A DNA stretch of 64,000 nucleotides. Source: an uncultured Methanosarcinales archaeon (GTDB taxonomy: Archaea; Nanobdellota; Nanobdellia; Woesearchaeales; UBA11576). Position numbers and translations under genes: made by a program. Position 1 is the first letter of the stretch. The number at the start of each line of letters is the position of its first letter. Location of the stretch: positions 146,998 to 210,997 of the forward strand of contig CAYOQS010000002.1 of assembly GCA_964406185.1 (NCBI GenBank), given 5' to 3'. Below, one piece after another: positions 1-64,000 of this stretch. The notes under the pieces are model-generated. The model saw only the letters and a list, made by a program, of their open reading frames with translations. It did not search any database and had not been told where the DNA came from.

Positions 1-103
1 GTCTAAGTCAAGGGATTATTTAAATATGCTTAAAGGTTCTATCCTGTTTGAAACCTATAGCACAGAGATATTTTACCACTTATGGAGAACAACGCACAGC
101 AAG

Positions 104-112
104 TTTTATATA
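104..112 (+). promoter_or_regulatory. TATA-like box (TTTTATATA) upstream of first ORF
   Basis: AT-rich box about 80 nt before the ATG at 192. An SD-like AAGGTG lies closer to the start. Confidence 0.3.
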
Positions 113-191
113 CGACTTCTTGCTGAAATATTTTTGAAGGGTTTTTCTGGTATTCCCCACAGCTTGGGCATAAGGTGTTGAGGGTATTATC

Positions 192-683
192 ATGCATGAC
201 AGATATGACGGGTCTCAGGATGACATCTCTACCCGTGTGGTGGAGCCTGTCGGAAATAAAGACGATATAGGCTCAAGGCTTTCTAAGGAGAAGACAGTGC
301 CTGTTACTCCGAAGCTTAATGTCCAGCGTTCTGATAGTGAACTGATGCGCACATACAGGAAGGCGAAAGGTCTCACCACGGGCTTCTACATGAGGCATAC
401 GGACAAGCTGATCGCTGCCGCGAGCATACTTTCTGTCGTTGCCCTTATCGGCTATGCTGCGAAGAAGACGGATTGCTTCTACCTGTGCAAGGATGAGCCC
501 GTACAGAGGGGGGTGGATGAGGAACTCTCTGCGCTTTATTCTGACGCTTCGACCGATCCTGCTGTCGAGGAGGGGGATGACTGGGTGAATCCTCTGTGGG
601 AGAAGATATATGGTGGTGGGGATGAAGATGAGGGTGGCAGGAAGATGCAGAAGAAAAATAAGCGCGGGAAGAAGCGGCGCTGA
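192..683 (+). CDS. hypothetical single-pass membrane protein, acidic with a Lys/Arg tail
   Basis: ORF track. Hydrophobic helix LIAAASILSVVALIGYAA. No recognisable family. Confidence 0.45.
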   Translation: MHDRYDGSQDDISTRVVEPVGNKDDIGSRLSKEKTVPVTPKLNVQRSDSELMRTYRKAKGLTTGFYMRHTDKLIAAASILSVVALIGYAAKKTDCFYLCKDEPVQRGVDEELSALYSDASTDPAVEEGDDWVNPLWEKIYGGGDEDEGGRKMQKKNKRGKKRR

Positions 684-737
684 CCCGCCAAAACCAAATT
701 TCTCTGAAACAAACTTTTTAAACCATGCGCGCTTATC

Positions 738-1385
738 ATGTTGTGTTGGCTGGTTGTGATCGTGGTGCGCCGAGAAAGGTTTTTGTTCTGGATCGCAGGT
801 TTAGCTATTTGCATCTCTATCATCCCTTTTGTATTTGCTGAGGATGGTGATCCCAGCGGTGCGATCAGTGTCGAGCTGACCAGGCTGGACGATGGCTTCT
901 CTGCGCTTACTCTTGTCTTCCTTGGCATTCTGATACTTGCCGCGCTTCTGGCTTCTGTGGCTCTTCTTGTGAGGCGCAGGCAGGCCGTGGGCAGGATGGT
1001 TGGTGGTCAAAAGAAGGGCTGCCCGTCCGTCTCTGTCAGTGACGCGTCTGGTGATGGGTTCAGGAAAGAAGGTTATTATGGTCGCGTGCTGGGCAGGTCT
1101 TCTCCAGATACTGTTGTCTGCGATGAGAAGGCGCGGCATGTGAGCTTCATCATGAAAAAAGAGGCCGCTGGTGATGGTGGTGTTGACCGTTACCTTAAGG
1201 AGGATGAGCGCATAGTCATCAACGTGCTGCGGATGAAGCACAACTCGTGCTCCCAGGCCACGTTGAAGGTGGTGACTGATTTCTCTAAGGCAAGGCTTTC
1301 CCGCATCCTTTCCGAGCTTGAGGAGAGGGGTGTCATCTTCAAGCAGCCTGCAGGTCGGAAGAACATGATTACCCTAAAGACCTGA
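738..1385 (+). CDS. membrane-anchored winged-helix DNA-binding protein
   Basis: Two N-terminal hydrophobic segments. The C-terminus (NSCSQATLKVVTDFSKARLSRILSELEERGVIFKQPAGRKNMITLK) looks like a MarR/ArsR-type wHTH. Confidence 0.55.
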   Translation: MLCWLVVIVVRRERFLFWIAGLAICISIIPFVFAEDGDPSGAISVELTRLDDGFSALTLVFLGILILAALLASVALLVRRRQAVGRMVGGQKKGCPSVSVSDASGDGFRKEGYYGRVLGRSSPDTVVCDEKARHVSFIMKKEAAGDGGVDRYLKEDERIVINVLRMKHNSCSQATLKVVTDFSKARLSRILSELEERGVIFKQPAGRKNMITLKT

Positions 1386-1612
1386 AAAAACGCAAATTTG
1401 TAACCACTAATGCATACTAAAAAAGGGAAACGTTTATATACCTTGCATCTAATACACAGTAATACTATTATTATATGTGAATCAAGGGGGTTGACCGCTT
1501 TTTTTGCGGTTTTAAGACATTTTTCGGGCTTTTTCCGGGCATAAAAAAAGTTTTGTAGCCATAAGCTATATTTGGTGGTATCAAAGACATAAAAAGCCTT
1601 AAGGTCGATATA

Positions 1613-4600
1613 ATGAGCGATAAAGAGAAAGATAAAGTGTTAGAGGAAATAATAATACTGGATAGGCGCGGGAAGGGCTCAACACACGATGTCCTTGAGA
1701 CCGGCATCGATGAGATGGAAAGGCATCTTGGAAGGAGCGTACCTCATTCATATTGTTCTTCAAAGACAGAGATTGACGAGAGGCTCGAGAACCTTCTTGC
1801 ATCCGAACATGACAGTAGGGTCGTGGTCGTCACGCCGATGACATACCGGGCACCTGGTGACGGGCTGACTTCGCTTTACTCCAGCTGGAGAGGCAAGGAT
1901 GTCTCTTTCGTGATCGTGGGTGACGAGGACCGCATCCGGGATGAGAAAAGGAGGAAAGAGGTGGGCAAGTACCTTGTACAATGGCAGGGTGCGGACAACA
2001 AGGATGGTGGGATCCCGCGCCTTATGTGCGCTCTCTCTTATGAGGAGGTGATCCCCAAGCTGGTCAGCTCAGGAATGTTCGTGCACGGCAAGGATGAAAA
2101 GGATACTCTGGAAAAGGAGGGGGTGGAGTCAACCCCGAGGCTTATGAACGCTTTTGTTTCTGGCTTTGCGAGCAGGGGCGGGCAGTTAGACATGAAAGGT
2201 GAGATGGAGTCTATCCTTCAGGATGTCAGGGGACTTGAGGTTTTCTATACTGATGCTGACATTGGCAGGCTCCTGAGGTCAGAAGGTTTTGCTGATTACT
2301 TCACCGCCTGGGCAGAGGAGCAGGGCGGTTTTGACAGGATGGTACTGGGTACTGAGGTGCTTGACGAGGACGGTAAGGTCACTCAGCTTATGGACCTTTC
2401 AGGGGTTATTAGGCTCATGAACAGTGTCGCTTCCAAAAGGTCGAAGATAGCAGCAGTATATGATTCTGATGATTATGTGGGTGAGATGGAGAAGCTTTCC
2501 GAAGAGGGTCTTTTTGGGACTTTCCAGGTATACCAGGACAGCACACGTGCGGTCAGGGACATGATATATGACGACGCCCAGAGGGCTGCACAGAATTCTG
2601 AACTTGGAGCATCTCCTGCATCTTCTGCGCTGCCTCCTGCGAGGATCATCGAGTTTGAGATACCGAAGAGGTTTTTTGTCGAGGATGAAGAAAAAGGATC
2701 ATCTGCGGGAGAGGAAGACGGTGGTGAGGGATCCGCTTTCAACTCTCCGCCTCCGGGCAGTGCATTGCTGTCGGGTGATGATGGTGAGGGCGTGCTGGCT
2801 TCCGCATTGCGGGGCAGGGCGACGCCGGAATCAATAAGCGCTATAATCGATGAGGACCTCACCGTAGAGGCAAAGAGGAAAAATGACCAGAGGGAAGCGT
2901 ATCGCGGACTTATGCAGAAGTACGCGGCGCATGATTCGATCAGGGATGCTGTAAGGTCTGTAGAGGAGAGCTTCGCACTCACTCTTGACCAGCAGGATTT
3001 CTACTTTGAGCTTATCGGTGTCATTGGTGACAAGGATACTGAAGAGATACCTCTTGATGAGGCTTCCACTTTGCTGCTCTCTTACCTTCCGCAGGTCATA
3101 CAGGAGCACGGCGAAGATTACCGTAGGATCGAGGGGGTGCTCAAGGCAGGGATCAGGAATTACGATGAAGGTGGCGCGGAGTTTCTTGAGGGCAGCCTGA
3201 AGCTCATAGAGAAGTATCCTGGTCTTAAGGAGGATGTTACAGGTCTTCTTGAGGGGGCCGCTTCTGCTGACATTGATACCGCGGTGGATTCTGTCCTTGA
3301 CGTGACGAAGAAGCTCGACGCTATAGATGATGATTATAACAGGGGGCTATACCTTCGTAATGTTGTTTCGGTATGCGCAAAGGAGGGAAGGTGGGATGAC
3401 ATGGGTGTTGTCGCTGATTCTGCTTACTCTGCTGTTGTCGAGCTTGAGCTGGAGAGCGAGCTTGAGGACGCGCCCGAAGTTGAGATAGGAGATGTAGATG
3501 AAGTCGAGATAGGAGATGTAGATGAAGTCGAGATAGGAAGTGCAGATGATGATCATGATTATGATGGAGGTCGTGGAAAAATGACAGATGATGATGTTTT
3601 GGCACAGGCCGGCACGGGCAATGCTGGCGGCGAAGAGGAGAAGGAGCCGAGGGACCTTGACCCTATACCTTCTGGTCCTGATGGTCTTCCAGATCCGCAC
3701 GCGGCAGATGGGGATGAGATCGATTTTGGAGACCTTGGTAGAGGTCCGCTTGCTCCACCGCCCGTGGCGCAGGTCGTCCCTGAAGATGAGCAGGATGAAG
3801 ATGAGATGTATGACGGTAAGACGCAGGATCCTATGCTTGATCCTGTAAGCGCTGATGACATGCCTGCAGAGGGTACTGATCCTTTTGTTGAGGACAGGTT
3901 GGATGAGATTGATGCAGAATCAAGGCAGCCTTACGTAGCGCCTGAAGTGCCTCCGGGACCTGCACCTTCCAGGGATGGCGGTAATGGCAGTAATGGCGGC
4001 AATGGCGGTGACCGCGGCGATGGTTCCGGCGCTGGAGACATGCGCGGGGGCATGAGCGGCGCGCGTGTCGGTCTTATCGCTCTCGGCGCGGCTGCGTTGG
4101 CTCTTGTCGGTGGTTATGCGATAAAGCACAGCATAGACCAGCATGTCCTGGTGCAGAATGCTGAAGAGCGTGCTGATGATTACATGAACAGGTTCAAGAA
4201 CCTTCCTGAGGGTGTGCAGGACTACATCAAGGCAGAGCACGGAGTGAGTATGTTCGGTGGTCCTGAGGGGAACTATGATTCTCTGAAGAGGCACGCAGGT
4301 CTTGCCGACGCTTATCTTGAGCTCGGCGGCGACGCAAGCAAGATTGAGGACATGAGCATCGATGACCTGGCTGGTGAAGTGCAGGATAAGCGCGCTTTCA
4401 ACAAGGCTGTCGACGCGAGGGTCGAGGACATTCTCGCTAGCTACGGTATCTTTGACGCGATGCAGTGTGTCGAAGAGGGCGCGGCACCGGCGGGTGCTGC
4501 ACCGGCTCCTGTTGTCGGGGACGGACCTGGTGAGCAGGACGTTCCTGCACCGGCAGTCACAAAGTCTGCCAAGAGGAGAGGTTCGACAGGCCAGTACAGG

Positions 4601-4765
4601 CACCACCAGCAGGCATACAAGGCCGGCTATGGCGGAAGCAAGGCGAAGGGAAATTACCTGACTTCGCCCGGCAATCTCGGTCCGGGTAAGGGTTACCCTG
4701 CAGCGCCTGGAAAGATGAAGATGCCGGGCACCGCCGGTCACGGGCATCGTGGTGGGGCTATCTGA
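1613..4765 (+). CDS. large acidic low-complexity protein with one TM segment near residue 830
   Basis: 1050-aa ORF. EVEIGDVD x3 tandem repeat (nt 3478-3545). Gly/Asn-rich stretch followed by helix GLIALGAAALALVGGYAI. No known domain recognised. Confidence 0.7.
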   Translation: MSDKEKDKVLEEIIILDRRGKGSTHDVLETGIDEMERHLGRSVPHSYCSSKTEIDERLENLLASEHDSRVVVVTPMTYRAPGDGLTSLYSSWRGKDVSFVIVGDEDRIRDEKRRKEVGKYLVQWQGADNKDGGIPRLMCALSYEEVIPKLVSSGMFVHGKDEKDTLEKEGVESTPRLMNAFVSGFASRGGQLDMKGEMESILQDVRGLEVFYTDADIGRLLRSEGFADYFTAWAEEQGGFDRMVLGTEVLDEDGKVTQLMDLSGVIRLMNSVASKRSKIAAVYDSDDYVGEMEKLSEEGLFGTFQVYQDSTRAVRDMIYDDAQRAAQNSELGASPASSALPPARIIEFEIPKRFFVEDEEKGSSAGEEDGGEGSAFNSPPPGSALLSGDDGEGVLASALRGRATPESISAIIDEDLTVEAKRKNDQREAYRGLMQKYAAHDSIRDAVRSVEESFALTLDQQDFYFELIGVIGDKDTEEIPLDEASTLLLSYLPQVIQEHGEDYRRIEGVLKAGIRNYDEGGAEFLEGSLKLIEKYPGLKEDVTGLLEGAASADIDTAVDSVLDVTKKLDAIDDDYNRGLYLRNVVSVCAKEGRWDDMGVVADSAYSAVVELELESELEDAPEVEIGDVDEVEIGDVDEVEIGSADDDHDYDGGRGKMTDDDVLAQAGTGNAGGEEEKEPRDLDPIPSGPDGLPDPHAADGDEIDFGDLGRGPLAPPPVAQVVPEDEQDEDEMYDGKTQDPMLDPVSADDMPAEGTDPFVEDRLDEIDAESRQPYVAPEVPPGPAPSRDGGNGSNGGNGGDRGDGSGAGDMRGGMSGARVGLIALGAAALALVGGYAIKHSIDQHVLVQNAEERADDYMNRFKNLPEGVQDYIKAEHGVSMFGGPEGNYDSLKRHAGLADAYLELGGDASKIEDMSIDDLAGEVQDKRAFNKAVDARVEDILASYGIFDAMQCVEEGAAPAGAAPAPVVGDGPGEQDVPAPAVTKSAKRRGSTGQYRHHQQAYKAGYGGSKAKGNYLTSPGNLGPGKGYPAAPGKMKMPGTAGHGHRGGAI

Positions 4766-4800
4766 GTTACCGACGATAATCTTCGACAATAATCTTTCAA

Positions 4801-4808
4801 TTTTTTTT
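4801..4808 (+). terminator. oligo-T tract downstream of the 1050-aa gene
   Basis: T8 run 36 nt after the stop; archaeal terminators are oligo-T. Confidence 0.3.
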
Positions 4809-5826
4809 CAATTTTTCATATCCTTCTCATATCTTTTTCTTTCCGTGTCTTTTCTTGTCTTTCCGTGTCTTTCCGTCGGGAGATTATCATATCCTGTCTT
4901 CTTCTCGTCGGGAAAGTTTTTCTGGACCTTATTTTAGGGCTTTTAAACAGGCATATGTCCAATATTTGTCTGTTTTTACATAAAAATAAGCATTTTTTGG
5001 CCTTTTCAGCACCATATCATAAGTATGGAACGATCAGGAACAGAAAGAAGCTATCAGAAGCGGCCTGGAACGGTCGTAAATCCATGTTCCCCTGGAAAAT
5101 CTTATATCTTTTCACGTCATATACTGTTGTACGATAGGAAAAAGCTCCTCGGGGAGAGGGTCGGGAGAGATTCTCCTCGTGGATGGGCTTCGGGCGATAC
5201 GGCCGCTATGCGATCAGGACACCACAGTAAGTGTTCACAGCACAAGATCATAGCACACCATCACAGGTTCAGGTCATGGGTTCACCATGACTTCACTTTC
5301 ACATTGATCAGGATCGATCACTCTGCCTTTCATGGCATGCGGACATCAGTAAAAGCATTGACTTCTGGGAATTCCTGTGTAATTTTTTTGTTTGCTTTTT
5401 TTTGTTTGCTTTGTTGGTGTGGCTGCTTTGGGGTTGTGGTTCCTTTATGTTGGATCCGAAAAGTCTGGAACGCTTAAGCGATCAGCGTGTTCATTTTCAA
5501 ACGCTTGGCACATCATCAATTTTTTTTTTTAAGATCTTTCAGAATGAGCAGCTTGAACTAAGTTGGGATGGCTTGCTTCATGTTTTAATGTTTTCGATTC
5601 GCGTTTTGTCGCGGTCATCTCCAGAACAGGGTTAAGCGGGCTGGAGGCATTTTTTACACACGACCCGTAAAAAATTCAAAATTCACTACGCAGCAATACT
5701 AAAAACACGAAACCTTTAAATACCAGCACCACCTAGTTGTAATAGTTTTCCAGGGGGTGGTGTTAGCAAAAAGGAGTGTTGATGCTAGCGTAAGTTAGCT
5801 GAAACTATGTTATAATCATCAAGGGG

Positions 5827-8778
5827 ATGGATAAAATGAATAATGGACCTAAATCAGACAATGGAGTTCTAGATAGCCTTGAAAACGCTGTAAACAGCGT
5901 AAATGAGGTTAAAATCGATGTCAGAAAAGCTTCCGCACCTGGCAGACTGGGCTTTGGCGTAGCGACTCTACTGACAGCTATGGGTGTTGCAGACACTGCT
6001 CACGCAGAACAGGGAGTGGATCACAGGACAGAGACCCTGACACAGCTCAGGCAGCACGCCATAAACCACGAGTCAAGTGAGGCTTACGGGGATGGCCATC
6101 CGAGCGACTTGCTTATCGGCCTCGGCCATGACGAGCTTGTTAGGGCTATGGAGATGATCGATGCATTTCCCACTATGAGTGTCGATACGCTATATCTGCT
6201 TGTGAGAGGTCCTGGTGCTCAATCCCCTAGCACTTCACACTCTAATCCAAGTTCTATCCACTACGGCACAGAGCCGATACTGATACCTCAGCATGCTGAT
6301 GCGGGCCAGGCATTGGCGAATTTCATCAACGCTCATTACGCTGATGAGGACGTCCAGGCCAAACAGTCCATACTGCAGGCCATGGTCCAGGAGGCACAGG
6401 AGCTCGGCCGAATAGGCATGACAACCCCTGGCGGTTATATCGCTCTTGCGCATGATGTTCTCCTCGCTGGTGAGGAGGCATTGATGGGGGTGTACGCTCC
6501 TACTCCCGCGACGGCACCAGCACCTTCAGATGCAGCTGCCGAGCCTTCTCCGCAGCCTACGCCGCCTGCACCGCAGGTCACGATAGTGCACGTTCCAGAG
6601 GAGGAGGCGGAACAGCCGACTCCATCACCGCAGCCAGCTCCTGCTGAATCAGCATCTGCTGAGCCTGAACAGGCAGAGCCCGCTCCGGAATACACACCTT
6701 CCGGGCCCGCTCCAGAGGATGCTGCATCACCAGCCGCTCCGGAAGTACCTGCAGAGCCAGCCCCAGAGACTGCTCCTGCAGAGCCGCAGCCTGACCCCTG
6801 CTCTGAGACAGCGGTGGACCAGGCGCAGCTGAACATTTATGAGTCTGCTGTAACGCAGCTCGAGGACCCCGCGGTTCCCGAAGGGACGGTACGCGCGAAT
6901 GCAGAGGCGAACCTCGACGCTCTCGTAGAGAGATGCCCTGATGCTGACAACACAGACACGCTAAGCGACGTAAACGAGGCGATAGAGAACTACGCCTGCC
7001 AGGACCCGAGACTTCAGGACGCTATCGACGCTGCGCAGCAGGAAGCGCAGGGCATGATGGACGATCACGTTCCTGCAGAGGACATACTCACATCTGCGGA
7101 GGAGAGATGGGGTGAAATCCAGGAGAGGTGCACTCTCAGTCCAGATTATTTTGACGGCGCGAGACAGGCATTGAATGATGTCCTGGCCTCATACCTGACT
7201 GAAGAGATAAACCGGATCCAGTTCAGCGGTCTTGACATGCAGGGCGGTTTCATGACAGGAGATCACGTCTCGCCTTCCAGCGCCGGCGGGCATCTTTTCC
7301 TTGCCTGGCAGAATGAGGCAGAGGCTGGCCAGGAGGGTCACAACCCTATGGGGCTCAGTCTTTTCCTTGACGGCGGAAACTATCTCGTCGAGGATGTCGA
7401 CGGCGGTGACATCGAGAATCCGTTCGGCGGTATGATATTCAACATGGGCACAGGCCAGCACCCTGGCCGGTCAGGTGACTGGGGCTTGAGGCTTTCATTG
7501 AACGGCCTCTGGTTCAGGCAGACTTCTGCCTATGACCTTGGCACCAGCGTGGAAGGCCCGACCACTTTGCCTATCGAGGGCGGCACTGAGACCACCACGA
7601 TAGAGCAGTCAGAGTCCGGCATGTCTGAGACGCAGGGCGACCTGCTCGGCAACTGGCTTGCTACAGGTGAGGGCTACGTTGAGATAGGCCAGCTTGAGAT
7701 CAATCTTGGTGTCGGCTTCGGCCAGTACGCAAGGCATGATGCCTCCTCAGCCCATATCGAGACAGGAACTGATGTTGAGCAGGACTCGCATGCTGACGGC
7801 CCGCCTGCAGTGGATGTCCATACTGAGGGCGGTTCCGACGTGACCACAGACACCCTGACATTGACAGATGTCCTGACTAACATGCTGCTTTTCAGGGCTG
7901 GCGGCCTTTACAGGCTGCAGGACCCGAACCTCGCGTTCGGTCTTGACGCTTTCGGCTCTTACATGTGGGGCGGCTCTGATTCAGTTACTTCAGTAGACAG
8001 CCATGTCGTGGTGCATGACACCGTGACTGGTATAGACATCGAGGGTTTCCCTTCAGAGCAGGAGGTTGTTCCCGGTTCTGAGAGTGATGTTCATGAGGAA
8101 GAGAGTGCTTCCTCAAGCCATTCGCAGTGGAACCTTGTGCTTAGGGCACGTGTGCTCTACGATGCTGAGAACATGGCTTTCAGGCTCGAGGCAGGACCTG
8201 TGTTCGGTGATTACGGCGATGGTGTGGAGATGAACGGTATGCCTGTCGGCGGCAATGTTACAGGCCTTGGCACTACACATGGTCTGATCTTCGGCGGCAA
8301 TGCAGGCTTTGACGGAGACAACTTCGATCTCGACGGTATGTTCGCGACTTATGATGACTTCCAGAGGTTTGTCGGCTATGTTGACATGGTCAATGAGCTT
8401 AGGAGCGGGAGCATAATTGATGACCAGCTGAGGGAGCAGTATCTTGACATGCTGTTCCACAGCATGATAGAGACCAATGACGGTTTCATGGTCACTGCGG
8501 GCATGAGGGTTGATGCGGAAGGTGATGTTTCAGGCCATGCGGCTCTTGGCTACGCGCACCAGTTCCCTGGTGTCGGCCCTCTCGGCCTTAGCGTCCAGGC
8601 TGACAGTGAGGACATGAGCATAGGCGCGACGGGTTACATACCTTTGACTCATGGATTTAGTGCCAGGTTAAGCGGCTACACCAGTGAGGATGAGCTCGTT
8701 GACGAGCGCGTCTGGGGAATGAACGGCGCCCTGGTTTACCATTGGGGCCTGCCGCAGGGCGGCGATGATGCTGAATGA
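5827..8778 (+). CDS. secreted protein with Pro/Ala/Glu-rich linker and Gly/Asp-rich C-terminal domain
   Basis: 983-aa ORF. Signal-like GFGVATLLTAMGVADTAHA. PAPE-type low-complexity region at residues 225-320. SD AAGGGG before the start. Confidence 0.7.
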   Translation: MDKMNNGPKSDNGVLDSLENAVNSVNEVKIDVRKASAPGRLGFGVATLLTAMGVADTAHAEQGVDHRTETLTQLRQHAINHESSEAYGDGHPSDLLIGLGHDELVRAMEMIDAFPTMSVDTLYLLVRGPGAQSPSTSHSNPSSIHYGTEPILIPQHADAGQALANFINAHYADEDVQAKQSILQAMVQEAQELGRIGMTTPGGYIALAHDVLLAGEEALMGVYAPTPATAPAPSDAAAEPSPQPTPPAPQVTIVHVPEEEAEQPTPSPQPAPAESASAEPEQAEPAPEYTPSGPAPEDAASPAAPEVPAEPAPETAPAEPQPDPCSETAVDQAQLNIYESAVTQLEDPAVPEGTVRANAEANLDALVERCPDADNTDTLSDVNEAIENYACQDPRLQDAIDAAQQEAQGMMDDHVPAEDILTSAEERWGEIQERCTLSPDYFDGARQALNDVLASYLTEEINRIQFSGLDMQGGFMTGDHVSPSSAGGHLFLAWQNEAEAGQEGHNPMGLSLFLDGGNYLVEDVDGGDIENPFGGMIFNMGTGQHPGRSGDWGLRLSLNGLWFRQTSAYDLGTSVEGPTTLPIEGGTETTTIEQSESGMSETQGDLLGNWLATGEGYVEIGQLEINLGVGFGQYARHDASSAHIETGTDVEQDSHADGPPAVDVHTEGGSDVTTDTLTLTDVLTNMLLFRAGGLYRLQDPNLAFGLDAFGSYMWGGSDSVTSVDSHVVVHDTVTGIDIEGFPSEQEVVPGSESDVHEEESASSSHSQWNLVLRARVLYDAENMAFRLEAGPVFGDYGDGVEMNGMPVGGNVTGLGTTHGLIFGGNAGFDGDNFDLDGMFATYDDFQRFVGYVDMVNELRSGSIIDDQLREQYLDMLFHSMIETNDGFMVTAGMRVDAEGDVSGHAALGYAHQFPGVGPLGLSVQADSEDMSIGATGYIPLTHGFSARLSGYTSEDELVDERVWGMNGALVYHWGLPQGGDDAE

Positions 8779-8785
8779 TTTTTTT
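8779..8785 (+). terminator. oligo-T tract
   Basis: T7 immediately after the stop codon at 8776-8778. Confidence 0.35.
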
Positions 8786-8923
8786 ACATTTTTATATTTT
8801 CATCAGATATTTTCCAAATATTTTCGATCAGATCAGGGGGACAGGATATGGATCATGAATCCTGTGCATTACAGAGATGATGTTCAAGCGTGATGCTTAA
8901 CAAATCATAAGGGGTTTAAAACA

Positions 8924-11900
8924 ATGGGCAACAAAAAAATCTGTACATTTGTCGTGTTGGCTGTGCTGCTCTCAGCACTGTTCGCTGTCAGCGCTTACGC
9001 GCTGCCTGACAATCCGCCGACATGCAGCTTGTCTTCCAACACGGAGGACGCGACTACTACTGCCGTATTGACTTCAGTATCTGTCGATACGTTGGCCAAC
9101 GCGGGTATATCTTCCATCAAGATATATGAGGGTGGGAGCAGGATATACACCAAGAGCTGCGGCTATGCCACGACTTGTGTGGCTACGAAGACCGTGGTGC
9201 ATACCACGCCAGGCGATCATGATTACCATGCTGTCTGCCGTGACAGGGCCGGCCAGGAGACAAGGTCAGGTACTGTGACTGTTGATTTTGAAGGCATGAA
9301 CAGGCCGCCTGTGATCGACAGCTTTGCGCCCGCTAGCCCGACCACTATCGATGAGGACGAGATCCTTGCTATCAGTGTTTCTGCCCATGACCCTGATGGT
9401 GATTCCCTGTCTTATGAGTGGAGGGTGGACGGTGTCACGCAGCCCGGCGAGACTTCTGATTCCTTTGATTTTGAGAGGAATGTAGGTGGCGACAGCGATT
9501 CTTTTGTAGTTGCGGTCTATGTTAGGGACGGCAATGGCGGTGTCGATGTGCAGACCTGGACTGTCATCGTGAACGACCTTGAGCCCGGGGTCGTCCTTGA
9601 TGGTGATGACGGCCTGACAGAATGCGACACTTTCGCTTTTGACGCTGATATAGACTCTTATGATGATATAGTGATGTACTCCTGGGATTTCGGTGATGGT
9701 GAAGTGCTGAACAGCGCGGATCCTGCTGATGCTTCAGTGACGCACCAGTTCCCTGAGGACGGCACTTACACAGTGGCAGTGACCGTGATGGATGCTGACG
9801 GCGACACCGCTTCCGATTCAATGGATGTGGAGGTTCTTGATATAGCTCCGGTAGTGGATGCCGGTGAGGACCAGGAGATGGTAGAGGGAGATACTGCTTT
9901 CTTCCATGGCGAGGCGACCATGCCCTGCGACGCTGACTCTATAGTCAGCTGGGACTGGGATTTCGGTGACGGCAATTCCGCTTCCGGCCAGGATGTGGAC
10001 AACACGTTCACTGATGACGGCACTTTTACGGTGATCCTTACTGTATGTGATGATGACGGCAGCTGCACTTCCGACACCCTTACCGTGACCGTGAACGATA
10101 CCGAGCCTGCAGCAGACTTTGATTACGTGCCTGCCGATCCTATAGAGGGGGATGAGGTCAATTTCACAGACACTTCTGTATCTTATGATGATATAGTCTC
10201 ATGGGAGTGGGACTTTGACGGTGACGGGGTCATAGACTCTGCCGATCAGGATCCTTCATGGACTTATGATATTGAGGGAGATTATACTGTCTGCCTGACA
10301 GTGACTGACGAGGACGGCGACGCTGACACGCACTGCGAGACTATAACAGTCGGCAACAACGCGCCTGAGGTCGACCTTGTTGCGAACGTTACTGCGGGTG
10401 ACGAGCCTCTGAGCGTGCATTTTGACTGCATCGTCACGGGCGGCAACGCTCCTTTCGATTTCATGATAGATTTCGGTGACGGTTCTGCGCCGGAGCCGAG
10501 CGGTTCTGCTGAGCATACCTACACTGATGATGGTGATTACAACGCGACCTGCACTGTGATGGATGCAGACGGTGATGTGGATTCAGACTCTGGGGACGTG
10601 ACCGTCTTCAATGTCGTGCCTGTCGTGGACCTGATGCTCAACACGACCAGCGGCACAGAGCCTCTTGACGTCCATGCTGACTGCATCGCGACTGACGGCA
10701 ACGAGCCTTATAATTACTCTATAGACTTCGGTGACGGCACTGTGGTCGACAGTGATTCTGCTGACCATACTTACGTGCAGGATGGAACTTATGAGGTCAT
10801 CTGCACTGTCGAGGACGCGGATGGCGACACTGCCTCGGATTCAGAGCTTGTCGATGTATTCGACACCGTGCCTGTGATAGACTTCACGTGGGATCCTGCC
10901 CTTCCTGAGGAGCATGACCTTGTGGATTTCGATTCCACGATCGATGTCTATGACGTCCCTTATGACGTGGAGTGGGATTTCGACGGCGATGGTGCTGCTG
11001 ATGATACTGTGGAGGATCCTTCATGGACTTTCGCTTCCGGCGGTGACTACAACGTGACGCTCACTGTCTGCGATGATGACGGGAGCTGTACTTCTGTGTC
11101 CCACGTTGTGCACGTGGCTTCCAACCCGCCTGAGGCTGAGATCATTGTAGACCCGCTTAGCGGGACAGAGCCTCTTGATGTTGACATAACGTGCAACGGA
11201 TATGATGGCGATGCGCCTCTCAGCTATGAGATAGATTTCGGTGACGGCACAGCGCCTTCTTCAGCTTCTGTGACGACGCACACTTTCGCTCAGAACGGCA
11301 CTTATAATATAACCTGTACAGTGACTGATATAGATGGTGACATGGATGTTGACTGGGAGGTCATCGATGTGTTCGATACCGTGCCGAACGTCTCTTTCAC
11401 CTACTCTCCGGCGGATCCGCTTGAGGGTGAGACTGTTGATTTCGACGCGACTATCGACGTGTATGACACTCCGGTGGATATCGTGTGGGATTTCGGTGAC
11501 GGCGGTTCAGATACTGTGGAGGACCCGTCCCATGTTTTCGTTGATGACGGATCTTATCCTGTTACTATGACTGTGACTGACGCTGACGGTTCTGTGGCGA
11601 GCTTCACAGAGGTTGTGAACGTGTCTGTCAACGCTGCTGACGTGATGCTTGTCGCAAACACGACTTCAGGCTACGAGCCTCTGGATGTAGAGTTCGCATG
11701 TGCGGCTCTTGACGGCAACCCGCCTTACACTTATGAGATAGACTTTGGTGACGGCACTGCTCCGGCCTCCAGCTCCAGCGCATCACATACTTATGTGCAG
11801 AACGGCACTTACACTGCTGTGTGCACGGTGACTGACGATGATGGTGACGTGACGAATGACACTGTCGTGATAGATGTGCTTGACACTGTTCCTTTCGTGG

Positions 11901-14900
11901 ACTTTGACTACACGCCTCTCTCTCCTGTTGAGGGTGATGATGTGGATTTCGACGGCACGATCACTGCTTATGACACTCCGGTAACATGGGAGTGGGATTT
12001 CGACGGTGACGGCGTGGCTGACTCATTTGATGAGGACCCGACATGGAATTTCGCGCTTGAGGGCGACTACAATGTCACGCTCACAGCGACGGACGATGAC
12101 GGCTCCGTGACTGTCTATTGGGAAGTTGTCAGCGTGGGCAACAACGAGCCTTTCGTCAACCTGCTCGCCGACCCGCTTTCCGGACCTGAGAACATGAACG
12201 TGACGTTCAACTGCACTGTTACGAACGGGAACGATCCGCTTTCATTCTCGATGGATTACGGTGACGGCAGCTCAGGCACTGACCAGGATTCTGTGCATCA
12301 GTACACCTCTCCTGGCAGCTACGTGGCTACATGCACGGTGACTGATGCTGACGGCGATGTGGACTCTGACTTCGTGATAATCAATGTGGCGAACAACGCG
12401 CCTAATGTGACCATGACTGCTGATGATACCAACCCGACCGAGGGTCAGGTAGTTGATTTTGAGTGCGGCATCACCGGCGGTGATGAGCCTTTCAGCATAC
12501 TGGTCGATTTCGGTGACGGAACCACGACGACTGACCCCAGCGAGGATCATGCTTACGCGCTTGAGGGCATCTACACCGCGTCCTGCACCGTGACTGACGA
12601 TGACGGCGACATAGGATTCGATGATATAGAGATAAACGTCTCTAACAATGCGCCTGTCGTGAACCTGGATACCAACGTGACTTCAGGTTACGAGCCTCTG
12701 AGCGTGGAGTACAACTGCTCTGTTGGCGGCGGCAACGGGCCGTTCTCCTACCTTGTCGATTTCGGTGACGGCAGCACCAGCACTAGCGCTACAGGTACGC
12801 ATGACTATCCGACGCCTGGCGTGTATCCTATGACCTGCACGGTGACTGACACTGACGGTGATGTTGATGACGATACTGTCGGCATCCACGTGCTGGACAA
12901 CCCGCCCGTGGTTGACCTGATAGTTACGCCGTCTACCAGCGGTGTGGAAGGGGATTCTTTCCATTTCTTCTGCAACGTGACCGGCGGCAACGAGCCGTTG
13001 GGCTACGTGCTTGATTTCGGTGACGGCACGAGCACGACCAGCGATACTGCTGACCATACTTATGGTCTTGAGGGCAGCTACAATGCTACGTGCACCGTGA
13101 CTGACCTTGATGGTGATGTCGGCTTGGACGATGAGGTAATAGACATAGCGAACAACCCGCCTACTGTGAACCTGGTGGCGAACACTACCAGCGGCCTTGA
13201 GCCTTTGACAGTTAACTTCACCTGTGAAGTGGGCGGCGGCAACGAGCCTTTCAGCTATGTGGTTGATTTCGGTGATGGCACACCTTCAGTGGCTGCTGAC
13301 AACGCGGTCCATACATACCCGACAGAGGGCGACTTCGACGCTACATGTACAGTGACTGATGTTGATGGTGATGTCGGCTCTGATATTGAGCATATCGAGG
13401 TCATCAACAACCCTCCTGTGGTTGATCTTGTGGCTGTACCTATGGCAGGTCTTGAAGGTGTCAATGTCTCGTTCACCTGCAACGTGGTCGGCGGCAACGA
13501 GCCTCTGGCTTATGTCCTTGATTTCGGTGACGGCACCTCTACCACAGACTCTTCCGCATGGCATGCTTACCCGCTTGAGGGCGACTACAATGCATCCTGT
13601 CAGGTCATCGACGATGATGGGGACATCGGTGAGGACTGGGAATGGATAAACGTGTCGAACAACCCGCCTGTCGTGAATCTTGTGGTGAATGATACTGTTG
13701 GCCTTGAGCCTCTTAGTGTGAATTATACCTGTAATGTCGGCGGCGGCAATGAGCCTTTCAGCTACGTGATGGATTTCGGCGATGGAAGCCCTGTAAGCTC
13801 AAGCCCTGAAGGCACCCATGACTACCCGCTTCCGGGCATATATGATATGGAGTGCACGGTGACTGATGTTGACGGTGATGTTGACAGTGATTCTGTATCT
13901 ATAGAGGTTATCGACAACCCTCCTGTTGTGGATCTTGTCGCGACGCCTTCGGTAGGTCCTGAAGGCATCAACGTGTCTTTTGACTGCCTTGTCACTGGCG
14001 GCAATGAGCCTTTCAGCTATGTGCTTGATTTCGGTGATGGCAGTGCGTCTGTCAGCACGGATTCAGCGAGTCATGTGTACCCGCTTGAGGGATTGTACGA
14101 TGCTACGTGCACCGTGACTGATCTTGACGGCGATGTTGGCAGTGACTGGGAAGAGATAAACGTGACGAACAACGTGCCTGTCGTGAATCTGGTCACTAAT
14201 GTGACTGACGGTACGGAGCCTCTTGACGTGTTCTTCAACTGCACGCTTGTGGGCGGCGGCAATGAGCCTTTCAGCTACGCTATCGATTTTGGGGATGGTA
14301 CTCCTGTCGTGGCTTCACAGACCGCTTCGCACACATATCCGCAGAACGGTACTTATGATGCTTCATGCACCATAACCGATTCTGATGGCGATGTTAGCGT
14401 GCCTGATGTTGAGAGCATCGACGTGTATGATTCAGAGCCGGATACCCTGTTCAACTTCACTCCGTCTAGCCCGATCGAGGGTGATATGGTGTCTTTCACA
14501 GACCTATCGACTGCTTATGATGGCATAGTGGCTTGGGACTGGGATCTTGGTGACGGCAACACGTCCACGCTGCAGAACCCGTCGCACGTTTACGACCTTG
14601 AGGGCAATTACTTCGTGACGCTCTGCACCACTGATGGTGACGGCAGCTCAACATGCCACAGTGAGTGGGTCGATGTGGGCAATAACGTTCCTGTTGTTGA
14701 TGTGACTGTTGTTCCTGATTCAGGCACGGAGCCTCTTGCGGTGGCTGTGACATGTACGGTGACTTCCGGCGGCAATGCGCCTTTCACTTATAATATGATG
14801 TATGGTGACGGCGACTCTACTTCGAGCGCCAGCAGCATGCATGGTTACGACCAGGATGGCTCTTATCCTGTCACGTGCCAGGTGACTGATGTTGACGGTG

Positions 14901-17347
14901 ATGTTGGCACTGATGTCGAGACCGTGACGGTCAATGACACAGAGCCTGTAGCGGACTTTACATGGGCTCCGGCGAGCCCGAGCGCGGGTGATCCGGTCAA
15001 TTTCACCGACCTTTCCACTGCTTATGACGGCATCGCCTCATGGGCTTGGGATTTCGAGAATGACGGCGTGACTGACGACACCGGCCAGCACCCGTCCCAC
15101 GTGTTCCCTGGTGCAGGATTGTATGTTGTCAACCTGACAGTGACTGACAATGACGGCAGCACCGACTGGACCATAAGGACTGTCGCTGTTAATATCAGCA
15201 CGCCTGCTCCGGTGATCTTCAGCGTGAATGTTGAGGACATCACTAATGTCTCGGCTAATGTGACCTGGGCTACTGACCAGGCGGCTGATTCGGATGTGGA
15301 GTACGGTCCGACCATGATGTTCGGCTCGAGCGTGTCTGACCCTGCTCTTGTTTTCAGCCATGAGATGGAGCTTTCAGGCCTTACGCCTAACACCACTTAT
15401 TATTTCCTGGTGACTTCGTGCAACACGTTCGGTGACTGTACCACTGAGGGTCCTTTCAACTTCACGACCCTGCCTACCGGCGCTATTGATGTTACAGCTC
15501 CGGTGGTGAGTCTGATGGCGCCTGCTGACGGCTCTACTGACGTTGATGGTGATGTCATGATCCAGTATGGTGTGACTGATGACATGGCCTCCACACTCTC
15601 TTGCGATATCTACTCTAACACGAGCGGTGCTTGGGCTGTGGATCTTGCCGGCCAGTCCACTGCTGATGGCGGCACGAACACCCATTCGTATGTGGGCCTG
15701 CCTGACGGCAGCTATATGTGGAATGTCGGGTGCAGTGACGGCTCTAACTCTGCTTTCGCTGCTGCTGACTGGACGTTTGATGTGAACACGAGCGCTCCTG
15801 CTGACGTGACTCCTCCCATTGTCACGTTGATGGCGCCTGCTGATGGCTCTTCTGATGCTGACGGTGACGTGGTGGTGCAGTACAATGTGACTGATGACAT
15901 GGCCGCGATAATGGCTTGCGATATATACTCCAATACCAGCGGTGCTTGGGCTGTGGATCTTGCCGGCCAGCTGACTGCTGACGGCGCGAGCAACATGCAT
16001 ACTTACCTTGGCCTTGCCGATGGTGATTATGGGTGGAACGTGGTGTGCAGTGACGGTACGAACAGCGCTTCAGCTCCTGCGAACTTCACTTTTGATGTGG
16101 ATTCCAGCGTTGCTGACGTGACTCCTCCCATTGTCACGTTGATGGCGCCTGCTGACGGCTCTTCTGATGCTGATGGTAATGTGACTGTGCAGTACAACGT
16201 GACTGATGACCTTGCGGCGACGATGTCTTGTGATATCTACTCTAACACGAGCGGTGCTTGGGCTGTGGATCTTGCCGGCCAGCTGACTGCTGACGGCGCG
16301 AGCGGCTCTTTTGATTACACAGGTCTTGCTGACGGCAGCTACAGGTGGAATGTCGGGTGCAGTGACGGCTCTAACTCTGCTTTTGCTGCTGCTGACTGGA
16401 CGTTTGACGTGAACACCAGCTCTCCTGGTGGCGCTCCGGTGGTGACCGCTTCCGCAAGTCCGGCTTCAGGTGCTGTACCTCTGCTGGTGCAGTTCAACGC
16501 TTCTGTCGTGGGCGGTGATGCTCCACTCTCTTTTGATTGGGATTTCGACGGTGACGGCACGGTGGACAGCACTGCGCAGGATCCGATGCACGTATTCAAC
16601 AGCGATGGGGTGTACACTGCAACTGTCAATGTGACTGATGATGATGGTGAGTGGGACACTGACAGCGTGACCGTTTCTGTGTCTTCGACTGTCCGTGACA
16701 TAGCTGTCAACACGATCACTGACTCAAAGGTGGGCACGACCGCTTACCTGTGGGATGTTATAGATGTGACTTCAGATGTTGAGAACCAGGGCGGTGCTGA
16801 CGAGACTGTCACTGTCGAGCTTGAGGTGGACGGCGTGGTCGTTGACAGCACTTCAGTGGTTGTCGGCGCTGGTGCGACTGTGCCTGTGACTCTCAGCTAC
16901 AACGCGACTGCAGAGGGCTTCAATACTGTCGTGATGCGCGCGGTCCCTCTCGCAGGAGAGGTAGACCTTGCTGATCAGACGCAGTCTGAGAGCCTGAGGG
17001 TGTGGTCTGTGGATGACATCGTGAGCATGTCGACAAGGGAAGTTTTCCTTTCCACCAACATAGTGATCGCCGGCGGGGCTTTCAGCGTGTTCCTGCCTGT
17101 GCAGAACAGTTATGCTATCCAGGGCTTCGATGACCTGAGGACAGAGGTATGGTCTTCTGACCTTGGCGCTTTCAGCGCTGCATCGCCGGCTCCTGTGCAG
17201 TATGTGGACCTTGCTGGCGGCGCGTTCGAGCTCGTCCAGTGGGATTTCAACGCTGTGATGCCGGGCACTTATGTGATGAGCGCTGAGCTGGGCAATGGCG
17301 AGATAGACCACACGATGATCACTTCCAAGATGATCACTGTGGTCTGA
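8924..17347 (+). CDS. giant secreted surface protein: about 23 PKD-like repeats, an Fn3-like module, three ~105-aa repeats, C-terminal CARDB-like domains
   Basis: 2807-aa ORF. Signal peptide MGNKKICTFVVLAVLLSALFAVSAYA. The motif (W/I/V)DFGDG or WDFDGDG recurs about every 90 aa. SD AAGGGG lies upstream. Confidence 0.9.
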   Translation: MGNKKICTFVVLAVLLSALFAVSAYALPDNPPTCSLSSNTEDATTTAVLTSVSVDTLANAGISSIKIYEGGSRIYTKSCGYATTCVATKTVVHTTPGDHDYHAVCRDRAGQETRSGTVTVDFEGMNRPPVIDSFAPASPTTIDEDEILAISVSAHDPDGDSLSYEWRVDGVTQPGETSDSFDFERNVGGDSDSFVVAVYVRDGNGGVDVQTWTVIVNDLEPGVVLDGDDGLTECDTFAFDADIDSYDDIVMYSWDFGDGEVLNSADPADASVTHQFPEDGTYTVAVTVMDADGDTASDSMDVEVLDIAPVVDAGEDQEMVEGDTAFFHGEATMPCDADSIVSWDWDFGDGNSASGQDVDNTFTDDGTFTVILTVCDDDGSCTSDTLTVTVNDTEPAADFDYVPADPIEGDEVNFTDTSVSYDDIVSWEWDFDGDGVIDSADQDPSWTYDIEGDYTVCLTVTDEDGDADTHCETITVGNNAPEVDLVANVTAGDEPLSVHFDCIVTGGNAPFDFMIDFGDGSAPEPSGSAEHTYTDDGDYNATCTVMDADGDVDSDSGDVTVFNVVPVVDLMLNTTSGTEPLDVHADCIATDGNEPYNYSIDFGDGTVVDSDSADHTYVQDGTYEVICTVEDADGDTASDSELVDVFDTVPVIDFTWDPALPEEHDLVDFDSTIDVYDVPYDVEWDFDGDGAADDTVEDPSWTFASGGDYNVTLTVCDDDGSCTSVSHVVHVASNPPEAEIIVDPLSGTEPLDVDITCNGYDGDAPLSYEIDFGDGTAPSSASVTTHTFAQNGTYNITCTVTDIDGDMDVDWEVIDVFDTVPNVSFTYSPADPLEGETVDFDATIDVYDTPVDIVWDFGDGGSDTVEDPSHVFVDDGSYPVTMTVTDADGSVASFTEVVNVSVNAADVMLVANTTSGYEPLDVEFACAALDGNPPYTYEIDFGDGTAPASSSSASHTYVQNGTYTAVCTVTDDDGDVTNDTVVIDVLDTVPFVDFDYTPLSPVEGDDVDFDGTITAYDTPVTWEWDFDGDGVADSFDEDPTWNFALEGDYNVTLTATDDDGSVTVYWEVVSVGNNEPFVNLLADPLSGPENMNVTFNCTVTNGNDPLSFSMDYGDGSSGTDQDSVHQYTSPGSYVATCTVTDADGDVDSDFVIINVANNAPNVTMTADDTNPTEGQVVDFECGITGGDEPFSILVDFGDGTTTTDPSEDHAYALEGIYTASCTVTDDDGDIGFDDIEINVSNNAPVVNLDTNVTSGYEPLSVEYNCSVGGGNGPFSYLVDFGDGSTSTSATGTHDYPTPGVYPMTCTVTDTDGDVDDDTVGIHVLDNPPVVDLIVTPSTSGVEGDSFHFFCNVTGGNEPLGYVLDFGDGTSTTSDTADHTYGLEGSYNATCTVTDLDGDVGLDDEVIDIANNPPTVNLVANTTSGLEPLTVNFTCEVGGGNEPFSYVVDFGDGTPSVAADNAVHTYPTEGDFDATCTVTDVDGDVGSDIEHIEVINNPPVVDLVAVPMAGLEGVNVSFTCNVVGGNEPLAYVLDFGDGTSTTDSSAWHAYPLEGDYNASCQVIDDDGDIGEDWEWINVSNNPPVVNLVVNDTVGLEPLSVNYTCNVGGGNEPFSYVMDFGDGSPVSSSPEGTHDYPLPGIYDMECTVTDVDGDVDSDSVSIEVIDNPPVVDLVATPSVGPEGINVSFDCLVTGGNEPFSYVLDFGDGSASVSTDSASHVYPLEGLYDATCTVTDLDGDVGSDWEEINVTNNVPVVNLVTNVTDGTEPLDVFFNCTLVGGGNEPFSYAIDFGDGTPVVASQTASHTYPQNGTYDASCTITDSDGDVSVPDVESIDVYDSEPDTLFNFTPSSPIEGDMVSFTDLSTAYDGIVAWDWDLGDGNTSTLQNPSHVYDLEGNYFVTLCTTDGDGSSTCHSEWVDVGNNVPVVDVTVVPDSGTEPLAVAVTCTVTSGGNAPFTYNMMYGDGDSTSSASSMHGYDQDGSYPVTCQVTDVDGDVGTDVETVTVNDTEPVADFTWAPASPSAGDPVNFTDLSTAYDGIASWAWDFENDGVTDDTGQHPSHVFPGAGLYVVNLTVTDNDGSTDWTIRTVAVNISTPAPVIFSVNVEDITNVSANVTWATDQAADSDVEYGPTMMFGSSVSDPALVFSHEMELSGLTPNTTYYFLVTSCNTFGDCTTEGPFNFTTLPTGAIDVTAPVVSLMAPADGSTDVDGDVMIQYGVTDDMASTLSCDIYSNTSGAWAVDLAGQSTADGGTNTHSYVGLPDGSYMWNVGCSDGSNSAFAAADWTFDVNTSAPADVTPPIVTLMAPADGSSDADGDVVVQYNVTDDMAAIMACDIYSNTSGAWAVDLAGQLTADGASNMHTYLGLADGDYGWNVVCSDGTNSASAPANFTFDVDSSVADVTPPIVTLMAPADGSSDADGNVTVQYNVTDDLAATMSCDIYSNTSGAWAVDLAGQLTADGASGSFDYTGLADGSYRWNVGCSDGSNSAFAAADWTFDVNTSSPGGAPVVTASASPASGAVPLLVQFNASVVGGDAPLSFDWDFDGDGTVDSTAQDPMHVFNSDGVYTATVNVTDDDGEWDTDSVTVSVSSTVRDIAVNTITDSKVGTTAYLWDVIDVTSDVENQGGADETVTVELEVDGVVVDSTSVVVGAGATVPVTLSYNATAEGFNTVVMRAVPLAGEVDLADQTQSESLRVWSVDDIVSMSTREVFLSTNIVIAGGAFSVFLPVQNSYAIQGFDDLRTEVWSSDLGAFSAASPAPVQYVDLAGGAFELVQWDFNAVMPGTYVMSAELGNGEIDHTMITSKMITVV

Positions 17348-17365
17348 GCTTTGGAGGCTGAAATA

Positions 17366-17374
17366 TTTTTTTTT
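17366..17374 (+). terminator. oligo-T tract
   Basis: T9 run 19 nt after the stop of the PKD gene. Confidence 0.35.
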
Positions 17375-17443
17375 ATGTTCCACATTTTTTTTGTGAGATT
17401 TTTGTGAGATCTTTCAAAATTTTTTCAAGAGGGAAGTTTAGGC

Positions 17444-19204
17444 ATGCTTGAGGAAGCAAGACAGGAAGCAATTGTTACGCAAAGGTTAAGAAAAATGAGA
17501 TCAAGAATGATATTTCAGATCGGCATATTGGCGCTGTTTCTGGTAGCGCTGAGCAGCTTCGCTTCAGCCCAGGTATGCCAGGCCACTCTTAGTGCGCCTA
17601 CAAAGGAGGTCTATGTGGGGGATGACTTTAACGTGACCTTCTTCAACGGAGAGCTTAACTCTACAGGGGACACGCTCACTTTGGGTCTTCCTCCTGAGAT
17701 AAGTCTTGTCGCGGGTTCCAATCCTGTGTCGCCTATAGCTCCGCTGACAGCTTATTCGTGGACTGTGCAGGCGTCTTCTGCAGGGACTTTTACGATAAAC
17801 GCGAGCATAAACGGCACTGTGAACTGCACCGTGCCTTTCGACTCTGTGGTTGTCGAGGCGGTGCCCGCACCTGTTATCGTGCCTGCTGTCACGGATATAG
17901 GCACTGTCACGCTCAACCAGCCTGTCGGTGTGGAGCTGAACCTGACGAATGTCGGCGGTCTTGCTAATGACGTGGACGGTTATATCGTGACCAGCAGCGG
18001 TAGCACGCTCTCTCCGAATGACTTTTCTCACGCTTCTATAGCTAACAGCACTACTGTCAGCACTTCACACATCCTGATTCCTCTGCATTGCGGTGTGGAT
18101 TCGGTGACTGCCCATGTGCAGGACATCCATGACGCGAACGGCATCGATGTCGCTCCTGTTCAGGTGACTGACATGTTCACTGTTGTCGGGAGTGATGTGG
18201 CTTTCACGACTGTGGATTTTGACACTGGCATAGCTCAGGGTGCTGTGCAGACCTTCGCTTTCACTGTGGAGAACATCGGTTTGATGGACACAACTAACGT
18301 GGAGGTGGAGGTGCTGGTCAACGGCACTTCTGTCGGGACAGAGGATCTGGGCAGCATAGCTGTGGGCGCTTCGTCTTCAGGCAGCGTTGACTACGATACA
18401 GGAAGCCTTTTTGTAGGGACTCATGATCTTACTTTCAGGGTCAGTTCTGATATTGAGTGCTCTTCCCTGAACAATGAGGTCAGCACGACCTTTGACGTCA
18501 CGTCAGCTACAGGCCCGTTCTGCGGTGATGGCTCCTGTAATGGCGGCGAGACCTGTTCTTCATGCCCTGCTGACTGCGGCTCATGCTCGAGCGGAAGCAG
18601 CTCCGGCGGTGGCGGTGGTGGTGGCGGCGGTGGCCGTACCGGCGACACGTACATACTTGTGCTGACTGAGGATAACCCTACCAAGTCTTTGAAGCTGAAG
18701 ACAGGGGACACTGTTAAGTACAGCTACAGGGATGAGGATTATTCCTTTGTCTATAGGTATGTTTATTCTGACAGGGCGAAGATGGGTGTATCGCACCAGG
18801 CCAGCTATAAGGAATTCACCCTTATGGAGGATACCAAGCACAACCTCAACCTTGACGACAACGTAGACCTTGACCTCAGGGTTACTCCGACCGACCTTCA
18901 TGGCGGTTCAGGCAACTTCACTTTCACCCTTTTGGGCGTGGTTCCTAAGAAGCCTATAATAACGCTTCCGTTCCCGTCCAAGAAGACTGTGGAGCCTGAG
19001 AAGACCGGCGCTTCTGCTGATCTTGAGGCTGAGCCTGACGAGCCTGAGCCTGAGGAGGAGACTTACTCCGAGGGGGTGCTTGAGTTCATCGAGTCGTTGA
19101 ACGTGAAGAGCTCCGCGCCTGTCTGGGCGGGTGTAGGCCTTGCGCTGCTGATAATACTGCTCGGTCTCGGGCTTTATTTCCTTGTCGCGAGGAAAGAGGA
19201 CTGA
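17444..19204 (+). CDS. surface protein with CARDB-like Ig-fold repeats, Cys-rich CGDGSCNGGETCSSCPADCGSC motif, poly-Gly and C-terminal TM anchor
   Basis: 586-aa ORF. The likely real start is M18 (nt 17495), giving signal MRSRMIFQIGILALFLVALSSFASA. C-terminal helix WAGVGLALLIILLGLGLYFLV. Confidence 0.8.
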   Translation: MLEEARQEAIVTQRLRKMRSRMIFQIGILALFLVALSSFASAQVCQATLSAPTKEVYVGDDFNVTFFNGELNSTGDTLTLGLPPEISLVAGSNPVSPIAPLTAYSWTVQASSAGTFTINASINGTVNCTVPFDSVVVEAVPAPVIVPAVTDIGTVTLNQPVGVELNLTNVGGLANDVDGYIVTSSGSTLSPNDFSHASIANSTTVSTSHILIPLHCGVDSVTAHVQDIHDANGIDVAPVQVTDMFTVVGSDVAFTTVDFDTGIAQGAVQTFAFTVENIGLMDTTNVEVEVLVNGTSVGTEDLGSIAVGASSSGSVDYDTGSLFVGTHDLTFRVSSDIECSSLNNEVSTTFDVTSATGPFCGDGSCNGGETCSSCPADCGSCSSGSSSGGGGGGGGGGRTGDTYILVLTEDNPTKSLKLKTGDTVKYSYRDEDYSFVYRYVYSDRAKMGVSHQASYKEFTLMEDTKHNLNLDDNVDLDLRVTPTDLHGGSGNFTFTLLGVVPKKPIITLPFPSKKTVEPEKTGASADLEAEPDEPEPEEETYSEGVLEFIESLNVKSSAPVWAGVGLALLIILLGLGLYFLVARKED

Positions 19205-19264
19205 GCTCAAAATGTTTTCTTTATTTTCATCTTTTTTTCTTGATTTTTTCGTTTTTTTCATGAT

Positions 19265-20119
19265 ATGTTTTGTGATACTATGACTGGTAAGCAGGGTTCC
19301 ATCGATGACATCTTCAGGCTTCATGTCCTGGGTGTCGGAAATTATTTTTCTGAGTTATGCTCGACTGTTTCGTTTGTCCTGCAGGCGGGGGAGCGGTTCA
19401 TAATGCTCGAGGCTCCTTCTGAGATCCCGCGTAAGCTGATGGTTTATAGGGAGGCTGTGAAGGGAAGGTATCTTGGCGGCTCGCTTGAGGTGCCTGGTAT
19501 CGATTCTCTTCTGCTGGACAACATCAAGGATTTTGTCGTTACACATTCCCATGGTGATCATTCTTCAGGTCTTGAGCTTGTGGCTTGGTATAAGATGTTC
19601 AAGCAGCAGCCGTCTGTCATGGATTTTTCTGCAGGCAGGATCGTGCCGGGGAACAGGCCGAGGCTTTACGGGACTGATGCTGTGCTTTGTGACCTGAGGA
19701 GGGTGGTAGGTTCTGGTCTGTTGAGCAGCGGCATGGGCTCTGATGATTTCTTTGACTTTGTGACTGTGGATTTCGGCAAGGTGGGCAGTGTCTGCGGTGT
19801 GGAGTTCGAGCCTTTGGAGAACTATCATGGGATGAATGGTTTTGCCTGTCTGTTCAGGTACGGTGGTAGGAGCCTTGCTTATAGCGGTGACACTAAGTTC
19901 GACAACATCCTTATGGAGCACATGAGTTCTGCTGATGTGATTGTCCATGAGTGTGACGCCAGTAATTTCATCCATACATCTCCTGTTGAGCTTGCCAGGT
20001 GGGCGGATAATAACCCTGCTGCTGCGGAGAAGCTGTACGTCTGCCACTTTCCTGACCCGGGGATTCCGAGGGGTTACGGCCTGAGGCCTCTTGAGGAGAA
20101 CACTTTCATAGATATCTAG
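19265..20119 (+). CDS. MBL-fold metallo-hydrolase
   Basis: HxHxDH motif VTHSHGDHSSGL plus downstream His/Asp ligands (HECD). Start codon uncertain. Confidence 0.75.
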   Translation: MFCDTMTGKQGSIDDIFRLHVLGVGNYFSELCSTVSFVLQAGERFIMLEAPSEIPRKLMVYREAVKGRYLGGSLEVPGIDSLLLDNIKDFVVTHSHGDHSSGLELVAWYKMFKQQPSVMDFSAGRIVPGNRPRLYGTDAVLCDLRRVVGSGLLSSGMGSDDFFDFVTVDFGKVGSVCGVEFEPLENYHGMNGFACLFRYGGRSLAYSGDTKFDNILMEHMSSADVIVHECDASNFIHTSPVELARWADNNPAAAEKLYVCHFPDPGIPRGYGLRPLEENTFIDI

Positions 20120-20320
20120 ATGCATCATAGCATCATTTCTCATCGGTTCTGTTCAGGATGGTCAGGACAAGCTGCGATACTGCCAGTGCCTGGGTGGACT
20201 TTATATGCTGCTGCGCCGCTGCCGTCCTGCGAGCATATTGAGGGTATGGTTGGTCTCGATAGGTGGTGGTTTGATATTTTGTTGATAGTATTGCTGGCTC
20301 GCGACGCTGCGGCGTGGCGA

Positions 20321-20494
20321 TTATAGTGATACTCTGCCTTGCGAGTCTTTAGATTTCTTCATTTTGCTGCGTGGTGTGTTTCCGTATCTTTGATTCGGGA
20401 ACATATCGCGGTCCGCAGGAGCTCGATATCCTGGTAGTATCTTATTAGGCATGCTGTGCTGCTCGCGCTCTGGCAGTATTGTAGATGCAGACAT
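20321..20494 (-). CDS. small basic hypothetical protein (57 aa)
   Basis: Internal ATG of the 88-aa ORF, preceded by AAGGAG 8 nt upstream and a TTTATAAAT box (20536-20544). Confidence 0.4.
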   Translation of the reverse strand: MSASTILPEREQHSMPNKILPGYRAPADRDMFPNQRYGNTPRSKMKKSKDSQGRVSL

Positions 20495-20566
20495 AGATGA
20501 CTTCTCCTTTCTGGACAGAGCATTTCTCACCGTAACATTTATAAACAGCTGATGACCTTGTTTAGC

Positions 20567-20574
20567 TTTAGATA
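20567..20574 (+). promoter_or_regulatory. TATA-like box (TTTAGATA) 28 nt before the tRNA-like fragment
   Basis: Spacing resembles the TATA-to-start spacing seen at leaderless genes in this window. Confidence 0.3.
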
Positions 20575-20602
20575 GCTCCAAAACCATACTTTAGGGCTAT
20601 TT

Positions 20603-20689
20603 GGGCGCGTAGTTTAGCAAGGCTGCATCTTTTCATAAAAGCTGCACCAAAACATTATGGGATGCGCTCCCTTCGGTCGCTTACCCATA
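20603..20689 (+). other. tRNA-like 5' fragment with no T arm or 3' acceptor strand
   Basis: The first 15 nt (GGGCGCGTAGTTTAG) are identical to the tRNA-Val 5' end 123 nt downstream. GTTT...AAAC could form a D stem around an insertion. A 6-bp hairpin TATGGG/CCCATA has a 22-nt loop. No CGCGCCC partner lies before 20820. Confidence 0.4.
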
Positions 20690-20725
20690 CAAGCACATGA
20701 AAACTCAAATTTTTTTCCCAAAATA

Positions 20726-20827
20726 TGGGCGCGTAGTTTAGTGGCTACATCGATACTGGTGTGTTGGTGCCGCAGATAACATCCCGTTGACGTCGGGAAG
20801 GTCCCCGGTTCAAGTCCGGGCGCGCCC
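20726..20827 (+). tRNA. tRNA-Val(GAC) with a ~29-nt insertion in the D-arm region
   Basis: Acceptor GGGCGCG/CGCGCCC plus discriminator A. Anticodon arm TCCCG-TTGACGT-CGGGA. Variable loop AGGTC. T arm CCCGG-TTCAAGT-CCGGG. 46 nt lie between positions 9 and 27 where 17 are expected (insertion about 20747-20775). Confidence 0.8.
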
Positions 20828-20837
20828 ATTTGAGAAA

Positions 20838-20874
20838 GACAAAATTCCGGACGAGTTTACGAGTCGGGATTTTG
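20838..20874 (+). repeat. GA-motif hairpin element, copy 1 (short form)
   Basis: Helix ACAAAATTCC/GGGATTTTGT, a bulged G, then GAC/GTC, tandem G.A/A.G and a G-C pair, closed by loop TTTA. Confidence 0.6.
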
Positions 20875-20888
20875 TGTTTTCAAATGCT

Positions 20889-20969
20889 TGATAATCCCGG
20901 ACGAGTTTCAAGCTCTGCTTGAAGTCTTACAGCATTTATGATGCTGAAAGAGTTGCGAGTCGGGATTAT
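20889..20969 (+). repeat. GA-motif hairpin element, copy 2, carrying a ~46-nt two-hairpin insertion in its loop
   Basis: Same arms as copy 1 (GATAATCCCGGACGAG ... GCGAGTCGGGATTATC). The loop holds TTCAAGC-tct-GCTTGAA (20906-20922) and CAGCAT-ttatg-ATGCTG (20929-20945). Confidence 0.6.
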
Positions 20970-21026
20970 CTTTGTATTGAATAAAGGCAGAAAATCGCCA
21001 AATGGTTTCCCAAAAAAGAGGTCATT

Positions 21027-21698
21027 ATGGAAGTACCGCAATACACGCTGCGGCCTGACACTAATGCGATGGTCGCTCCTTGGATACTGAAGCTTCTGCT
21101 GCTGGCGGCTGTCTTCTATGTGGGTATCTACATCAATGTCAAGCTTTTGTGGGATCGGAGCATACCTGCTGCTATCAACATCTTCATCTTTGTCTTTCTT
21201 GCTGTGCTTGTCGCTACGCAGGTCGTGCTGTATCGTGTGCGGTTCGGCAAGTACAAGTACAAGTTTTTCACGAACAGGATCGAGTTTGAGGGCAAGAAAA
21301 GCCAGACTTTCCTTTTCAATGATTTTTCTGAGGCGAAGCTGAAGCAGGGGTTGTTCGACAAGATGTTCAACACAGGGGATATTATCCTCAGCAAGAGCTT
21401 CTCTATCGATCATGTTCCTAATGTGGTTCAGATAAAGAATTATCTTGAGCAGTTGGTGAATTATTATCGTGCTATGCAGCAGAGGTATAGGCTGCAGCAG
21501 CAGCGCATGCAGGCAGGTGTTTCAGCGCAGCAGCCAGGGCAGGCGGGGCAGGCACCGCAGTCTCAGCAGCCTTTGCGGCAGCCTTCTCAGCAGAATTCGC
21601 AGCAGCCTGCTCAGTCTCAGCCTTCGGAGGGAGGGCAGGCTTCAGCTGGGCAGCCAGGCGGTGCTGCGGGTCAGGGTCAGTATGGTCAGGGTGGTTGA
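21027..21698 (+). CDS. membrane protein with bacterial-type PH (bPH_2/YdbT-like) domain and Gln-rich tail
   Basis: Two TM helices followed by FTNRIEFEGKKSQTFLFNDFSEAKLKQGLFDKMFNTGDIILS. C-terminal poly-Q/PGQ region. Confidence 0.6.
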   Translation: MEVPQYTLRPDTNAMVAPWILKLLLLAAVFYVGIYINVKLLWDRSIPAAINIFIFVFLAVLVATQVVLYRVRFGKYKYKFFTNRIEFEGKKSQTFLFNDFSEAKLKQGLFDKMFNTGDIILSKSFSIDHVPNVVQIKNYLEQLVNYYRAMQQRYRLQQQRMQAGVSAQQPGQAGQAPQSQQPLRQPSQQNSQQPAQSQPSEGGQASAGQPGGAAGQGQYGQGG

Positions 21699-22867
21699 TG
21701 ATGGCGAAGAAGAAAGGTTCTCATGATAAGAAAAACAGCAAGTCAGGCAGGAAGTCAGGCAGGAAGTCAGGCAGCAAGTCTGATGAGGGTGGTATAAAGA
21801 AGAAGCATTCAAAGTATCTTTTCTTTCTGTTCTTCCTTGCAGTGCTGGTGATGGCGGTCTACATAGTCAGGCCTTTCCTCACCACTTTGGCGATGAGCGC
21901 GATCCTTGCTTATGTTTTCTACCCTGTGTATAAGTATTTCTACAGGCTTACCGGGATGAAGGGTTTCTCTGCATTGGTGCTGATAGTCATGATCCTTCTG
22001 GTGTCATTGATACCGCTTCTTGTCGTGACTGGTGAGCTGACCAAGGAGTCTTATTCGATGTATTCAAAGGCGAAAAGTGTGTTCCTGACGTCAGGCAATA
22101 TCGAGGAGGCTTGCGCGTCTGATGAGGGTCTTTTTTGCAGCATATACAACACGTGGGATGTGCTTTCCGAGAAGTATGATCTTGATTTCCATCTGGCAAG
22201 GGGGTTCAGCAGTGTGGCGTCTTCTTTTGTGGGTAGGGCGTCTGATTTCATACTGAACATACCGCAGATACTGCTGAAGATATTCATCTCTCTTTTCGCT
22301 ATGTTCTACATGCTGACGCAGGGTGAGGACATGGTGCGTTCTGTGAGGCGTGCTCTTCCCCTGAGCGAGGAGCATAGCAAGAGGATACTGAACCATTTCA
22401 ATGATATAATCCATGCTACGATATATGGTGCCATCGTCATTTCTGTCGTTCAGGGTTCTGTGGCGGGTGTTGGGTATTTAATATTCGGTGTGGACTCTCC
22501 CATACTTCTCGCCCTCCTTACGATCGTGGCTGCTTTCCTGCCTTTTGTTGGCGGAGCGCTTGTCTGGGTGCCTGTGTCTTTGACTGTCATAATAAACGGT
22601 GCTATAGCTGATGACCAGACGATGCTGCTGAAGGGTGTGGGTCTTTTCATCTATGGCGCTCTGCTGGTATCTACCCTGGACAATCTTCTGAGGCCGAAGA
22701 TCGTGGGTGACAGGGCGAAGGTGCATCCTTTGGTCATCCTGTTGGGCGTTTTTGGCGGGCTTGCGCTGTTCGGCTTCACAGGCATAATGATAGGGCCTCT
22801 TCTCTTGACTCTTTTCATAGCTTCTTTGAGGATCTATGAGGAGGAGAAGGAGAACATAATGCAGTGA
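21695..22867 (+). CDS. AI-2E family (PerM/UPF0118) transporter
   Basis: 390 aa with multiple TM helices and a family-typical C-terminal half (LLRPKIVGDRAKVHPLVILLGVFGGLALFG). The start overlaps the upstream stop. Confidence 0.75.
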   Translation: MMMAKKKGSHDKKNSKSGRKSGRKSGSKSDEGGIKKKHSKYLFFLFFLAVLVMAVYIVRPFLTTLAMSAILAYVFYPVYKYFYRLTGMKGFSALVLIVMILLVSLIPLLVVTGELTKESYSMYSKAKSVFLTSGNIEEACASDEGLFCSIYNTWDVLSEKYDLDFHLARGFSSVASSFVGRASDFILNIPQILLKIFISLFAMFYMLTQGEDMVRSVRRALPLSEEHSKRILNHFNDIIHATIYGAIVISVVQGSVAGVGYLIFGVDSPILLALLTIVAAFLPFVGGALVWVPVSLTVIINGAIADDQTMLLKGVGLFIYGALLVSTLDNLLRPKIVGDRAKVHPLVILLGVFGGLALFGFTGIMIGPLLLTLFIASLRIYEEEKENIMQ

Positions 22868-22928
22868 TGTGATTGGTGGTACCGGTAGGGGTATCATCTG
22901 TGGCAGTATTGTTTGTTTTGGTGGTGTG

Positions 22929-24431
22929 ATGATGAAGTTCAAGGTAACTGATGTGGATATTGCGACAGGCGGAACTTTTGTCGCGATCCTGAACCATAAG
23001 GACGCTACGATGCTGGACCTTAACACAGGTGACAGGCTCCAGCTTTCCAGGGGGAATAGGTCGACCATAGCTGTGCTGGACATCGCCGCTTCTTCAAAGC
23101 TGGTGAAGCCGGGCAGGATAGGCCTGATGGAGGAGGTCCTTGCGAAGCTTGGCGCCAGGCAGGGCAGCGTTGTGAATGTCCGTCTGGCTGAGAAGCCGAA
23201 GTCGATAGCTCTTATCAAGAAGAAGCTGGACGGCAAGAGGTTGGGTGAGGATGAGATGAAGACCATCATCGATGATATAGTCTCGAACAGTCTCACCAGC
23301 GTCGAGATAACTTATTTTGTGGCTGCGGGCTACACGCATGGTATAGACATGGATGAGACCGTGGGTTTGACCCGGGCGATGATCAATACGGGTGATGTGC
23401 TGGAGTTCGACTCGCGTCCTGTCGTGGACAAGCATTGCATCGGTGGTGTTTCCGGGAACCGCACCACCATGGTGGTCGTTCCGATCCTGATCGCTGCTGG
23501 TTATTGCGTGCCTAAGACCTCTTCCCGTTCTATAACGAGCCCTGCGGGCACTGCTGATACCATGGAGGTGCTTGCTGACGTGGATCTTGACATACACCGC
23601 ATCAGGGATGTCGTGTCCAAGGTGGGGGGGTGTATGGTGTGGGGCGGCGCTGTGAACCTTGCCCCTGCTGATGATAAGATAATAACTGTTGAGCACCCGC
23701 TAAGCGTGGATGCTGAGGGTCAGCTTCTCGCGAGCATCCTTGCCAAGAAGGGGAGCGTGTCAGCCACGCATATACTTGTGGATATCCCTGTGGGGCGCGG
23801 CGCGAAAGTGACCCATATGAGGAAGGCGAAGCGGTTGAAGAAGCTGTTTATCAGCATAGGCAGGAAGCTTGGCATGAAGGTCAGGGTCATAATCACTGAC
23901 GGCAGCGAGCCTATAGGGAACGGCATCGGTCCTGCGCTTGAGGCGCGTGATGTGCTTTGGGTCCTGACCGGCGACTTCCGTGCTCCGAAGGACCTTCGTA
24001 GGAAGTCTTTGCTTATGGCTGCTGAGATCATGAAGTCGTATCCTCTGAAGGGCTGGAAGGCGAAGCACGGTTACCATTATGCCAAGCAGCTGCTCGATTC
24101 GGGCAGGGCGTGGGAGGCCATGCATTCTGTCATAAAGGCGCAGGGTGCGAAGATCATCGATCCTAAGAGGATCAGGCTAGGTAAGCGGAAATTTGATTAT
24201 AAGGCTGTCAAGGGCGGCACTGTGACGCATATCGATAATGTTTCCGTCTCGAGGATAGCGAAGGTGGCTGGTGCTCCTTTTGACAAGGGTGCTGGTATCT
24301 ACCTGCACCATCACGTCGGTGATAAGGTTAAGGAAGGCGATAAGCTGTTCACGATATATGCTGAGAACAAGACCAAGATGCAGTACGCGAAGGATTACCT
24401 TAAGCAGTATGACGGCGTGGAGATCAAGTAG
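22929..24431 (+). CDS. deoA: AMP phosphorylase / thymidine phosphorylase family protein
   Basis: N-terminal archaeal-type extension MMKFKVTDVDIATGG...LNTGDRL followed by a glycosyl-transferase family 3 core (KHCIGGVSGNRTT, TSPAGTADTME). Start moved to M21 of the ORF. Confidence 0.8.
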   Translation: MMKFKVTDVDIATGGTFVAILNHKDATMLDLNTGDRLQLSRGNRSTIAVLDIAASSKLVKPGRIGLMEEVLAKLGARQGSVVNVRLAEKPKSIALIKKKLDGKRLGEDEMKTIIDDIVSNSLTSVEITYFVAAGYTHGIDMDETVGLTRAMINTGDVLEFDSRPVVDKHCIGGVSGNRTTMVVVPILIAAGYCVPKTSSRSITSPAGTADTMEVLADVDLDIHRIRDVVSKVGGCMVWGGAVNLAPADDKIITVEHPLSVDAEGQLLASILAKKGSVSATHILVDIPVGRGAKVTHMRKAKRLKKLFISIGRKLGMKVRVIITDGSEPIGNGIGPALEARDVLWVLTGDFRAPKDLRRKSLLMAAEIMKSYPLKGWKAKHGYHYAKQLLDSGRAWEAMHSVIKAQGAKIIDPKRIRLGKRKFDYKAVKGGTVTHIDNVSVSRIAKVAGAPFDKGAGIYLHHHVGDKVKEGDKLFTIYAENKTKMQYAKDYLKQYDGVEIK

Positions 24432-24471
24432 TTACGATTCTGTTTTATTTTTTCCTGCCCACACAGTTAAC

Positions 24472-24479
24472 TTTATAAA
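24472..24479 (+). promoter_or_regulatory. TATA box (TTTATAAA)
   Basis: 45 nt upstream of the ATG at 24525. SD GGAGGAC at 24513-24519. Confidence 0.45.
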
Positions 24480-24524
24480 CCACCTTCTTTCCCGTCAGCA
24501 CCATCAAGGTGTTGGAGGACTTTC

Positions 24525-24926
24525 ATGATGGAGGATATTGACGAATACCCCGAGGACCTGAAGAAGTGCCTGGAGTGCGGTGCTGAGTGCTGCAAGAGCG
24601 TGGCGATCGAGCTGCCTGATCCTGAGGATGCGGATGATTACATGGATTTCAAGTGGTATCTTTACCATGGCTTTACCGTGTTCCAGGACAAGGATGGTGA
24701 CTGGCATGTGGACATTCCTCATCGCTGCCACAACTTGCTTGCAGACGACCGGTGCGCTGTGTACAAGGACCGCCCGCCTGTGTGCAGGGACTTTGAGGTT
24801 CGCAACTGCGACAGCGATGACGAGACGGACAATCTTGTCGATCTTGAGAAGCCTGAGGACGTTGACAAGCTGATGGACAGGCTGCGCGCAGAAGGCAGGC
24901 TGAAGCCTGGCAAGTTCTTCAAGTGA
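24525..24926 (+). CDS. YkgJ-family Cys-cluster (zinc/iron-chelating) protein
   Basis: CLECGAECCKSV plus downstream CxxxxxxPxxC pattern (CAVYKDRPPVCRDF). Confidence 0.7.
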   Translation: MMEDIDEYPEDLKKCLECGAECCKSVAIELPDPEDADDYMDFKWYLYHGFTVFQDKDGDWHVDIPHRCHNLLADDRCAVYKDRPPVCRDFEVRNCDSDDETDNLVDLEKPEDVDKLMDRLRAEGRLKPGKFFK

Positions 24927-25111
24927 TTTTTTGTTTTGTTCTATCTTTGTTTTGTTCTATCTTTGTTTTGTTTTACCTTCTTTTTTTCTGAATATCAGAA
25001 TCTTCTCCATAACTTTTTTAAACCCCTGTTTCTTTTTTCCAGGGTATTGGTGGTTGTAAGAGGCATGTCCAGTGATGACATGGACTGCGTCAAAAAGAGG
25101 ATTGAGCAGCT

Positions 25112-26875
25112 TTGCTGGGGAACATAACTTTAGTGCAGCCTTTGGAGAGATTGTATAATTCTGCTTTCCAGAAGGGTTGGGAGAAGACATTAGACCGTAT
25201 CAGGCTGACCTCTCCTGGCGACCTTGAGGAGATGGACGCTCATATAAGGAAGCTGGAGCGTCTTTATGAGATGTCGGGCATAAGGAAGCTCAGTACGTCT
25301 CTTGGCACTTATCCTGATGAGTACGCGAACCGTATCAGGAGGTTAAGGGGTGACCTTTGTGAGACTATCGGGAGGAAGTTCCGGAACGTGCAGCGCCAGG
25401 TGGTCGACACTCTTGGCGATCCTGACAGTCTGGAGGATTATGAGAAGGACAGGAAGCGTTTTGATGAGGCCCTCGCCCTTTTCCGTATGCTGCGAGCTTT
25501 CTATAAGCGGTGGAAGCTGTATGCTGACAGTTACAGGTATGCTGGTGAGCGTTTTGACTTCACTTACGCCCTGAAGGAGATGGCTCACAGGCTTGCGCGG
25601 AAGCGGACCGTTCTGATGAAGGAGCATTCTTCGATGAAGGGCGCTGTGGATTACAGGGCGAAGCTTGAGGTGCTTGAGGAGATTTCAGGTGAGGTGTCGA
25701 AGCTTTTTGACTGGTATCAGGGAAATTACCTGAACATGGACGGCTGGAACCCTTCTTGGATAGGTGTTGATGACCAGGAGATTGACAGGGGGGGTACTAT
25801 GTGGATGCCTGTGCGTTTCCTGGATGAGGATCCTGACATCGCTCCGCTTGAGAGGTTCAGGAACGTGCCGTCGGAGGCTGAGCTCGATGATGTGCAGAAG
25901 CTTTTCGGCCGTTTCGTGGATTTTTACCGCCGCCATGAGCTTGTGGACCTGAGCGAGTTGGGCGTGCTGTCTGACTATGTGAAGTTCAGGGATTATGCTG
26001 CCAACTTCTCATTGTACTCGGAGGATGCTGATGAACGCCTTAAGGCTGGGTTGATGGAGCACATGCTGCGCCTGCACCAGGTAGTTCGTGACGCGCGTGA
26101 GCGCGCGAATCTCAAGCAGCATACTGAGATGATGTTAGGGAACAGTTTCGGGATGTACTTCGCGCCTGTTGATGAGGTATATGATATTTTGAAGAAGGGA
26201 TACATCTCTTCTGAGGATTCTATCCATCACAGGATTTCAGGCAGGCATCATGATCAGCTGATCTTTGACGTGGATGCTGACATCAAGGACGGCGATATCG
26301 GTTTCATATTCCCTCTTACGAAGCTTCTTGACGGCCATAGGTTCTACCAGGTATCTTACAACCCGTTGGTGAAGGAGGGGCTTTCTGAGTCCAACACCAA
26401 TCTTCATCTTTTCGCCGGCCATCCGGGCAAGCCTGTGAAGATCGACATCCGTCTTGGGATCTTTGTGGCTCCGAGGGATAAGATCGTGAGGTATGAGGTG
26501 GATGGCCGTACTGTGCGGGAGACTTCTGAGCAGTATTTCAAACGTTTTTTTGCTTCGCTCGCGAACGTGTGCACTGACTGGTTTGACTGTTCCCGCCTGC
26601 ACAACTGGCTGAGCAGGCATTGCATCTTCTATGACAGCGGCACGCGCGAGGAGCTTCTGAACATGCTGCGGAACAAGAGGTTCGTGTCGATAATCAACAG
26701 GTTCACCAACCTGAAGTATGACAATCTTGCGTTGTCGCAGGTTCCGGGCACACTGAAGGCAAGCGATTATTACGTGACGCATAAGTTCGAGCGCATACCT
26801 GAGGACAAGAAGGAGATTCTCAGTTCCGACACATTCAACCTCACATTGTTCGAGTGGCAACGCAACGGGGATTGA
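25112..26875 (+). CDS. hypothetical protein (587 aa), start uncertain
   Basis: Long ORF with gene-like composition. It begins at TTG; the first ATG is at 25232. No family recognised. Confidence 0.6.
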   Translation: MLGNITLVQPLERLYNSAFQKGWEKTLDRIRLTSPGDLEEMDAHIRKLERLYEMSGIRKLSTSLGTYPDEYANRIRRLRGDLCETIGRKFRNVQRQVVDTLGDPDSLEDYEKDRKRFDEALALFRMLRAFYKRWKLYADSYRYAGERFDFTYALKEMAHRLARKRTVLMKEHSSMKGAVDYRAKLEVLEEISGEVSKLFDWYQGNYLNMDGWNPSWIGVDDQEIDRGGTMWMPVRFLDEDPDIAPLERFRNVPSEAELDDVQKLFGRFVDFYRRHELVDLSELGVLSDYVKFRDYAANFSLYSEDADERLKAGLMEHMLRLHQVVRDARERANLKQHTEMMLGNSFGMYFAPVDEVYDILKKGYISSEDSIHHRISGRHHDQLIFDVDADIKDGDIGFIFPLTKLLDGHRFYQVSYNPLVKEGLSESNTNLHLFAGHPGKPVKIDIRLGIFVAPRDKIVRYEVDGRTVRETSEQYFKRFFASLANVCTDWFDCSRLHNWLSRHCIFYDSGTREELLNMLRNKRFVSIINRFTNLKYDNLALSQVPGTLKASDYYVTHKFERIPEDKKEILSSDTFNLTLFEWQRNGD

Positions 26876-26900
26876 CTTCTGCGATCCCTGTTCTGCCAGG

Positions 26901-27499
26901 GTGGCAGCTGCCACCGTTCTTCGCGTGTCCTTAGGAGTCACATGTGGAATGAGCTGCACTTTACCAACAAACAATAGGTATTGCGCAAGCGAAGCAAGCA
27001 ACATCATAAGGCACATTAGATCGCAGCCAACATAATCTATAGCAACGTGGCAGCTGCCACCGCTTCTTACGTTGCTGCAGCCGCCGCTTGTTGCGCGTCC
27101 TAAGACAGCTCGGCGGGAATTGGCTGCACTTCCACCATCAGCTTTAGTCATTGCGCAAGCTTGCAAGCACGGTGAGGATGAAACATTAGTCAGCACGCCC
27201 ACAGAAGTCTAGCAGCGCGGCTGCAGCGTTCTGTATCCGCCCTCGTGGCAGCTGCCACCGCTTCTTACGTTGCTGCAGCCGCCGCTTATTGCGCGTCCTA
27301 AGACAGCTCGGCGGGAATTGGCTGCACTTCCACCATCAGCTTTAGTCATTGCGCAAGCTTGCAAGCACGGTGAGGATGAAACATTAGTCAGCACGCCCAC
27401 AGAAGTCTAGCAGCGCGGCTGCAGCGTTCTGTATCCGCCCTCGTGGCAGCTGCCACCGCTTCTTACGTTGCTGCAGCCGCCGCTTATTGCGCGTCCTAA
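26901..27499. repeat. tandem repeat: one diverged 146-bp unit, two 198-bp units, and a 57-bp partial unit
   Basis: GTGGCAGCTGCCACCG recurs at 26901, 27047, 27245 and 27443. Units 27047-27244 and 27245-27442 differ at one base. Confidence 0.95.
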
Positions 27500-27648
27500 G
27501 AACATATCATCTTATTCAACACAACACTGTCATCTCTCAAAACTTCCCATCACTCACTGGACATTCTAATCACGCCACTACAGCGCCTGAGCAGCAGGGA
27601 TTCTGACTTTCCAGCCTTTCACTGGACACAGGACAACCTGTAATGAGC

Positions 27649-27656
27649 TATATAAA
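27649..27656 (+). promoter_or_regulatory. TATA box (TATATAAA) in a non-coding region
   Basis: Canonical box followed by ACC, with no ORF downstream. It may drive a small RNA (see findings). Confidence 0.35.
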
Positions 27657-27918
27657 CCAGGCCAGACATATTATACTATGAAACCACGAAGTCAGGGGCT
27701 AAGGCCGCAGCGACAAAGCCTCTTCCAGCATCAGAGATGCTGCAAGCTTTCAAGCCACTACGTGTCTTGAAATGCTTCCGCTTGACTTCGTCAAGCTTCG
27801 GGGCACCACGCACGCCAGATTCATGATGTATCATTTTTGCCGAAGGCTGCAAATATTGATTGATCATGGATAAGACTGATGGCGTGCTGAATATGTGCCT
27901 CAGGCTTTTACGCTGCTT

Positions 27919-27955
27919 ATTAACGCAGACGGGGCTTTAGCCCGTCAGCGTTAAT
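27919..27955. repeat. symmetric hairpin (8 bp, A.A mismatch, 6 bp, 7-nt loop)
   Basis: ATTAACGC-A-GACGGG-gctttag-CCCGTC-A-GCGTTAAT. Confidence 0.7.
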
Positions 27956-27957
27956 CC

Positions 27958-28049
27958 CAAAGAATTTGTCAATCAATTTGCAAGCCCGTAATACCCCTGC
28001 CTTTAGGTCGGGGATAGGGCTTGCCTGTAGATTATTGACAAATTCTTTG
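27958..28049. repeat. 92-nt long inverted repeat / extended hairpin
   Basis: Perfect 16-bp outer arms CAAAGAATTTGTCAAT/ATTGACAAATTCTTTG. Inner 8-bp GCAAGCCC/GGGCTTGC. Apical CCCC/GGGG. Confidence 0.75.
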
Positions 28050-28097
28050 TTATCTTTACTGTAGCAGTTTTGCTATTGGTTAAACAAGGTGAATATC

Positions 28098-28568
28098 ATG
28101 CCATCATTGAAGATATCCAAAGACACACCCATCTCCGAGATAACTCTCCGTCGTTATGAGAAACCTTACGATCTGGACAAGCGAGAGCTCGTCCGCAAGC
28201 TCTGCCTTTCTTCAGGTCTTCTGCAGCCAGGTGATTCAAGGGATATCATCGTTGACATCCTTCATGTGCTTTTGGAGTCGAAGAGGGAGAACAGGCTGAT
28301 GAGTTCTGAAGATGTGCGTGACGCGGTCATCGACCTTCGCAAGGAGACAGGCCTTCCTCTTGTGGGTGTCGCCTCTTCGAACATCCGGAGGCAGATAAAG
28401 CGTCTGCGTGACATATTCCTTGTGGAAAAGGTGCGGAACAACTACCGCATCACAGAGTTCGACAACCTCAGCGCGATCTTCAACGAGAAGATTGAGCAGT
28501 ACCTCCTGTCTTCCATGCTGGACCGCGTCAGGGACTACTGCAAAAAGGTCGACGAGGAGTTTTCGTAG
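28098..28568 (+). CDS. hypothetical protein, possible winged-helix regulator
   Basis: ORF with SD AAGGTGA 7 nt before the ATG at 28098. Helical sequence with an HTH-like SSNIRRQIKRLRDIFLVEKV. Family not recognised. Confidence 0.5.
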   Translation: MPSLKISKDTPISEITLRRYEKPYDLDKRELVRKLCLSSGLLQPGDSRDIIVDILHVLLESKRENRLMSSEDVRDAVIDLRKETGLPLVGVASSNIRRQIKRLRDIFLVEKVRNNYRITEFDNLSAIFNEKIEQYLLSSMLDRVRDYCKKVDEEFS

Positions 28569-28569
28569 A

Positions 28570-29214
28570 TCATCTAAGCCGTTTCGGTCTTCTGTTGCGT
28601 CGTATGATGCCTCGTGTTCGTGATCTTCTCTGTTCCTGAAGATATCTTATGTGGTCCTCGAATTCATCGTCAGGTATCTTTTCTCTCGCGACTTCATTGG
28701 TTATCTCGTGTATCCTGTCGCCTATCAGGGTCTCGAATCCTTCGAGCTGGTACCATTGCTTCCTTATCGCACTTTCGAACATGTCTTCAGTGCATCTTAT
28801 ATCTATATCCTGTTCCTGGTATATCTTTATCATGCCTTCTGTGACCTCTTCGAGTGTCGTGCCTCTGATCTGCGTGAACTCTCTTTCTTTAAGGTGGATC
28901 ATCACGTACTCTTCCTCATCACGCCAGGAGACTTTCATGAAACCTCCTGTGGCGTTCCTTCCGTAATACACCAGCAGGGGTATCTTCATGGTCTCTCTTG
29001 TGTAAAGCTCATCAAATAGCAGCCCCGTGGTCCCTCTGCTCGAGAGAAATTTCCCGGATGTGTTCCTCTCGAAATCAGCATAGAACTCTGTTATTCTCGT
29101 ATGTAGAAGTGCGAGGTCTCCCTGTCGATAAGGGAATGTTTGACGCTCGTCACCGACTATGCACTCTCTCTGCGCGCCGGTCACGACAACATATTTCTTT
29201 TTATGATCTTGCAT
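28570..29214 (-). CDS. hypothetical protein with Arg-rich C-terminal tail
   Basis: Start moved to MQDHKKKY, preceded by GGAGGGG. Convergent with the previous gene, with a 1-nt gap. Confidence 0.55.
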   Translation of the reverse strand: MQDHKKKYVVVTGAQRECIVGDERQTFPYRQGDLALLHTRITEFYADFERNTSGKFLSSRGTTGLLFDELYTRETMKIPLLVYYGRNATGGFMKVSWRDEEEYVMIHLKEREFTQIRGTTLEEVTEGMIKIYQEQDIDIRCTEDMFESAIRKQWYQLEGFETLIGDRIHEITNEVAREKIPDDEFEDHIRYLQEQRRSRTRGIIRRNRRPKRLR

Positions 29215-29361
29215 GCTTCCCCTCCAACTCTTTGAATCAAGATTCCCAAGTCGTGGGGAATACCAAAAGAACCCGCCTAGAATACTGTGTTGTATCTTGT
29301 ATAAAATCATTTCGCTTCTTTCTTATCCTGTTTGGGTTATCATGTTCGGCCTATCAAAAAC

Positions 29362-29369
29362 TTTAAATA
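29362..29369 (+). promoter_or_regulatory. BRE/TATA (AAAAC TTTAAATA)
   Basis: 25 nt upstream of the ATG at 29395. Confidence 0.4.
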
Positions 29370-29394
29370 CCACCTTTCCTTTTCCGGAAAGAAC

Positions 29395-29550
29395 ATGGGA
29401 GAGGCAAGGCATACTATTCTGGTGAAGTCTGCGCAGATGCAGAGGATGAACTCTTATTTCCAGCACGATACGCTGATGGACACGATCAACATCAATCATT
29501 TTTCTGGTTCGGTTTCAGGAGATTATCATTTTAATCTTTTAGAGCAGTGA
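29395..29550 (+). CDS. possible leaderless small ORF (51 aa)
   Basis: The ATG sits at the leaderless spacing from a canonical TATA. No homology recognised. Confidence 0.3.
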   Translation: MGEARHTILVKSAQMQRMNSYFQHDTLMDTININHFSGSVSGDYHFNLLEQ

Positions 29551-29711
29551 AGCGCGCGCTTTCTGGTTTTTGTAGGATACCCTATTTTACAGGGTGAGCT
29601 GTGCGTCGTCTCATTTTTGGGACGACAAGACTATAACAAAATACATGTTCAGCACGACAAATGCTTATAAGCTGACCATCACACTTTTCCAAAAAATTTA
29701 AGGGTGATACT

Positions 29712-30539
29712 ATGGACAGGTTCCAGGAAGATTTTGCTGTGAAGCTCGCCTCTTCTGAGGGCGATCCTCTTTTCTTCGGTTCTAACCTGAAGCTTAAGGA
29801 CGGGCGTGAGACTCCTTACTTCGTGAACATCGGTGGTTTTCTCCAGTCTGCTGTAGGGCTGTGGACGATAGGGCATTATTTCAGCAGCATGACAGACAAG
29901 CTGATGAAGGAGAGGCAGCTGCCTGTGGATATGATCGCAGGGCCTTCTTACAAGGCAAGCTCTATAGCTGTGGCTGCTGCGATGGACCTTTTCAACTCAC
30001 ATAATGAAAACTGCGGTGTAGTGTATGACAGGAAGGAGGTTAAGGCGCACGGCGACGCGAGCGGCAAGGGCACGATGTTCGTGGGCGCGAAGTTCTACGA
30101 CGGGTGCAACGTGCTTGTCGTCGATGATGTCGGCACTTCCATGCGCACCAAGATTGATTTCATCGACAAGATCAGGGCAGAGGCTGAGGCCAGCAGCATA
30201 GATGTCAGGGTGTCTGGTGTACTTATCGGTGTTGACCGTGAGCAGGTCGGTCCTGTCTACAGGGAAGGTTACGACCCTGCTGTTCATTCAGGTGAGAATT
30301 CTGAATGGGTGATTCACGGGAAGCGTGGCGAGGACGCGATCGCAAGATTTACCGAGGAGACTGGCGTTCCGGTTTTCTCTGTTTTGGGCGTGAGGGAGCT
30401 GATGCAGTACTACGCTGACAAGAGGCTGGACGTCCCCTTCAGGCTGAGCGACGGGAAGTTTGAGAGGGTTACCGTGACTCCGGAGTTTCTTGAGGAGAAG
30501 TTTGAGCCTTACATGGAGAAGTACGGAGCAAAGAGGTGA
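29712..30539 (+). CDS. pyrE: orotate phosphoribosyltransferase-like type I PRTase
   Basis: FGSNLKLKDGRETPYFVNIGGF and PRPP motif VLVVDDVGTSMRT. Sits in a pyr gene context. TATA GCTTATAAGC and SD AAGGGTGA lie upstream. Confidence 0.65.
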   Translation: MDRFQEDFAVKLASSEGDPLFFGSNLKLKDGRETPYFVNIGGFLQSAVGLWTIGHYFSSMTDKLMKERQLPVDMIAGPSYKASSIAVAAAMDLFNSHNENCGVVYDRKEVKAHGDASGKGTMFVGAKFYDGCNVLVVDDVGTSMRTKIDFIDKIRAEAEASSIDVRVSGVLIGVDREQVGPVYREGYDPAVHSGENSEWVIHGKRGEDAIARFTEETGVPVFSVLGVRELMQYYADKRLDVPFRLSDGKFERVTVTPEFLEEKFEPYMEKYGAKR

Positions 30540-30543
30540 TATC

Positions 30544-32316
30544 TTGTCTGTAGAGGAGAGGCTCAGGATAAACGGGAAGCTGCCGAAGTCAAGGCTTGTG
30601 AGCGCTTCAGGATGCAGGATAACTTCTCTCGAGACCGTGCTTAACTATTCGGCGTGGAAGGATGGTTTCGGTATCTTCACGACGAAGAGCATAGGCCCTG
30701 AGCCCCGGCATGGCAACCACTCTCCTATCTACTGCGCTGATCCTGACAAAGGTGTCCGCGCGAGGCGCAATGCTGTGGGTCTTGCGAACCCGGGCCATGC
30801 TTATTTCAGGAAGGAGCTGGAGCGGTTGAGGGCTTCCTCGCCCGAGCTCAACGGCTCACTTCTTATGGGTTCTGTGTTTGGCAGTGACCTGGATGAGATC
30901 ACTGATGTGTGCGTCTCGATATCGGATCATGTCGACGCTATCGAGATCAACTTCTCCTGCCCGCATGCGAAGGGCTATGGTTTTGACACAGGTACTGACG
31001 CTGATGCCATGGCGGCGATAGTGCGCGCTGTCAGCACCATAACAGGCAGGGATATCTTTCCTAAGCTGTCGCCGAACCTTCCTGACGACGAGCTTGCCGC
31101 GATCGCCAGGTCCTGCGTCGATGCCGGCGCCAGGGGAGTGACTGTCATCAACACAGTTACTCCTGCAGAGACTTGCCTTCCGGGCACGGGATCCCCTGTC
31201 CTTTTCAACCGTGTCGGGGGTGGCTCGGGCAGTCACATACTTGAGCGCGGTCTCGACTGCGTCGGCATTGTGAGAGATGCTGTCGGCCCTGACCCTCTTA
31301 TCATCGGCATGGGCGGTGTGTATACCGGAAGTGATGCGAGGCAGTACATCGAGGCCGGCGCTGACTTTGTGGGTCTTGGGACTGTTATGGAGTTCATGAG
31401 CTCTGAGCTGCTGAGGCAGTACGTGTTCCGCATGAATTTTGACATCGACAACGATGCAGATACTGCAGAGCGTCTTCTCCCTTCCTGCAGCACTATCCAT
31501 TACGAGCCTTTTACCATAAGTGATATCGACGAGCGTTCAGATTCCATGAGGGTCTTTACTTTGGACCGCGGCCTCAGGTCAGGACCTGCGCAGTACGTCT
31601 TCCTTGCAGTGCCTGCTGACGATGAACGTCCGACGATGGAAGCGCCTTTCTCTGTCCCTGTGGACGACCCTCTCACCCTCGCGGTGAGGAGGTATCCCCG
31701 CAACGGCAGGAAGGATCATTTCACGTCGAGGCTTTGGGAGCTTGAGCAGGGCGGCAGAGTGTTTGTCCGTGGGCCTTATGGTGTCCCTTTCGGTTCAGAC
31801 CCCAACGGCAGGCTTGTGCTTGTGGGCGGCGGGACGGGTGTGGCCGCGCTCGCGTCGATAGCGAGGGATTACCGCAACCATCTTGCTTTCATCGGCGCAA
31901 AGACTGCTGGTGAGATACTCTTCTTCAACGAGTTCAAAAAGGGCAGGGTCGTGCCTGTTACTGAGGATGAGATCGTCGCTGTAGATGGCTACTGTCACGG
32001 TCTTGTCACTGACGTTTTTCGGGCGCGGGCTTTCCATAAGGATGGTTGCATGGGCAGGGTCGTCACCTGCGGCCCCCTGCCGATGATGGAGCGGGTCGTC
32101 GAGATCGCGATGAGGAAGGGCTTCCCTGCTGAGGACATCTTCGCGGTCATGGAGCCTTACATGAAGTGCGGCGTGGGCATCTGCGGTTCGTGCTCGCAGT
32201 ACGATGGATCTATCGCGTGCACTGATGGCCACATCCTCGACGGGAAGAGGTTCAGGCAGGCGCTCGAGGAGAGGAAGCTTAAGCGTGACGCGACAGGAGC
32301 GTGGGATCATGGTTGA
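30544..32316 (+). CDS. pyrD: dihydroorotate dehydrogenase fused to its electron-transfer subunit (PyrD-PyrK)
   Basis: N-terminal half NAVGLANPG, INFSCPH, GGV (class 1 DHOD). C-terminal half LVLVGGGTGVAALASI plus CGVGICGSCS (FAD/NAD and 2Fe-2S, PyrK). Start set at TTG 30544 after SD AAGAGGTGA. Confidence 0.8.
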   Translation: MSVEERLRINGKLPKSRLVSASGCRITSLETVLNYSAWKDGFGIFTTKSIGPEPRHGNHSPIYCADPDKGVRARRNAVGLANPGHAYFRKELERLRASSPELNGSLLMGSVFGSDLDEITDVCVSISDHVDAIEINFSCPHAKGYGFDTGTDADAMAAIVRAVSTITGRDIFPKLSPNLPDDELAAIARSCVDAGARGVTVINTVTPAETCLPGTGSPVLFNRVGGGSGSHILERGLDCVGIVRDAVGPDPLIIGMGGVYTGSDARQYIEAGADFVGLGTVMEFMSSELLRQYVFRMNFDIDNDADTAERLLPSCSTIHYEPFTISDIDERSDSMRVFTLDRGLRSGPAQYVFLAVPADDERPTMEAPFSVPVDDPLTLAVRRYPRNGRKDHFTSRLWELEQGGRVFVRGPYGVPFGSDPNGRLVLVGGGTGVAALASIARDYRNHLAFIGAKTAGEILFFNEFKKGRVVPVTEDEIVAVDGYCHGLVTDVFRARAFHKDGCMGRVVTCGPLPMMERVVEIAMRKGFPAEDIFAVMEPYMKCGVGICGSCSQYDGSIACTDGHILDGKRFRQALEERKLKRDATGAWDHG

Positions 32317-33586
32317 TGAAGGAAATATGATAGTGGAAGGTAAGTACCTGGACCCTTTGGGCGTTATGAAATACGGTCAGATAAGCATCGAGGGGGGCAT
32401 GATCGATGCTGTCGGCCGGCGTTCGGGCATTGCAGACCTGCGTTTCGGTGATGATTTTGTGATACTGCCCGGCTTCATAGATATCCACGTGCATGGCAGG
32501 CAGTTCGCTCTTCCGTGGCGTCCCGACGCGGACACTATCGAGAAGTATCAGGAGATGCTGAAGAAGGAGACGTTCAGCACGGTATGCGACGCCGCTGTGA
32601 ATGGTGGTGTTGTCGCGATCGGCCTGATGCCGAACGATCCTGTCCCTCCTTCCCGACCTGAATCTTACAGGGCAAAGGAGCTCCTTGCCGGCAGGGAGTG
32701 CACGATAGACCACGTGCTCTACGCGCTCATGACAGAGGATGTCGAGCCGTTCGGTGATGTGCCTTACAAGCTGTACACGCATGACTTCTCTCAGAGGGCT
32801 ATCAGGGATATGCTTCAGAGGTTTGCATCCCTGGATTATGATCCTTTGATATGTGTGCATGCTGAGAACAGGCAGGTATTGTCGCTCGACGACACCCGCC
32901 CTGCTGAGGCAGAGGTGCGTGACGTCGGCTTTGTGCTTGACCTTGCGGATAAGCACGGGCTCAGTGTGCATTTTGCCCATGTCTCGACAGCACGTGGGCT
33001 TGATCTGATAGTGCAGGCCAGACGACAGGGCACGAAGGTCTCGTGCGAGACAGCGCCGCATTACCTTTACTTCACGAAGGAAAGCGCGAAAGGGGTGCCT
33101 AACAGCGATTACATCTTCATGAAGCCTCCGTTGAGGGAGGATGCTGACCGTGAGCGTCTGCTTGAAGGTGTTGTCAGCGGCGAGATAGACTGCATCGCGA
33201 CTGATCACGCGCCCCACACTCCTGAGCAGAAGGATGCGGGCGCTTTCGGCATACCTGTGCTCGACAACTATACGCATTTCGTGGGCTGGCTGCTGCAGAA
33301 CAGGGTGAGTGAGAGGCGCGTCATCGAGGCGTGCTGTGGATGGCCGGGAAGGTTCGTCGGGCGCTACACAGGAGGGCGTTACGGAAGCATCAGCGAGGGG
33401 AGCGTAGGTTCTCTTGTCGTGCTTGGCAGGAAGGGCCAGGATGGGTTGGCGCACGAGCCGGTTAAGACGAAGTGCGGCTGGTCTGCGTTCCAGGGAGCGA
33501 AGCTCGGGGATGACTACCTCCTCTACGCGAACACGACGATAGTGAGAGGTGTTCCTCTGAAATACGGCCTGGATGATGCTGCTTAG
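32309..33586 (+). CDS. pyrC: dihydroorotase
   Basis: DIHVHGRQ and IATDHAPH metal-ligand motifs. Start moved to MVDEGNM, overlapping the pyrD-K stop by 8 nt. Confidence 0.85.
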   Translation: MVDEGNMIVEGKYLDPLGVMKYGQISIEGGMIDAVGRRSGIADLRFGDDFVILPGFIDIHVHGRQFALPWRPDADTIEKYQEMLKKETFSTVCDAAVNGGVVAIGLMPNDPVPPSRPESYRAKELLAGRECTIDHVLYALMTEDVEPFGDVPYKLYTHDFSQRAIRDMLQRFASLDYDPLICVHAENRQVLSLDDTRPAEAEVRDVGFVLDLADKHGLSVHFAHVSTARGLDLIVQARRQGTKVSCETAPHYLYFTKESAKGVPNSDYIFMKPPLREDADRERLLEGVVSGEIDCIATDHAPHTPEQKDAGAFGIPVLDNYTHFVGWLLQNRVSERRVIEACCGWPGRFVGRYTGGRYGSISEGSVGSLVVLGRKGQDGLAHEPVKTKCGWSAFQGAKLGDDYLLYANTTIVRGVPLKYGLDDAA

Positions 33587-33616
33587 TCAAAAAAAAGAAA
33601 GACGAGGTGTATTGAC

Positions 33617-35536
33617 GTGTCAGATGGTGTGAATCTTGAAGACAGGATGCGGGAAGGGCTGATAGATTTCAGCGACATACGTTCTTTTGAGGGCCGCGAT
33701 GTCCTGAGGATAGGTGATTTCAACCGTGATGAGATAACCTACGTGATGGAGGTCGCGAGGCTGATAGGCGCTGAGCACAGGAGGAACAGGCATGACCTGC
33801 GTGGTTTCGAGTTCAATGACCTGCTCGAAGGTCTTGTCGTCGGCACTAACTTCGCTGAGAACAGTTCCAGGACGCATGACAGCAGCTGGTTCGCTGCGGA
33901 GAACCTGGGCGCTCATGTCGTGCCTGTGAGGCGGAATGCTGAAGGCACGTCGAAGGCGAAGGGCGAGTCGATCGCTCATGACATGGCGGCGCTCCAGTCT
34001 TACGGCATCCACGCGGTGGTGATGCGGAACAGCCTTGAGGGCTCGCCTCAATGGACTGCTGATTATCTGCGCGAACTTGCGGCTTCGCATCCTGAGGATC
34101 TTTTCAAGCCGGTCATCATCAATGGGGGTGACGGCAGCCATGAGCACCCTACCCAGGCTTTCCTCGATCTTCTCAACCTTTACACGATATATGATGTCGA
34201 TTTTGAGGGGGGGTCGCGCAAGCCTTACGGTGAGCTCAGGCGTGATGATGTGCTCTCGGGCATGACGATGCTTGCTGTCGGCGACACTCTCAAGGGCAGG
34301 ACGTTCAAGAGCCTTGCCCGTGCGCTTGCTCAGTTCGAGGACAATGAGGTAGTGATAGTATCTCCTGAAGAGGTCAGGTCTCCGGAGGACGCGATCCTTG
34401 ACCTGAAGAAGCGCGGCCTCAAGGTAGGGGCATTTGATTCCATAGGGGAGGCTATCAAGTACGTGAACAGCAGGAACAGGAAGAGTTTTGTCTATGGCCT
34501 GAGGACGCAGGAGGAACGGCTCGATCCGAAGGTGTTTGAGAAGGTAAAAGGGCTTGTCAACCTGACTCCGGGACTGCTTGACATGTATGAAGGTACCAAT
34601 ATCCTGCCTATCATGCATCCGCTTCCCATGCACAAGGGCCATCCTGAGATCCACCCGTCTATAGACTTCCGCAAGGAGGCGGTGTATTTCAGGCAGATGG
34701 GGATGGGGCAGTTCGCCAGGATGGCATTGCTCGGACTGACCCTCGGCAGGATTAGTACGTGTGCCGACGAGGAGGGCAGGACTTACACTGATCCCCGTAT
34801 CAGGGAGAACGGCAGCAGGTTTGTGGAGCTTGACAGGCCGGAGCATAAGGATGACCGTGAGAGCATGATAATGACCCTTGCTGAAATTGTCAGGTCTGGG
34901 GAAGGGATTGGTTGTCTCAGGGATTATGTGGGTATGATGGCTGAAAGCAGGGATGGCAAGGATGATGCTTCCTTGGTCGATCAGTATGTTGAGCTGTTCG
35001 CAAAGCTTACCGACGGCGGCAGGGCTTTGGAGCTTCTCAGGCACTTCACTTTCCGTTTCAGGGAAGGCGAGGACGGTTTTGTCATAGATCATATCGAGAA
35101 CGGCAGGACCGGCCTGATAAAGTACCATCTTGACCTTTCCCACCAGATCGGCAGGAAGGGTTGTGACGGGAATCCTGTGGTCGTGTCTGCTGTCGATGGT
35201 CTTGACAGCAAGAAGTATGGTCTGAAAGGGGTCATAAAGATGAGGGGATATGAGATGCCTGCTGATGATGCGCTGCAGTACTGCCATCTTCTGTCTAAGA
35301 CTCCTGTGGTCGTGACGATGATTAAGGACGGAAGGCCTGTGAGGAAGTTCACGCCTAACAAGCCTTATGAGATCCGTGATTTCATACACTGCCCGAACCC
35401 ATTGTGCGTCTCGCGGCAGGAGCACAGCGAGCACGTTCCGACAGTGTTTTATAATGTCGGCGGTGATGATTACCAGTGCAGGTTCTGCGACACGGCAGTT
35501 CCGAGGGAGCGGTTCAGGCTGATAAAGACAGACTGA
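33617..35536 (+). CDS. pyrB: aspartate carbamoyltransferase catalytic chain fused to regulatory chain (PyrB-linker-PyrI)
   Basis: SSRTH (STRTR-like), HPTQAFLD and HPLP motifs in residues 1-375. PyrI-like GFVIDHIENG... and zinc domain CPNPLC...CRFC lie in residues 487-639. GTG start. Confidence 0.85.
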   Translation: MSDGVNLEDRMREGLIDFSDIRSFEGRDVLRIGDFNRDEITYVMEVARLIGAEHRRNRHDLRGFEFNDLLEGLVVGTNFAENSSRTHDSSWFAAENLGAHVVPVRRNAEGTSKAKGESIAHDMAALQSYGIHAVVMRNSLEGSPQWTADYLRELAASHPEDLFKPVIINGGDGSHEHPTQAFLDLLNLYTIYDVDFEGGSRKPYGELRRDDVLSGMTMLAVGDTLKGRTFKSLARALAQFEDNEVVIVSPEEVRSPEDAILDLKKRGLKVGAFDSIGEAIKYVNSRNRKSFVYGLRTQEERLDPKVFEKVKGLVNLTPGLLDMYEGTNILPIMHPLPMHKGHPEIHPSIDFRKEAVYFRQMGMGQFARMALLGLTLGRISTCADEEGRTYTDPRIRENGSRFVELDRPEHKDDRESMIMTLAEIVRSGEGIGCLRDYVGMMAESRDGKDDASLVDQYVELFAKLTDGGRALELLRHFTFRFREGEDGFVIDHIENGRTGLIKYHLDLSHQIGRKGCDGNPVVVSAVDGLDSKKYGLKGVIKMRGYEMPADDALQYCHLLSKTPVVVTMIKDGRPVRKFTPNKPYEIRDFIHCPNPLCVSRQEHSEHVPTVFYNVGGDDYQCRFCDTAVPRERFRLIKTD

Positions 35537-35604
35537 ACTTTTAAACAACACCCAAATCTTTTTATTTGTTGTTTTTTGTCTGATGGTTGTTTTTGGTGGG
35601 GGAT

Positions 35605-37053
35605 ATGGTATACCAATTGAGGCATAATTGTGGTTTTTGTGTTGCGCACAGCCTGGATGACGTGCATGAGATGATAGGCTATCTTCAGCATCGAGGAAGG
35701 GATGCTGTGGGCATCGCGTGCGTGGGCCATGACAGGATAGATGTCATAAAATGGGCTGGTGAGGTGGACCGGTTCGAGCTGAAGGATCTGCAGAACATCT
35801 TTCAGGGTCATAAGTACCATACGTATCTGGGTCATGTGAGGTACGCTACGCGGGGCAGGAAGGATATGATACTGCAGGACGCACATCCTCATGTGGTCGG
35901 CGGTGTGATGGAGGAGAAGGGCAGTCATACGATAATATGGGATTGCGAGGCGGCGATAGTTCATAATGGCCAGATTAACAGGAGGTATCTGGGTTGTGTG
36001 GATGATTCTTCACTGGTTTCGGGTTGCGACAGCGAGGCGGCGCTTCATTTTTTCAGGGAGAAGCACGAGCCGTATTTCCTTGAGCACGTTCCTGGCGCTT
36101 ATTCGATGGCTGTGGCTGACAGGGACAGGAAGTATGTGATGGTCTTGCGCGATCCGTGGGGCAACCGTCCTGCATGTCTCGGGCAGAAGAACGGTAAGGT
36201 GGTTGTAGCCTCTGAAGACCATGCCATAAAGAGTGTGAAAGGCGGCGAGTTTAGGATGAACCTTGATCCCGGGAGTGTCTATTATATCTCTCCTGAAGGC
36301 GCTGTGAGTTCTAAGAAGATAGTGTTGTCGCAGGGCCGCTCCCATTGCTTCTTTGAGTGGAACTATCTTGCTCATCGTGATTCTATCATGGATGGCGTGT
36401 TTGTGGATCTCCTGAGGCGCAACCTGGGAAGGAGATGCGCTGAGGAATTCCCTTTAAAGGGTGCTAACGTAAAGGTTACTTATGTCCCGCGCTGTCCACA
36501 GTCTGCTGCAGAGGGTTATGCAGACACTCTAGGTCTTCCTCTTATACATTCATTCTACAAGATGAGGAAGACGCGCGCGTTCCAGGGTCCTGACAGCGAG
36601 GAGAGGAAGAACTCGATAAAGCACAACCTGTTCCTCAACTCTGCATATGCGGATGAGATGCGAGGCTCGGTTCTTGTCATTCTTGAGGACAGTACTGTAA
36701 GGGGGACCAACTCTTCGTGGGTCGCTGAGCTGGTGGAGTCTGCGGGCGTGGAGCATGCGATACTGATCAATTACACTCCTCCTATCGGTATTTTCGGGGA
36801 TGATGGTGTGAGGAGGGGTTGCACAGAGGGTGTTGACATGCCTCCTGAACCGCCCGTCGAAGAGATGTTTGTTGCAAGGGATGAGGAGAACGGCCGTAAC
36901 AGGACTGTCGAGGAGATCAGTGACATCGTGGGCATGGAGATGCGCTACCTCAGCGAGAACGCGATGCTTGAGGAGTTCGAGGCGCAGGGGATGTCACGCG
37001 AGAACCTCTGCACAAAATGCATCGGCGGGCAGGATCCTTTCCGTAAGCCTTAG
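35605..37053 (+). CDS. purF: amidophosphoribosyltransferase-like protein (class II GATase + PRTase)
   Basis: Short propeptide then the Cys nucleophile (MVYQLRHN-CGFCVA). PRPP loop VLVILEDSTVRGTNS. SD GGTGGGGG before the ATG at 35605. Confidence 0.7.
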   Translation: MVYQLRHNCGFCVAHSLDDVHEMIGYLQHRGRDAVGIACVGHDRIDVIKWAGEVDRFELKDLQNIFQGHKYHTYLGHVRYATRGRKDMILQDAHPHVVGGVMEEKGSHTIIWDCEAAIVHNGQINRRYLGCVDDSSLVSGCDSEAALHFFREKHEPYFLEHVPGAYSMAVADRDRKYVMVLRDPWGNRPACLGQKNGKVVVASEDHAIKSVKGGEFRMNLDPGSVYYISPEGAVSSKKIVLSQGRSHCFFEWNYLAHRDSIMDGVFVDLLRRNLGRRCAEEFPLKGANVKVTYVPRCPQSAAEGYADTLGLPLIHSFYKMRKTRAFQGPDSEERKNSIKHNLFLNSAYADEMRGSVLVILEDSTVRGTNSSWVAELVESAGVEHAILINYTPPIGIFGDDGVRRGCTEGVDMPPEPPVEEMFVARDEENGRNRTVEEISDIVGMEMRYLSENAMLEEFEAQGMSRENLCTKCIGGQDPFRKP

Positions 37054-37077
37054 GCGGTCTTGCCAAACAGCGTTACC

Positions 37078-37085
37078 TTTATAAA
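37078..37085 (+). promoter_or_regulatory. TATA box (TTTATAAA)
   Basis: 25 nt before the ATG at 37111. It lies inside the longer ORF-track call, which argues for the downstream leaderless start. Confidence 0.5.
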
Positions 37086-37110
37086 GAAAAACCATATCTT
37101 TGATTGCATC

Positions 37111-38286
37111 ATGGTATACGACCCTGCTGAGGACTCGTTCCTTATCCAGAAAGAGGTGAAGCGTCTTGCGAAGGGCCGCGTGCTTGACATGGGCACTGGT
37201 TCCGGCATCCTTGCAGAGACTGCTGCAAATTTGAATAAGGTTAAGTCTGTCCTGGGTGTGGACATCAAGAAGTCTTCTGTCGAGCACTGCAAGGAGAATG
37301 TCAAGCACCGCAAGGTCAGGTGGAAGGTGTCTGACCTTTTCTCAGGGATACCTAAGACCACGAAGTTCGACACTATAATCTTCAACCCGCCTTACCTTCC
37401 TGAGCAGGAGGGTGAGTTGTGGGAGCTGAAGACCGAGATCTCCGGAGGGAAGAAGGGTTTTGAGATGATCCAGCGTTTCTTTGACCATGTTAATGATTAC
37501 CTTCAGCCGAATGGGATCATACTTCTGCTGTTCTCGACCATAACCGGTAAGATGCGTGTGGAGGATATCATAGAGCAGCACATGATGGAGTTCGAGCCTC
37601 TCAACAAGCTGAATATCATGTTCGAGCAGCTTCACGTTTACAAGGTCATGAAGGGAAGGTTCAGGAAGCTTCTTGAGAAGAGGGGTGTGAGGAAGATACG
37701 CCCTCTTGCCAGGGGCCATCGCGGCCTGGTATTCACAGGCATGTGGCGTGGGAAGAAGATCTCCATCAAGCTCCAGCGGCAGGATATCGGCGCGAAAGGC
37801 ACTGTGGACAATGAGGTCAGGCAGCTGAAGAAGCTTAACAGGAAGGGCATCGGTCCTAAGCTGCGCTTCAGCGGCAAGGACTACTTTGCTTATGATTATA
37901 TCGACGGCAGGTTTATCCGCGGGTATTTTGACGATCCGAAGACAAAGAAGAAGGATGTGCTGAAGGTTCTGCGGGACGTGTTCGAGCAGATGTACACCCT
38001 TGACAAGATGGGGCTGAACAAGGAGGAGATGCACCATCCTGTGAAGCACATCATCGTGACGAGGAAGGGCAAGCCGGTGCTTGTCGATTTTGAGCGCTGC
38101 AAGCCGAAGAAGAAGGTGCATAACGTGACGCAGTTCGTGCAGTTCGTGATAAGCAGCAGGCTCATCCATCTGCTTGAGAAGCATAAGATAAGGATTGACA
38201 TGCTGGAGATGCTCCATCGCGCTCAGGCCTACAGCAAAAAGAAGAACCGCGAGAACTTCGACAGGATACTTGAACTTCTGAAATGA
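37111..38286 (+). CDS. HemK/Mtq2-like N5-glutamine methyltransferase fused to an atypical protein-kinase-like domain
   Basis: N-terminal VYDPAEDSFLI, VLDMGTGSG, IIFNPPYLP (NPPY). The C-terminal ~200 aa has a Gly-loop/Lys (GHRGLVFTGMWRGKKISIKL) and VLVDFERC, like small RIO/Bud32-type kinases. Confidence 0.7.
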   Translation: MVYDPAEDSFLIQKEVKRLAKGRVLDMGTGSGILAETAANLNKVKSVLGVDIKKSSVEHCKENVKHRKVRWKVSDLFSGIPKTTKFDTIIFNPPYLPEQEGELWELKTEISGGKKGFEMIQRFFDHVNDYLQPNGIILLLFSTITGKMRVEDIIEQHMMEFEPLNKLNIMFEQLHVYKVMKGRFRKLLEKRGVRKIRPLARGHRGLVFTGMWRGKKISIKLQRQDIGAKGTVDNEVRQLKKLNRKGIGPKLRFSGKDYFAYDYIDGRFIRGYFDDPKTKKKDVLKVLRDVFEQMYTLDKMGLNKEEMHHPVKHIIVTRKGKPVLVDFERCKPKKKVHNVTQFVQFVISSRLIHLLEKHKIRIDMLEMLHRAQAYSKKKNRENFDRILELLK

Positions 38287-38432
38287 ATCCTGATTCTTCG
38301 ATAAAAATATTCGAGCAAAGTCCTGACCGTAGCCGCCTGCTTTTTCAGTTTCGCTCTGCGATATAGGCAACGCACGCATATCAGCTTAGAATATGGCGCG
38401 TGCGTGGCGCTTGGAAACGTGTTTTCAAGTCT

Positions 38433-38466
38433 GATAATGCCGATGAGCTTGCGAGTCGGCATTATC
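38433..38466 (+). repeat. GA-motif hairpin element, copy 3
   Basis: GATAATGCCGATGAGC-tt-GCGAGTCGGCATTATC. Same flanks (TGATAAT...ATTATCTTT) and tandem G.A/A.G as copies 1-2. ATCCC/GGGAT is replaced by ATGCC/GGCAT, which is compensatory. Confidence 0.6.
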
Positions 38467-38622
38467 TTTAGCGCGAGAGTTTTCCGCAGGAAAACGGAGC
38501 AGGGCAGGACTTTGCGTCCTGCTGGCTTTGTAGCTGCGTGATACTGAACCGGAGCAGGGCGTGGCTTGGCAACAATTAACATAGGCAATGCAGCTGCGTA
38601 ACCTTCTTGTCTACTCCCAAGC

Positions 38623-38631
38623 TTTTATAAA
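38623..38631 (+). promoter_or_regulatory. TATA box (TTTTATAAA)
   Basis: 22 nt before the ATG at 38654. Confidence 0.5.
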
Positions 38632-38653
38632 CCATCATCTTTTTTTCTCGTCT

Positions 38654-39991
38654 ATGAAGAACAAGGTGGATGGTTTCATCAGGAATCCGGGGAAGGCGTT
38701 GTTCACGCTGGCCCTGCCTATCATCATAGGCATGCTTGTCCAGTCGTTGTACAATATCGTGGACACCATCTACGTCGGCAGGCTCGGTGCGGATGCCATC
38801 GCCGCTCTGACTTTCGCTTTCCCTATCTTTTTTATCCTGATAGCTCTGAACGCGGGTATCGGTGTTGGCATGGGTTCGCGTATCTCCCGCTATTTAGGGG
38901 GGAAGAACAGGACCGCTGCTGAGAACACTGCGATGCATGGTGTCTTCATATCTCTTGGTCTGGGGGTGATCATATTTGTCCTTGGTATGATCTTCCTTGA
39001 GCCTTTGTTCTCCCTGTTCGGCGCTCATGACGCTGTGCTGGAGATGAGCATAAGCTACATGTCCATAATACTGATGGGTGTGTTCTTCATGTTTCCGGCT
39101 TTCGTGATGAGCAACATCTTCATCGCGCAGGGGGATACAAGGACACCCATGGTGGTGCAGATCATAGCGTTGGTGCTGAACATATTCATGGACCCGCTTT
39201 TCATCTTCGTCTTTGACATGGGTGTGGGCGGCGCTGCCCTTGCGACTGTATTGTCTTTCACGATCAATCTTATCATATTCCTCTTCCTGCTGAAGAGGCG
39301 GTCCTATCTCAAGTTGAGGATCAGGAGCTTCACCCCGTCTTTGTTTATCCTGAAGGAGATAGTGCGGGTGGGTATACCTGCCAGCACGACTATGATGCTG
39401 ATGTCTTTCAGCTTCATGTTCCTTAATCGTTTCATGGCGCATTTCGGGACGGATCATGTGGCGATGTTTGGCATCGTGTTCCGTCTGAACAGCCTTGCGT
39501 TCATGCCCATATCAGGTTTCGCTATGGGTGCTATGACTCTGGTCGCTATGTTCTATGGTGCTGGGCGGTACGATCTTCTGAAAGGCATCATCTGGTTCGC
39601 TGTGAGGATAGGTGTGGGGTTCACCGCTTTCATGGGTGCGTTGTTCTTTATCTTTCCCTCTTTATTCTTGCGCATTTTCACGCCGGACCAGTCGCTGATA
39701 TCCATGGGGATCCCGTATGTGCGCATAGTGGTGTTCGAGTTGCCCTTTTTTGCGATGAGCCTGTTCATCTCCCGGACACTGCAGGGCATGGGTCTGGGGA
39801 TTCCGGGCTTGGTGATAAATTCTGTTCGCATGATACTGGTAGCAGTCCCGCTGGCTTACCTGTTCGTTTTCGTGCTTGGGTATGGCTACCTGTATATTGC
39901 GGTGGCGACAGTGATAGGCGCTTCCCTGTCGATGGTTATTGCGGTTATCTGGCTCACTGTCAAGCTCCGCCGATGCCAGGAAGGTTGTTGA
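38654..39991 (+). CDS. MATE family efflux transporter
   Basis: 12-TM pattern. N-terminal LALPIIIGMLVQSLYNIVDTIYVGRLGADAIAAL is typical of MATE/NorM. Start moved to MKNKVDG. Confidence 0.8.
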   Translation: MKNKVDGFIRNPGKALFTLALPIIIGMLVQSLYNIVDTIYVGRLGADAIAALTFAFPIFFILIALNAGIGVGMGSRISRYLGGKNRTAAENTAMHGVFISLGLGVIIFVLGMIFLEPLFSLFGAHDAVLEMSISYMSIILMGVFFMFPAFVMSNIFIAQGDTRTPMVVQIIALVLNIFMDPLFIFVFDMGVGGAALATVLSFTINLIIFLFLLKRRSYLKLRIRSFTPSLFILKEIVRVGIPASTTMMLMSFSFMFLNRFMAHFGTDHVAMFGIVFRLNSLAFMPISGFAMGAMTLVAMFYGAGRYDLLKGIIWFAVRIGVGFTAFMGALFFIFPSLFLRIFTPDQSLISMGIPYVRIVVFELPFFAMSLFISRTLQGMGLGIPGLVINSVRMILVAVPLAYLFVFVLGYGYLYIAVATVIGASLSMVIAVIWLTVKLRRCQEGC

Positions 39992-40100
39992 TAAGATATC
40001 TGAAAGATATCCTGACATTCACTTCCACTTTGGGACATCAGAATGTTTTTATAGCTCGCGCTTAGATGGGTTCTCAATAAGATATAGAGGGTGATATGTT

Positions 40101-40859
40101 GTGGTCGAGTTGAGTGATGAGTTGAGAAGGGCAAGGGACAGGGTTTGTTTTGCGCTTGATTTCCCTCATCCCGAAGAGGCTTTGAGGGCTGTTCAGGAGA
40201 TTTATCCTTTTGTGGGAAGCTTCAAGGTTGGTAAGGAGCTGCATACTGCTGCGGGTAATGCTGGTGTCAATATAGTCCAGGCGATACGCCAGGCAGGGGG
40301 AAGTTCATTCCTTGACCTGAAATATCATGACACTCCTGCTACTGTGGAGGGTGCTGCGAAGGCTGCTGCAGTTCCTGGTGTTTACATGTTCAACATACAC
40401 GTCGGCGGCGGTGAGAAGATGTGCAGGAAGGCTGTCGAAGGAGCTTATGAGGGTGCTGAGATGAATGGTGTTGAGCGCCCGCTTGTGATCGGCGTGACTG
40501 TGCTGACAAGCCTTGATGATTCTGACCTTCTGGCTCAGGGTATTACCTGTTCTTATGATGACCTTGTGGCTAAGAGGACTGAGCTGGCTCAGCGTTGGGG
40601 TCTTGACGGCATTGTATGTCCTGCTAAGAAGGCAGGCGATCTTGAGAAGCGGTTCGGTGACAGCCTCCTGTACGTGACTCCGGGTGTTTCCTACAAAGGC
40701 AAGGAGGGTGAGGGTCAGAAGCAGGTGTATGACCCGGGTGATGCTGTGCATGACTGTGGTAATTCAGTTCTTGTGATAGGCAGTGCTATAAGGAAAGCGA
40801 AGGACAGGCCGGCGACCGCTTATGAGATACTGGAGGTCATTGCAGAGAACATGCGTTGA
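40101..40859 (+). CDS. pyrF: orotidine-5'-phosphate decarboxylase
   Basis: FALDF..., FLDLKYHDTPATV (DxKxxD motif), IVCP. GTG start after SD GAGGGTGAT. Confidence 0.8.
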   Translation: MVELSDELRRARDRVCFALDFPHPEEALRAVQEIYPFVGSFKVGKELHTAAGNAGVNIVQAIRQAGGSSFLDLKYHDTPATVEGAAKAAAVPGVYMFNIHVGGGEKMCRKAVEGAYEGAEMNGVERPLVIGVTVLTSLDDSDLLAQGITCSYDDLVAKRTELAQRWGLDGIVCPAKKAGDLEKRFGDSLLYVTPGVSYKGKEGEGQKQVYDPGDAVHDCGNSVLVIGSAIRKAKDRPATAYEILEVIAENMR

Positions 40860-40934
40860 TACGCGTCAGCTTTGTCCTGGATGGTCAAGTAAGCTGCAAT
40901 ACTGCCTGCGGACAGAGCATAACTGCCATAAATC

Positions 40935-40941
40935 TTTTATA
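40935..40941 (+). promoter_or_regulatory. TATA box (TTTTATA)
   Basis: 24 nt before the ATG at 40966. Confidence 0.45.
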
Positions 40942-40965
40942 CCCTTTTTTCTTTTTCCTTCTTTT

Positions 40966-41850
40966 ATGATAAGTGAGTCTGAGCTGAAGCATCTCAAGGA
41001 TAGGATAGTCAGCTACAGGGAAGATGCTGAGCGGCTTGCTGACGAGAAGAACAAGGCCATAGCTGATATGGCTGAGCTGGGCCAGGCTGCTGAGCTGAAG
41101 TTCAAGCTTCTTTCTCTTGAGACGATAGTCCATGACCAGATAAAGAACTACCGCAATATCATAAGGTGTGTGAACAGGCTGAAGCGTGTCCAGCGGGATG
41201 AGACTTTCAGGGAATGGGAGAAAGTGTGCAGGGTGACTGAAGAGATAGCTGGATGGGAGAAGGAACTGGGTATATTTCTGGGGCTGATCATGAGGTCCTT
41301 GAAGCGTCAGAGGCGGGCGCTGCATAAGAAGCTCGGCGCGTACATATGGGTCATGGGTTTTCTTTTCAGGTTCGAGTCCAAGCGGTCGAAGAAGGATCGT
41401 TTCAGGTCTGCTTTTGATGATTTCTATTCTGAGTATGAGAAGGAGCTCGCACTGGACAGGAGGTATCGGAGGAAGCTCACGGACATGCTTGAGCAGGTGA
41501 AGGCGAAGGTGTCTCTGCTTGACAGGGCCGCGATAGTCCTGCGGGACCCTGAACTGAGGGAGATTATAGGCGGTGCCGCGGCTGGTGCCGGAAGGAGGGA
41601 TATAGATGCCTTGCGTTCAGAGATAGATCATGTTCTGGAGCACAGGATGGGCAAGCGTCTTTTCACTTCTTTGTTCTACAGGAATGCGAAGTGGACCGTG
41701 AAGCGTGTGGCCCCTTTCACCATGTTCAGTCCCGTGCCGGGCACTAACGTGGCTGTCATGACTGGTGTCATGCTCTTCACTTTGGGACAGGCTGCCAGGA
41801 GCGTGTATGTCGACAGGAAGGCTGCGAAGGTGAAGAGGCTTGCAGCATGA
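40966..41850 (+). CDS. coiled-coil protein with C-terminal hydrophobic segment
   Basis: Start moved to MISESELKHLKD at the leaderless spacing. Heptad-like charged sequence. C-terminal VAVMTGVMLFTLGQAA. Confidence 0.55.
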   Translation: MISESELKHLKDRIVSYREDAERLADEKNKAIADMAELGQAAELKFKLLSLETIVHDQIKNYRNIIRCVNRLKRVQRDETFREWEKVCRVTEEIAGWEKELGIFLGLIMRSLKRQRRALHKKLGAYIWVMGFLFRFESKRSKKDRFRSAFDDFYSEYEKELALDRRYRRKLTDMLEQVKAKVSLLDRAAIVLRDPELREIIGGAAAGAGRRDIDALRSEIDHVLEHRMGKRLFTSLFYRNAKWTVKRVAPFTMFSPVPGTNVAVMTGVMLFTLGQAARSVYVDRKAAKVKRLAA

Positions 41851-42176
41851 GATTTGATCAACGTGTCTGGAAACTCTGCAAACGCATCCCGAAAGGGCAG
41901 GTCTCCACCTATGGCGAGCTCGCAAGGGCGCTCGGCACAAAGGCGTACCGCGCGGTGGGCAATGCCCTGAACCGTAACCCTTATAGCGCTTGGGGGCGGG
42001 CGGGAGGAAGACCAAGTCCTTCGGACTTGGTACCTTGCCACAGGGTAGTCAACAGTGACGGAAGGGTTGGCGGCTTTGCGCTGGGCACGAAGAAGAAGAT
42101 AGCCCTTCTCAAGAAAGAAGGCATCATCATCGATGAAGAAAAGATAGACCTCGATAGATACATGTTCAGTTTCTAG
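41847..42176 (+). CDS. ogt: methylated-DNA-protein-cysteine methyltransferase (MGMT C-terminal domain)
   Basis: VPCHRVV active-site motif and YGELARALG helix. ATGA overlap with the upstream gene. Confidence 0.8.
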   Translation: MRFDQRVWKLCKRIPKGQVSTYGELARALGTKAYRAVGNALNRNPYSAWGRAGGRPSPSDLVPCHRVVNSDGRVGGFALGTKKKIALLKKEGIIIDEEKIDLDRYMFSF

Positions 42177-43314
42177 TGCTGTATTCTGTTGAGGGCAGCG
42201 GTGTGTCTGCAGGTATTGGAGGTGGTGTGGTCCTGAGCTGAACTCTCATCCGGACGCCTCTTTCAAGGTTCTCGACGCTCATCTCTCCGCCTGTGCTGGT
42301 TATGCTCTGCTGTGCTGCGTATATGTCTCCTACCCTGTCGTCAAGGGGTGCGTTTTCCTGCGCTATTGTGAATATCATGTCTGCCTGTTGGTGGGGTATT
42401 GTGGGTCCGTTGTCTGTCACGTATACGACTGCGTTCTCACCGTATTGTCCGTAGCCTAGCTGTACTTCAGGGTTTTTTGTGCTTCTGAGCGTGAAAGGCT
42501 TGCTCATCAGTATGTTGAGTATTGCTTTCCTTATGGTGTCTTCATCTCCTTCTATCTCGACTTCGGGCGGGATGTGATCTATTGACAGTTTTATACCTAC
42601 GGGCGCGTAATCAAGCATTGCCATTTCTGCTGCTGATCTGACTGTCTTCTCAAGGTTTGCTGTATCTGTGTGGGCTGATCCCTGCAGCAGTGTCTTCCTG
42701 CACTTGTCAAGCTCTTCCCTCAGCTCTCTTGTGCAGTCTAGCAGGTGTTGGAATGCTTCAAAAGATGGTGTGTAGAATCCGTCTTCTTCTTTCTTTATTA
42801 CTTCTGTCACTGACATCGAGACTGAGGCTACTGGTGTGCTGAGCTTTCTGAATATCGCGCCGTATATGGCGTTGATCATCCTGAGCCTGTTAAGCTCTTT
42901 TCTGCTGTCTTCCTCTTTGCTTAGGGGGTATCTGCAGTCTGGTATGGGTTCTGCGTCTTCTATCAGCTCGTATATGTCGTGGCTGAGTTTGGTGCCGTAG
43001 CTTTCGGACAGCCAAGCGTTTCTCGATCCGGAATATAGTCCGCGCGTTCCTATTATTATGTGGTATATCTCTTTTGATCTTCTGACAAAATCCTGAAAGA
43101 TATTCGCGTTTACTGTGTACTCGCCTATGGGTCTTGGCACAGGGCTTTCCCGTACTGAGCGGTCCATCCTTGCTGAGGATATGGTGGTCATGAGTTTTTG
43201 CGCGAGTTCGTCAAGCTTGTTGAATGCCTTTCCGGCTATCTCTATCTTGTACTTTTGTGCTTCTACGTCTTTTCCGGTCAGATAGTCTTCCAGACGTTCT
43301 TCTTCCAGATCCAC
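42166..43314 (-). CDS. histidine-kinase-like ATPase domain protein (degenerate sensor kinase?)
   Basis: The C-terminal region has N-box-like AILNILMS, G1-like VTDNGPTIP and a later GG. No clear H-box or TM sensor region. Confidence 0.4.
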   Translation of the reverse strand: MDLEEERLEDYLTGKDVEAQKYKIEIAGKAFNKLDELAQKLMTTISSARMDRSVRESPVPRPIGEYTVNANIFQDFVRRSKEIYHIIIGTRGLYSGSRNAWLSESYGTKLSHDIYELIEDAEPIPDCRYPLSKEEDSRKELNRLRMINAIYGAIFRKLSTPVASVSMSVTEVIKKEEDGFYTPSFEAFQHLLDCTRELREELDKCRKTLLQGSAHTDTANLEKTVRSAAEMAMLDYAPVGIKLSIDHIPPEVEIEGDEDTIRKAILNILMSKPFTLRSTKNPEVQLGYGQYGENAVVYVTDNGPTIPHQQADMIFTIAQENAPLDDRVGDIYAAQQSITSTGGEMSVENLERGVRMRVQLRTTPPPIPADTPLPSTEYSTRN

Positions 43315-43506
43315 CTTATTTCACCAGAAGCTAGAGAGCGTAATCTCGTGTTGTCAAGTTACGCAAAGCTCCCCCCCACCTCTCTAACCTGTTTTTTTTT
43401 TCTGTATATACTATGTTTTCAGGATTAATAAAGGTTGTTATAAGTCTTTTAAACTGATAAAGAAAGAATAAGTGGAAATAGAAAGATTTTGGAAAAAGGG
43501 AGGTCT

Positions 43507-44448
43507 TTACTCCTTTTTCTTCTTTTTCTTGGTCTTCTTGATCTCTTTTTCAAGGTCAAGCTTTTCGAGGAGCTCTTTGTACCTGTTCCTGATCGTGACT
43601 TCTGTCACTCCGGCCACGTCCGCCACTTCTCTTTGCGTCCTCTTCTCGCCATGTATCAGTGCTGATACGTATAGCGCCGCTGCTGCTATGCCTGTGGGAC
43701 CTCTTCCTGAGGTCAGCTCAGCCTTCTGGGCCTTCTCGAGTATCTCTACCGCTTTTGACTGTGTCTCTGCTGACAGCCTGAGTGAGCTTGAGAACCTTGC
43801 GATGTAGTCTGCAGGGTTTGAGGGCAGTATCGTGATGCCCAGCTCTCTGGTGACGAACCTGTAGGTCCTTCCGACCTCTTTCTTCTCTATGTTTGATGCT
43901 TCTGAGAGCTCGTCGAGTGTCCTTGGCACTTCATGCCTCCTGCATGCTGCGTAGAGCGAGCCTGCGACCACTGATTCCATGCTCCTTCCTCTCACGAGGC
44001 CTCTCTGCACTGCGAGGGTGTATATCCTTGCAGCCTCTTCCTCGACTGATTTCGGGAGTTTGAGGTATGAGCTGACTCTTTTCAGCTCTGCTAGCGCGAG
44101 TTTCAGGTTTCTTTCGATGGCTGTGCTTATCCTGTACTGCCATTTTCTGAGCCTGAAGAACTTGTTCTTGTCTTTTGACCCGAGCTTGTACAGGTCTGCT
44201 TTCTGCCCGACTTCTGTGCCGAGTCCCTGGTCGTACTGTGTGTACGTCATGGGAGCGCCTGTCCTGCGCTTGCTTTCGGTATCTTCGCTATCGAAGTCTC
44301 TCCATTCCTGTGTGAAGTCGACCATCTTCTCTTCGACGACAAGGCCGCAGTCTTTGCATATGACTTCTCCCTTGTCCTTGTTTATGAAGAGGTTTATCCC
44401 TCCACACTCCGGGCATTTCTTGATATATTCCTGGGTCATGATCGTCAC
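43507..44448 (-). CDS. tfb: transcription initiation factor IIB (TFB)
   Basis: Zn ribbon CPECGG...CKDCG, two cyclin-fold repeats (RGRSMESVVAGSLYAACR, GPTGIAAAALYVSA). SD AAGGTGA upstream. Lys-rich tail. Confidence 0.95.
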   Translation of the reverse strand: MTIMTQEYIKKCPECGGINLFINKDKGEVICKDCGLVVEEKMVDFTQEWRDFDSEDTESKRRTGAPMTYTQYDQGLGTEVGQKADLYKLGSKDKNKFFRLRKWQYRISTAIERNLKLALAELKRVSSYLKLPKSVEEEAARIYTLAVQRGLVRGRSMESVVAGSLYAACRRHEVPRTLDELSEASNIEKKEVGRTYRFVTRELGITILPSNPADYIARFSSSLRLSAETQSKAVEILEKAQKAELTSGRGPTGIAAAALYVSALIHGEKRTQREVADVAGVTEVTIRNRYKELLEKLDLEKEIKKTKKKKKKE

Positions 44449-44884
44449 CTTGATCGTTAGATAGAGCAGTCTGCCTGCTCTTTGGAAAGATTATTTATTT
44501 ACCACCCCAACTTTTTGCGAAAAAAATTTAAACCGTATTTATTTGAGTATCATGGTTACTACAATAGATTTATATAATTGTGATGTGCTTCTATATATAA
44601 ATATTTCGGTTTTGCGTAAGCTTTATATATTTCCGTAATGGTGAAAAAAGAAGCTGTTTAATGCTTTATATGATTTCTAAAGGAAATATGGGTGCTTTTT
44701 ATTGTTTTAGGGGGTTTATTAGGTTTTTTGGGGATTATTGATGATTTAAAGAGGTTTTCAAAGCCCTAAAATTTATATTCTGCTTTCCAAAGTTCTTTTT
44801 AAAGTCCGCCTGCCTTCTGATTTCTCTGCCCTGAAGATGGTGATGTGATCCACTCCATTTTCCCATATCCCTCCAAGAGATAGT

Positions 44885-44892
44885 TTTTTAAA
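44885..44892 (+). promoter_or_regulatory. TATA-like box (TTTTTAAA) upstream of the tRNA-Ser locus
   Basis: 31 nt before GCCGACG at 44924. No comparable box precedes the inner tRNA at 45033. Confidence 0.35.
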
Positions 44893-44923
44893 CAGAAATC
44901 TTAACCGCTCTCCCGGACCATTT

Positions 44924-45009
44924 GCCGACGTCGCATACTCAAAGCTTTTGGGCTTTGGTCGCGCCGTCAGCTTCATTCAAGACTGGAGAACCAGTTTCCT
45001 GACGGATAC
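44924..45009 (+). other. Ser-type tRNA 5' portion (acceptor 5' strand, D-arm region with hairpin insertion, variable-arm homologue), no T arm
   Basis: The first 17 nt match tRNA-Ser(UGA) at 14/17. 44977-45009 is 28/33 identical to 45109-45141. Contains hairpin CAAAGC-ttttgg-GCTTTG and a 7-bp helix CCGTCAG/CTGACGG. No canonical anticodon loop found. Confidence 0.4.
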
Positions 45010-45032
45010 ACAAAAAAATCCTTTGACGCTAA

Positions 45033-45166
45033 GCCAGCGTCGCATAATCTGGTACTTCGCGCGAGCGAAGGTTTACGCGAAGCGGAAAATTGCGCTGGTC
45101 TTGAAACCTCAAGACGAGATAACCAGTTTCCTAACGGATATCCCGGTTCAAATCCGGGCGCTGGCG
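45033..45166 (+). tRNA. tRNA-Ser(UGA), class II, with two insertions (D loop ~45055-45089; after position 37, 45106-45120)
   Basis: Acceptor GCCAGCG/CGCTGGC plus G. D stem GCAT/TTGC. Anticodon stem CTGGT/ACCAG with loop CTTGAA..A. Variable arm TTTCCTAACGGATAT. T arm CCCGG-TTCAAAT-CCGGG. Confidence 0.8.
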
Positions 45167-45185
45167 TCATATAGAAGGATTTTTT

Positions 45186-45290
45186 GGTACTGGAAACTCC
45201 TACGGAGTTTCCATGTATCCCGGTTCAAAATTTAAGCTACGCTTAAATGCTCAGCAAAGCGGAGCTTTGATGAATCTCCGGGCGTCGGCG
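45186..45290 (+). other. Ser-type tRNA 3' portion: perfect 10-bp hairpin, T arm split by a 47-nt insertion, 3' acceptor strand
   Basis: TGGAAACTCC-tac-GGAGTTTCCA (45191-45213). CCCGG TTCAAA [45230-45276] T CCGGG. CGTCGGC+G is the exact complement of GCCGACG at 44924. Confidence 0.45.
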
Positions 45291-45326
45291 TAACAAGCGT
45301 AAGCGGGTGGAGTTGGCGGACGGGCC
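45278..45326 (+). repeat. direct repeat R1 (begins in the tRNA 3' end)
   Basis: The 49 nt CCGGGCGTCGGCGTAACAAGCGTAAGCGGGTGGAGTTGGCGGACGGGCC recur at 46119-46167 with 3 mismatches. Confidence 0.9.
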
Positions 45327-45388
45327 AGCGCCCGAAGGGGGTAAGCGTGTCCGGGTGGAGGGTTTAGTTAGAAAAGAAAGTCCTGCTA

Positions 45389-45799
45389 TTATTTGCTCTT
45401 CAATATCTCGACTACTTCTTGTGTCTGGTATATCTTAACAGCATCCTGATCCTTCAATCGTTTATCGTTCGACCAGATTCCGCAATTCAATTTCATCGCC
45501 AATGCTAAATACATCGCGTCTTTTTCATCGGGAGAAATTAGTTTGGCTCGACCCGATAATTGAGCAGTTTCCTCTTTTGGAATGGTTGAGATAACTTCTT
45601 TTAGGCAATGCATGATTTCAATAAAATTCTCTCGTGTCCTTCCGGTCTTTTGCAGTATTAAATCTTCATATTTCATGAATTCTGTAATCAAGAATTCGGG
45701 AGCGTACAACTTTAAGTTCTCGTCGAACAACAATTCAGAAGTATAACTGTCTTTGATCAATGCGGCGAACAGGATATTTGCATCAAGAACAAGTTCCAT
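45389..45799 (-). CDS. vapC: PIN-domain toxin (VapC-like)
   Basis: MELVLDANILFAA (first acidic residue), later acidic residues, 136 aa. Abuts the upstream antitoxin gene. Confidence 0.8.
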   Translation of the reverse strand: MELVLDANILFAALIKDSYTSELLFDENLKLYAPEFLITEFMKYEDLILQKTGRTRENFIEIMHCLKEVISTIPKEETAQLSGRAKLISPDEKDAMYLALAMKLNCGIWSNDKRLKDQDAVKIYQTQEVVEILKSK

Positions 45800-45800
45800 C

Positions 45801-46025
45801 TTAATTATTGTTATATCTCTTTGCAGCTTTGGCGCTTAGTTCTCTGCCTAGCTTAAGAGCATCTTCTTCTGTAAACTCGCTGTCTTTGGTAAACTTCTTG
45901 AACTTCTCCATCATCTCAAGCTTTCTTTTGATTGCTTCTCTTGCTACAGCACTCCAGTTAAGTTCGGGAAATTTGTCCATGTCCTGCTTCATGTTTTCAG
46001 GTACTGATAGGGTTATACTTACCAT
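45801..46025 (-). CDS. vapB: antitoxin (VapB-like)
   Basis: 74 aa. MVSITLSVPENMKQDMDKF...AREAIKRKLE. Operon partner of the PIN gene. AT-rich promoter region 46026-46100. Confidence 0.6.
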   Translation of the reverse strand: MVSITLSVPENMKQDMDKFPELNWSAVAREAIKRKLEMMEKFKKFTKDSEFTEEDALKLGRELSAKAAKRYNNN

Positions 46026-46118
46026 ATTATCACCTTATGTGTATTACGTTTAATATGTATAATATGTTTATATATTTAAAGGTTTTGTTTAGCCATGCCT
46101 GATCCGTGCTGCTCGTGT

Positions 46119-46167
46119 CCGGGCGTCGGCGTAACGAGTGTAAGCGGGTGGAGCTGGCGGACGGGCC
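46119..46167 (+). repeat. direct repeat R2
   Basis: 46/49 identity to R1. Preceded by CTCGTGT, so 46112-46131 (CTCGTGTCCGGGCGTCGGCG) also repeats at 46186-46205. Confidence 0.9.
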
Positions 46168-46185
46168 CAGAGCATCTATGATGCT

Positions 46186-46205
46186 CTCGTGTCCGGGCGT
46201 CGGTG
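46186..46205 (+). repeat. short direct repeat R3 (tRNA 3'-end-like)
   Basis: CTCGTGTCCGGGCGTCGGTG, 19/20 identical to 46112-46131. Confidence 0.85.
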
Positions 46206-46216
46206 TTTTTATCCTC

Positions 46217-46567
46217 TCACATCCTCTCCATCCCGAATGACTTGAGCACATCCTTTATCTCATCGATCACTTTCTGTTGGTCTTTCTTTTCGGACATCCT
46301 GACGAATTTTATCAGAAGATGGGCTAGTTCATCTTCTGATGCGAACTTGAGCATGTGTCCGTCTGTGATGAAATAGAAGCGGTACTTGCCATGCTTCAGC
46401 TCTTTTATTGCTACTCCGCCGACATTTGCCAGGCTCTTTCCTTTCTTCGGGTGTCTCTCAAGAGACTTTAGTAGAAGGAATATCTTCCCTGATCCGCCTT
46501 TGAACCTGCGGATTACCTCCTTCACCAGGAGGTCAGTTATTATGACTCTGGCCATTTTTCTTGGCAT
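46217..46567 (-). CDS. RelE/ParE-like toxin (tentative)
   Basis: 116 aa. KELKHGKYRFYFITDG resembles the RelE/HigB-type core. Overlaps the upstream small antitoxin ORF by 35 nt as called, so the start is uncertain. Confidence 0.45.
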   Translation of the reverse strand: MPRKMARVIITDLLVKEVIRRFKGGSGKIFLLLKSLERHPKKGKSLANVGGVAIKELKHGKYRFYFITDGHMLKFASEDELAHLLIKFVRMSEKKDQQKVIDEIKDVLKSFGMERM

Positions 46568-46745
46568 AGGCTATCGCGTCATCTATGCTTACAGAGTCTG
46601 ATTCGTCGTACAGGTAGTCCCGCAGAAGCTGCTTGTGTGCGATCTCATACATCTTTCGTATGACATCTTCATATGAGTCGCCCGCCCTGCCGAGGTTGCG
46701 CAGCTTATCCTTCAGCTCGTTTGATATTGCTATTGTGGTTGCCAT
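46533..46745 (-). CDS. small antitoxin-like protein
   Basis: 70 aa. MATTIAISNELKDKLRNLGRAGDSYEDVIRKMYE (beta strand then helices). Positioned upstream of the toxin-like ORF. Confidence 0.5.
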   Translation of the reverse strand: MATTIAISNELKDKLRNLGRAGDSYEDVIRKMYEIAHKQLLRDYLYDESDSVSIDDAIAYAKKNGQSHNN

Positions 46746-46805
46746 ATATCATATAAGTTCTATAGAATATATAAATTTTTCTGTCTGACAGGGCGCAAAG
46801 CGTCT

Positions 46806-47978
46806 TTATGCTTGCTCGAACTCTTTCAATTGCTCTTCATAGCCTTCTTTTTCCAGGTCTTCTTTGGGTATGAACCGCAGCGATGCTGAGTTTATGCAGT
46901 ACCTGAGTCCTGTCGGTTCAGGCCCGTCATGGAACACGTGTCCGAGGTGTGAGTCCGCGTGCGCGCTCCTGACTTCTGTCCTTGTGCCGAAAAGTCCTGG
47001 GTCTTCTTTTTCAACTATGTTTGTGGGTTCGAGCGGTCTTGTGAAGCTCGGCCATCCTGTGCCTGACTTGAACTTGTCTTTTGAGCTGAACAGCACCTCT
47101 CCTGATACTATGTCCACGTATATGCCTTCTTCGTAGTTGTCCCAGTATTTGTTCTTGAACGGGGGCTCTGTGGCTTCGTTCTGTGTGACGTCGCACTGCA
47201 GCTTTGTGAGGTTCTTTTTGGCCTCTGCGTACTTGTCTTCCTGTGCTGCTGTCTCTTCTTCCTCTTCTTCTGTCAGGTCTGTCTCGTCGCCCCAGGTATT
47301 TTCTTTGAATGCTTTCCTTCCTGATCCGAGAGCGTAAAGCGCGTATCTGGCCTTGTGCTTCTCCCAGTAGTCCTGATGGTATTCTTCTGCCATGTAGAAC
47401 TCTTCTGCCTGTTTTATCTCTGTGGCTATTGGCTTGTCGAACTTGCCTGACATGTGCAGTTCTCTCTTGCTCTCTTCTGCGAGTCTTTTCTGCTTTTCAT
47501 CATGGTAGAATATCGCTGTCCTGTACTGCGGTCCCCTGTCTGCGAACTGCCCTTCTTCGTCGGTGGGGTCTATCTGCCTCCAGAATGTGTTGAGCAGGTC
47601 AGTATAGCTTATCTTTTCAGGGTCATACTTCATCTGTACCGCTTCGTAATGTCCTGTCGTGCCTGTGCTGACTTCTTTGTATGTAGGGTCTGGCTTGTCC
47701 CCTCCGGTGTAGCCTGACACCACGTCGGTGACGCCTTCGATGCCTTCAAACGCTTTTTCCATGCACCAGAAGCATCCTCCTGCGAACGTGGCTTTTTTCA
47801 TACCCTGATTGTCTTCTGGTCTTTCCATGGGTTCCGCCTCCTCTGGCATGGGCGCTTCCGCCATCGCGTCTTCCTGTGTGGTGATGCTGTCATGTCTGCT
47901 TTGCGTATCTGCCGCGCATCCTGAGAGCATAAGGATTGAAGCGATCATGATCAGGTGTAAGATTTTCACCGCTTTCAT
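46806..47978 (-). CDS. msrAB: bifunctional methionine sulfoxide reductase MsrA-MsrB, lipoprotein-type signal
   Basis: GGCFWCME (MsrA). [16 protein letters not shown] and GHVF (MsrB). N-terminal [11 protein letters not shown] lipobox. Confidence 0.9.
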
Positions 47979-48032
47979 CGTGTTGTGGACGTGACTGTTA
48001 TTTATAAACTTGTTCGTTTACCGACCCAAAAC

Positions 48033-48040
48033 TTAAATAT
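48033..48040 (+). promoter_or_regulatory. BRE/TATA (AAAAC TTAAATAT)
   Basis: 22 nt before the ATG at 48063. Confidence 0.5.
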
Positions 48041-48062
48041 TGATTGCTTATGATGTTTATGC

Positions 48063-48587
48063 ATGGTATGGTATAGCATATTCCTGGATTTTATATGGCA
48101 GATAGGCATTACTGTCTTCATAATGATTCTGGCTATAGTCCTTTACAAGGTGATGGGCCATGCCATAGCCAGGCACACTTTCAGGAGGAGTGTGGGCAAG
48201 CGTACTGAGGTCCTGACAAGGAAGGCGCTCGCGTGGATAACTGCTTTGGTCGCGGCTCTTATCATTGTGCTTCTTTGGGGCGGCAGTCTTGAGAACTTCT
48301 GGATATCTTTGACGAGCATCATCGCGGTGGTCGCTATAGGTTTTTTTGCTGTCTGGAGTATACTCAGCAATGTGGTGGCCGGCGTTATACTGCTGGTCTC
48401 CCGCCATATCAATGTCGAGGATCAGGTGGAGCTGATGCCTGATGGCGTGAAGGGAAGGATAAAGGACATAAGCCTTATGTTCGTGACGCTGGAGAGTGGG
48501 GGTGACAAGATACAGGTGCCTAACAATCTCATGCTTCAGCGCATGGTGAAGATAAAGATAAGGAGCAAGAAGGATTTCTTCCGCTGA
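48063..48587 (+). CDS. small MscS-type mechanosensitive channel
   Basis: Three TM helices, then the pore-helix/beta-domain pattern SNVVAGVILLVSRHINVEDQVEL...GRIKDISLMFVTLE. Confidence 0.7.
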   Translation: MVWYSIFLDFIWQIGITVFIMILAIVLYKVMGHAIARHTFRRSVGKRTEVLTRKALAWITALVAALIIVLLWGGSLENFWISLTSIIAVVAIGFFAVWSILSNVVAGVILLVSRHINVEDQVELMPDGVKGRIKDISLMFVTLESGGDKIQVPNNLMLQRMVKIKIRSKKDFFR

Positions 48588-48947
48588 ACTGTCAACAGCA
48601 TTTTTGTATTTGTTTAGCTGTTTCTACCTGCGCCGCCACTGTCCTCTTGCGTTTTGACGGGCTAGCGCAGCGTCAACTTAGGTGCGCGGCCCTCAATACA
48701 GTTACGTGGCGGCTGCCCTTTGAAACCATCATGCACAAAAACTTCGCCAGAAGTTTTTGGGTGGGGTTTCTTTCAGCATCAAAGATGCTGTAAGCCTTCA
48801 AGGAAACCTTGAAGTGACACCCCGCCCTTTAGGGCTGGGTAAGGTGCTTTCGGCCGATTTTTATGATGTCATTTTCTTCGCAGTGCCTGCTCCTCTAGCA
48901 CTGGCGTGGCGCCGCAGAGTAAGAAGCTAAACAAATGCTTTTTTTTC

Positions 48948-49568
48948 TTATTCTCTTTCTTGCTCTTTCTCGTAGAGCCCGTATATCTCTGTTCTCTCAA
49001 GCACGTGGTCTTCTATCTCTTTCTCAAGTTCTGCTTTTGTCGAGCTTACGGGTATGTCAAGCTTCTTGTCGAGCGCGTAGAGCTTGAAGAAGTACCTGTG
49101 CTTTCCTGACGGCGGGCACGGCCCTCCGTATTCGTGTTTCTTGAAGTCGTTCATGCCCTGTTCTGCCCCTTCAGGCACGCTGCCCTCTTCGAAATCTGCT
49201 TCAGGAGGTATGTTCCATACCACCCAGTGCACCCAGTTCCCGCCTGGCGCGTCCGGGTCGTCTACGATGAGCGCGAGGCTCTCGGTTCCTTCAGGCACGC
49301 CGGTCATGCTCAGCGGTGGGCTTGTGTCCTGGCCCTGGCATGTGTACTTTTTTGGTATGTCTTCTTTGTGCTTGAATGCTGTGCTTGTTATTTCCATTTT
49401 TTCCTCTTGTTCTGCTTCTTGTTCTTTTAATTGTGTGGGCGCTGCCTGTGCCTGCTCTGTCACGGGAGTCTCTGCCTGGCTTCCGGTGTTCATGTCTCCA
49501 TCGGTTGCGCAGCCTGCAAGCAGTATTATGGCGGTTAGTGCGAGAATTAAGATGCTCATCTCTTTCAT
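48948..49568 (-). CDS. YbhB/YbcL (PEBP) family protein, lipoprotein-type signal
   Basis: LIVDDPDAPGGNWVHWVVWNIP and GPCPPSGKHRYFFKLYAL. N-terminal ILLAGC. Confidence 0.8.
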   Translation of the reverse strand: MKEMSILILALTAIILLAGCATDGDMNTGSQAETPVTEQAQAAPTQLKEQEAEQEEKMEITSTAFKHKEDIPKKYTCQGQDTSPPLSMTGVPEGTESLALIVDDPDAPGGNWVHWVVWNIPPEADFEEGSVPEGAEQGMNDFKKHEYGGPCPPSGKHRYFFKLYALDKKLDIPVSSTKAELEKEIEDHVLERTEIYGLYEKEQERE

Positions 49569-49695
49569 GCACAGGATTATGGATTGCGTGTTTAATAAGG
49601 TTTTGTATATTCATAACCGCTATCATGGTTGTTTTCGAAATCCGTAAATTCCTTTTCCCAAACCTTTAAGAATGCTCCTGCCCTGAAAATATTGT

Positions 49696-50295
49696 ATGGG
49701 GTTGAGGGAGATCGTCATCACAGCGTGCGCGGCAGCGGCTCTTGCTCTGCCTGCGTGCCGTTACCAGAACATGAACGCGGTCAATGCAGATGGTTTGACC
49801 GCTCCGTTCTATGACCTCGAGTGCCATTTCGAGTCTTCTTCTGATGATGGTTTTGAGCAGGACGTCGCATTCTCTTTCACCCCTTACGGCTGTTCCTGCA
49901 ACCCCCGGATGAGTTACGCAGTAGGTACTGGGGAGGGGCAGGAATTGGAGCGAAGGTTCGAGCTTGACTTTGAGCTCAGCGCGGCAGGTGATACGCATGT
50001 TCATGCGACTTCTACATATATGGGCGGACCTCAGCAGATATTTATGTACGCCCGTTCCGACCCCGGGGCGACGATGCAGGAGTTGCCTATGCAGGGAGGT
50101 TCTGCCGAAGAGCAGGTCATACGAGAGAGGATGATCGAGATGTGGGATGGACTCTGGCCCATGTTCTACGATGAGACTATCTCGGGCGGGGGTCCTGTCA
50201 TGGATCGCATGTTCCGTGTATGTGTGGAGGATGGAATAAGCTCTCAGGCAGATGTTATTTCAGAAGAGGTTTTCTTCATAAGGGAAACATACTGA
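49696..50295 (+). CDS. hypothetical secreted/lipoprotein
   Basis: Signal-like ITACAAAALALPAC. No family recognised. Confidence 0.5.
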   Translation: MGLREIVITACAAAALALPACRYQNMNAVNADGLTAPFYDLECHFESSSDDGFEQDVAFSFTPYGCSCNPRMSYAVGTGEGQELERRFELDFELSAAGDTHVHATSTYMGGPQQIFMYARSDPGATMQELPMQGGSAEEQVIRERMIEMWDGLWPMFYDETISGGGPVMDRMFRVCVEDGISSQADVISEEVFFIRETY

Positions 50296-50311
50296 TCATA
50301 TCAATGTCGTA

Positions 50312-51037
50312 TCAGTAGTTGAACTTGAGTCCGTTCGACAGCATGCTCTGCTCGACAGGTCTTTCCTCTTTCTTCTGCGCGAAGCCGATCTTCTTGAGCT
50401 TCTGCGCTATCTCGCACAGGACCGTGGTGTGGTATGAGGGGTGCTCGAACATGTCTGTCTCTGCGTTTATCGCTAGCTTGTGGTGCGGATACTCATCAAA
50501 TAGTTTGTCGTAGTTGTCGTTGAGCTTCTGCAGGTATTCCATGTCTATCTGTTTCTCCTCATCCCTGCCTCTCTTGAGTATCCTTTTCTTGAGCACGTTG
50601 ACGTCGTTGACCTTGAGGTAGACGAGCAGTGTGGGCGGGCTGAAGCTGTTGCATATCTCCTTGTATGTCTTCTCATACACGAAGTATTCGAGCTCGTGCA
50701 TGTTTCCCATGGCGAAGTTGGTGTCTCCGAATACCTGCTTGTCCTCGAATATGGTCCTGTCCTCGACCGCGATGCCGGGGAATTCATTTATCCTCTTCAG
50801 CGTGCCCAGCCTGAGCGAGAAGTAGTACATCTGCGATGCGAAGGCCCATCTTTTCTTGTTCTTGTAGAACTCTCCGAGAAGCCGCTTGTCTATATTCTCC
50901 TGGAATGCCTTTATGCCTTCTCCGTTCCGCAGGAAGCTGAGCAGCAGTGCCCTGCTCGGCTCTTTGAGAGCCTGCTGGGTGAACTCAGTCTTTCCCACTC
51001 CTATGTTGCCTGCGAATGCTAGATGTATTTCAGCCAT
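50312..51037 (-). CDS. deoxynucleoside kinase family protein
   Basis: P-loop FAGNIGVGKTEF, ERTIFEDKQVF (ERS-type motif), Arg-rich lid KRILKRGRDEE. Confidence 0.75.
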   Translation of the reverse strand: MAEIHLAFAGNIGVGKTEFTQQALKEPSRALLLSFLRNGEGIKAFQENIDKRLLGEFYKNKKRWAFASQMYYFSLRLGTLKRINEFPGIAVEDRTIFEDKQVFGDTNFAMGNMHELEYFVYEKTYKEICNSFSPPTLLVYLKVNDVNVLKKRILKRGRDEEKQIDMEYLQKLNDNYDKLFDEYPHHKLAINAETDMFEHPSYHTTVLCEIAQKLKKIGFAQKKEERPVEQSMLSNGLKFNY

Positions 51038-51161
51038 CTTAACCCATCAGAATGGGCTTGAGAGGGCTTGTAGATTATATAAACTTTTTGTCGGTTTTTT
51101 CCAAATGTTTTAAATACTAGTGTGGGTTTAAAAAGGCCATTAACCAAAAAAGGTGATCTTG

Positions 51162-51728
51162 ATGAAGAGGCTTTTTATGTTCATTGTCATTCTTGTGTTC
51201 ATCTTCGCTCTGGGCTGCGCAGAAGAAGCTCCCGCTCCGAAAGAGATAGAGGCTCCTGAGCCAGCTCCCGCTCCTGAGATGAAGCAGGTCGAGGATGTGC
51301 CGGAGGAGGAAGATGTTGGTGAGCCGCCTGGAACCGAAGTCTCTGATCCTGAGTCGGAGTACAAGGTGGCTTCTGAAGAGGAGGACCCAACGCCTATGGG
51401 CTCCCGTGTCGAGGGCACAGAGCAGGATGCTGCAGAAGAAGAGGTCAGTGACGAGGATATCGAGGAGATAGGCCTCACTGCAGAGAAGATCATGACCTCC
51501 AGCAACATGACTGTCAGTGTGGGCACGACACTTGCCTGGAAGAACTATGATTCCTGGCCTCACCAGCTCGCTGTGGAGTCAGGCAGCGGATGGGATACTG
51601 TGCGCCATGCAGAGTCTGACAGGCTGCTTGAGGGCAATGTCTGGGAGTACACTTTCGAGGAGAAAGGCACTTTCCTTGTCCGCGACATATTCTCAGGCCC
51701 TATGAGGATGTATGTGACAGTGGAATGA
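51162..51728 (+). CDS. cupredoxin-fold lipoprotein with acidic linker
   Basis: Start at ATG 51162 after SD AAAGGTGAT. Lipobox FALGC. The C-terminal ~95 aa has a beta-sandwich pattern like plastocyanin-family proteins, but the Cu ligands are not obvious. Confidence 0.6.
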   Translation: MKRLFMFIVILVFIFALGCAEEAPAPKEIEAPEPAPAPEMKQVEDVPEEEDVGEPPGTEVSDPESEYKVASEEEDPTPMGSRVEGTEQDAAEEEVSDEDIEEIGLTAEKIMTSSNMTVSVGTTLAWKNYDSWPHQLAVESGSGWDTVRHAESDRLLEGNVWEYTFEEKGTFLVRDIFSGPMRMYVTVE

Positions 51729-51740
51729 GGCAGTAATCTT

Positions 51741-51748
51741 TTTATATT
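51741..51748 (+). promoter_or_regulatory. TATA box (TTTATATT) 25 nt before tRNA position +1
   Basis: Same spacing as at the leaderless mRNAs in this window. Confidence 0.45.
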
Positions 51749-51773
51749 CTCTCTTTTTCTTTTATTCTCAAAC

Positions 51774-51968
51774 GCCACCGTGGCACAATCCGGTACAGGT
51801 CATGACCAGTTGTCTGGTCGCCGATTGCGGCGGTCTCGAAACGCAAGCTGTGATCAAGAACTGAGCTGTTGCGATTCGCGTAAACCGCTTTCCTTCGGGA
51901 TATCCCGGTTCAAATATCAAAGCGGGGCTTTGATGCTCAAGCTTTGCTTGAAAGTCCGGGCGGTGGCG
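51774..51968 (+). tRNA. tRNA-Ser(CGA), class II, with three insertions (D loop 51796-51824; after position 37, 51841-51882; T loop 51916-51955)
   Basis: Acceptor GCCACCG/CGGTGGC plus G. D stem GCAC/TTGC. Anticodon stem GCGGT/ACCGC with loop CTCGAA..A. Variable arm TTTCCTTCGGGATAT. T arm CCCGG-TTCAAAT...CCGGG. 195 nt against about 87 mature. Confidence 0.8.
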
Positions 51969-51995
51969 TTGTTTTTTCCCTATGTTTATCTTCTC

Positions 51996-52454
51996 TCACC
52001 CAAATGTATAAGTGTCCATCTCCCAGTCTTTGAGTTTCATGTTTACTCTTATCTTCTCTGTCTTGTCCGGGTAGTATGGCCTGTCGCGCATGAATGTCAT
52101 CTCGACTATCCAGCACCCTTCACATCCTGACTTTGCTGCGTTGAGCACGTTGGTGCCTCTTCCTCTGTAGTCTTTGAACCCTGCCAGTGTCTCCAGCTCT
52201 TGTTTGGCGACTGCTATGGCTTTCTCTTTCTCTTCATCAAAGCTCATCTCCGGCTCTGGTTCGGGTTCCGGTTCTGGCTCCGGGGCTGTGTATTCCTGTT
52301 CCGGCTCTTCAAATTTTTCTTCGGTTTTCTCTTCTGCCTGGACCGGTCCTGTCTCTACAGGTTCGGAACTGAGTGTCCCTGGCTGCTGCATCACTCCACA
52401 GCCTGCTATAAGAATAGTTAAAACCACAAAAAACAAAAGGTATACATGTCTCAT
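51996..52454 (-). CDS. hypothetical lipoprotein with PE-repeat linker
   Basis: Lipobox LIAGC. (PE)n acidic linker. Small C-terminal domain. Confidence 0.55.
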   Translation of the reverse strand: MRHVYLLFFVVLTILIAGCGVMQQPGTLSSEPVETGPVQAEEKTEEKFEEPEQEYTAPEPEPEPEPEPEMSFDEEKEKAIAVAKQELETLAGFKDYRGRGTNVLNAAKSGCEGCWIVEMTFMRDRPYYPDKTEKIRVNMKLKDWEMDTYTFG

Positions 52455-52540
52455 CTTACCACCCCATAAGTGATACTGCTCAATAATGGCTTGTAGGATA
52501 TAAAGTTTGCTTCTTTCCCTATCTTTCAGTTAATAGAAAC

Positions 52541-52548
52541 TTTAAAAA
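52541..52548 (+). promoter_or_regulatory. BRE/TATA (GAAAC TTTAAAAA)
   Basis: 23 nt before the ATG at 52572. Confidence 0.5.
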
Positions 52549-52571
52549 GGCAGGTTCCGCTACAGGATTTC

Positions 52572-53306
52572 ATGGTCACTATAGCGCATATTTCCGACCT
52601 GCACTGCGGCAGCAGGGGATTCTATCCTAAGAAGCTTTCTGCTGCGATCAAGGAGATCAACAGGCTCAGGCCTGACGCGGTTGTAGTCACCGGAGACCTC
52701 ACGCATTCGGGTTTCAGGGACAACTACATTCTCGCGAAGAGATATCTTGACAGGATAAAGGCTGAGAAGCTTATAGTGCCGGGCAATCATGACGCAAGGC
52801 TGTGCGGCTATAAGTATTTCGATGAGTTCTTCGGGCATGGCAACAACAAGGTATCCCTGGATGGTGTGAAGATATTGGGTATTGACACGACCGTGCCTGA
52901 CCTTGATGAGGGTGATGTTGGCCGTGGCAAGCTGCGCTGGCTTGAGTCTGAGTTGAATAAGATGCCTGACGGCCATAAGATCATCGCGATGCACCACCAT
53001 CTGGTTTCCATACCTGATACGGGAAGGGAACGTTCCACTGTGGCTGACGCGGGTGATGTGCTGAAGACTCTTGTTAAGGGTGGTGTTGACCTGGTGCTGT
53101 GTGGGCACAAGCACACGCCTTACTCGTGGCTTGTCAATGACGTGGCGATAGTGAATGCGGGTTCTGTGTCGTGCAGGAAGCTGCGCGCGCATATCAACAA
53201 CAGTTATAACATGATCAAGATCAAGGACGGTTCTATCGAGGTCTTACTTAAGGAGATAGGCAAGAGGCCTGTGTCCATGGCGGTGTATGAGCACACGCCG
53301 GAATGA
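52572..53306 (+). CDS. calcineurin-like metallophosphoesterase
   Basis: ISDLHCG, GDLTH, GNHD, MHHH and GHKH motifs in canonical order. Confidence 0.8.
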   Translation: MVTIAHISDLHCGSRGFYPKKLSAAIKEINRLRPDAVVVTGDLTHSGFRDNYILAKRYLDRIKAEKLIVPGNHDARLCGYKYFDEFFGHGNNKVSLDGVKILGIDTTVPDLDEGDVGRGKLRWLESELNKMPDGHKIIAMHHHLVSIPDTGRERSTVADAGDVLKTLVKGGVDLVLCGHKHTPYSWLVNDVAIVNAGSVSCRKLRAHINNSYNMIKIKDGSIEVLLKEIGKRPVSMAVYEHTPE

Positions 53307-54015
53307 GTGGGTCGTGAAGATGGGTTCGGGCATGCCAATCAAGGATGCGAAGAAGCTTAAGCTTGACGTCACTTACAGGCGCGGCTTTGCTGTGAGCAAG
53401 AGTGTTTCTGTGGTCGTCAACTCTGCAAATGGCTTCCTTCTTCTTGGCACGAGCGGTGCAGGCGCTATCCGTGAGAGGTCGCAGCCTTTGACTCCTGCAG
53501 AGCGGCACGAGTATAAGCGTCTTCTCAACCGCCTTCCGCGGGATGTGAAGAATGATTACATCCGCGTGTACAGGGAGCGCGGCTGGAGGCCGACTTATGC
53601 CCAGCTTGGCTGCCTGCGCCTGCTGGTCGCGAAGCCGGGTAACCGGTTCAGGCGTGGTGATGCTGTGCTGCAGAAGGAATGGTCAAGGTCTGACGCGCGT
53701 CCGTTGATACATGCTGTGGGTATGTCTTACCGTCTTCGCATGCATGACTCTTCGCGTCTTCCTGCTACGGATGCGTCGATCCGAAATTCGGTAAGGAAGA
53801 GCCTGGCGATAGCGGACCGTCTCGGCGCGAGGAGCATAGCTCTTCCGGTCATGTGTGCCCGTCCGACTTACGGTCTTGGCCCTGAGACTTCATTCAGGAT
53901 AATCAGGAAAACGATAGATTCTTTCAGGGGCTCTTCATTGCGCCGTGCTGTGCTCTGCTTCGATAATAAGGTGACTTCAGATTTTCTTGCGCGTCTTTCT
54001 GATGGTAAGAAGTGA
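53287..54015 (+). CDS. macro-domain-like protein (tentative)
   Basis: VVNSANGFLLLGTSGAGAIRE resembles the macro-domain NAAN...GGG motif. The start may be ATG 53320. Confidence 0.5.
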   Translation: MSTRRNEWVVKMGSGMPIKDAKKLKLDVTYRRGFAVSKSVSVVVNSANGFLLLGTSGAGAIRERSQPLTPAERHEYKRLLNRLPRDVKNDYIRVYRERGWRPTYAQLGCLRLLVAKPGNRFRRGDAVLQKEWSRSDARPLIHAVGMSYRLRMHDSSRLPATDASIRNSVRKSLAIADRLGARSIALPVMCARPTYGLGPETSFRIIRKTIDSFRGSSLRRAVLCFDNKVTSDFLARLSDGKK

Positions 54016-54140
54016 TAGTTTGGCAGAGGGTTCTGATTGTTGATTTTTATACCCTTCAGCTTGCTGCGGGAAAAAAAATTCTCCACTTCTTAGTGGTCTG
54101 ATGCTTCTGGGCGGTATATCGTAATATGATGCCAAACATT

Positions 54141-54148
54141 TTTAAATA
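54141..54148 (+). promoter_or_regulatory. BRE/TATA (CCAAACA TTTTTAAATA)
   Basis: 22 nt before the ATG at 54171. Confidence 0.5.
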
Positions 54149-54170
54149 TTGTATAGCTGTATGATCTAAA

Positions 54171-56378
54171 ATGGTGGTGAAGAAGACCGGCTCGAGAAGC
54201 CTCGGGATGTTTGTAGGTGTGTTCGTCCCGACTTTCCTTACCATCATGGGTGTTATACTTTTCCTGCGCCTTGGTTTTATCGTGGGCGCTGGCGGTGTCC
54301 TTCCTGCTCTTCTCATAATATTTCTCGCGACTTCTGTCACTATCGCAACAGGCCTCTCGCTGAGTTCGATCACGACCAATATCAAGATAGGTGCGGGCGG
54401 TGTTTATTCTATCGTCTCAAAGACTTTGGGTATGGAGATCGGCGGCAGTGTCGGCATCCCTCTTTTCCTGGCGCAGGTCTTCTCTGTGGCGCTTTACCTG
54501 TTCGGTTTCACCGAGGTGTGGCGGTACATTTTCCCTGACCATCCTAAGATACTGGTGGTCGCGGGCGCGTTCATCCTGATACTTCTCCTGACTTACACGA
54601 GCACCAAGTGGGCGCTTAAGGCGCAGATTTTCGTGTTCGCCATCCTTGTCGCGTCGATAATATCTGTCTTTGCTGGCGGCGGCTGGTGGACTTCTTCCAT
54701 GCAGATACCGCTTATAGGCTCTTTTGAGGGTACTGATTTCTGGAAGCTTTTCGCATTGTTCTTTCCTGCCGTGACAGGTCTTATGGCGGGTATAGGCATG
54801 TCGGGTGAGCTTACAAATCCCAAGAAGCAGATCCCGCGCGGTGTGCTGACAGCTCTTGGCGTTACGACTGTGGTGTACATGGTCATGGTGTTCTGGTTTG
54901 CCTTCAGCACATCTCCCGGCACTCTGTTGGGCAACAACCTGGCTATCGTCGAGCTTGCGGCATTCAGTCCCCTGGTGCTTGCAGGCATACTGGCCTCGAC
55001 TTTCTCGAGCGCATTGACCACCGCTGTTGCCGCGCCGAGGATAATGCAGGCCATGAGCGACAATTCGCTGCTTCCTTTCAGTGATTTCCTTGCTAGGAAG
55101 ACCAAAAGAGGTGAGCCGAAGCACGCGATAATGGTCACTGCTTTCCTTTTGGCCATTGTCCTTCTCAGCGGCGGTATAGATGCTGTCGCGCCTGTCCTGA
55201 CCATGATCTTCCTGTGGGCTTACGCTCTGATAAACATGGTAGTGTTCATAGAGCAGTCGATGGGCCTTGTGAGCTACCGGCCGACTTTCCGCATCCCCCG
55301 TTTCGTTCCTTTCTATGGCATGGTCGCTTCGGTGGTGTTTGCATTCTACATTAACCTGATAGCGGGAATCATGGCGTTCAGCCTTCTCGTCCTGACTTAC
55401 CTTTTCCTTGTTCACAGGAACCTTAAGCAGACTGAAGGCACTGTGAGGTCAGGTCTTTTCATCGCGATCTCTGAGTGGGCTGCCAAGAAGGTCATCTCCC
55501 TTGCCGAGTCCAAGGAGCACATCTGGAAGCCTAACTTTCTCCTGCCTGTGATCGACACGAGGAATCTTGAGGGCTCTTTCCCTGTCGTCAAGTCTATAGC
55601 TTATCCTGACGGCACGCTTTCAGTGCTGGGCATGAACCTGAAGAGCAGGAAGCTCTACAAGGGAAGCAAGCTTTCAGAGAAGGAGATGAAGGAGGACCTC
55701 AAGATGATCCCCGGGCTTGTTAAGAAGTTCAGCGGAGAGGGTGTTTTCACGAACTATTCTGAGATCAAGGCGGATGATTTTGACAGCGCGATAAACGTAT
55801 CGCTCCAGGCCGTCCGCGGCCAGGTGTTCCATCCTAACATGATATTTCTCCCTATCCATTCGATGAAGCTGGACGTGAAGGGGATAGGCAAGCTGATCAG
55901 GACAGCGAAGAGGACTGATGCGGGTGTGGTGCTTTTCAATAAGGATCTTGCTCTCGGTCTTGGTTCTGAGGAGGATATCCATGTGTGGATGCCCTCGATA
56001 CTTCCTGAGGATGATGAGGGTTTCCATGATTTCGTGAGGGGCTGCCATTTCGACCTGGCGCTTCTTGTCGCTTATAAGATATACAAAAACTGGGCAGGCA
56101 ATATCCATCTTAGGATGTGCGTTGAGAAGAAGCAGGAGGATGCGGCGAAGGCTTACCTGCGCAAGCTCGTGCAGGAGGCCAGGTTCCCTCCTTCAACTGA
56201 TATCCAGGTCTATACAGATACGCTCAACAGCGCGATGCGCAAGGTGCAGGGCGGCGACATACATATCATGCCTGTCAAGGACCTTTCTGACCTGCGCAGG
56301 GTTATGCGGAGCACTGAGAAGATATCGCGGACTTACCTGTTCGTGATGGACTCCGGCCTGGAGGATGTGCTTGCATGA
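54171..56378 (+). CDS. APC-superfamily cation-chloride-cotransporter-like permease with cytosolic C-terminal domain
   Basis: About 12 TM helices with an amino-acid-permease pattern (FFPAVTGLMAGIGMSGEL). A ~280-aa soluble C-terminal domain as in SLC12-type archaeal homologues. Confidence 0.7.
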   Translation: MVVKKTGSRSLGMFVGVFVPTFLTIMGVILFLRLGFIVGAGGVLPALLIIFLATSVTIATGLSLSSITTNIKIGAGGVYSIVSKTLGMEIGGSVGIPLFLAQVFSVALYLFGFTEVWRYIFPDHPKILVVAGAFILILLLTYTSTKWALKAQIFVFAILVASIISVFAGGGWWTSSMQIPLIGSFEGTDFWKLFALFFPAVTGLMAGIGMSGELTNPKKQIPRGVLTALGVTTVVYMVMVFWFAFSTSPGTLLGNNLAIVELAAFSPLVLAGILASTFSSALTTAVAAPRIMQAMSDNSLLPFSDFLARKTKRGEPKHAIMVTAFLLAIVLLSGGIDAVAPVLTMIFLWAYALINMVVFIEQSMGLVSYRPTFRIPRFVPFYGMVASVVFAFYINLIAGIMAFSLLVLTYLFLVHRNLKQTEGTVRSGLFIAISEWAAKKVISLAESKEHIWKPNFLLPVIDTRNLEGSFPVVKSIAYPDGTLSVLGMNLKSRKLYKGSKLSEKEMKEDLKMIPGLVKKFSGEGVFTNYSEIKADDFDSAINVSLQAVRGQVFHPNMIFLPIHSMKLDVKGIGKLIRTAKRTDAGVVLFNKDLALGLGSEEDIHVWMPSILPEDDEGFHDFVRGCHFDLALLVAYKIYKNWAGNIHLRMCVEKKQEDAAKAYLRKLVQEARFPPSTDIQVYTDTLNSAMRKVQGGDIHIMPVKDLSDLRRVMRSTEKISRTYLFVMDSGLEDVLA

Positions 56379-58099
56379 GCGGCAGGACCGGGTTCGGGAA
56401 GTTCGCGGATCTCTGCAGCAGGCTTGAGGGCATATCGTCGAACACGAAGTTGCGGGATGAGATTGCCGGTTTCTTCAAGGGTCTTGACAAGAGCTCTGTC
56501 AGGCCCGCGTCTTATTTTCTGCTGGGCAGGATAGGCCCGAAGTATGAGGACATAGATCTTGGGCTGGGCAGCAAGAGCGTGATACCTATCCTGGCAGGAG
56601 CTTTCGACGAGGAAGAGTCGAAGGTGAAGAGTATGTTCTCGAAGGAGGGTGATCTCGGTACGGTGGCCGGCAAGCTTAGCGGCAGGAAGCGCAGCTCTCT
56701 CACTCTCAAGGACGTATATGATGGGCTCTGGAAGGTTAAGTCCGCAGAGGGGAAGGGCAGCAGGAAGAGGAAAGAGGAACTTCTCGCAGGTCTTATATCT
56801 GACGCTTCTGCTGTCGAGGCAAAGTATATAGTCCGCATCGCGCTGTCATCACTCAGGCTGGGTGTCGGTGAGAAGACAGTGATTGACGCTTTCGCGATAG
56901 CTTTCACAGGTGACAAGGATAACAAGGGAAAGATAGAGGACGGCTATGATGTCTGCACAGATATAGGGAAGCTTGGCGAGTCCCTTGCCAGGAACGGTAT
57001 GAAGGGTGTCAGGCGTTTCACCATATCGCTCGGCAGGCCTGTCCAGTCGATGCTGGCGCAGCGCGTGGACGAGGTCTCTGACATACTGGAGAAGCTAAAG
57101 GATGATGATGGGTTCGCTGCTGAGGAGAAGTACGACGGCGAGCGCGTGCAGATACATAAGGACGGCGATGACGTCACTCTTTTTTCGAGGAGGCTTGAGG
57201 ATATCAGCGGGCAGTATCCTGACGTGATAGAATATGCGAAGAAGGCGGTAAAGCCGAAGCAGGTGGTGCTTGACGGCGAGATCGTGGCTTACAGGAAGGG
57301 CAGGTTCCTCTCTTTCCAGAAGCTGATGGAGCGCAGGAGGAAGTACGACGTGGAGAGCTATCGGAAGAAGGTTCCTGTGGTCGTATTTGTATTTGACATC
57401 CTCTACAAAAATGGCAGGTCCCTGCTGAAGAGGCCGTACCCTGAGCGGCGGGAGATGCTCGAGTCTTCCCTGAAGCGCTCCAACAAGATACGCGCCGCAG
57501 GGAGGAAGGTTGCAGAGGATTTCAAGGTGATAAAAAAGTTCTTCAGGGACTGCGTCGACAAGGGTCTTGAGGGCATCATAGTCAAGTCCACAGCGAAGAA
57601 GAGCGTGTACCAGCCGGGCAGCAGGGGCTGGCTATGGATAAAGTGGAAGAAGGAATATGCCGAGGGCATGCAGGAGAGTTTTGACCTTGTCGTCATCGGC
57701 AGCTTCCACGGCAGGGGGAAGCGAAAGGGCGTGTTCGGCGCGCTGCTCTGCGCTGTCTACAACAAGGACAATGATCGTTTCGAGTCTTTCACCAAGGTCG
57801 GTACGGGCTTCACTGATGAGAAGCTGGAGAGCATCAGCAAGGCGCTGAAGAAGCACGCCACGGACGACAAGCCGAAGGATGTTTCCATCAAGAAGCGGAT
57901 GAGGCCTGACAGGTACTACGAGCCGAAGATGGTCGTCGAGGTGATGGGCGCTGAGATCACGCGCAGCCCGTCGCATGCTGCAGGGGAGAAGGGCGGCAAG
58001 GGCCTTGCTTTGCGCTTCCCGCGCTTCACGCGCGTGCGTAAGGACAAGGGACCGCGTGACGCGACTACAGTGAAGGAGGTCAGTTCGCTGAAAAGATGA
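56375..58099 (+). CDS. lig: ATP-dependent DNA ligase
   Basis: Adenylation motif EEKYDGERVQIH (KxDG), LDGEIV, EGIIVK, WIKWK. ATGA overlap with the upstream gene. Confidence 0.9.
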   Translation: MSGRTGFGKFADLCSRLEGISSNTKLRDEIAGFFKGLDKSSVRPASYFLLGRIGPKYEDIDLGLGSKSVIPILAGAFDEEESKVKSMFSKEGDLGTVAGKLSGRKRSSLTLKDVYDGLWKVKSAEGKGSRKRKEELLAGLISDASAVEAKYIVRIALSSLRLGVGEKTVIDAFAIAFTGDKDNKGKIEDGYDVCTDIGKLGESLARNGMKGVRRFTISLGRPVQSMLAQRVDEVSDILEKLKDDDGFAAEEKYDGERVQIHKDGDDVTLFSRRLEDISGQYPDVIEYAKKAVKPKQVVLDGEIVAYRKGRFLSFQKLMERRRKYDVESYRKKVPVVVFVFDILYKNGRSLLKRPYPERREMLESSLKRSNKIRAAGRKVAEDFKVIKKFFRDCVDKGLEGIIVKSTAKKSVYQPGSRGWLWIKWKKEYAEGMQESFDLVVIGSFHGRGKRKGVFGALLCAVYNKDNDRFESFTKVGTGFTDEKLESISKALKKHATDDKPKDVSIKKRMRPDRYYEPKMVVEVMGAEITRSPSHAAGEKGGKGLALRFPRFTRVRKDKGPRDATTVKEVSSLKR

Positions 58100-59832
58100 G
58101 TGCCGGGATCAACAGGGAGCTTGCGAAGATGTTCGGTCAGATGGCCGCGATGCTCGAGATAGAGGAGGTGGAGTGGAAACCCCGCGCTTACAGGGATGCG
58201 GCCAGGGGTGTCAGGGGGCTGAAGCGGAGCGTCGAGGATATCTATGATGATGATGGCAAGAAAGGGCTGAAAGATATATCTGGCGTGGGGGACAGCATAG
58301 CTGACCACATCATCGAGTACATCGAGAAGGGGAAGATCAAGAAGTTTGATCGCCTCCGGAAGAAGTATCCCGAGAAGTTCACGGAGCTGATGGAGCTCGA
58401 GGGTATCGGCCCGAAGAAGCTGAAGAAGCTGTACAAGGAGCTTGACATCGATTCGGAGACCGACCTGAAGAAGGCTGCGAGGAAGCATAAGATACAGGAG
58501 CTTGAGGGTTTCGGCGAGAAGACGGAAGAGGACATCATCGACGCGCTGAAGGCGCACAAGAAGGGCAAGGGCCGCATGCTGCTGAACCAGGCGCTGCCTC
58601 TCGCGGAAGAGATTGTCGGATATCTGAAGGAGGAGACTGACATAGAGAAGATAGATTATGTCGGCTCGTTGAGGAGGATGAAGGAGACCATCGGCGACAT
58701 CGACATTCTTGTCGTGTCGAAGGATAACAAGAAGGTGATGGATGCCTTCACGGGCATGGACGGCGTCAAGCGTGTCGTGTCCAGGGGCTCGACGAGAAGC
58801 TCTGTGGTGCTTGAGGAGGACAGCATCCATGTTGACCTGCGTGTGATCCCGAAGCCGGGCTATGCGGCTGCTTTGATGTACTTCACAGGCAGCAAGCCGC
58901 ACAACATAGCGGTCAGGAAGATCGCGATAAAGAAGGGGTATAAGCTTTCTGAGTACGGCCTTTTCAGGAAGAAGTCTGGCAACAAGATATCCATGACGAG
59001 CGAGAAGTCGCTCTATAAGAAGCTTGGCATGCAGTACGTGCCTCCTGAGCTGAGGGAGGACAGGGACGAGATAGATGCTGCGAAGAAGAAGGCGCTTCCG
59101 TCGCTGGTGGAGCTTGATGACATCAGGGGGGACCTGCAGATGCACACGACTTACAGCGACGGCAATGCGGGTATCAGGGACATGGCGAAGAAGGCTTCTG
59201 ACCTGGGTTATGATTACGTGGCCATAACCGACCATTCAAGATCTTCAAGGGTGGCGAAGGGCATGGATGTTAAGAGGCTGAAGAAGCAGTGGAGCGAGAT
59301 CAGCAAGGCGGCAAGGGGGCGCAAGCTGAAGATATTCCGTGGGGCAGAGGTTGACATACTCAAGGACGGGAAGCTGGACTACCCTGATAAGGTGCTTAAG
59401 GAATCTGACATCATCGTGGCTTCGGTGCATTCCAATTTTAGGCAGTCGAAGAAGAAGATGACTGACAGGATAGTCGGGGCGTTGGAGAATGATTATGTGG
59501 ATATATTGAGCCACCCGACCGGCAGGATCATAGGCAGGCGCAAGCCGATAGGTTTTGATGAGGATAAGGTCTTCCAGGCTGCTGAGGACAATGATGTGGT
59601 GCTTGAGATCAATGCGCATCCTGAACGGCTCGACCTGAATGATGAGATGATACTGAAGGCGAATGAGTTCGGGGTGAAGTTCTCCATAGATACCGATTCG
59701 CATTCCGTCTCCAATCTTGATTTCATGAAGTTCGGCGTGGGCCAGGCCAGGCGCGGCTGGCTTGAGAAGAAGGATGTGGTCAACACTTACACCTACAACA
59801 GGTTGAAGAAGGTTTTCACGAGGCTGGGATGA
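58096..59832 (+). CDS. polX: family X DNA polymerase with C-terminal PHP domain (PolX)
   Basis: HhH motifs (GVGDSIADHI, GIGPKKLKKL), GSLRRMKETIGDIDILV catalytic Asp pair, PHP LQMHTTYSDG ... TDHS. ATGA overlap with the ligase gene. Confidence 0.9.
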   Translation: MSAGINRELAKMFGQMAAMLEIEEVEWKPRAYRDAARGVRGLKRSVEDIYDDDGKKGLKDISGVGDSIADHIIEYIEKGKIKKFDRLRKKYPEKFTELMELEGIGPKKLKKLYKELDIDSETDLKKAARKHKIQELEGFGEKTEEDIIDALKAHKKGKGRMLLNQALPLAEEIVGYLKEETDIEKIDYVGSLRRMKETIGDIDILVVSKDNKKVMDAFTGMDGVKRVVSRGSTRSSVVLEEDSIHVDLRVIPKPGYAAALMYFTGSKPHNIAVRKIAIKKGYKLSEYGLFRKKSGNKISMTSEKSLYKKLGMQYVPPELREDRDEIDAAKKKALPSLVELDDIRGDLQMHTTYSDGNAGIRDMAKKASDLGYDYVAITDHSRSSRVAKGMDVKRLKKQWSEISKAARGRKLKIFRGAEVDILKDGKLDYPDKVLKESDIIVASVHSNFRQSKKKMTDRIVGALENDYVDILSHPTGRIIGRRKPIGFDEDKVFQAAEDNDVVLEINAHPERLDLNDEMILKANEFGVKFSIDTDSHSVSNLDFMKFGVGQARRGWLEKKDVVNTYTYNRLKKVFTRLG

Positions 59833-59833
59833 A

Positions 59834-60832
59834 GTGAACGTGATCATAACACTGTTGGCGCTTGGCATGGTATCCTATCTTTTCACCGTCGCATCCAAGC
59901 GGGTTAAAGTGCCGACAGTCATCGCATGGATAGTCGCGGGCCTGCTCCTGGGCCTTCCGCATGTGGAGGATTTTCTGATAGCTCCCAATACAGAGGTTGT
60001 CTACATACTGGGTGATGTTGGTCTTATAGTGCTGATGTTCCTTGCAGGGCTTGAGAGCTCGTGGCGGCTGATGCTGAAGGAGAAGAAGGACGCTGCATGC
60101 ATAGCTGTCTGCTCTGCTCTTGTCCCTTTCGCCGCCGGCTTCGCGGGCATGGTCCTGTTCGGCTTCTCTGTCGGTGTCGCTGCGATCACAGGCATCTGCA
60201 TGAGCATAACCGCTGAGGCGACGAAGGCGAAGGTACTCCTTGACCTTGACAGGATAAAGACGAAGGTGGGCTCTGCGATGATAGGCGCGGGCATCATCGA
60301 TGATATTCTGGGCCTTTCGATATTTGTGATGATAACTGTTTTCCTGAGAGAGGCGAGCCTTCATGAGGATATCCTTATCGTGGCTGTGATCCTTGCTTTT
60401 TTTGCAGGCATCGTGACCAACCGTTTCGTCGACAAGCGCAGGAGGAAGGTGAAGGTGACTGAGAGTGTGTCGCATCTTTTTATCGTGCCTTTCTTCTTCA
60501 TATCTATGGGGCTTCATTTCGATTTCGCTTCTCTTGTGCTGAGCCCTCATGTTCTTCTGGTGATAATATTCGTGGGGATCGCCGGCAAGCTCGGAGGTGC
60601 TTTTCTCACGCGGCCCATGACCGGTTTTACCTGGCGCCAGCTTTTCATAGTGGGCTGGGGCATGAACAGCAGGGGTGCTGTGGGTCTCGCGCTTGCACTT
60701 ATCGCTTTCAGGACAGAGATAATACCGGTAGATGTCTATTCAAGCCTTGTGGTCATGGCGCTCATCTCGACGTTGATCTTCCCTTTCATCATCACGTCGA
60801 TGGTCAAGAAGGATCCTCGCGTCATGGGCTGA
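59834..60832 (+). CDS. cation:proton antiporter (CPA family)
   Basis: Polytopic. LGDVGLIVLMFLAGLE and GAGIIDDILG are typical of Na+/H+ exchanger-family proteins. GTG start. Confidence 0.7.
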   Translation: MNVIITLLALGMVSYLFTVASKRVKVPTVIAWIVAGLLLGLPHVEDFLIAPNTEVVYILGDVGLIVLMFLAGLESSWRLMLKEKKDAACIAVCSALVPFAAGFAGMVLFGFSVGVAAITGICMSITAEATKAKVLLDLDRIKTKVGSAMIGAGIIDDILGLSIFVMITVFLREASLHEDILIVAVILAFFAGIVTNRFVDKRRRKVKVTESVSHLFIVPFFFISMGLHFDFASLVLSPHVLLVIIFVGIAGKLGGAFLTRPMTGFTWRQLFIVGWGMNSRGAVGLALALIAFRTEIIPVDVYSSLVVMALISTLIFPFIITSMVKKDPRVMG

Positions 60833-60912
60833 CACGGGTTGCACTTTCTCTGCCTTACCACCTTAACAGGTCACCGGAGCGATCCGTGCTTTTTTTGAAT
60901 TGTTTGGCAACA

Positions 60913-60920
60913 TTTATATA
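60913..60920 (+). promoter_or_regulatory. TATA box (TTTATATA)
   Basis: It overlaps the first ATG of the ORF-track call, which argues for the later start at 60986 with SD GAGG. Confidence 0.45.
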
Positions 60921-60985
60921 TGCTGATGTCCCTTGATTCTTTTATCGGGTTGATGCTTTTTTTTGTTTTCAGCCAGAGGTTTTTG

Positions 60986-62665
60986 ATGATGGTCGATTTT
61001 GATTTCAGTTCGTGTGAGATCGCTTATTTCACCATGGAGATAGGCATCAAGAAGGACATGCCGACTTACGCCGGCGGCCTTGGCGTGCTCGGCGGTGATA
61101 CTATGCGCTCCGCTGCTGACCTGGAGCTGCCTTTCATCTGCATCACGCTGGTGCATCGTAAGGGATATTACAGGCAGGAGCTTGTGGACGGCAGCCAGGA
61201 GGACAGGCCGGAGGGCTGGGACCCTTCACAGCATCTTGAGAAGCTTGACGATGTCGTCGAGATTGAGATCGAGGGCAGGAATGTCAGGATCGCCGGCTGG
61301 GTCTATCTTTTTGAGGGCGTGACAGGCCATAAGGTCCCTGTGGTGTTCCTGGATACTGATATGGACGGAAATTCTGATTATGACAGGCAGCTCACGCATC
61401 ATCTTTACGGCAAGGATGACAAGTATAGGCTCGCCCAGGAGATGGTGCTTGGCATAGGGGGAGTGAAGATGCTGGAGTCGCTTAAGTGCGGGATAAGGAA
61501 GTATCATATGAATGAGGGTCATTCCGCCCTGCTCGCTCTCGCCCTGTGCGGCAGGTGCCTTGCTGAGGGGGAGGATGATGTCCTGCAGGCTGTGCGGAAG
61601 AGGTGTGTGTTCACCACCCACACTCCTGTGCCTGCGGGCCATGACAAGTTCCCGAAGGAGCTTGCCCTGAAGATGCTCGGCTCTTACGCGCATGATGAGA
61701 TGCGGGATGTCCTGTTCAGGGATGGTGTGCTGAACATGACTTATGTGGGCCTGGAGCTCAGCGACTGCGTCAACGGGGTGAGCAGGAAGCATACTGAGGT
61801 CTCGACCGAGATGTTCCCGGGTCATAACATCTATTCGATAACTAACGGCGTGCATGCTGTTTTCTGGACTTCAGGGCCTTTCAGGGATCTTTTCGATGAG
61901 TACGTCAGCGTGTGGCGCGTGGACCCTTTTAATCTTAGGACTGTCTTCAGCATTCCTGACAGGAGGATCTGGGACGCGCATCAGGAGTCGAAGAAGGCTC
62001 TTATCGATTTTGTCAACAGCGAGTACGACGCGGGCATGGACGTGGACGCTTTTACCATCGGCTTTGCCAGGCGTGTCGCTCCTTACAAGAGGGCGAACCT
62101 GATCTTTACCGATCCTGAGCGTCTCAAGAGGATTGGTGAGCGTGGTCTGCAGCTCATTTTCTCAGGCAAGCCCCACCCGGGTGACACCAAGGGCAGGGAG
62201 CTTCTCGAGGAGATATTCAGGAATTTCAGGAAGGTTAGTGATGTGATCAGGGTAGTGTATATCGAGGATTATGATATTGACGTCGCGAAGATGATGGTGT
62301 CAGGTGTTGACCTTTGGCTCAACACGCCGATGCGCCCGAAGGAGGCTTCAGGAACTTCAGGCATAAAGGCTGCGTTCAACGGCGTTCCCCAGTTTTCGAT
62401 TCTCGACGGGTGGTGGCTTGAGGGCCATATAGAGGGCGTGACGGGCTGGAGCATAGGGGCTCATCCTGAGAAGAAGGAGAAGAGCGAGCACGAGGAGGAT
62501 GTTGAGGACATGTACAGCAAGCTCCAGGAGGTCATACTTCCCAGGTTCTATGATGGCCGTGATTCCTGGATACAGATGATGAAGATGACTATAGCCGTGA
62601 ACGGCTCTTTCTTCAACAGCCACAGGATGCTGCAGGAGTACGTGCTTAACGCGTACAGCCGTTAG
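60986..62665 (+). CDS. glgP: alpha-glucan (glycogen/maltodextrin) phosphorylase, GT35
   Basis: IAYFTMEIG, GGLGVLGGD, HMNEGH, EASGTSGIKAAFNG (PLP-Lys region). Start moved to MMVDFDF. Confidence 0.85.
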   Translation: MMVDFDFSSCEIAYFTMEIGIKKDMPTYAGGLGVLGGDTMRSAADLELPFICITLVHRKGYYRQELVDGSQEDRPEGWDPSQHLEKLDDVVEIEIEGRNVRIAGWVYLFEGVTGHKVPVVFLDTDMDGNSDYDRQLTHHLYGKDDKYRLAQEMVLGIGGVKMLESLKCGIRKYHMNEGHSALLALALCGRCLAEGEDDVLQAVRKRCVFTTHTPVPAGHDKFPKELALKMLGSYAHDEMRDVLFRDGVLNMTYVGLELSDCVNGVSRKHTEVSTEMFPGHNIYSITNGVHAVFWTSGPFRDLFDEYVSVWRVDPFNLRTVFSIPDRRIWDAHQESKKALIDFVNSEYDAGMDVDAFTIGFARRVAPYKRANLIFTDPERLKRIGERGLQLIFSGKPHPGDTKGRELLEEIFRNFRKVSDVIRVVYIEDYDIDVAKMMVSGVDLWLNTPMRPKEASGTSGIKAAFNGVPQFSILDGWWLEGHIEGVTGWSIGAHPEKKEKSEHEEDVEDMYSKLQEVILPRFYDGRDSWIQMMKMTIAVNGSFFNSHRMLQEYVLNAYSR

Positions 62666-62704
62666 GGTTTGCGCCTTTGCATGCTAATTCATCGAATATT
62701 ATTT

Positions 62705-62836
62705 TCAGTTCTTCTTCTTGGAGTGTTTCTTGGCGAGGTATGCCTTGTAAGCTCTCATCGCTGAGGCTTTTGTCTTGTACATGCACTTTCCGTCTCCTAT
62801 CTTCCACTTCCCGTTGGAGCATTTCCTTACTGGCAT
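62705..62836 (-). CDS. small basic Cys-containing protein (43 aa), not in the ORF track
   Basis: Hand translation gives MPVRKCSNGKWKIGDGKCMYKTKASAMRAYKAYLAKKHSKKKN. SD GGTGA 5 nt upstream. Confidence 0.5.
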   Translation of the reverse strand: MPVRKCSNGKWKIGDGKCMYKTKASAMRAYKAYLAKKHSKKKN

Positions 62837-62861
62837 CTGTTCACCTATGTTCTTATGTTGT

Positions 62862-63104
62862 CTAGAACGGGTTGCCGAAGCCGGTTATGGCGAATATCCC
62901 GTGCAGCAGCACTGATATTATCAGGAAGTACCAGTATATACAGTGGTGCTTGTATATTTTCATGAAAATGTTTGACTTGTTGAGCCTGCTGAGTCCCCAG
63001 TTGTTGAGCAGGCATCTGCAGGATATTATCACCAGCAGCAGGAACAGTATGTTGGTCCATCCGAGTATGTACGTCGCCTTCATGTAGAATATTGGGTCTG
63101 CCAT
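62862..63104 (-). CDS. small two-TM membrane protein
   Basis: 80 aa with two hydrophobic helices. SD GAGGTGA 8 nt upstream. Confidence 0.55.
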   Translation of the reverse strand: MADPIFYMKATYILGWTNILFLLLVIISCRCLLNNWGLSRLNKSNIFMKIYKHHCIYWYFLIISVLLHGIFAITGFGNPF

Positions 63105-63169
63105 TTTTTTTCACCTCTTCAGGTCGATGAGAAGGTCAGGGAGGCAGGAATTGCGGGAATCTCCCCACA

Positions 63170-63502
63170 TCATTCCTTCCCTTCGGTCTTGTTTCCTGCC
63201 TCTTCCCATTCCTTGATGCCGCCTTCGTAGTCGTACACGTTGCTGTATCCCATCTGTTCTAGTTTCTTGGCTGCTTTAGGGCTTGCCTGACAGTCTTTGC
63301 TCGCGCAGTACACGACTATCTTGGCGTCCTTGTCAGGGTATTTCTCTTTTATCTTGTCTTCGAAATCATCGTCGACAGGCACGTTCACCGATCCTGGTAT
63401 GTGTTTCATCTCGAACTGTTCCCTGCCCAGGACGTTGATGAGCTCGAAATCTTCATCATCGTCCATCATCTTCTTCAGGTCTTCTGTCTCTATCGTTTCC
63501 AT
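63170..63502 (-). CDS. rhodanese-like sulfurtransferase domain protein
   Basis: VVYCASKDCQASPKAAKKLEQMGYSNVYDYEGGIKEWE (active-site Cys loop). SD AGGTGA upstream. Confidence 0.85.
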   Translation of the reverse strand: METIETEDLKKMMDDDEDFELINVLGREQFEMKHIPGSVNVPVDDDFEDKIKEKYPDKDAKIVVYCASKDCQASPKAAKKLEQMGYSNVYDYEGGIKEWEEAGNKTEGKE

Positions 63503-63539
63503 TTTGTTTTCACCTCATTTTACTATCCTGCTTTTACTA

Positions 63540-64000
63540 TCATTCTTCTACTATTACGGTGCCCTTCATGTACGGGTGCGGTGTGCAGTGGTAGTCGTAC
63601 GTGCCTGCCTCTTCGAACGTGTGGCTCCATGATTCGTCCTGTGCCAGAATTCCTGAGTCGAACACGTCTTCTTCGTCGGATGTGGCTGTATGCTCTGCTG
63701 TGTCGAGGTTCATCCACGTCACGGTGCCACCTGTTCTTATGGTGACAGTCTCTGGCCTGAATTCAAAAGCTTCTATGTCGATGTCTGCATATACTGCTGT
63801 ATCTCTTGTATCTGACGGGCCGTCTTTCAGTGTGTGGGTGTGCGGGCCTGAGCCTGCGGCTTGTGCCATCTCGGTGTCAAGGTCTATTCTGTGCCTGTGG
63901 CAGTCATCTTCTGCTAGGCAGTGTTCGTCTGTATATTCCCAGTCGTCGCACCAGTCATGGGTATGGTCTGTGGCCTCGCCTGAAGTCCATACGGTCGTGT
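63540..64000 (-). CDS. plastocyanin/halocyanin-type blue copper protein, 5' end probably outside the window
   Basis: Type-1 Cu ligands H...C..H....M (AEHTATS; YHCTPHPYMKG). The frame stays open upstream of M63869 to the window edge, through a His/Asp/Cys-rich stretch, and no SD precedes M63869. Confidence 0.65.
   Translation of the reverse strand, partial: TTVWTSGEATDHTHDWCDDWEYTDEHCLAEDDCHRHRIDLDTEMAQAAGSGPHTHTLKDGPSDTRDTAVYADIDIEAFEFRPETVTIRTGGTVTWMNLDTAEHTATSDEEDVFDSGILAQDESWSHTFEEAGTYDYHCTPHPYMKGTVIVEE

Follow-up and report, generated by a model that had tools for sequence, protein, structure and literature searches.

The window analyzed here, a 64-kb stretch of archaeal DNA, contains a tRNA-Ser(CGA) gene whose T loop carries an insertion built of two perfect mini-hairpins, and the same stem sequences return at other places, some of them outside tRNA genes. 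This raises the question of whether such insertions are introns and, if they are, how their interiors came to share hairpins with other loci. The original prediction was that a single propagating family of intron-like modules links all of these sites. Our comparisons argue for another arrangement: the insertion is probably a standard archaeal BHB intron that interrupts tRNA-Ser(CGA) at 59/60, with interior words that have been copied within the lineage.

Host and assembly support

The host is a Woesearchaeota-like DPANN archaeon, and its TFB relatives are Woesearchaeota/Nanoarchaeota MAGs. The window is chromosomal DNA with archaeal gene content; a phage or virus origin was rejected, as megablast returned no match and the genes are cellular. 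Independent Logan assemblies of two samples reproduce 43393-45306, 46165-48754, 48920-55568 and 27472-34568 at 100% identity. Therefore, the nested tRNA locus near 45 kb, the 51.9 kb gene and the rest of the matched stretches are not assembly artefacts. Genes for the splicing endonuclease (EndA) and the RtcB ligase are absent from the window. Rfam gave no match at the gathering score in the window, and searches at permissive E-values (20-29.8 kb, 42-53 kb, r27, r48, L047 and L080) returned noise only.

Predicted BHB introns in the tRNA genes

By the BHB rule, two 3-nt bulges on opposite strands, with a 4-bp helix between them, mark the exon-intron borders. The borders of the inserts in tRNA genes fit this rule, and cloverleaves are restored on their removal, which supports reading them as introns. 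The strict form (4/4 central pairs plus a flanking helix) was found for the D-arm and 59/60 introns of tRNA-Ser(CGA), the 59/60 intron of the outer gene near 45 kb, both introns of the inner tRNA-Ser(UGA), and the D-loop intron of tRNA-Val(GAC) (Table 1). After splicing in silico at the predicted sites, ARAGORN called tRNA-Ser(cga), 84 nt long without its three introns, tRNA-Ser(tga) and tRNA-Val(gac), all with restored cloverleaves; these cloverleaves are the only validation of the cut rule here. On the unspliced tRNA-Val DNA the same program placed the borders wrongly. Loose and relaxed BHB scans were uninformative because they returned dozens of chance candidates.

Table 1. Positions of the tRNA genes, introns, structured RNAs and mini-hairpins in the window.
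Feature	Coordinates	Strand	Details
tRNA-Val(GAC)	20727..20828	+	spliced form called tRNA-Val(gac)
tRNA-Val(GAC) D-loop BHB intron	20747-20775	+	central helix 4/4, outer 3 bp, inner 9 bp
r20	20890..20970	+	T-arm-like stem (GATAATCCCGG../..TCGGGATTATC), tandem G-A pairs, z = -5.3
Hairpin TTCAAGC-TCT-GCTTGAA	20907-20923		r20; 6-bp core 20908-20922
Hairpin CAGCAT(T)-TAT-(G)ATGCTG	20930-20946		r20
r27, structured RNA	27684..27916	+	twin hairpins 27726-27771, extra hairpin 27780-27796, z = -10.9
Hairpin CAGCATC-AGA-GATGCTG	27726-27742		r27
Outer tRNA-Ser-like gene, 5'-truncated	44924..45290	+	parts listed below; architecture as in L092, L093, L089, L006
Conserved 5' leader with apical hairpin	44924..44982	+	homologous leaders in relatives
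Hairpin CAAAGC-TTTTGG-GCTTTG	44940-44957		leader tip of outer Ser gene
Variable-arm/T-arm junction element	45009..45217	+	hairpin 1, GTAC, hairpin 2
Inner tRNA-Ser(UGA), complete	45033..45166	+	spliced form tRNA-Ser(tga)
Inner tRNA-Ser(UGA) D-arm intron	45054-45088	+	strict BHB
Inner tRNA-Ser(UGA) 37/38 intron	45106-45120	+	strict BHB
Outer-gene 59/60 T-loop BHB intron	45230..45276	+	TTCA/TGAA central helix, outer helix 5 bp
Hairpin CAAAGC-GGA-GCTTTG	45255-45269		second T-loop intron
r46, small transcription unit of tRNA-Ser 3'-end fragments	46098..46205	+	hairpin 46169-46187
Hairpin AGAGCATC-TAT-GATGCTCT	46169-46187		r46
r48, structured RNA of ~296 nt	48627..48922	+	paired ends, twin hairpins 48774-48814, z = -4.9
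Hairpin CAGCATC-AAA-GATGCTG	48774-48790		r48
Hairpin CTTCAAGG-AAA-CCTTGAAG	48796-48814		r48
tRNA-Ser(CGA) gene, three introns	51774..51968	+	acceptor GCCACCG/CGGTGGC
tRNA-Ser(CGA) D-arm BHB intron	51797..51825	+	central helix CGGT/GCCG 4/4, inner helix 5 bp
tRNA-Ser(CGA) canonical 37/38 intron	51841..51882	+	relaxed BHB: central helix 3/4, outer 6 bp
tRNA-Ser(CGA) 59/60 T-loop BHB intron, 40 bases	51915..51954	+	T stem 5 bp, TTCA/TGAA 4 bp
Mini-hairpin ATCAAAGC-GGG-GCTTTGAT	51916..51934	+	inside 59/60 intron of tRNA-Ser(CGA)
Mini-hairpin TCAAGC-TTT-GCTTGA	51937..51951	+	inside 59/60 intron of tRNA-Ser(CGA)

The bulges of the 59/60 intron of tRNA-Ser(CGA) are AA|T and AG|T; since T51915 and T51955 are the same base, 51915-51954 is equivalent to 51916-51955. 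Within it, the 3' arm of the second hairpin overlaps TGAA, the pairing partner of the T-loop TTCA, and the 5' arm of the first has an alternative partner, GCTTTG at 51943-51948, that gives the inner BHB helix. Because the repeated word is self-complementary (YAAAGC/GCTTTR), the interior should be foldable in two ways, either as two local hairpins or with its first and last arms paired as the canonical inner BHB helix. The BHB-competent and twin-hairpin folds of this intron are near-isoenergetic (-21.4 versus -20.2 kcal/mol); for the outer-gene intron, which contains hairpins at 45230-45248 and 45255-45269, the values are -21.2 and -17.5 kcal/mol. The earlier description of these elements as two tandem hairpins within a host helix is fair, but for the two T-loop inserts it represents one of two near-isoenergetic folds.

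By analogy with known archaeal splicing, the T stem of the precursor would stack on the 4-bp helix between T-loop TTCA and intron TGAA, leaving the two 3-nt bulges exposed. The splicing endonuclease would then cut on each side past the second bulge base, RtcB would join the exons, and the introns would be expected as circles.

Recurrence of hairpin words

Every perfect mini-hairpin predicted to recur with an identical stem is present, above chance and at the predicted position to within 1 nt; two, placed at 20907-20921 and 20929-20945, were one base off. In the window, CAAAGCNNNGCTTTG was observed twice (0.00 expected), TCAAGCNNNGCTTGA twice (0.01 expected), TTCAAG..CTTGAA three times (0.03 expected), and AAGCNNNGCTT six times (0.92 expected), a count reached in 0/100 shuffles; GCATCNNNGATGC has three exact matches. 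Stem words overall have 2-6 copies each, against at most 1 expected, so that composition does not account for their frequency at the scope of the window. Counting every hairpin with a perfect stem of 6 bp or longer around a 3-nt loop gives 29, compared with 16.1 +/- 4.0 in first-order Markov randomisations, and the surplus is in non-coding regions.

The two T-loop introns share CAAAGCGG[G/A]GCTTTGATG at 17/18 positions. A second copy, ATTTAAGC/GCTTAAAT as compared with ATCAAAGC/GCTTTGAT, differs by two compensatory pair changes and in the loop only, and is followed by the same GCTCA. These words are therefore homologous and not chance resemblances. They do not form the single family over unrelated loci that had been proposed, since two word families can be told apart: AAGC/GCTT in the Ser-tRNA introns, and GCATC with TTCAAG elsewhere. 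Their only links are tRNA-Ser-derived remnants (r46 and r20) and one composite hairpin in relatives. Both tRNA genes that share a word are Ser genes, both with the intron at 59/60, and no non-Ser tRNA in the window carries the word.

Relatives keep intron positions and change the interiors

Relatives contain ~18 more 59/60 introns, in which TTCR is paired with a 3' segment of the intron. Most end in GAAAG|T, and the interior is mostly one closing hairpin, several with 3-nt loops, of unrelated sequence. The tRNA-Ser(CGA) ortholog in L088 has three introns, but its 59/60 interior is a single hairpin of unrelated sequence, and the D-arm intron lies at a different position. The TFB-linked tRNA-Ser(UGA) has a T-loop intron in L007, L008, L016 and L029 and none in L001 and L003. 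Spliced genes of L088, L089 and L092 are likewise canonical tRNAs according to ARAGORN. Comparison of orthologous loci thus bore out the presence/absence pattern for T-loop introns, which are present, absent or unrelated in their interior, but showed no empty site at non-tRNA copies.

Because the 59/60 interiors of relatives are unrelated, words common within this genome probably reflect copying inside the lineage. Possible routes are tandem duplication of hairpins, exchange among paralogous tRNA-Ser genes and exchange between their intron positions; the ends that the BHB requires would stay constant while the interior is replaced over time. Tandem hairpins that are similar to their own neighbours are seen in L024, L040 and L006. 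In L089 and L092, Ser genes have a CAAAGCAT(C) hairpin where the variable arm meets the T arm, and the CAAAGCATC stem of relatives is a composite of both word families. Sharing across different intron positions, as first proposed, is seen for CAAAGCATC-type hairpins in the tRNA-Ser genes of relatives, but not for the T-loop introns of the window, which are both at 59/60.

A tRNA-Ser gene nested within another

The outer gene near 45 kb runs in the order leader, anticodon-arm and variable-arm remnant, putative junction intron, intron-bearing T arm and acceptor 3' strand, and the promoter region upstream of it has a match in L001. The 44940-44957 hairpin had been taken for a D-loop insertion; it is instead the tip of a conserved 5' leader, and homologous leaders precede tRNA-Ser genes in L093 (with the same CAAAGC/GCTTTG stem), L092 (two genes) and L006. 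We rejected 44924-45008 as the 5' body of a tRNA: 95,920 one- and two-deletion variants gave poor and inconsistent ARAGORN calls, and comparison with L092, L093 and L006 shows a leader fused to a truncated body.

Complete serine tRNA genes are nested within the putative variable-arm/T-arm junction intron. Hairpin 1 of the junction element (arms 45011-45023 and 45175-45186) carries the inner tRNA, and hairpin 2 (45191-45213) is preceded by GTAC; L006, L089 and two genes of L092 keep this layout but have other stems. Flanking stems of 12-14 bp, unrelated in sequence, enclose the inner tRNA here as well as in the two L092 genes. The junction (45009-45217) yielded no strict BHB: borders that would give GGATA|TCCC have at most 3/4 central pairs and no flanking helix. 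A search of the available literature found no relevant report of a tRNA nested in a tRNA intron, which is not proof of absence.

One tentative reading, which we hold to be possible although not the likeliest, is that a two-hairpin variable-arm/T-arm intron is conserved in the tRNA-Ser genes of this clade, that it hosts a nested tRNA, that the outer halves are joined as in split tRNAs, and that word cassettes are copied. The loop of hairpin 1 could then hold a complete second tRNA-Ser, and one transcript would give two tRNAs. RNase P and RNase Z would free the inner tRNA; the 12-14-bp stem of hairpin 1 would keep the outer halves annealed, and these would be joined in the manner of Nanoarchaeum split tRNAs. 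CAAAGC, GCATC and TTCAAG would be cassettes copied among intron positions, leaders, tRNA remnants and other structured RNAs. If true, this reading would let the emergence of BHB introns and split tRNAs be watched as it happens.

Hairpin words outside tRNA introns

The GCATC and TTCAAG hairpins are found outside the Ser-tRNA introns. Those at 46169 and 20907-20946 sit within remnants derived from tRNA-Ser or its T arm. The layout of r46, ..GCC-hairpin-(CG)TG-TCCGGGCGTCGG, matches GGTAC-CAAAGCATC hairpin-TG-TATCCCGG in L089 and L092, and the 46169 hairpin looks like a relic of the conserved junction intron. The loop of r20 contains a TTCAAGC and a CAGCAT hairpin, and an insert-free copy lies at 20840-20875. 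In r20, TTCA (20907-10) and TGAA (20945-48) followed by AG are similar to T-loop intron ends; the predicted intron (20906-20955) has a 4/4 TTCA/TGAA helix and bulges AG|C and AG|A, but its outer helix has only 3 bp, two of them G-U, and its predicted splice product differs from the insert-free copy. Orthologs of r20 and r48 were not found in 79 TFB-anchored loci or in dNK-anchored loci.

The twin-hairpin modules of r27 and r48 are homologous over ~45 nt, and a metagenome scan with their pattern found one ortholog, L080. Between r27 and L080, the block 27713-27784 is 69/72 identical and the middle of the RNA 54/96 (96% versus 56%). Such conservation of the module, higher than anywhere else in r27, favors a functional RNA domain over an intron-like passenger. 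Its borders in both RNAs lack a BHB, with no candidate combining 4/4 central pairs and a host helix, and a strict BHB is also missing from the ends of r48. The intron-like nature proposed for these modules is therefore not supported; judged from sequence and predicted structure, they are probably a conserved domain of two structured RNAs. r27, r48 and the L047 RNA match no Rfam covariance-model family. Helix-8-like words (ACCA..GUCAGG..GCAGC) and a GAAGUC motif make r27 a tentative candidate for SRP RNA or RNase P RNA, but attempts at a model gave nothing consistent, and no covariance model matched. Twin-hairpin modules built like the junction element of the outer Ser gene occur in L047, in a structured RNA without an Rfam match.

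Explanations for the shared words

Paralogy alone leaves two observations unexplained: GCATC and TTCAAG hairpins occur together three times (r20, r27 and r48), and the composite CAAAGCATC stem of relatives joins both word families. One alternative is a single cassette family whose twin-hairpin units pass from tRNA introns to other RNA genes and back, perhaps by way of excised circular intron RNA or templated DNA synthesis. The recurrence of words far over chance, the homology of the r27 and r48 modules, and the occurrence of the CAAAGCATC hairpin at another intron position are consistent with such movement. So are r20, which has the same two hairpins in reverse order, as circular permutation would leave them, between ends like those of a T-loop intron (TTCA...TGAAAG), and the 27780-27796 hairpin, which resembles a snap-back copy and is missing from L080. 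We nevertheless consider a moving family unlikely. The r27 and r48 borders have no BHB, the r27 module is strongly conserved and present in an ortholog, no non-tRNA copy has an empty site, the T-loop sharing involves paralogous Ser genes at the same position, and the permutation argument concerns three short copies. No mobility mechanism emerged for the propagation that the original prediction had suggested.

Two further explanations are far less probable. Independent hairpins could have converged through pairing with the T-loop TTCAA, a bias towards C-G pairs closing the 3-nt loops, and stems rich in A/T. In every 59/60 intron, T-loop pairing forces a TGAA/TTGAA close to the 3' end, and long 3-nt-loop hairpins of relatives often end in GC-NNN-GC or CC-NNN-GG. 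Convergence is already disfavoured by the T-loop introns, which agree at 17/18 positions including the loop and have identical linkers. Among ~66 hairpin pairs, ~0.02 identical 6-mers are expected by chance and several are observed, and stems are unrelated in relatives that face the same constraints. An origin as palindromic mobile DNA (MITE/PATE, REP-like or IS200/IS605-type hairpin ends) inserted in RNA genes has a comparably small chance of being correct. Stems of perfect Watson-Crick pairing that close on 3-nt loops are usual in DNA hairpins, contigs of this organism in Logan break off at 46165 and at 48754/48920, where hairpins adjoin, and tRNA 3'-end repeats lie on both sides of a PIN-domain gene. 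However, between species the architecture stays constant and the stems covary, which points to selection on RNA structure and not to a transposase site. The hairpin of the tRNA-Val intron, whose inner helix has a 3-nt loop, contains G-U pairs, the window holds no transposase gene, and the inserts lie exactly where BHB excision restores tRNAs. Copying within the lineage remains the explanation that we prefer.

Relation to known systems

Many tRNA genes are disrupted in DPANN lineages, according to a survey that includes Woesearchaeota (PMC5829648). The introns described here resemble the non-canonical BHB introns of Thermoproteales, ARMAN and other DPANN in bulge geometry, in the number of introns per gene, in the presence of a T-loop intron and in the restored cloverleaf; they differ in an interior of repeated self-complementary words with two alternative folds. 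Among the Woesearchaeota relatives, moreover, the 59/60 position with its ...GAAAG|T end is very regular compared with other BHB introns. In Thermoproteales, similar introns in different tRNAs have been interpreted as intron transposition by an unknown mechanism (as summarised in PMC4033280 and PMC4090602). As there, similar sequences occur within one genome and orthologs in relatives have no intron or an unrelated one. Unlike there, the sharing seen here is confined to tRNA-Ser isoacceptor genes and their remnants, and it concerns hairpin sub-modules, similar to others in non-tRNA structured RNAs, rather than whole introns. BHB introns and intron transposition are known; hairpin-word interiors copied around serine-tRNA loci are a variation on them.

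Split tRNAs of Nanoarchaeum equitans are made from halves that are held by complementary flanks and trans-spliced. The 12-14-bp helix around the inner tRNA would similarly hold the outer halves after its removal, but here both halves are in one locus with a whole tRNA between them, and the junction has no strict BHB. In Caldiarchaeum subterraneum, integrating elements leave tRNA fragments beside tRNA genes (PMC3293823, as related in PMC4033280). The tRNA 3'-end pieces that flank the PIN-domain gene are likewise duplicated beside an intact gene; unlike those fragments, they come without a recombinase, with conserved hairpins and a leader, and recur in several genera.

This lineage offers close genomes for questions about the gain, movement and loss of archaeal tRNA introns and the origin of split tRNAs: intron positions are kept, interiors swapped, hairpin sub-modules duplicated and whole tRNA genes placed inside an intron hairpin. 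Multi-intron and nested loci also explain why most of the tRNA genes here escape ARAGORN and the Rfam tRNA model, and genes missed by tRNA finders bias estimates of the tRNA complement in DPANN genomes.

Intrastrand template switching during DNA replication can create hairpins, and the mini-hairpins have the perfect stems and minimal loops of such products. The 27780-27796 hairpin (GCTTGAC-TTC-GTCAAGC) looks like a snap-back, reverse-complement copy of the GCTTG just before it; its absence from L080 was seen in a single alignment through a poorly conserved stretch.

Recurrent hairpin words

All of the predicted hairpins are present in the sequence, two of them with coordinates shifted by one base, and their stem words are not a chance occurrence. 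CAAAGC-N3-GCTTTG and TCAAGC-N3-GCTTGA were each found twice (0.00 and 0.01 expected, respectively), AAGC-N3-GCTT six times (0.92 expected) and TTCAAG..CTTGAA three times (0.03 expected); GCATC-N3-GATGC has three exact copies. Counting only perfect hairpins whose loop is 3 nt and whose stem has 6 bp or more, 29 were found, compared with 16.1 +/- 4.0 in randomised sequence, and the surplus was located in non-coding stretches. Window segments 43393-45306, 46165-48754, 48920-55568 and 27472-34568 match independent Logan assemblies from two samples at 100%. Logan contigs of the same organism in two samples end at 45306, 46165, 48754 and 48920, adjoining the hairpin of r46 (tRNA-Ser 3'-end fragments, 46098-46205) and both sides of the module in r48 (a structured element, 48627-48922); the cause may be variation within the population or gaps in coverage at the hairpins.

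Bulge-helix-bulge introns in tRNA genes

Archaeal splicing sites present, on each strand, a flanking helix, a 4-bp central helix, a 3-nt bulge in which the cut follows the second base, and a further flanking helix. Intron borders in the window were assigned by this canonical bulge-helix-bulge (BHB) geometry. The 40-base T-loop insert of the tRNA-Ser(CGA) gene, 51915-51954, fits this geometry exactly: beyond the T stem CCCGG/CCGGG, TTCA (T-loop positions 54-57) pairs with TGAA (51949-51952), and the bulges are AA|T and AG|T, which identifies the insert as an intron at 59/60. Sequences cut at exactly the predicted BHB sites were called by ARAGORN as tRNA-Ser(cga), tRNA-Ser(tga) and tRNA-Val(gac). 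The proposal that the inserts in tRNA genes are introns is thus borne out by both BHB fit and cloverleaf calls after splicing. Because the tRNA genes are interrupted, ARAGORN reported a single tRNA in the window, with wrong borders, and Rfam nothing at gathering score.

Coordinates of tRNA introns and associated features in the window and in related loci (L numbers; minus strand marked)
Feature	Location	Remark
Second T-loop insert	45230-45276	same BHB fit as 51915-51954
D-arm introns	51797-51825, 45054-45088, 20747-20775	strict BHB motifs
37/38 intron	45106-45120	strict BHB motif
37/38 intron	51841-51882	central pairs 3/4
tRNA-Val gene	20727-20828	reported by ARAGORN as 20757-20828; start moved to 20727
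5' leader upstream of tRNA-Ser	window 44924-44982; L093 (-) 3621-3688; L092 (-) 2455-2521, 6466-6532; L006 9420-9490	
Complete tRNA-Ser in the loop of a 12-14-bp hairpin, in the putative variable-arm/T-arm junction intron of another tRNA-Ser	window 44924-45290; L092 (-) 2455-2792, 6466-6885; L089 4296-4515; L006 9190-9490	

The tRNA-Val gene has a 29-nt intron in its D-loop; the intron hairpin closes on a 3-nt loop and includes several G-U pairs. Among 79 related loci scanned, ~18 more tRNAs had 59/60 introns whose 3' end pairs with the T-loop, and the majority of 59/60 introns in these relatives end in GAAAG|T. Their interiors are normally a single closing hairpin, several with 3-nt loops. 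Multi-intron tRNAs of DPANN are known in outline (PMC5829648).

Two folds of the T-loop introns

In both window T-loop introns, the arm that opens hairpin 1 can pair with the arm that ends hairpin 2 (CAAAGC with GCTTTG at 51943-51948 in the 51915-51954 intron; TTTAAGC with GCTTTGA in the 45230-45276 intron). Folds with the BHB enforced have energies of -21.4 and -21.2 kcal/mol, respectively, the inner helix abutting both bulges; the twin-hairpin folds have -20.2 and -17.5 kcal/mol. Given this complementarity and the BHB-enforced energies, the twin-hairpin description is another way of reading what is a canonical hBHBh' intron, made from a repeated self-complementary word.

In relatives (loci L024, L040 and L006) tandem hairpins are similar to adjacent ones, a likeness that points to local duplication of the hairpin unit. 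At L024 7520-7606, three perfect tandem hairpins lie in frame within a methyltransferase-kinase fusion ORF and encode a low-complexity insert directly before the NPPY motif; the segment could be an intron of the mRNA or an insertion that is translated.

Copying and turnover of intron interiors

The original prediction attributed the shared hairpins to one propagating family of intron-like modules. This holds in part: the tRNA inserts are introns, and the hairpin words were copied rather than arising independently. The two window T-loop introns share CAAAGCGG[G/A]GCTTTGATG (17/18 identity); a second hairpin copy differs in nothing but two compensatory pair changes and its loop, and the same GCTCA then follows. 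Both introns sit in genes for Ser isoacceptors, and the T arms of these genes are identical. Between species, intron position is conserved but the interior is not. In the tRNA-Ser(CGA) ortholog of L088 (dNK 83% identical), the 59/60 intron contains a single hairpin of unrelated sequence, and the D-arm intron lies at another position than in the window. For the TFB-linked tRNA-Ser(UGA), a T-loop intron occurs in L007, L008, L016 and L029, with a different interior in each; L001, L003 and the window's inner gene have none. Such a pattern has been termed intron transposition in Thermoproteales (PMC4033280, PMC4090602). The evidence is better explained by a known class of introns copied within and between tRNA-Ser loci than by a single mobile module invading unrelated genes.

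Two of the loci outside intact tRNA genes have features of tRNA-Ser or of a T arm. The hairpin at 46169-46187 sits in a small unit of tRNA-Ser 3'-end fragments, ordered ..GCC, hairpin, (CG)TG, TCCGGGCGTCGG. The Ser genes of L089 and L092 have a matching layout, "GGTAC, CAAAGCAT(C) hairpin, TG, TATCCCGG", where the variable arm meets the T arm; the composite CAAAGCAT(C) stem there includes both CAAAGC and GCATC. The stem of r20 (20890-20970) resembles a T-arm flank (GATAATCCCGG), and its insert ends TTCA...TGAAAG, like the T-loop introns; its outer helix is weak.

The strongly structured RNAs r27 (27684-27916; z = -10.9) and r48 (z = -4.9) matched no Rfam family. Their twin hairpins are homologous over ~45 nt (YTCTTY-CAGCATC-ANA-GATGCTG-YAAGC-YTTCAAG), and no BHB was found at the hairpin borders. 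A metagenome scan found an r27 ortholog, L080, in which block 27713-27784 is 69/72 identical compared with 54/96 in the RNA middle; the module therefore behaves as a functional core and not as a passenger. The r27 and r48 modules are probably functional RNA domains rather than introns. The extra hairpin GCTTGAC-TTC-GTCAAGC is missing from L080 and looks like a reverse-complement copy of the GCTTG just before it, in a region where the alignment is weak.

The 5' end of r27 has SRP-helix-8-like words (ACCA..GUCAGG..GCAGC). Directly upstream lies a 198-bp tandem repeat (27046-27501; ~2.3 copies, 98-99% identity), within which Logan contigs terminate. The ~296-nt r48 has a long terminal stem, with an oligo-T run after it.

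Nested tRNA-Ser genes

The variable-arm/T-arm junction of the outer gene runs hairpin 1, GTAC, hairpin 2, TG, a layout shared by L006, L089 and two L092 genes, whose stems are unrelated. Within the window, a complete tRNA-Ser(UGA) gene occupies the hairpin 1 loop, and the outer gene is truncated at its 5' end. At both the Ser(UGA) and Ser(CGA) loci of L092, outer and inner genes are intact; perfect stems of 13 and 14 bp, unlike in sequence, enclose the inner genes, and manual splicing gave a tRNA-Ser call for all four genes. The nested loci of L089 and L006 look like recombination derivatives. No strict BHB was found at the outer-gene junction; maturation may resemble that of split tRNAs. Among the papers searched, none reports a tRNA gene nested in a tRNA intron.

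The hairpin at 44940-44957, previously taken for a D-loop insertion, instead belongs to a conserved leader that also precedes tRNA-Ser genes of L093, L006 and, twice, L092. This leader begins by repeating the acceptor 5' strand with GCAT added; a small hairpin and then a strand of partial complementarity follow. The L093 hairpin has the same CAAAGC/GCTTTG stem, and the window leader is fused to the truncated tRNA body. Brute-force splicing of 44924-45008 as an intron-bearing tRNA body yielded no credible cloverleaf.

A tRNA-Ser 3' end with ~36-nt trailer is duplicated in the window (45277-45365 and 46114-46205), with a PIN-domain gene (45389-45799) between the copies; the second, with a TATA-like box near 46068, ends in a T5 run. 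L088 likewise has a trailer and then a second 3' end downstream of tRNA-Ser(CGA). These repeats could be integration remnants or a functional trailer. Upstream of TFB in L047 (4800-5400, minus strand) lies a large structured RNA with no Rfam match, whose three twin-hairpin modules, joined by GTGC/GCAC linkers, are built similarly to the outer-gene junction element.

Genomic setting

The window is archaeal chromosome, encoding TFB, ATP-dependent DNA ligase, PolX, pyrimidine-synthesis genes and a 2807-aa PKD-repeat protein. The nearest TFB genes, at up to 99% identity, come from MAGs that carry Woesearchaeota or Nanoarchaeota labels. The 2807-aa protein has >20 PKD repeats, and some pyrimidine-synthesis genes are fused (DHODH with an Fe-S subunit domain; PyrB with PyrI); together these genes lie at 8924-17347, 30490-32316 and 33617-35536.
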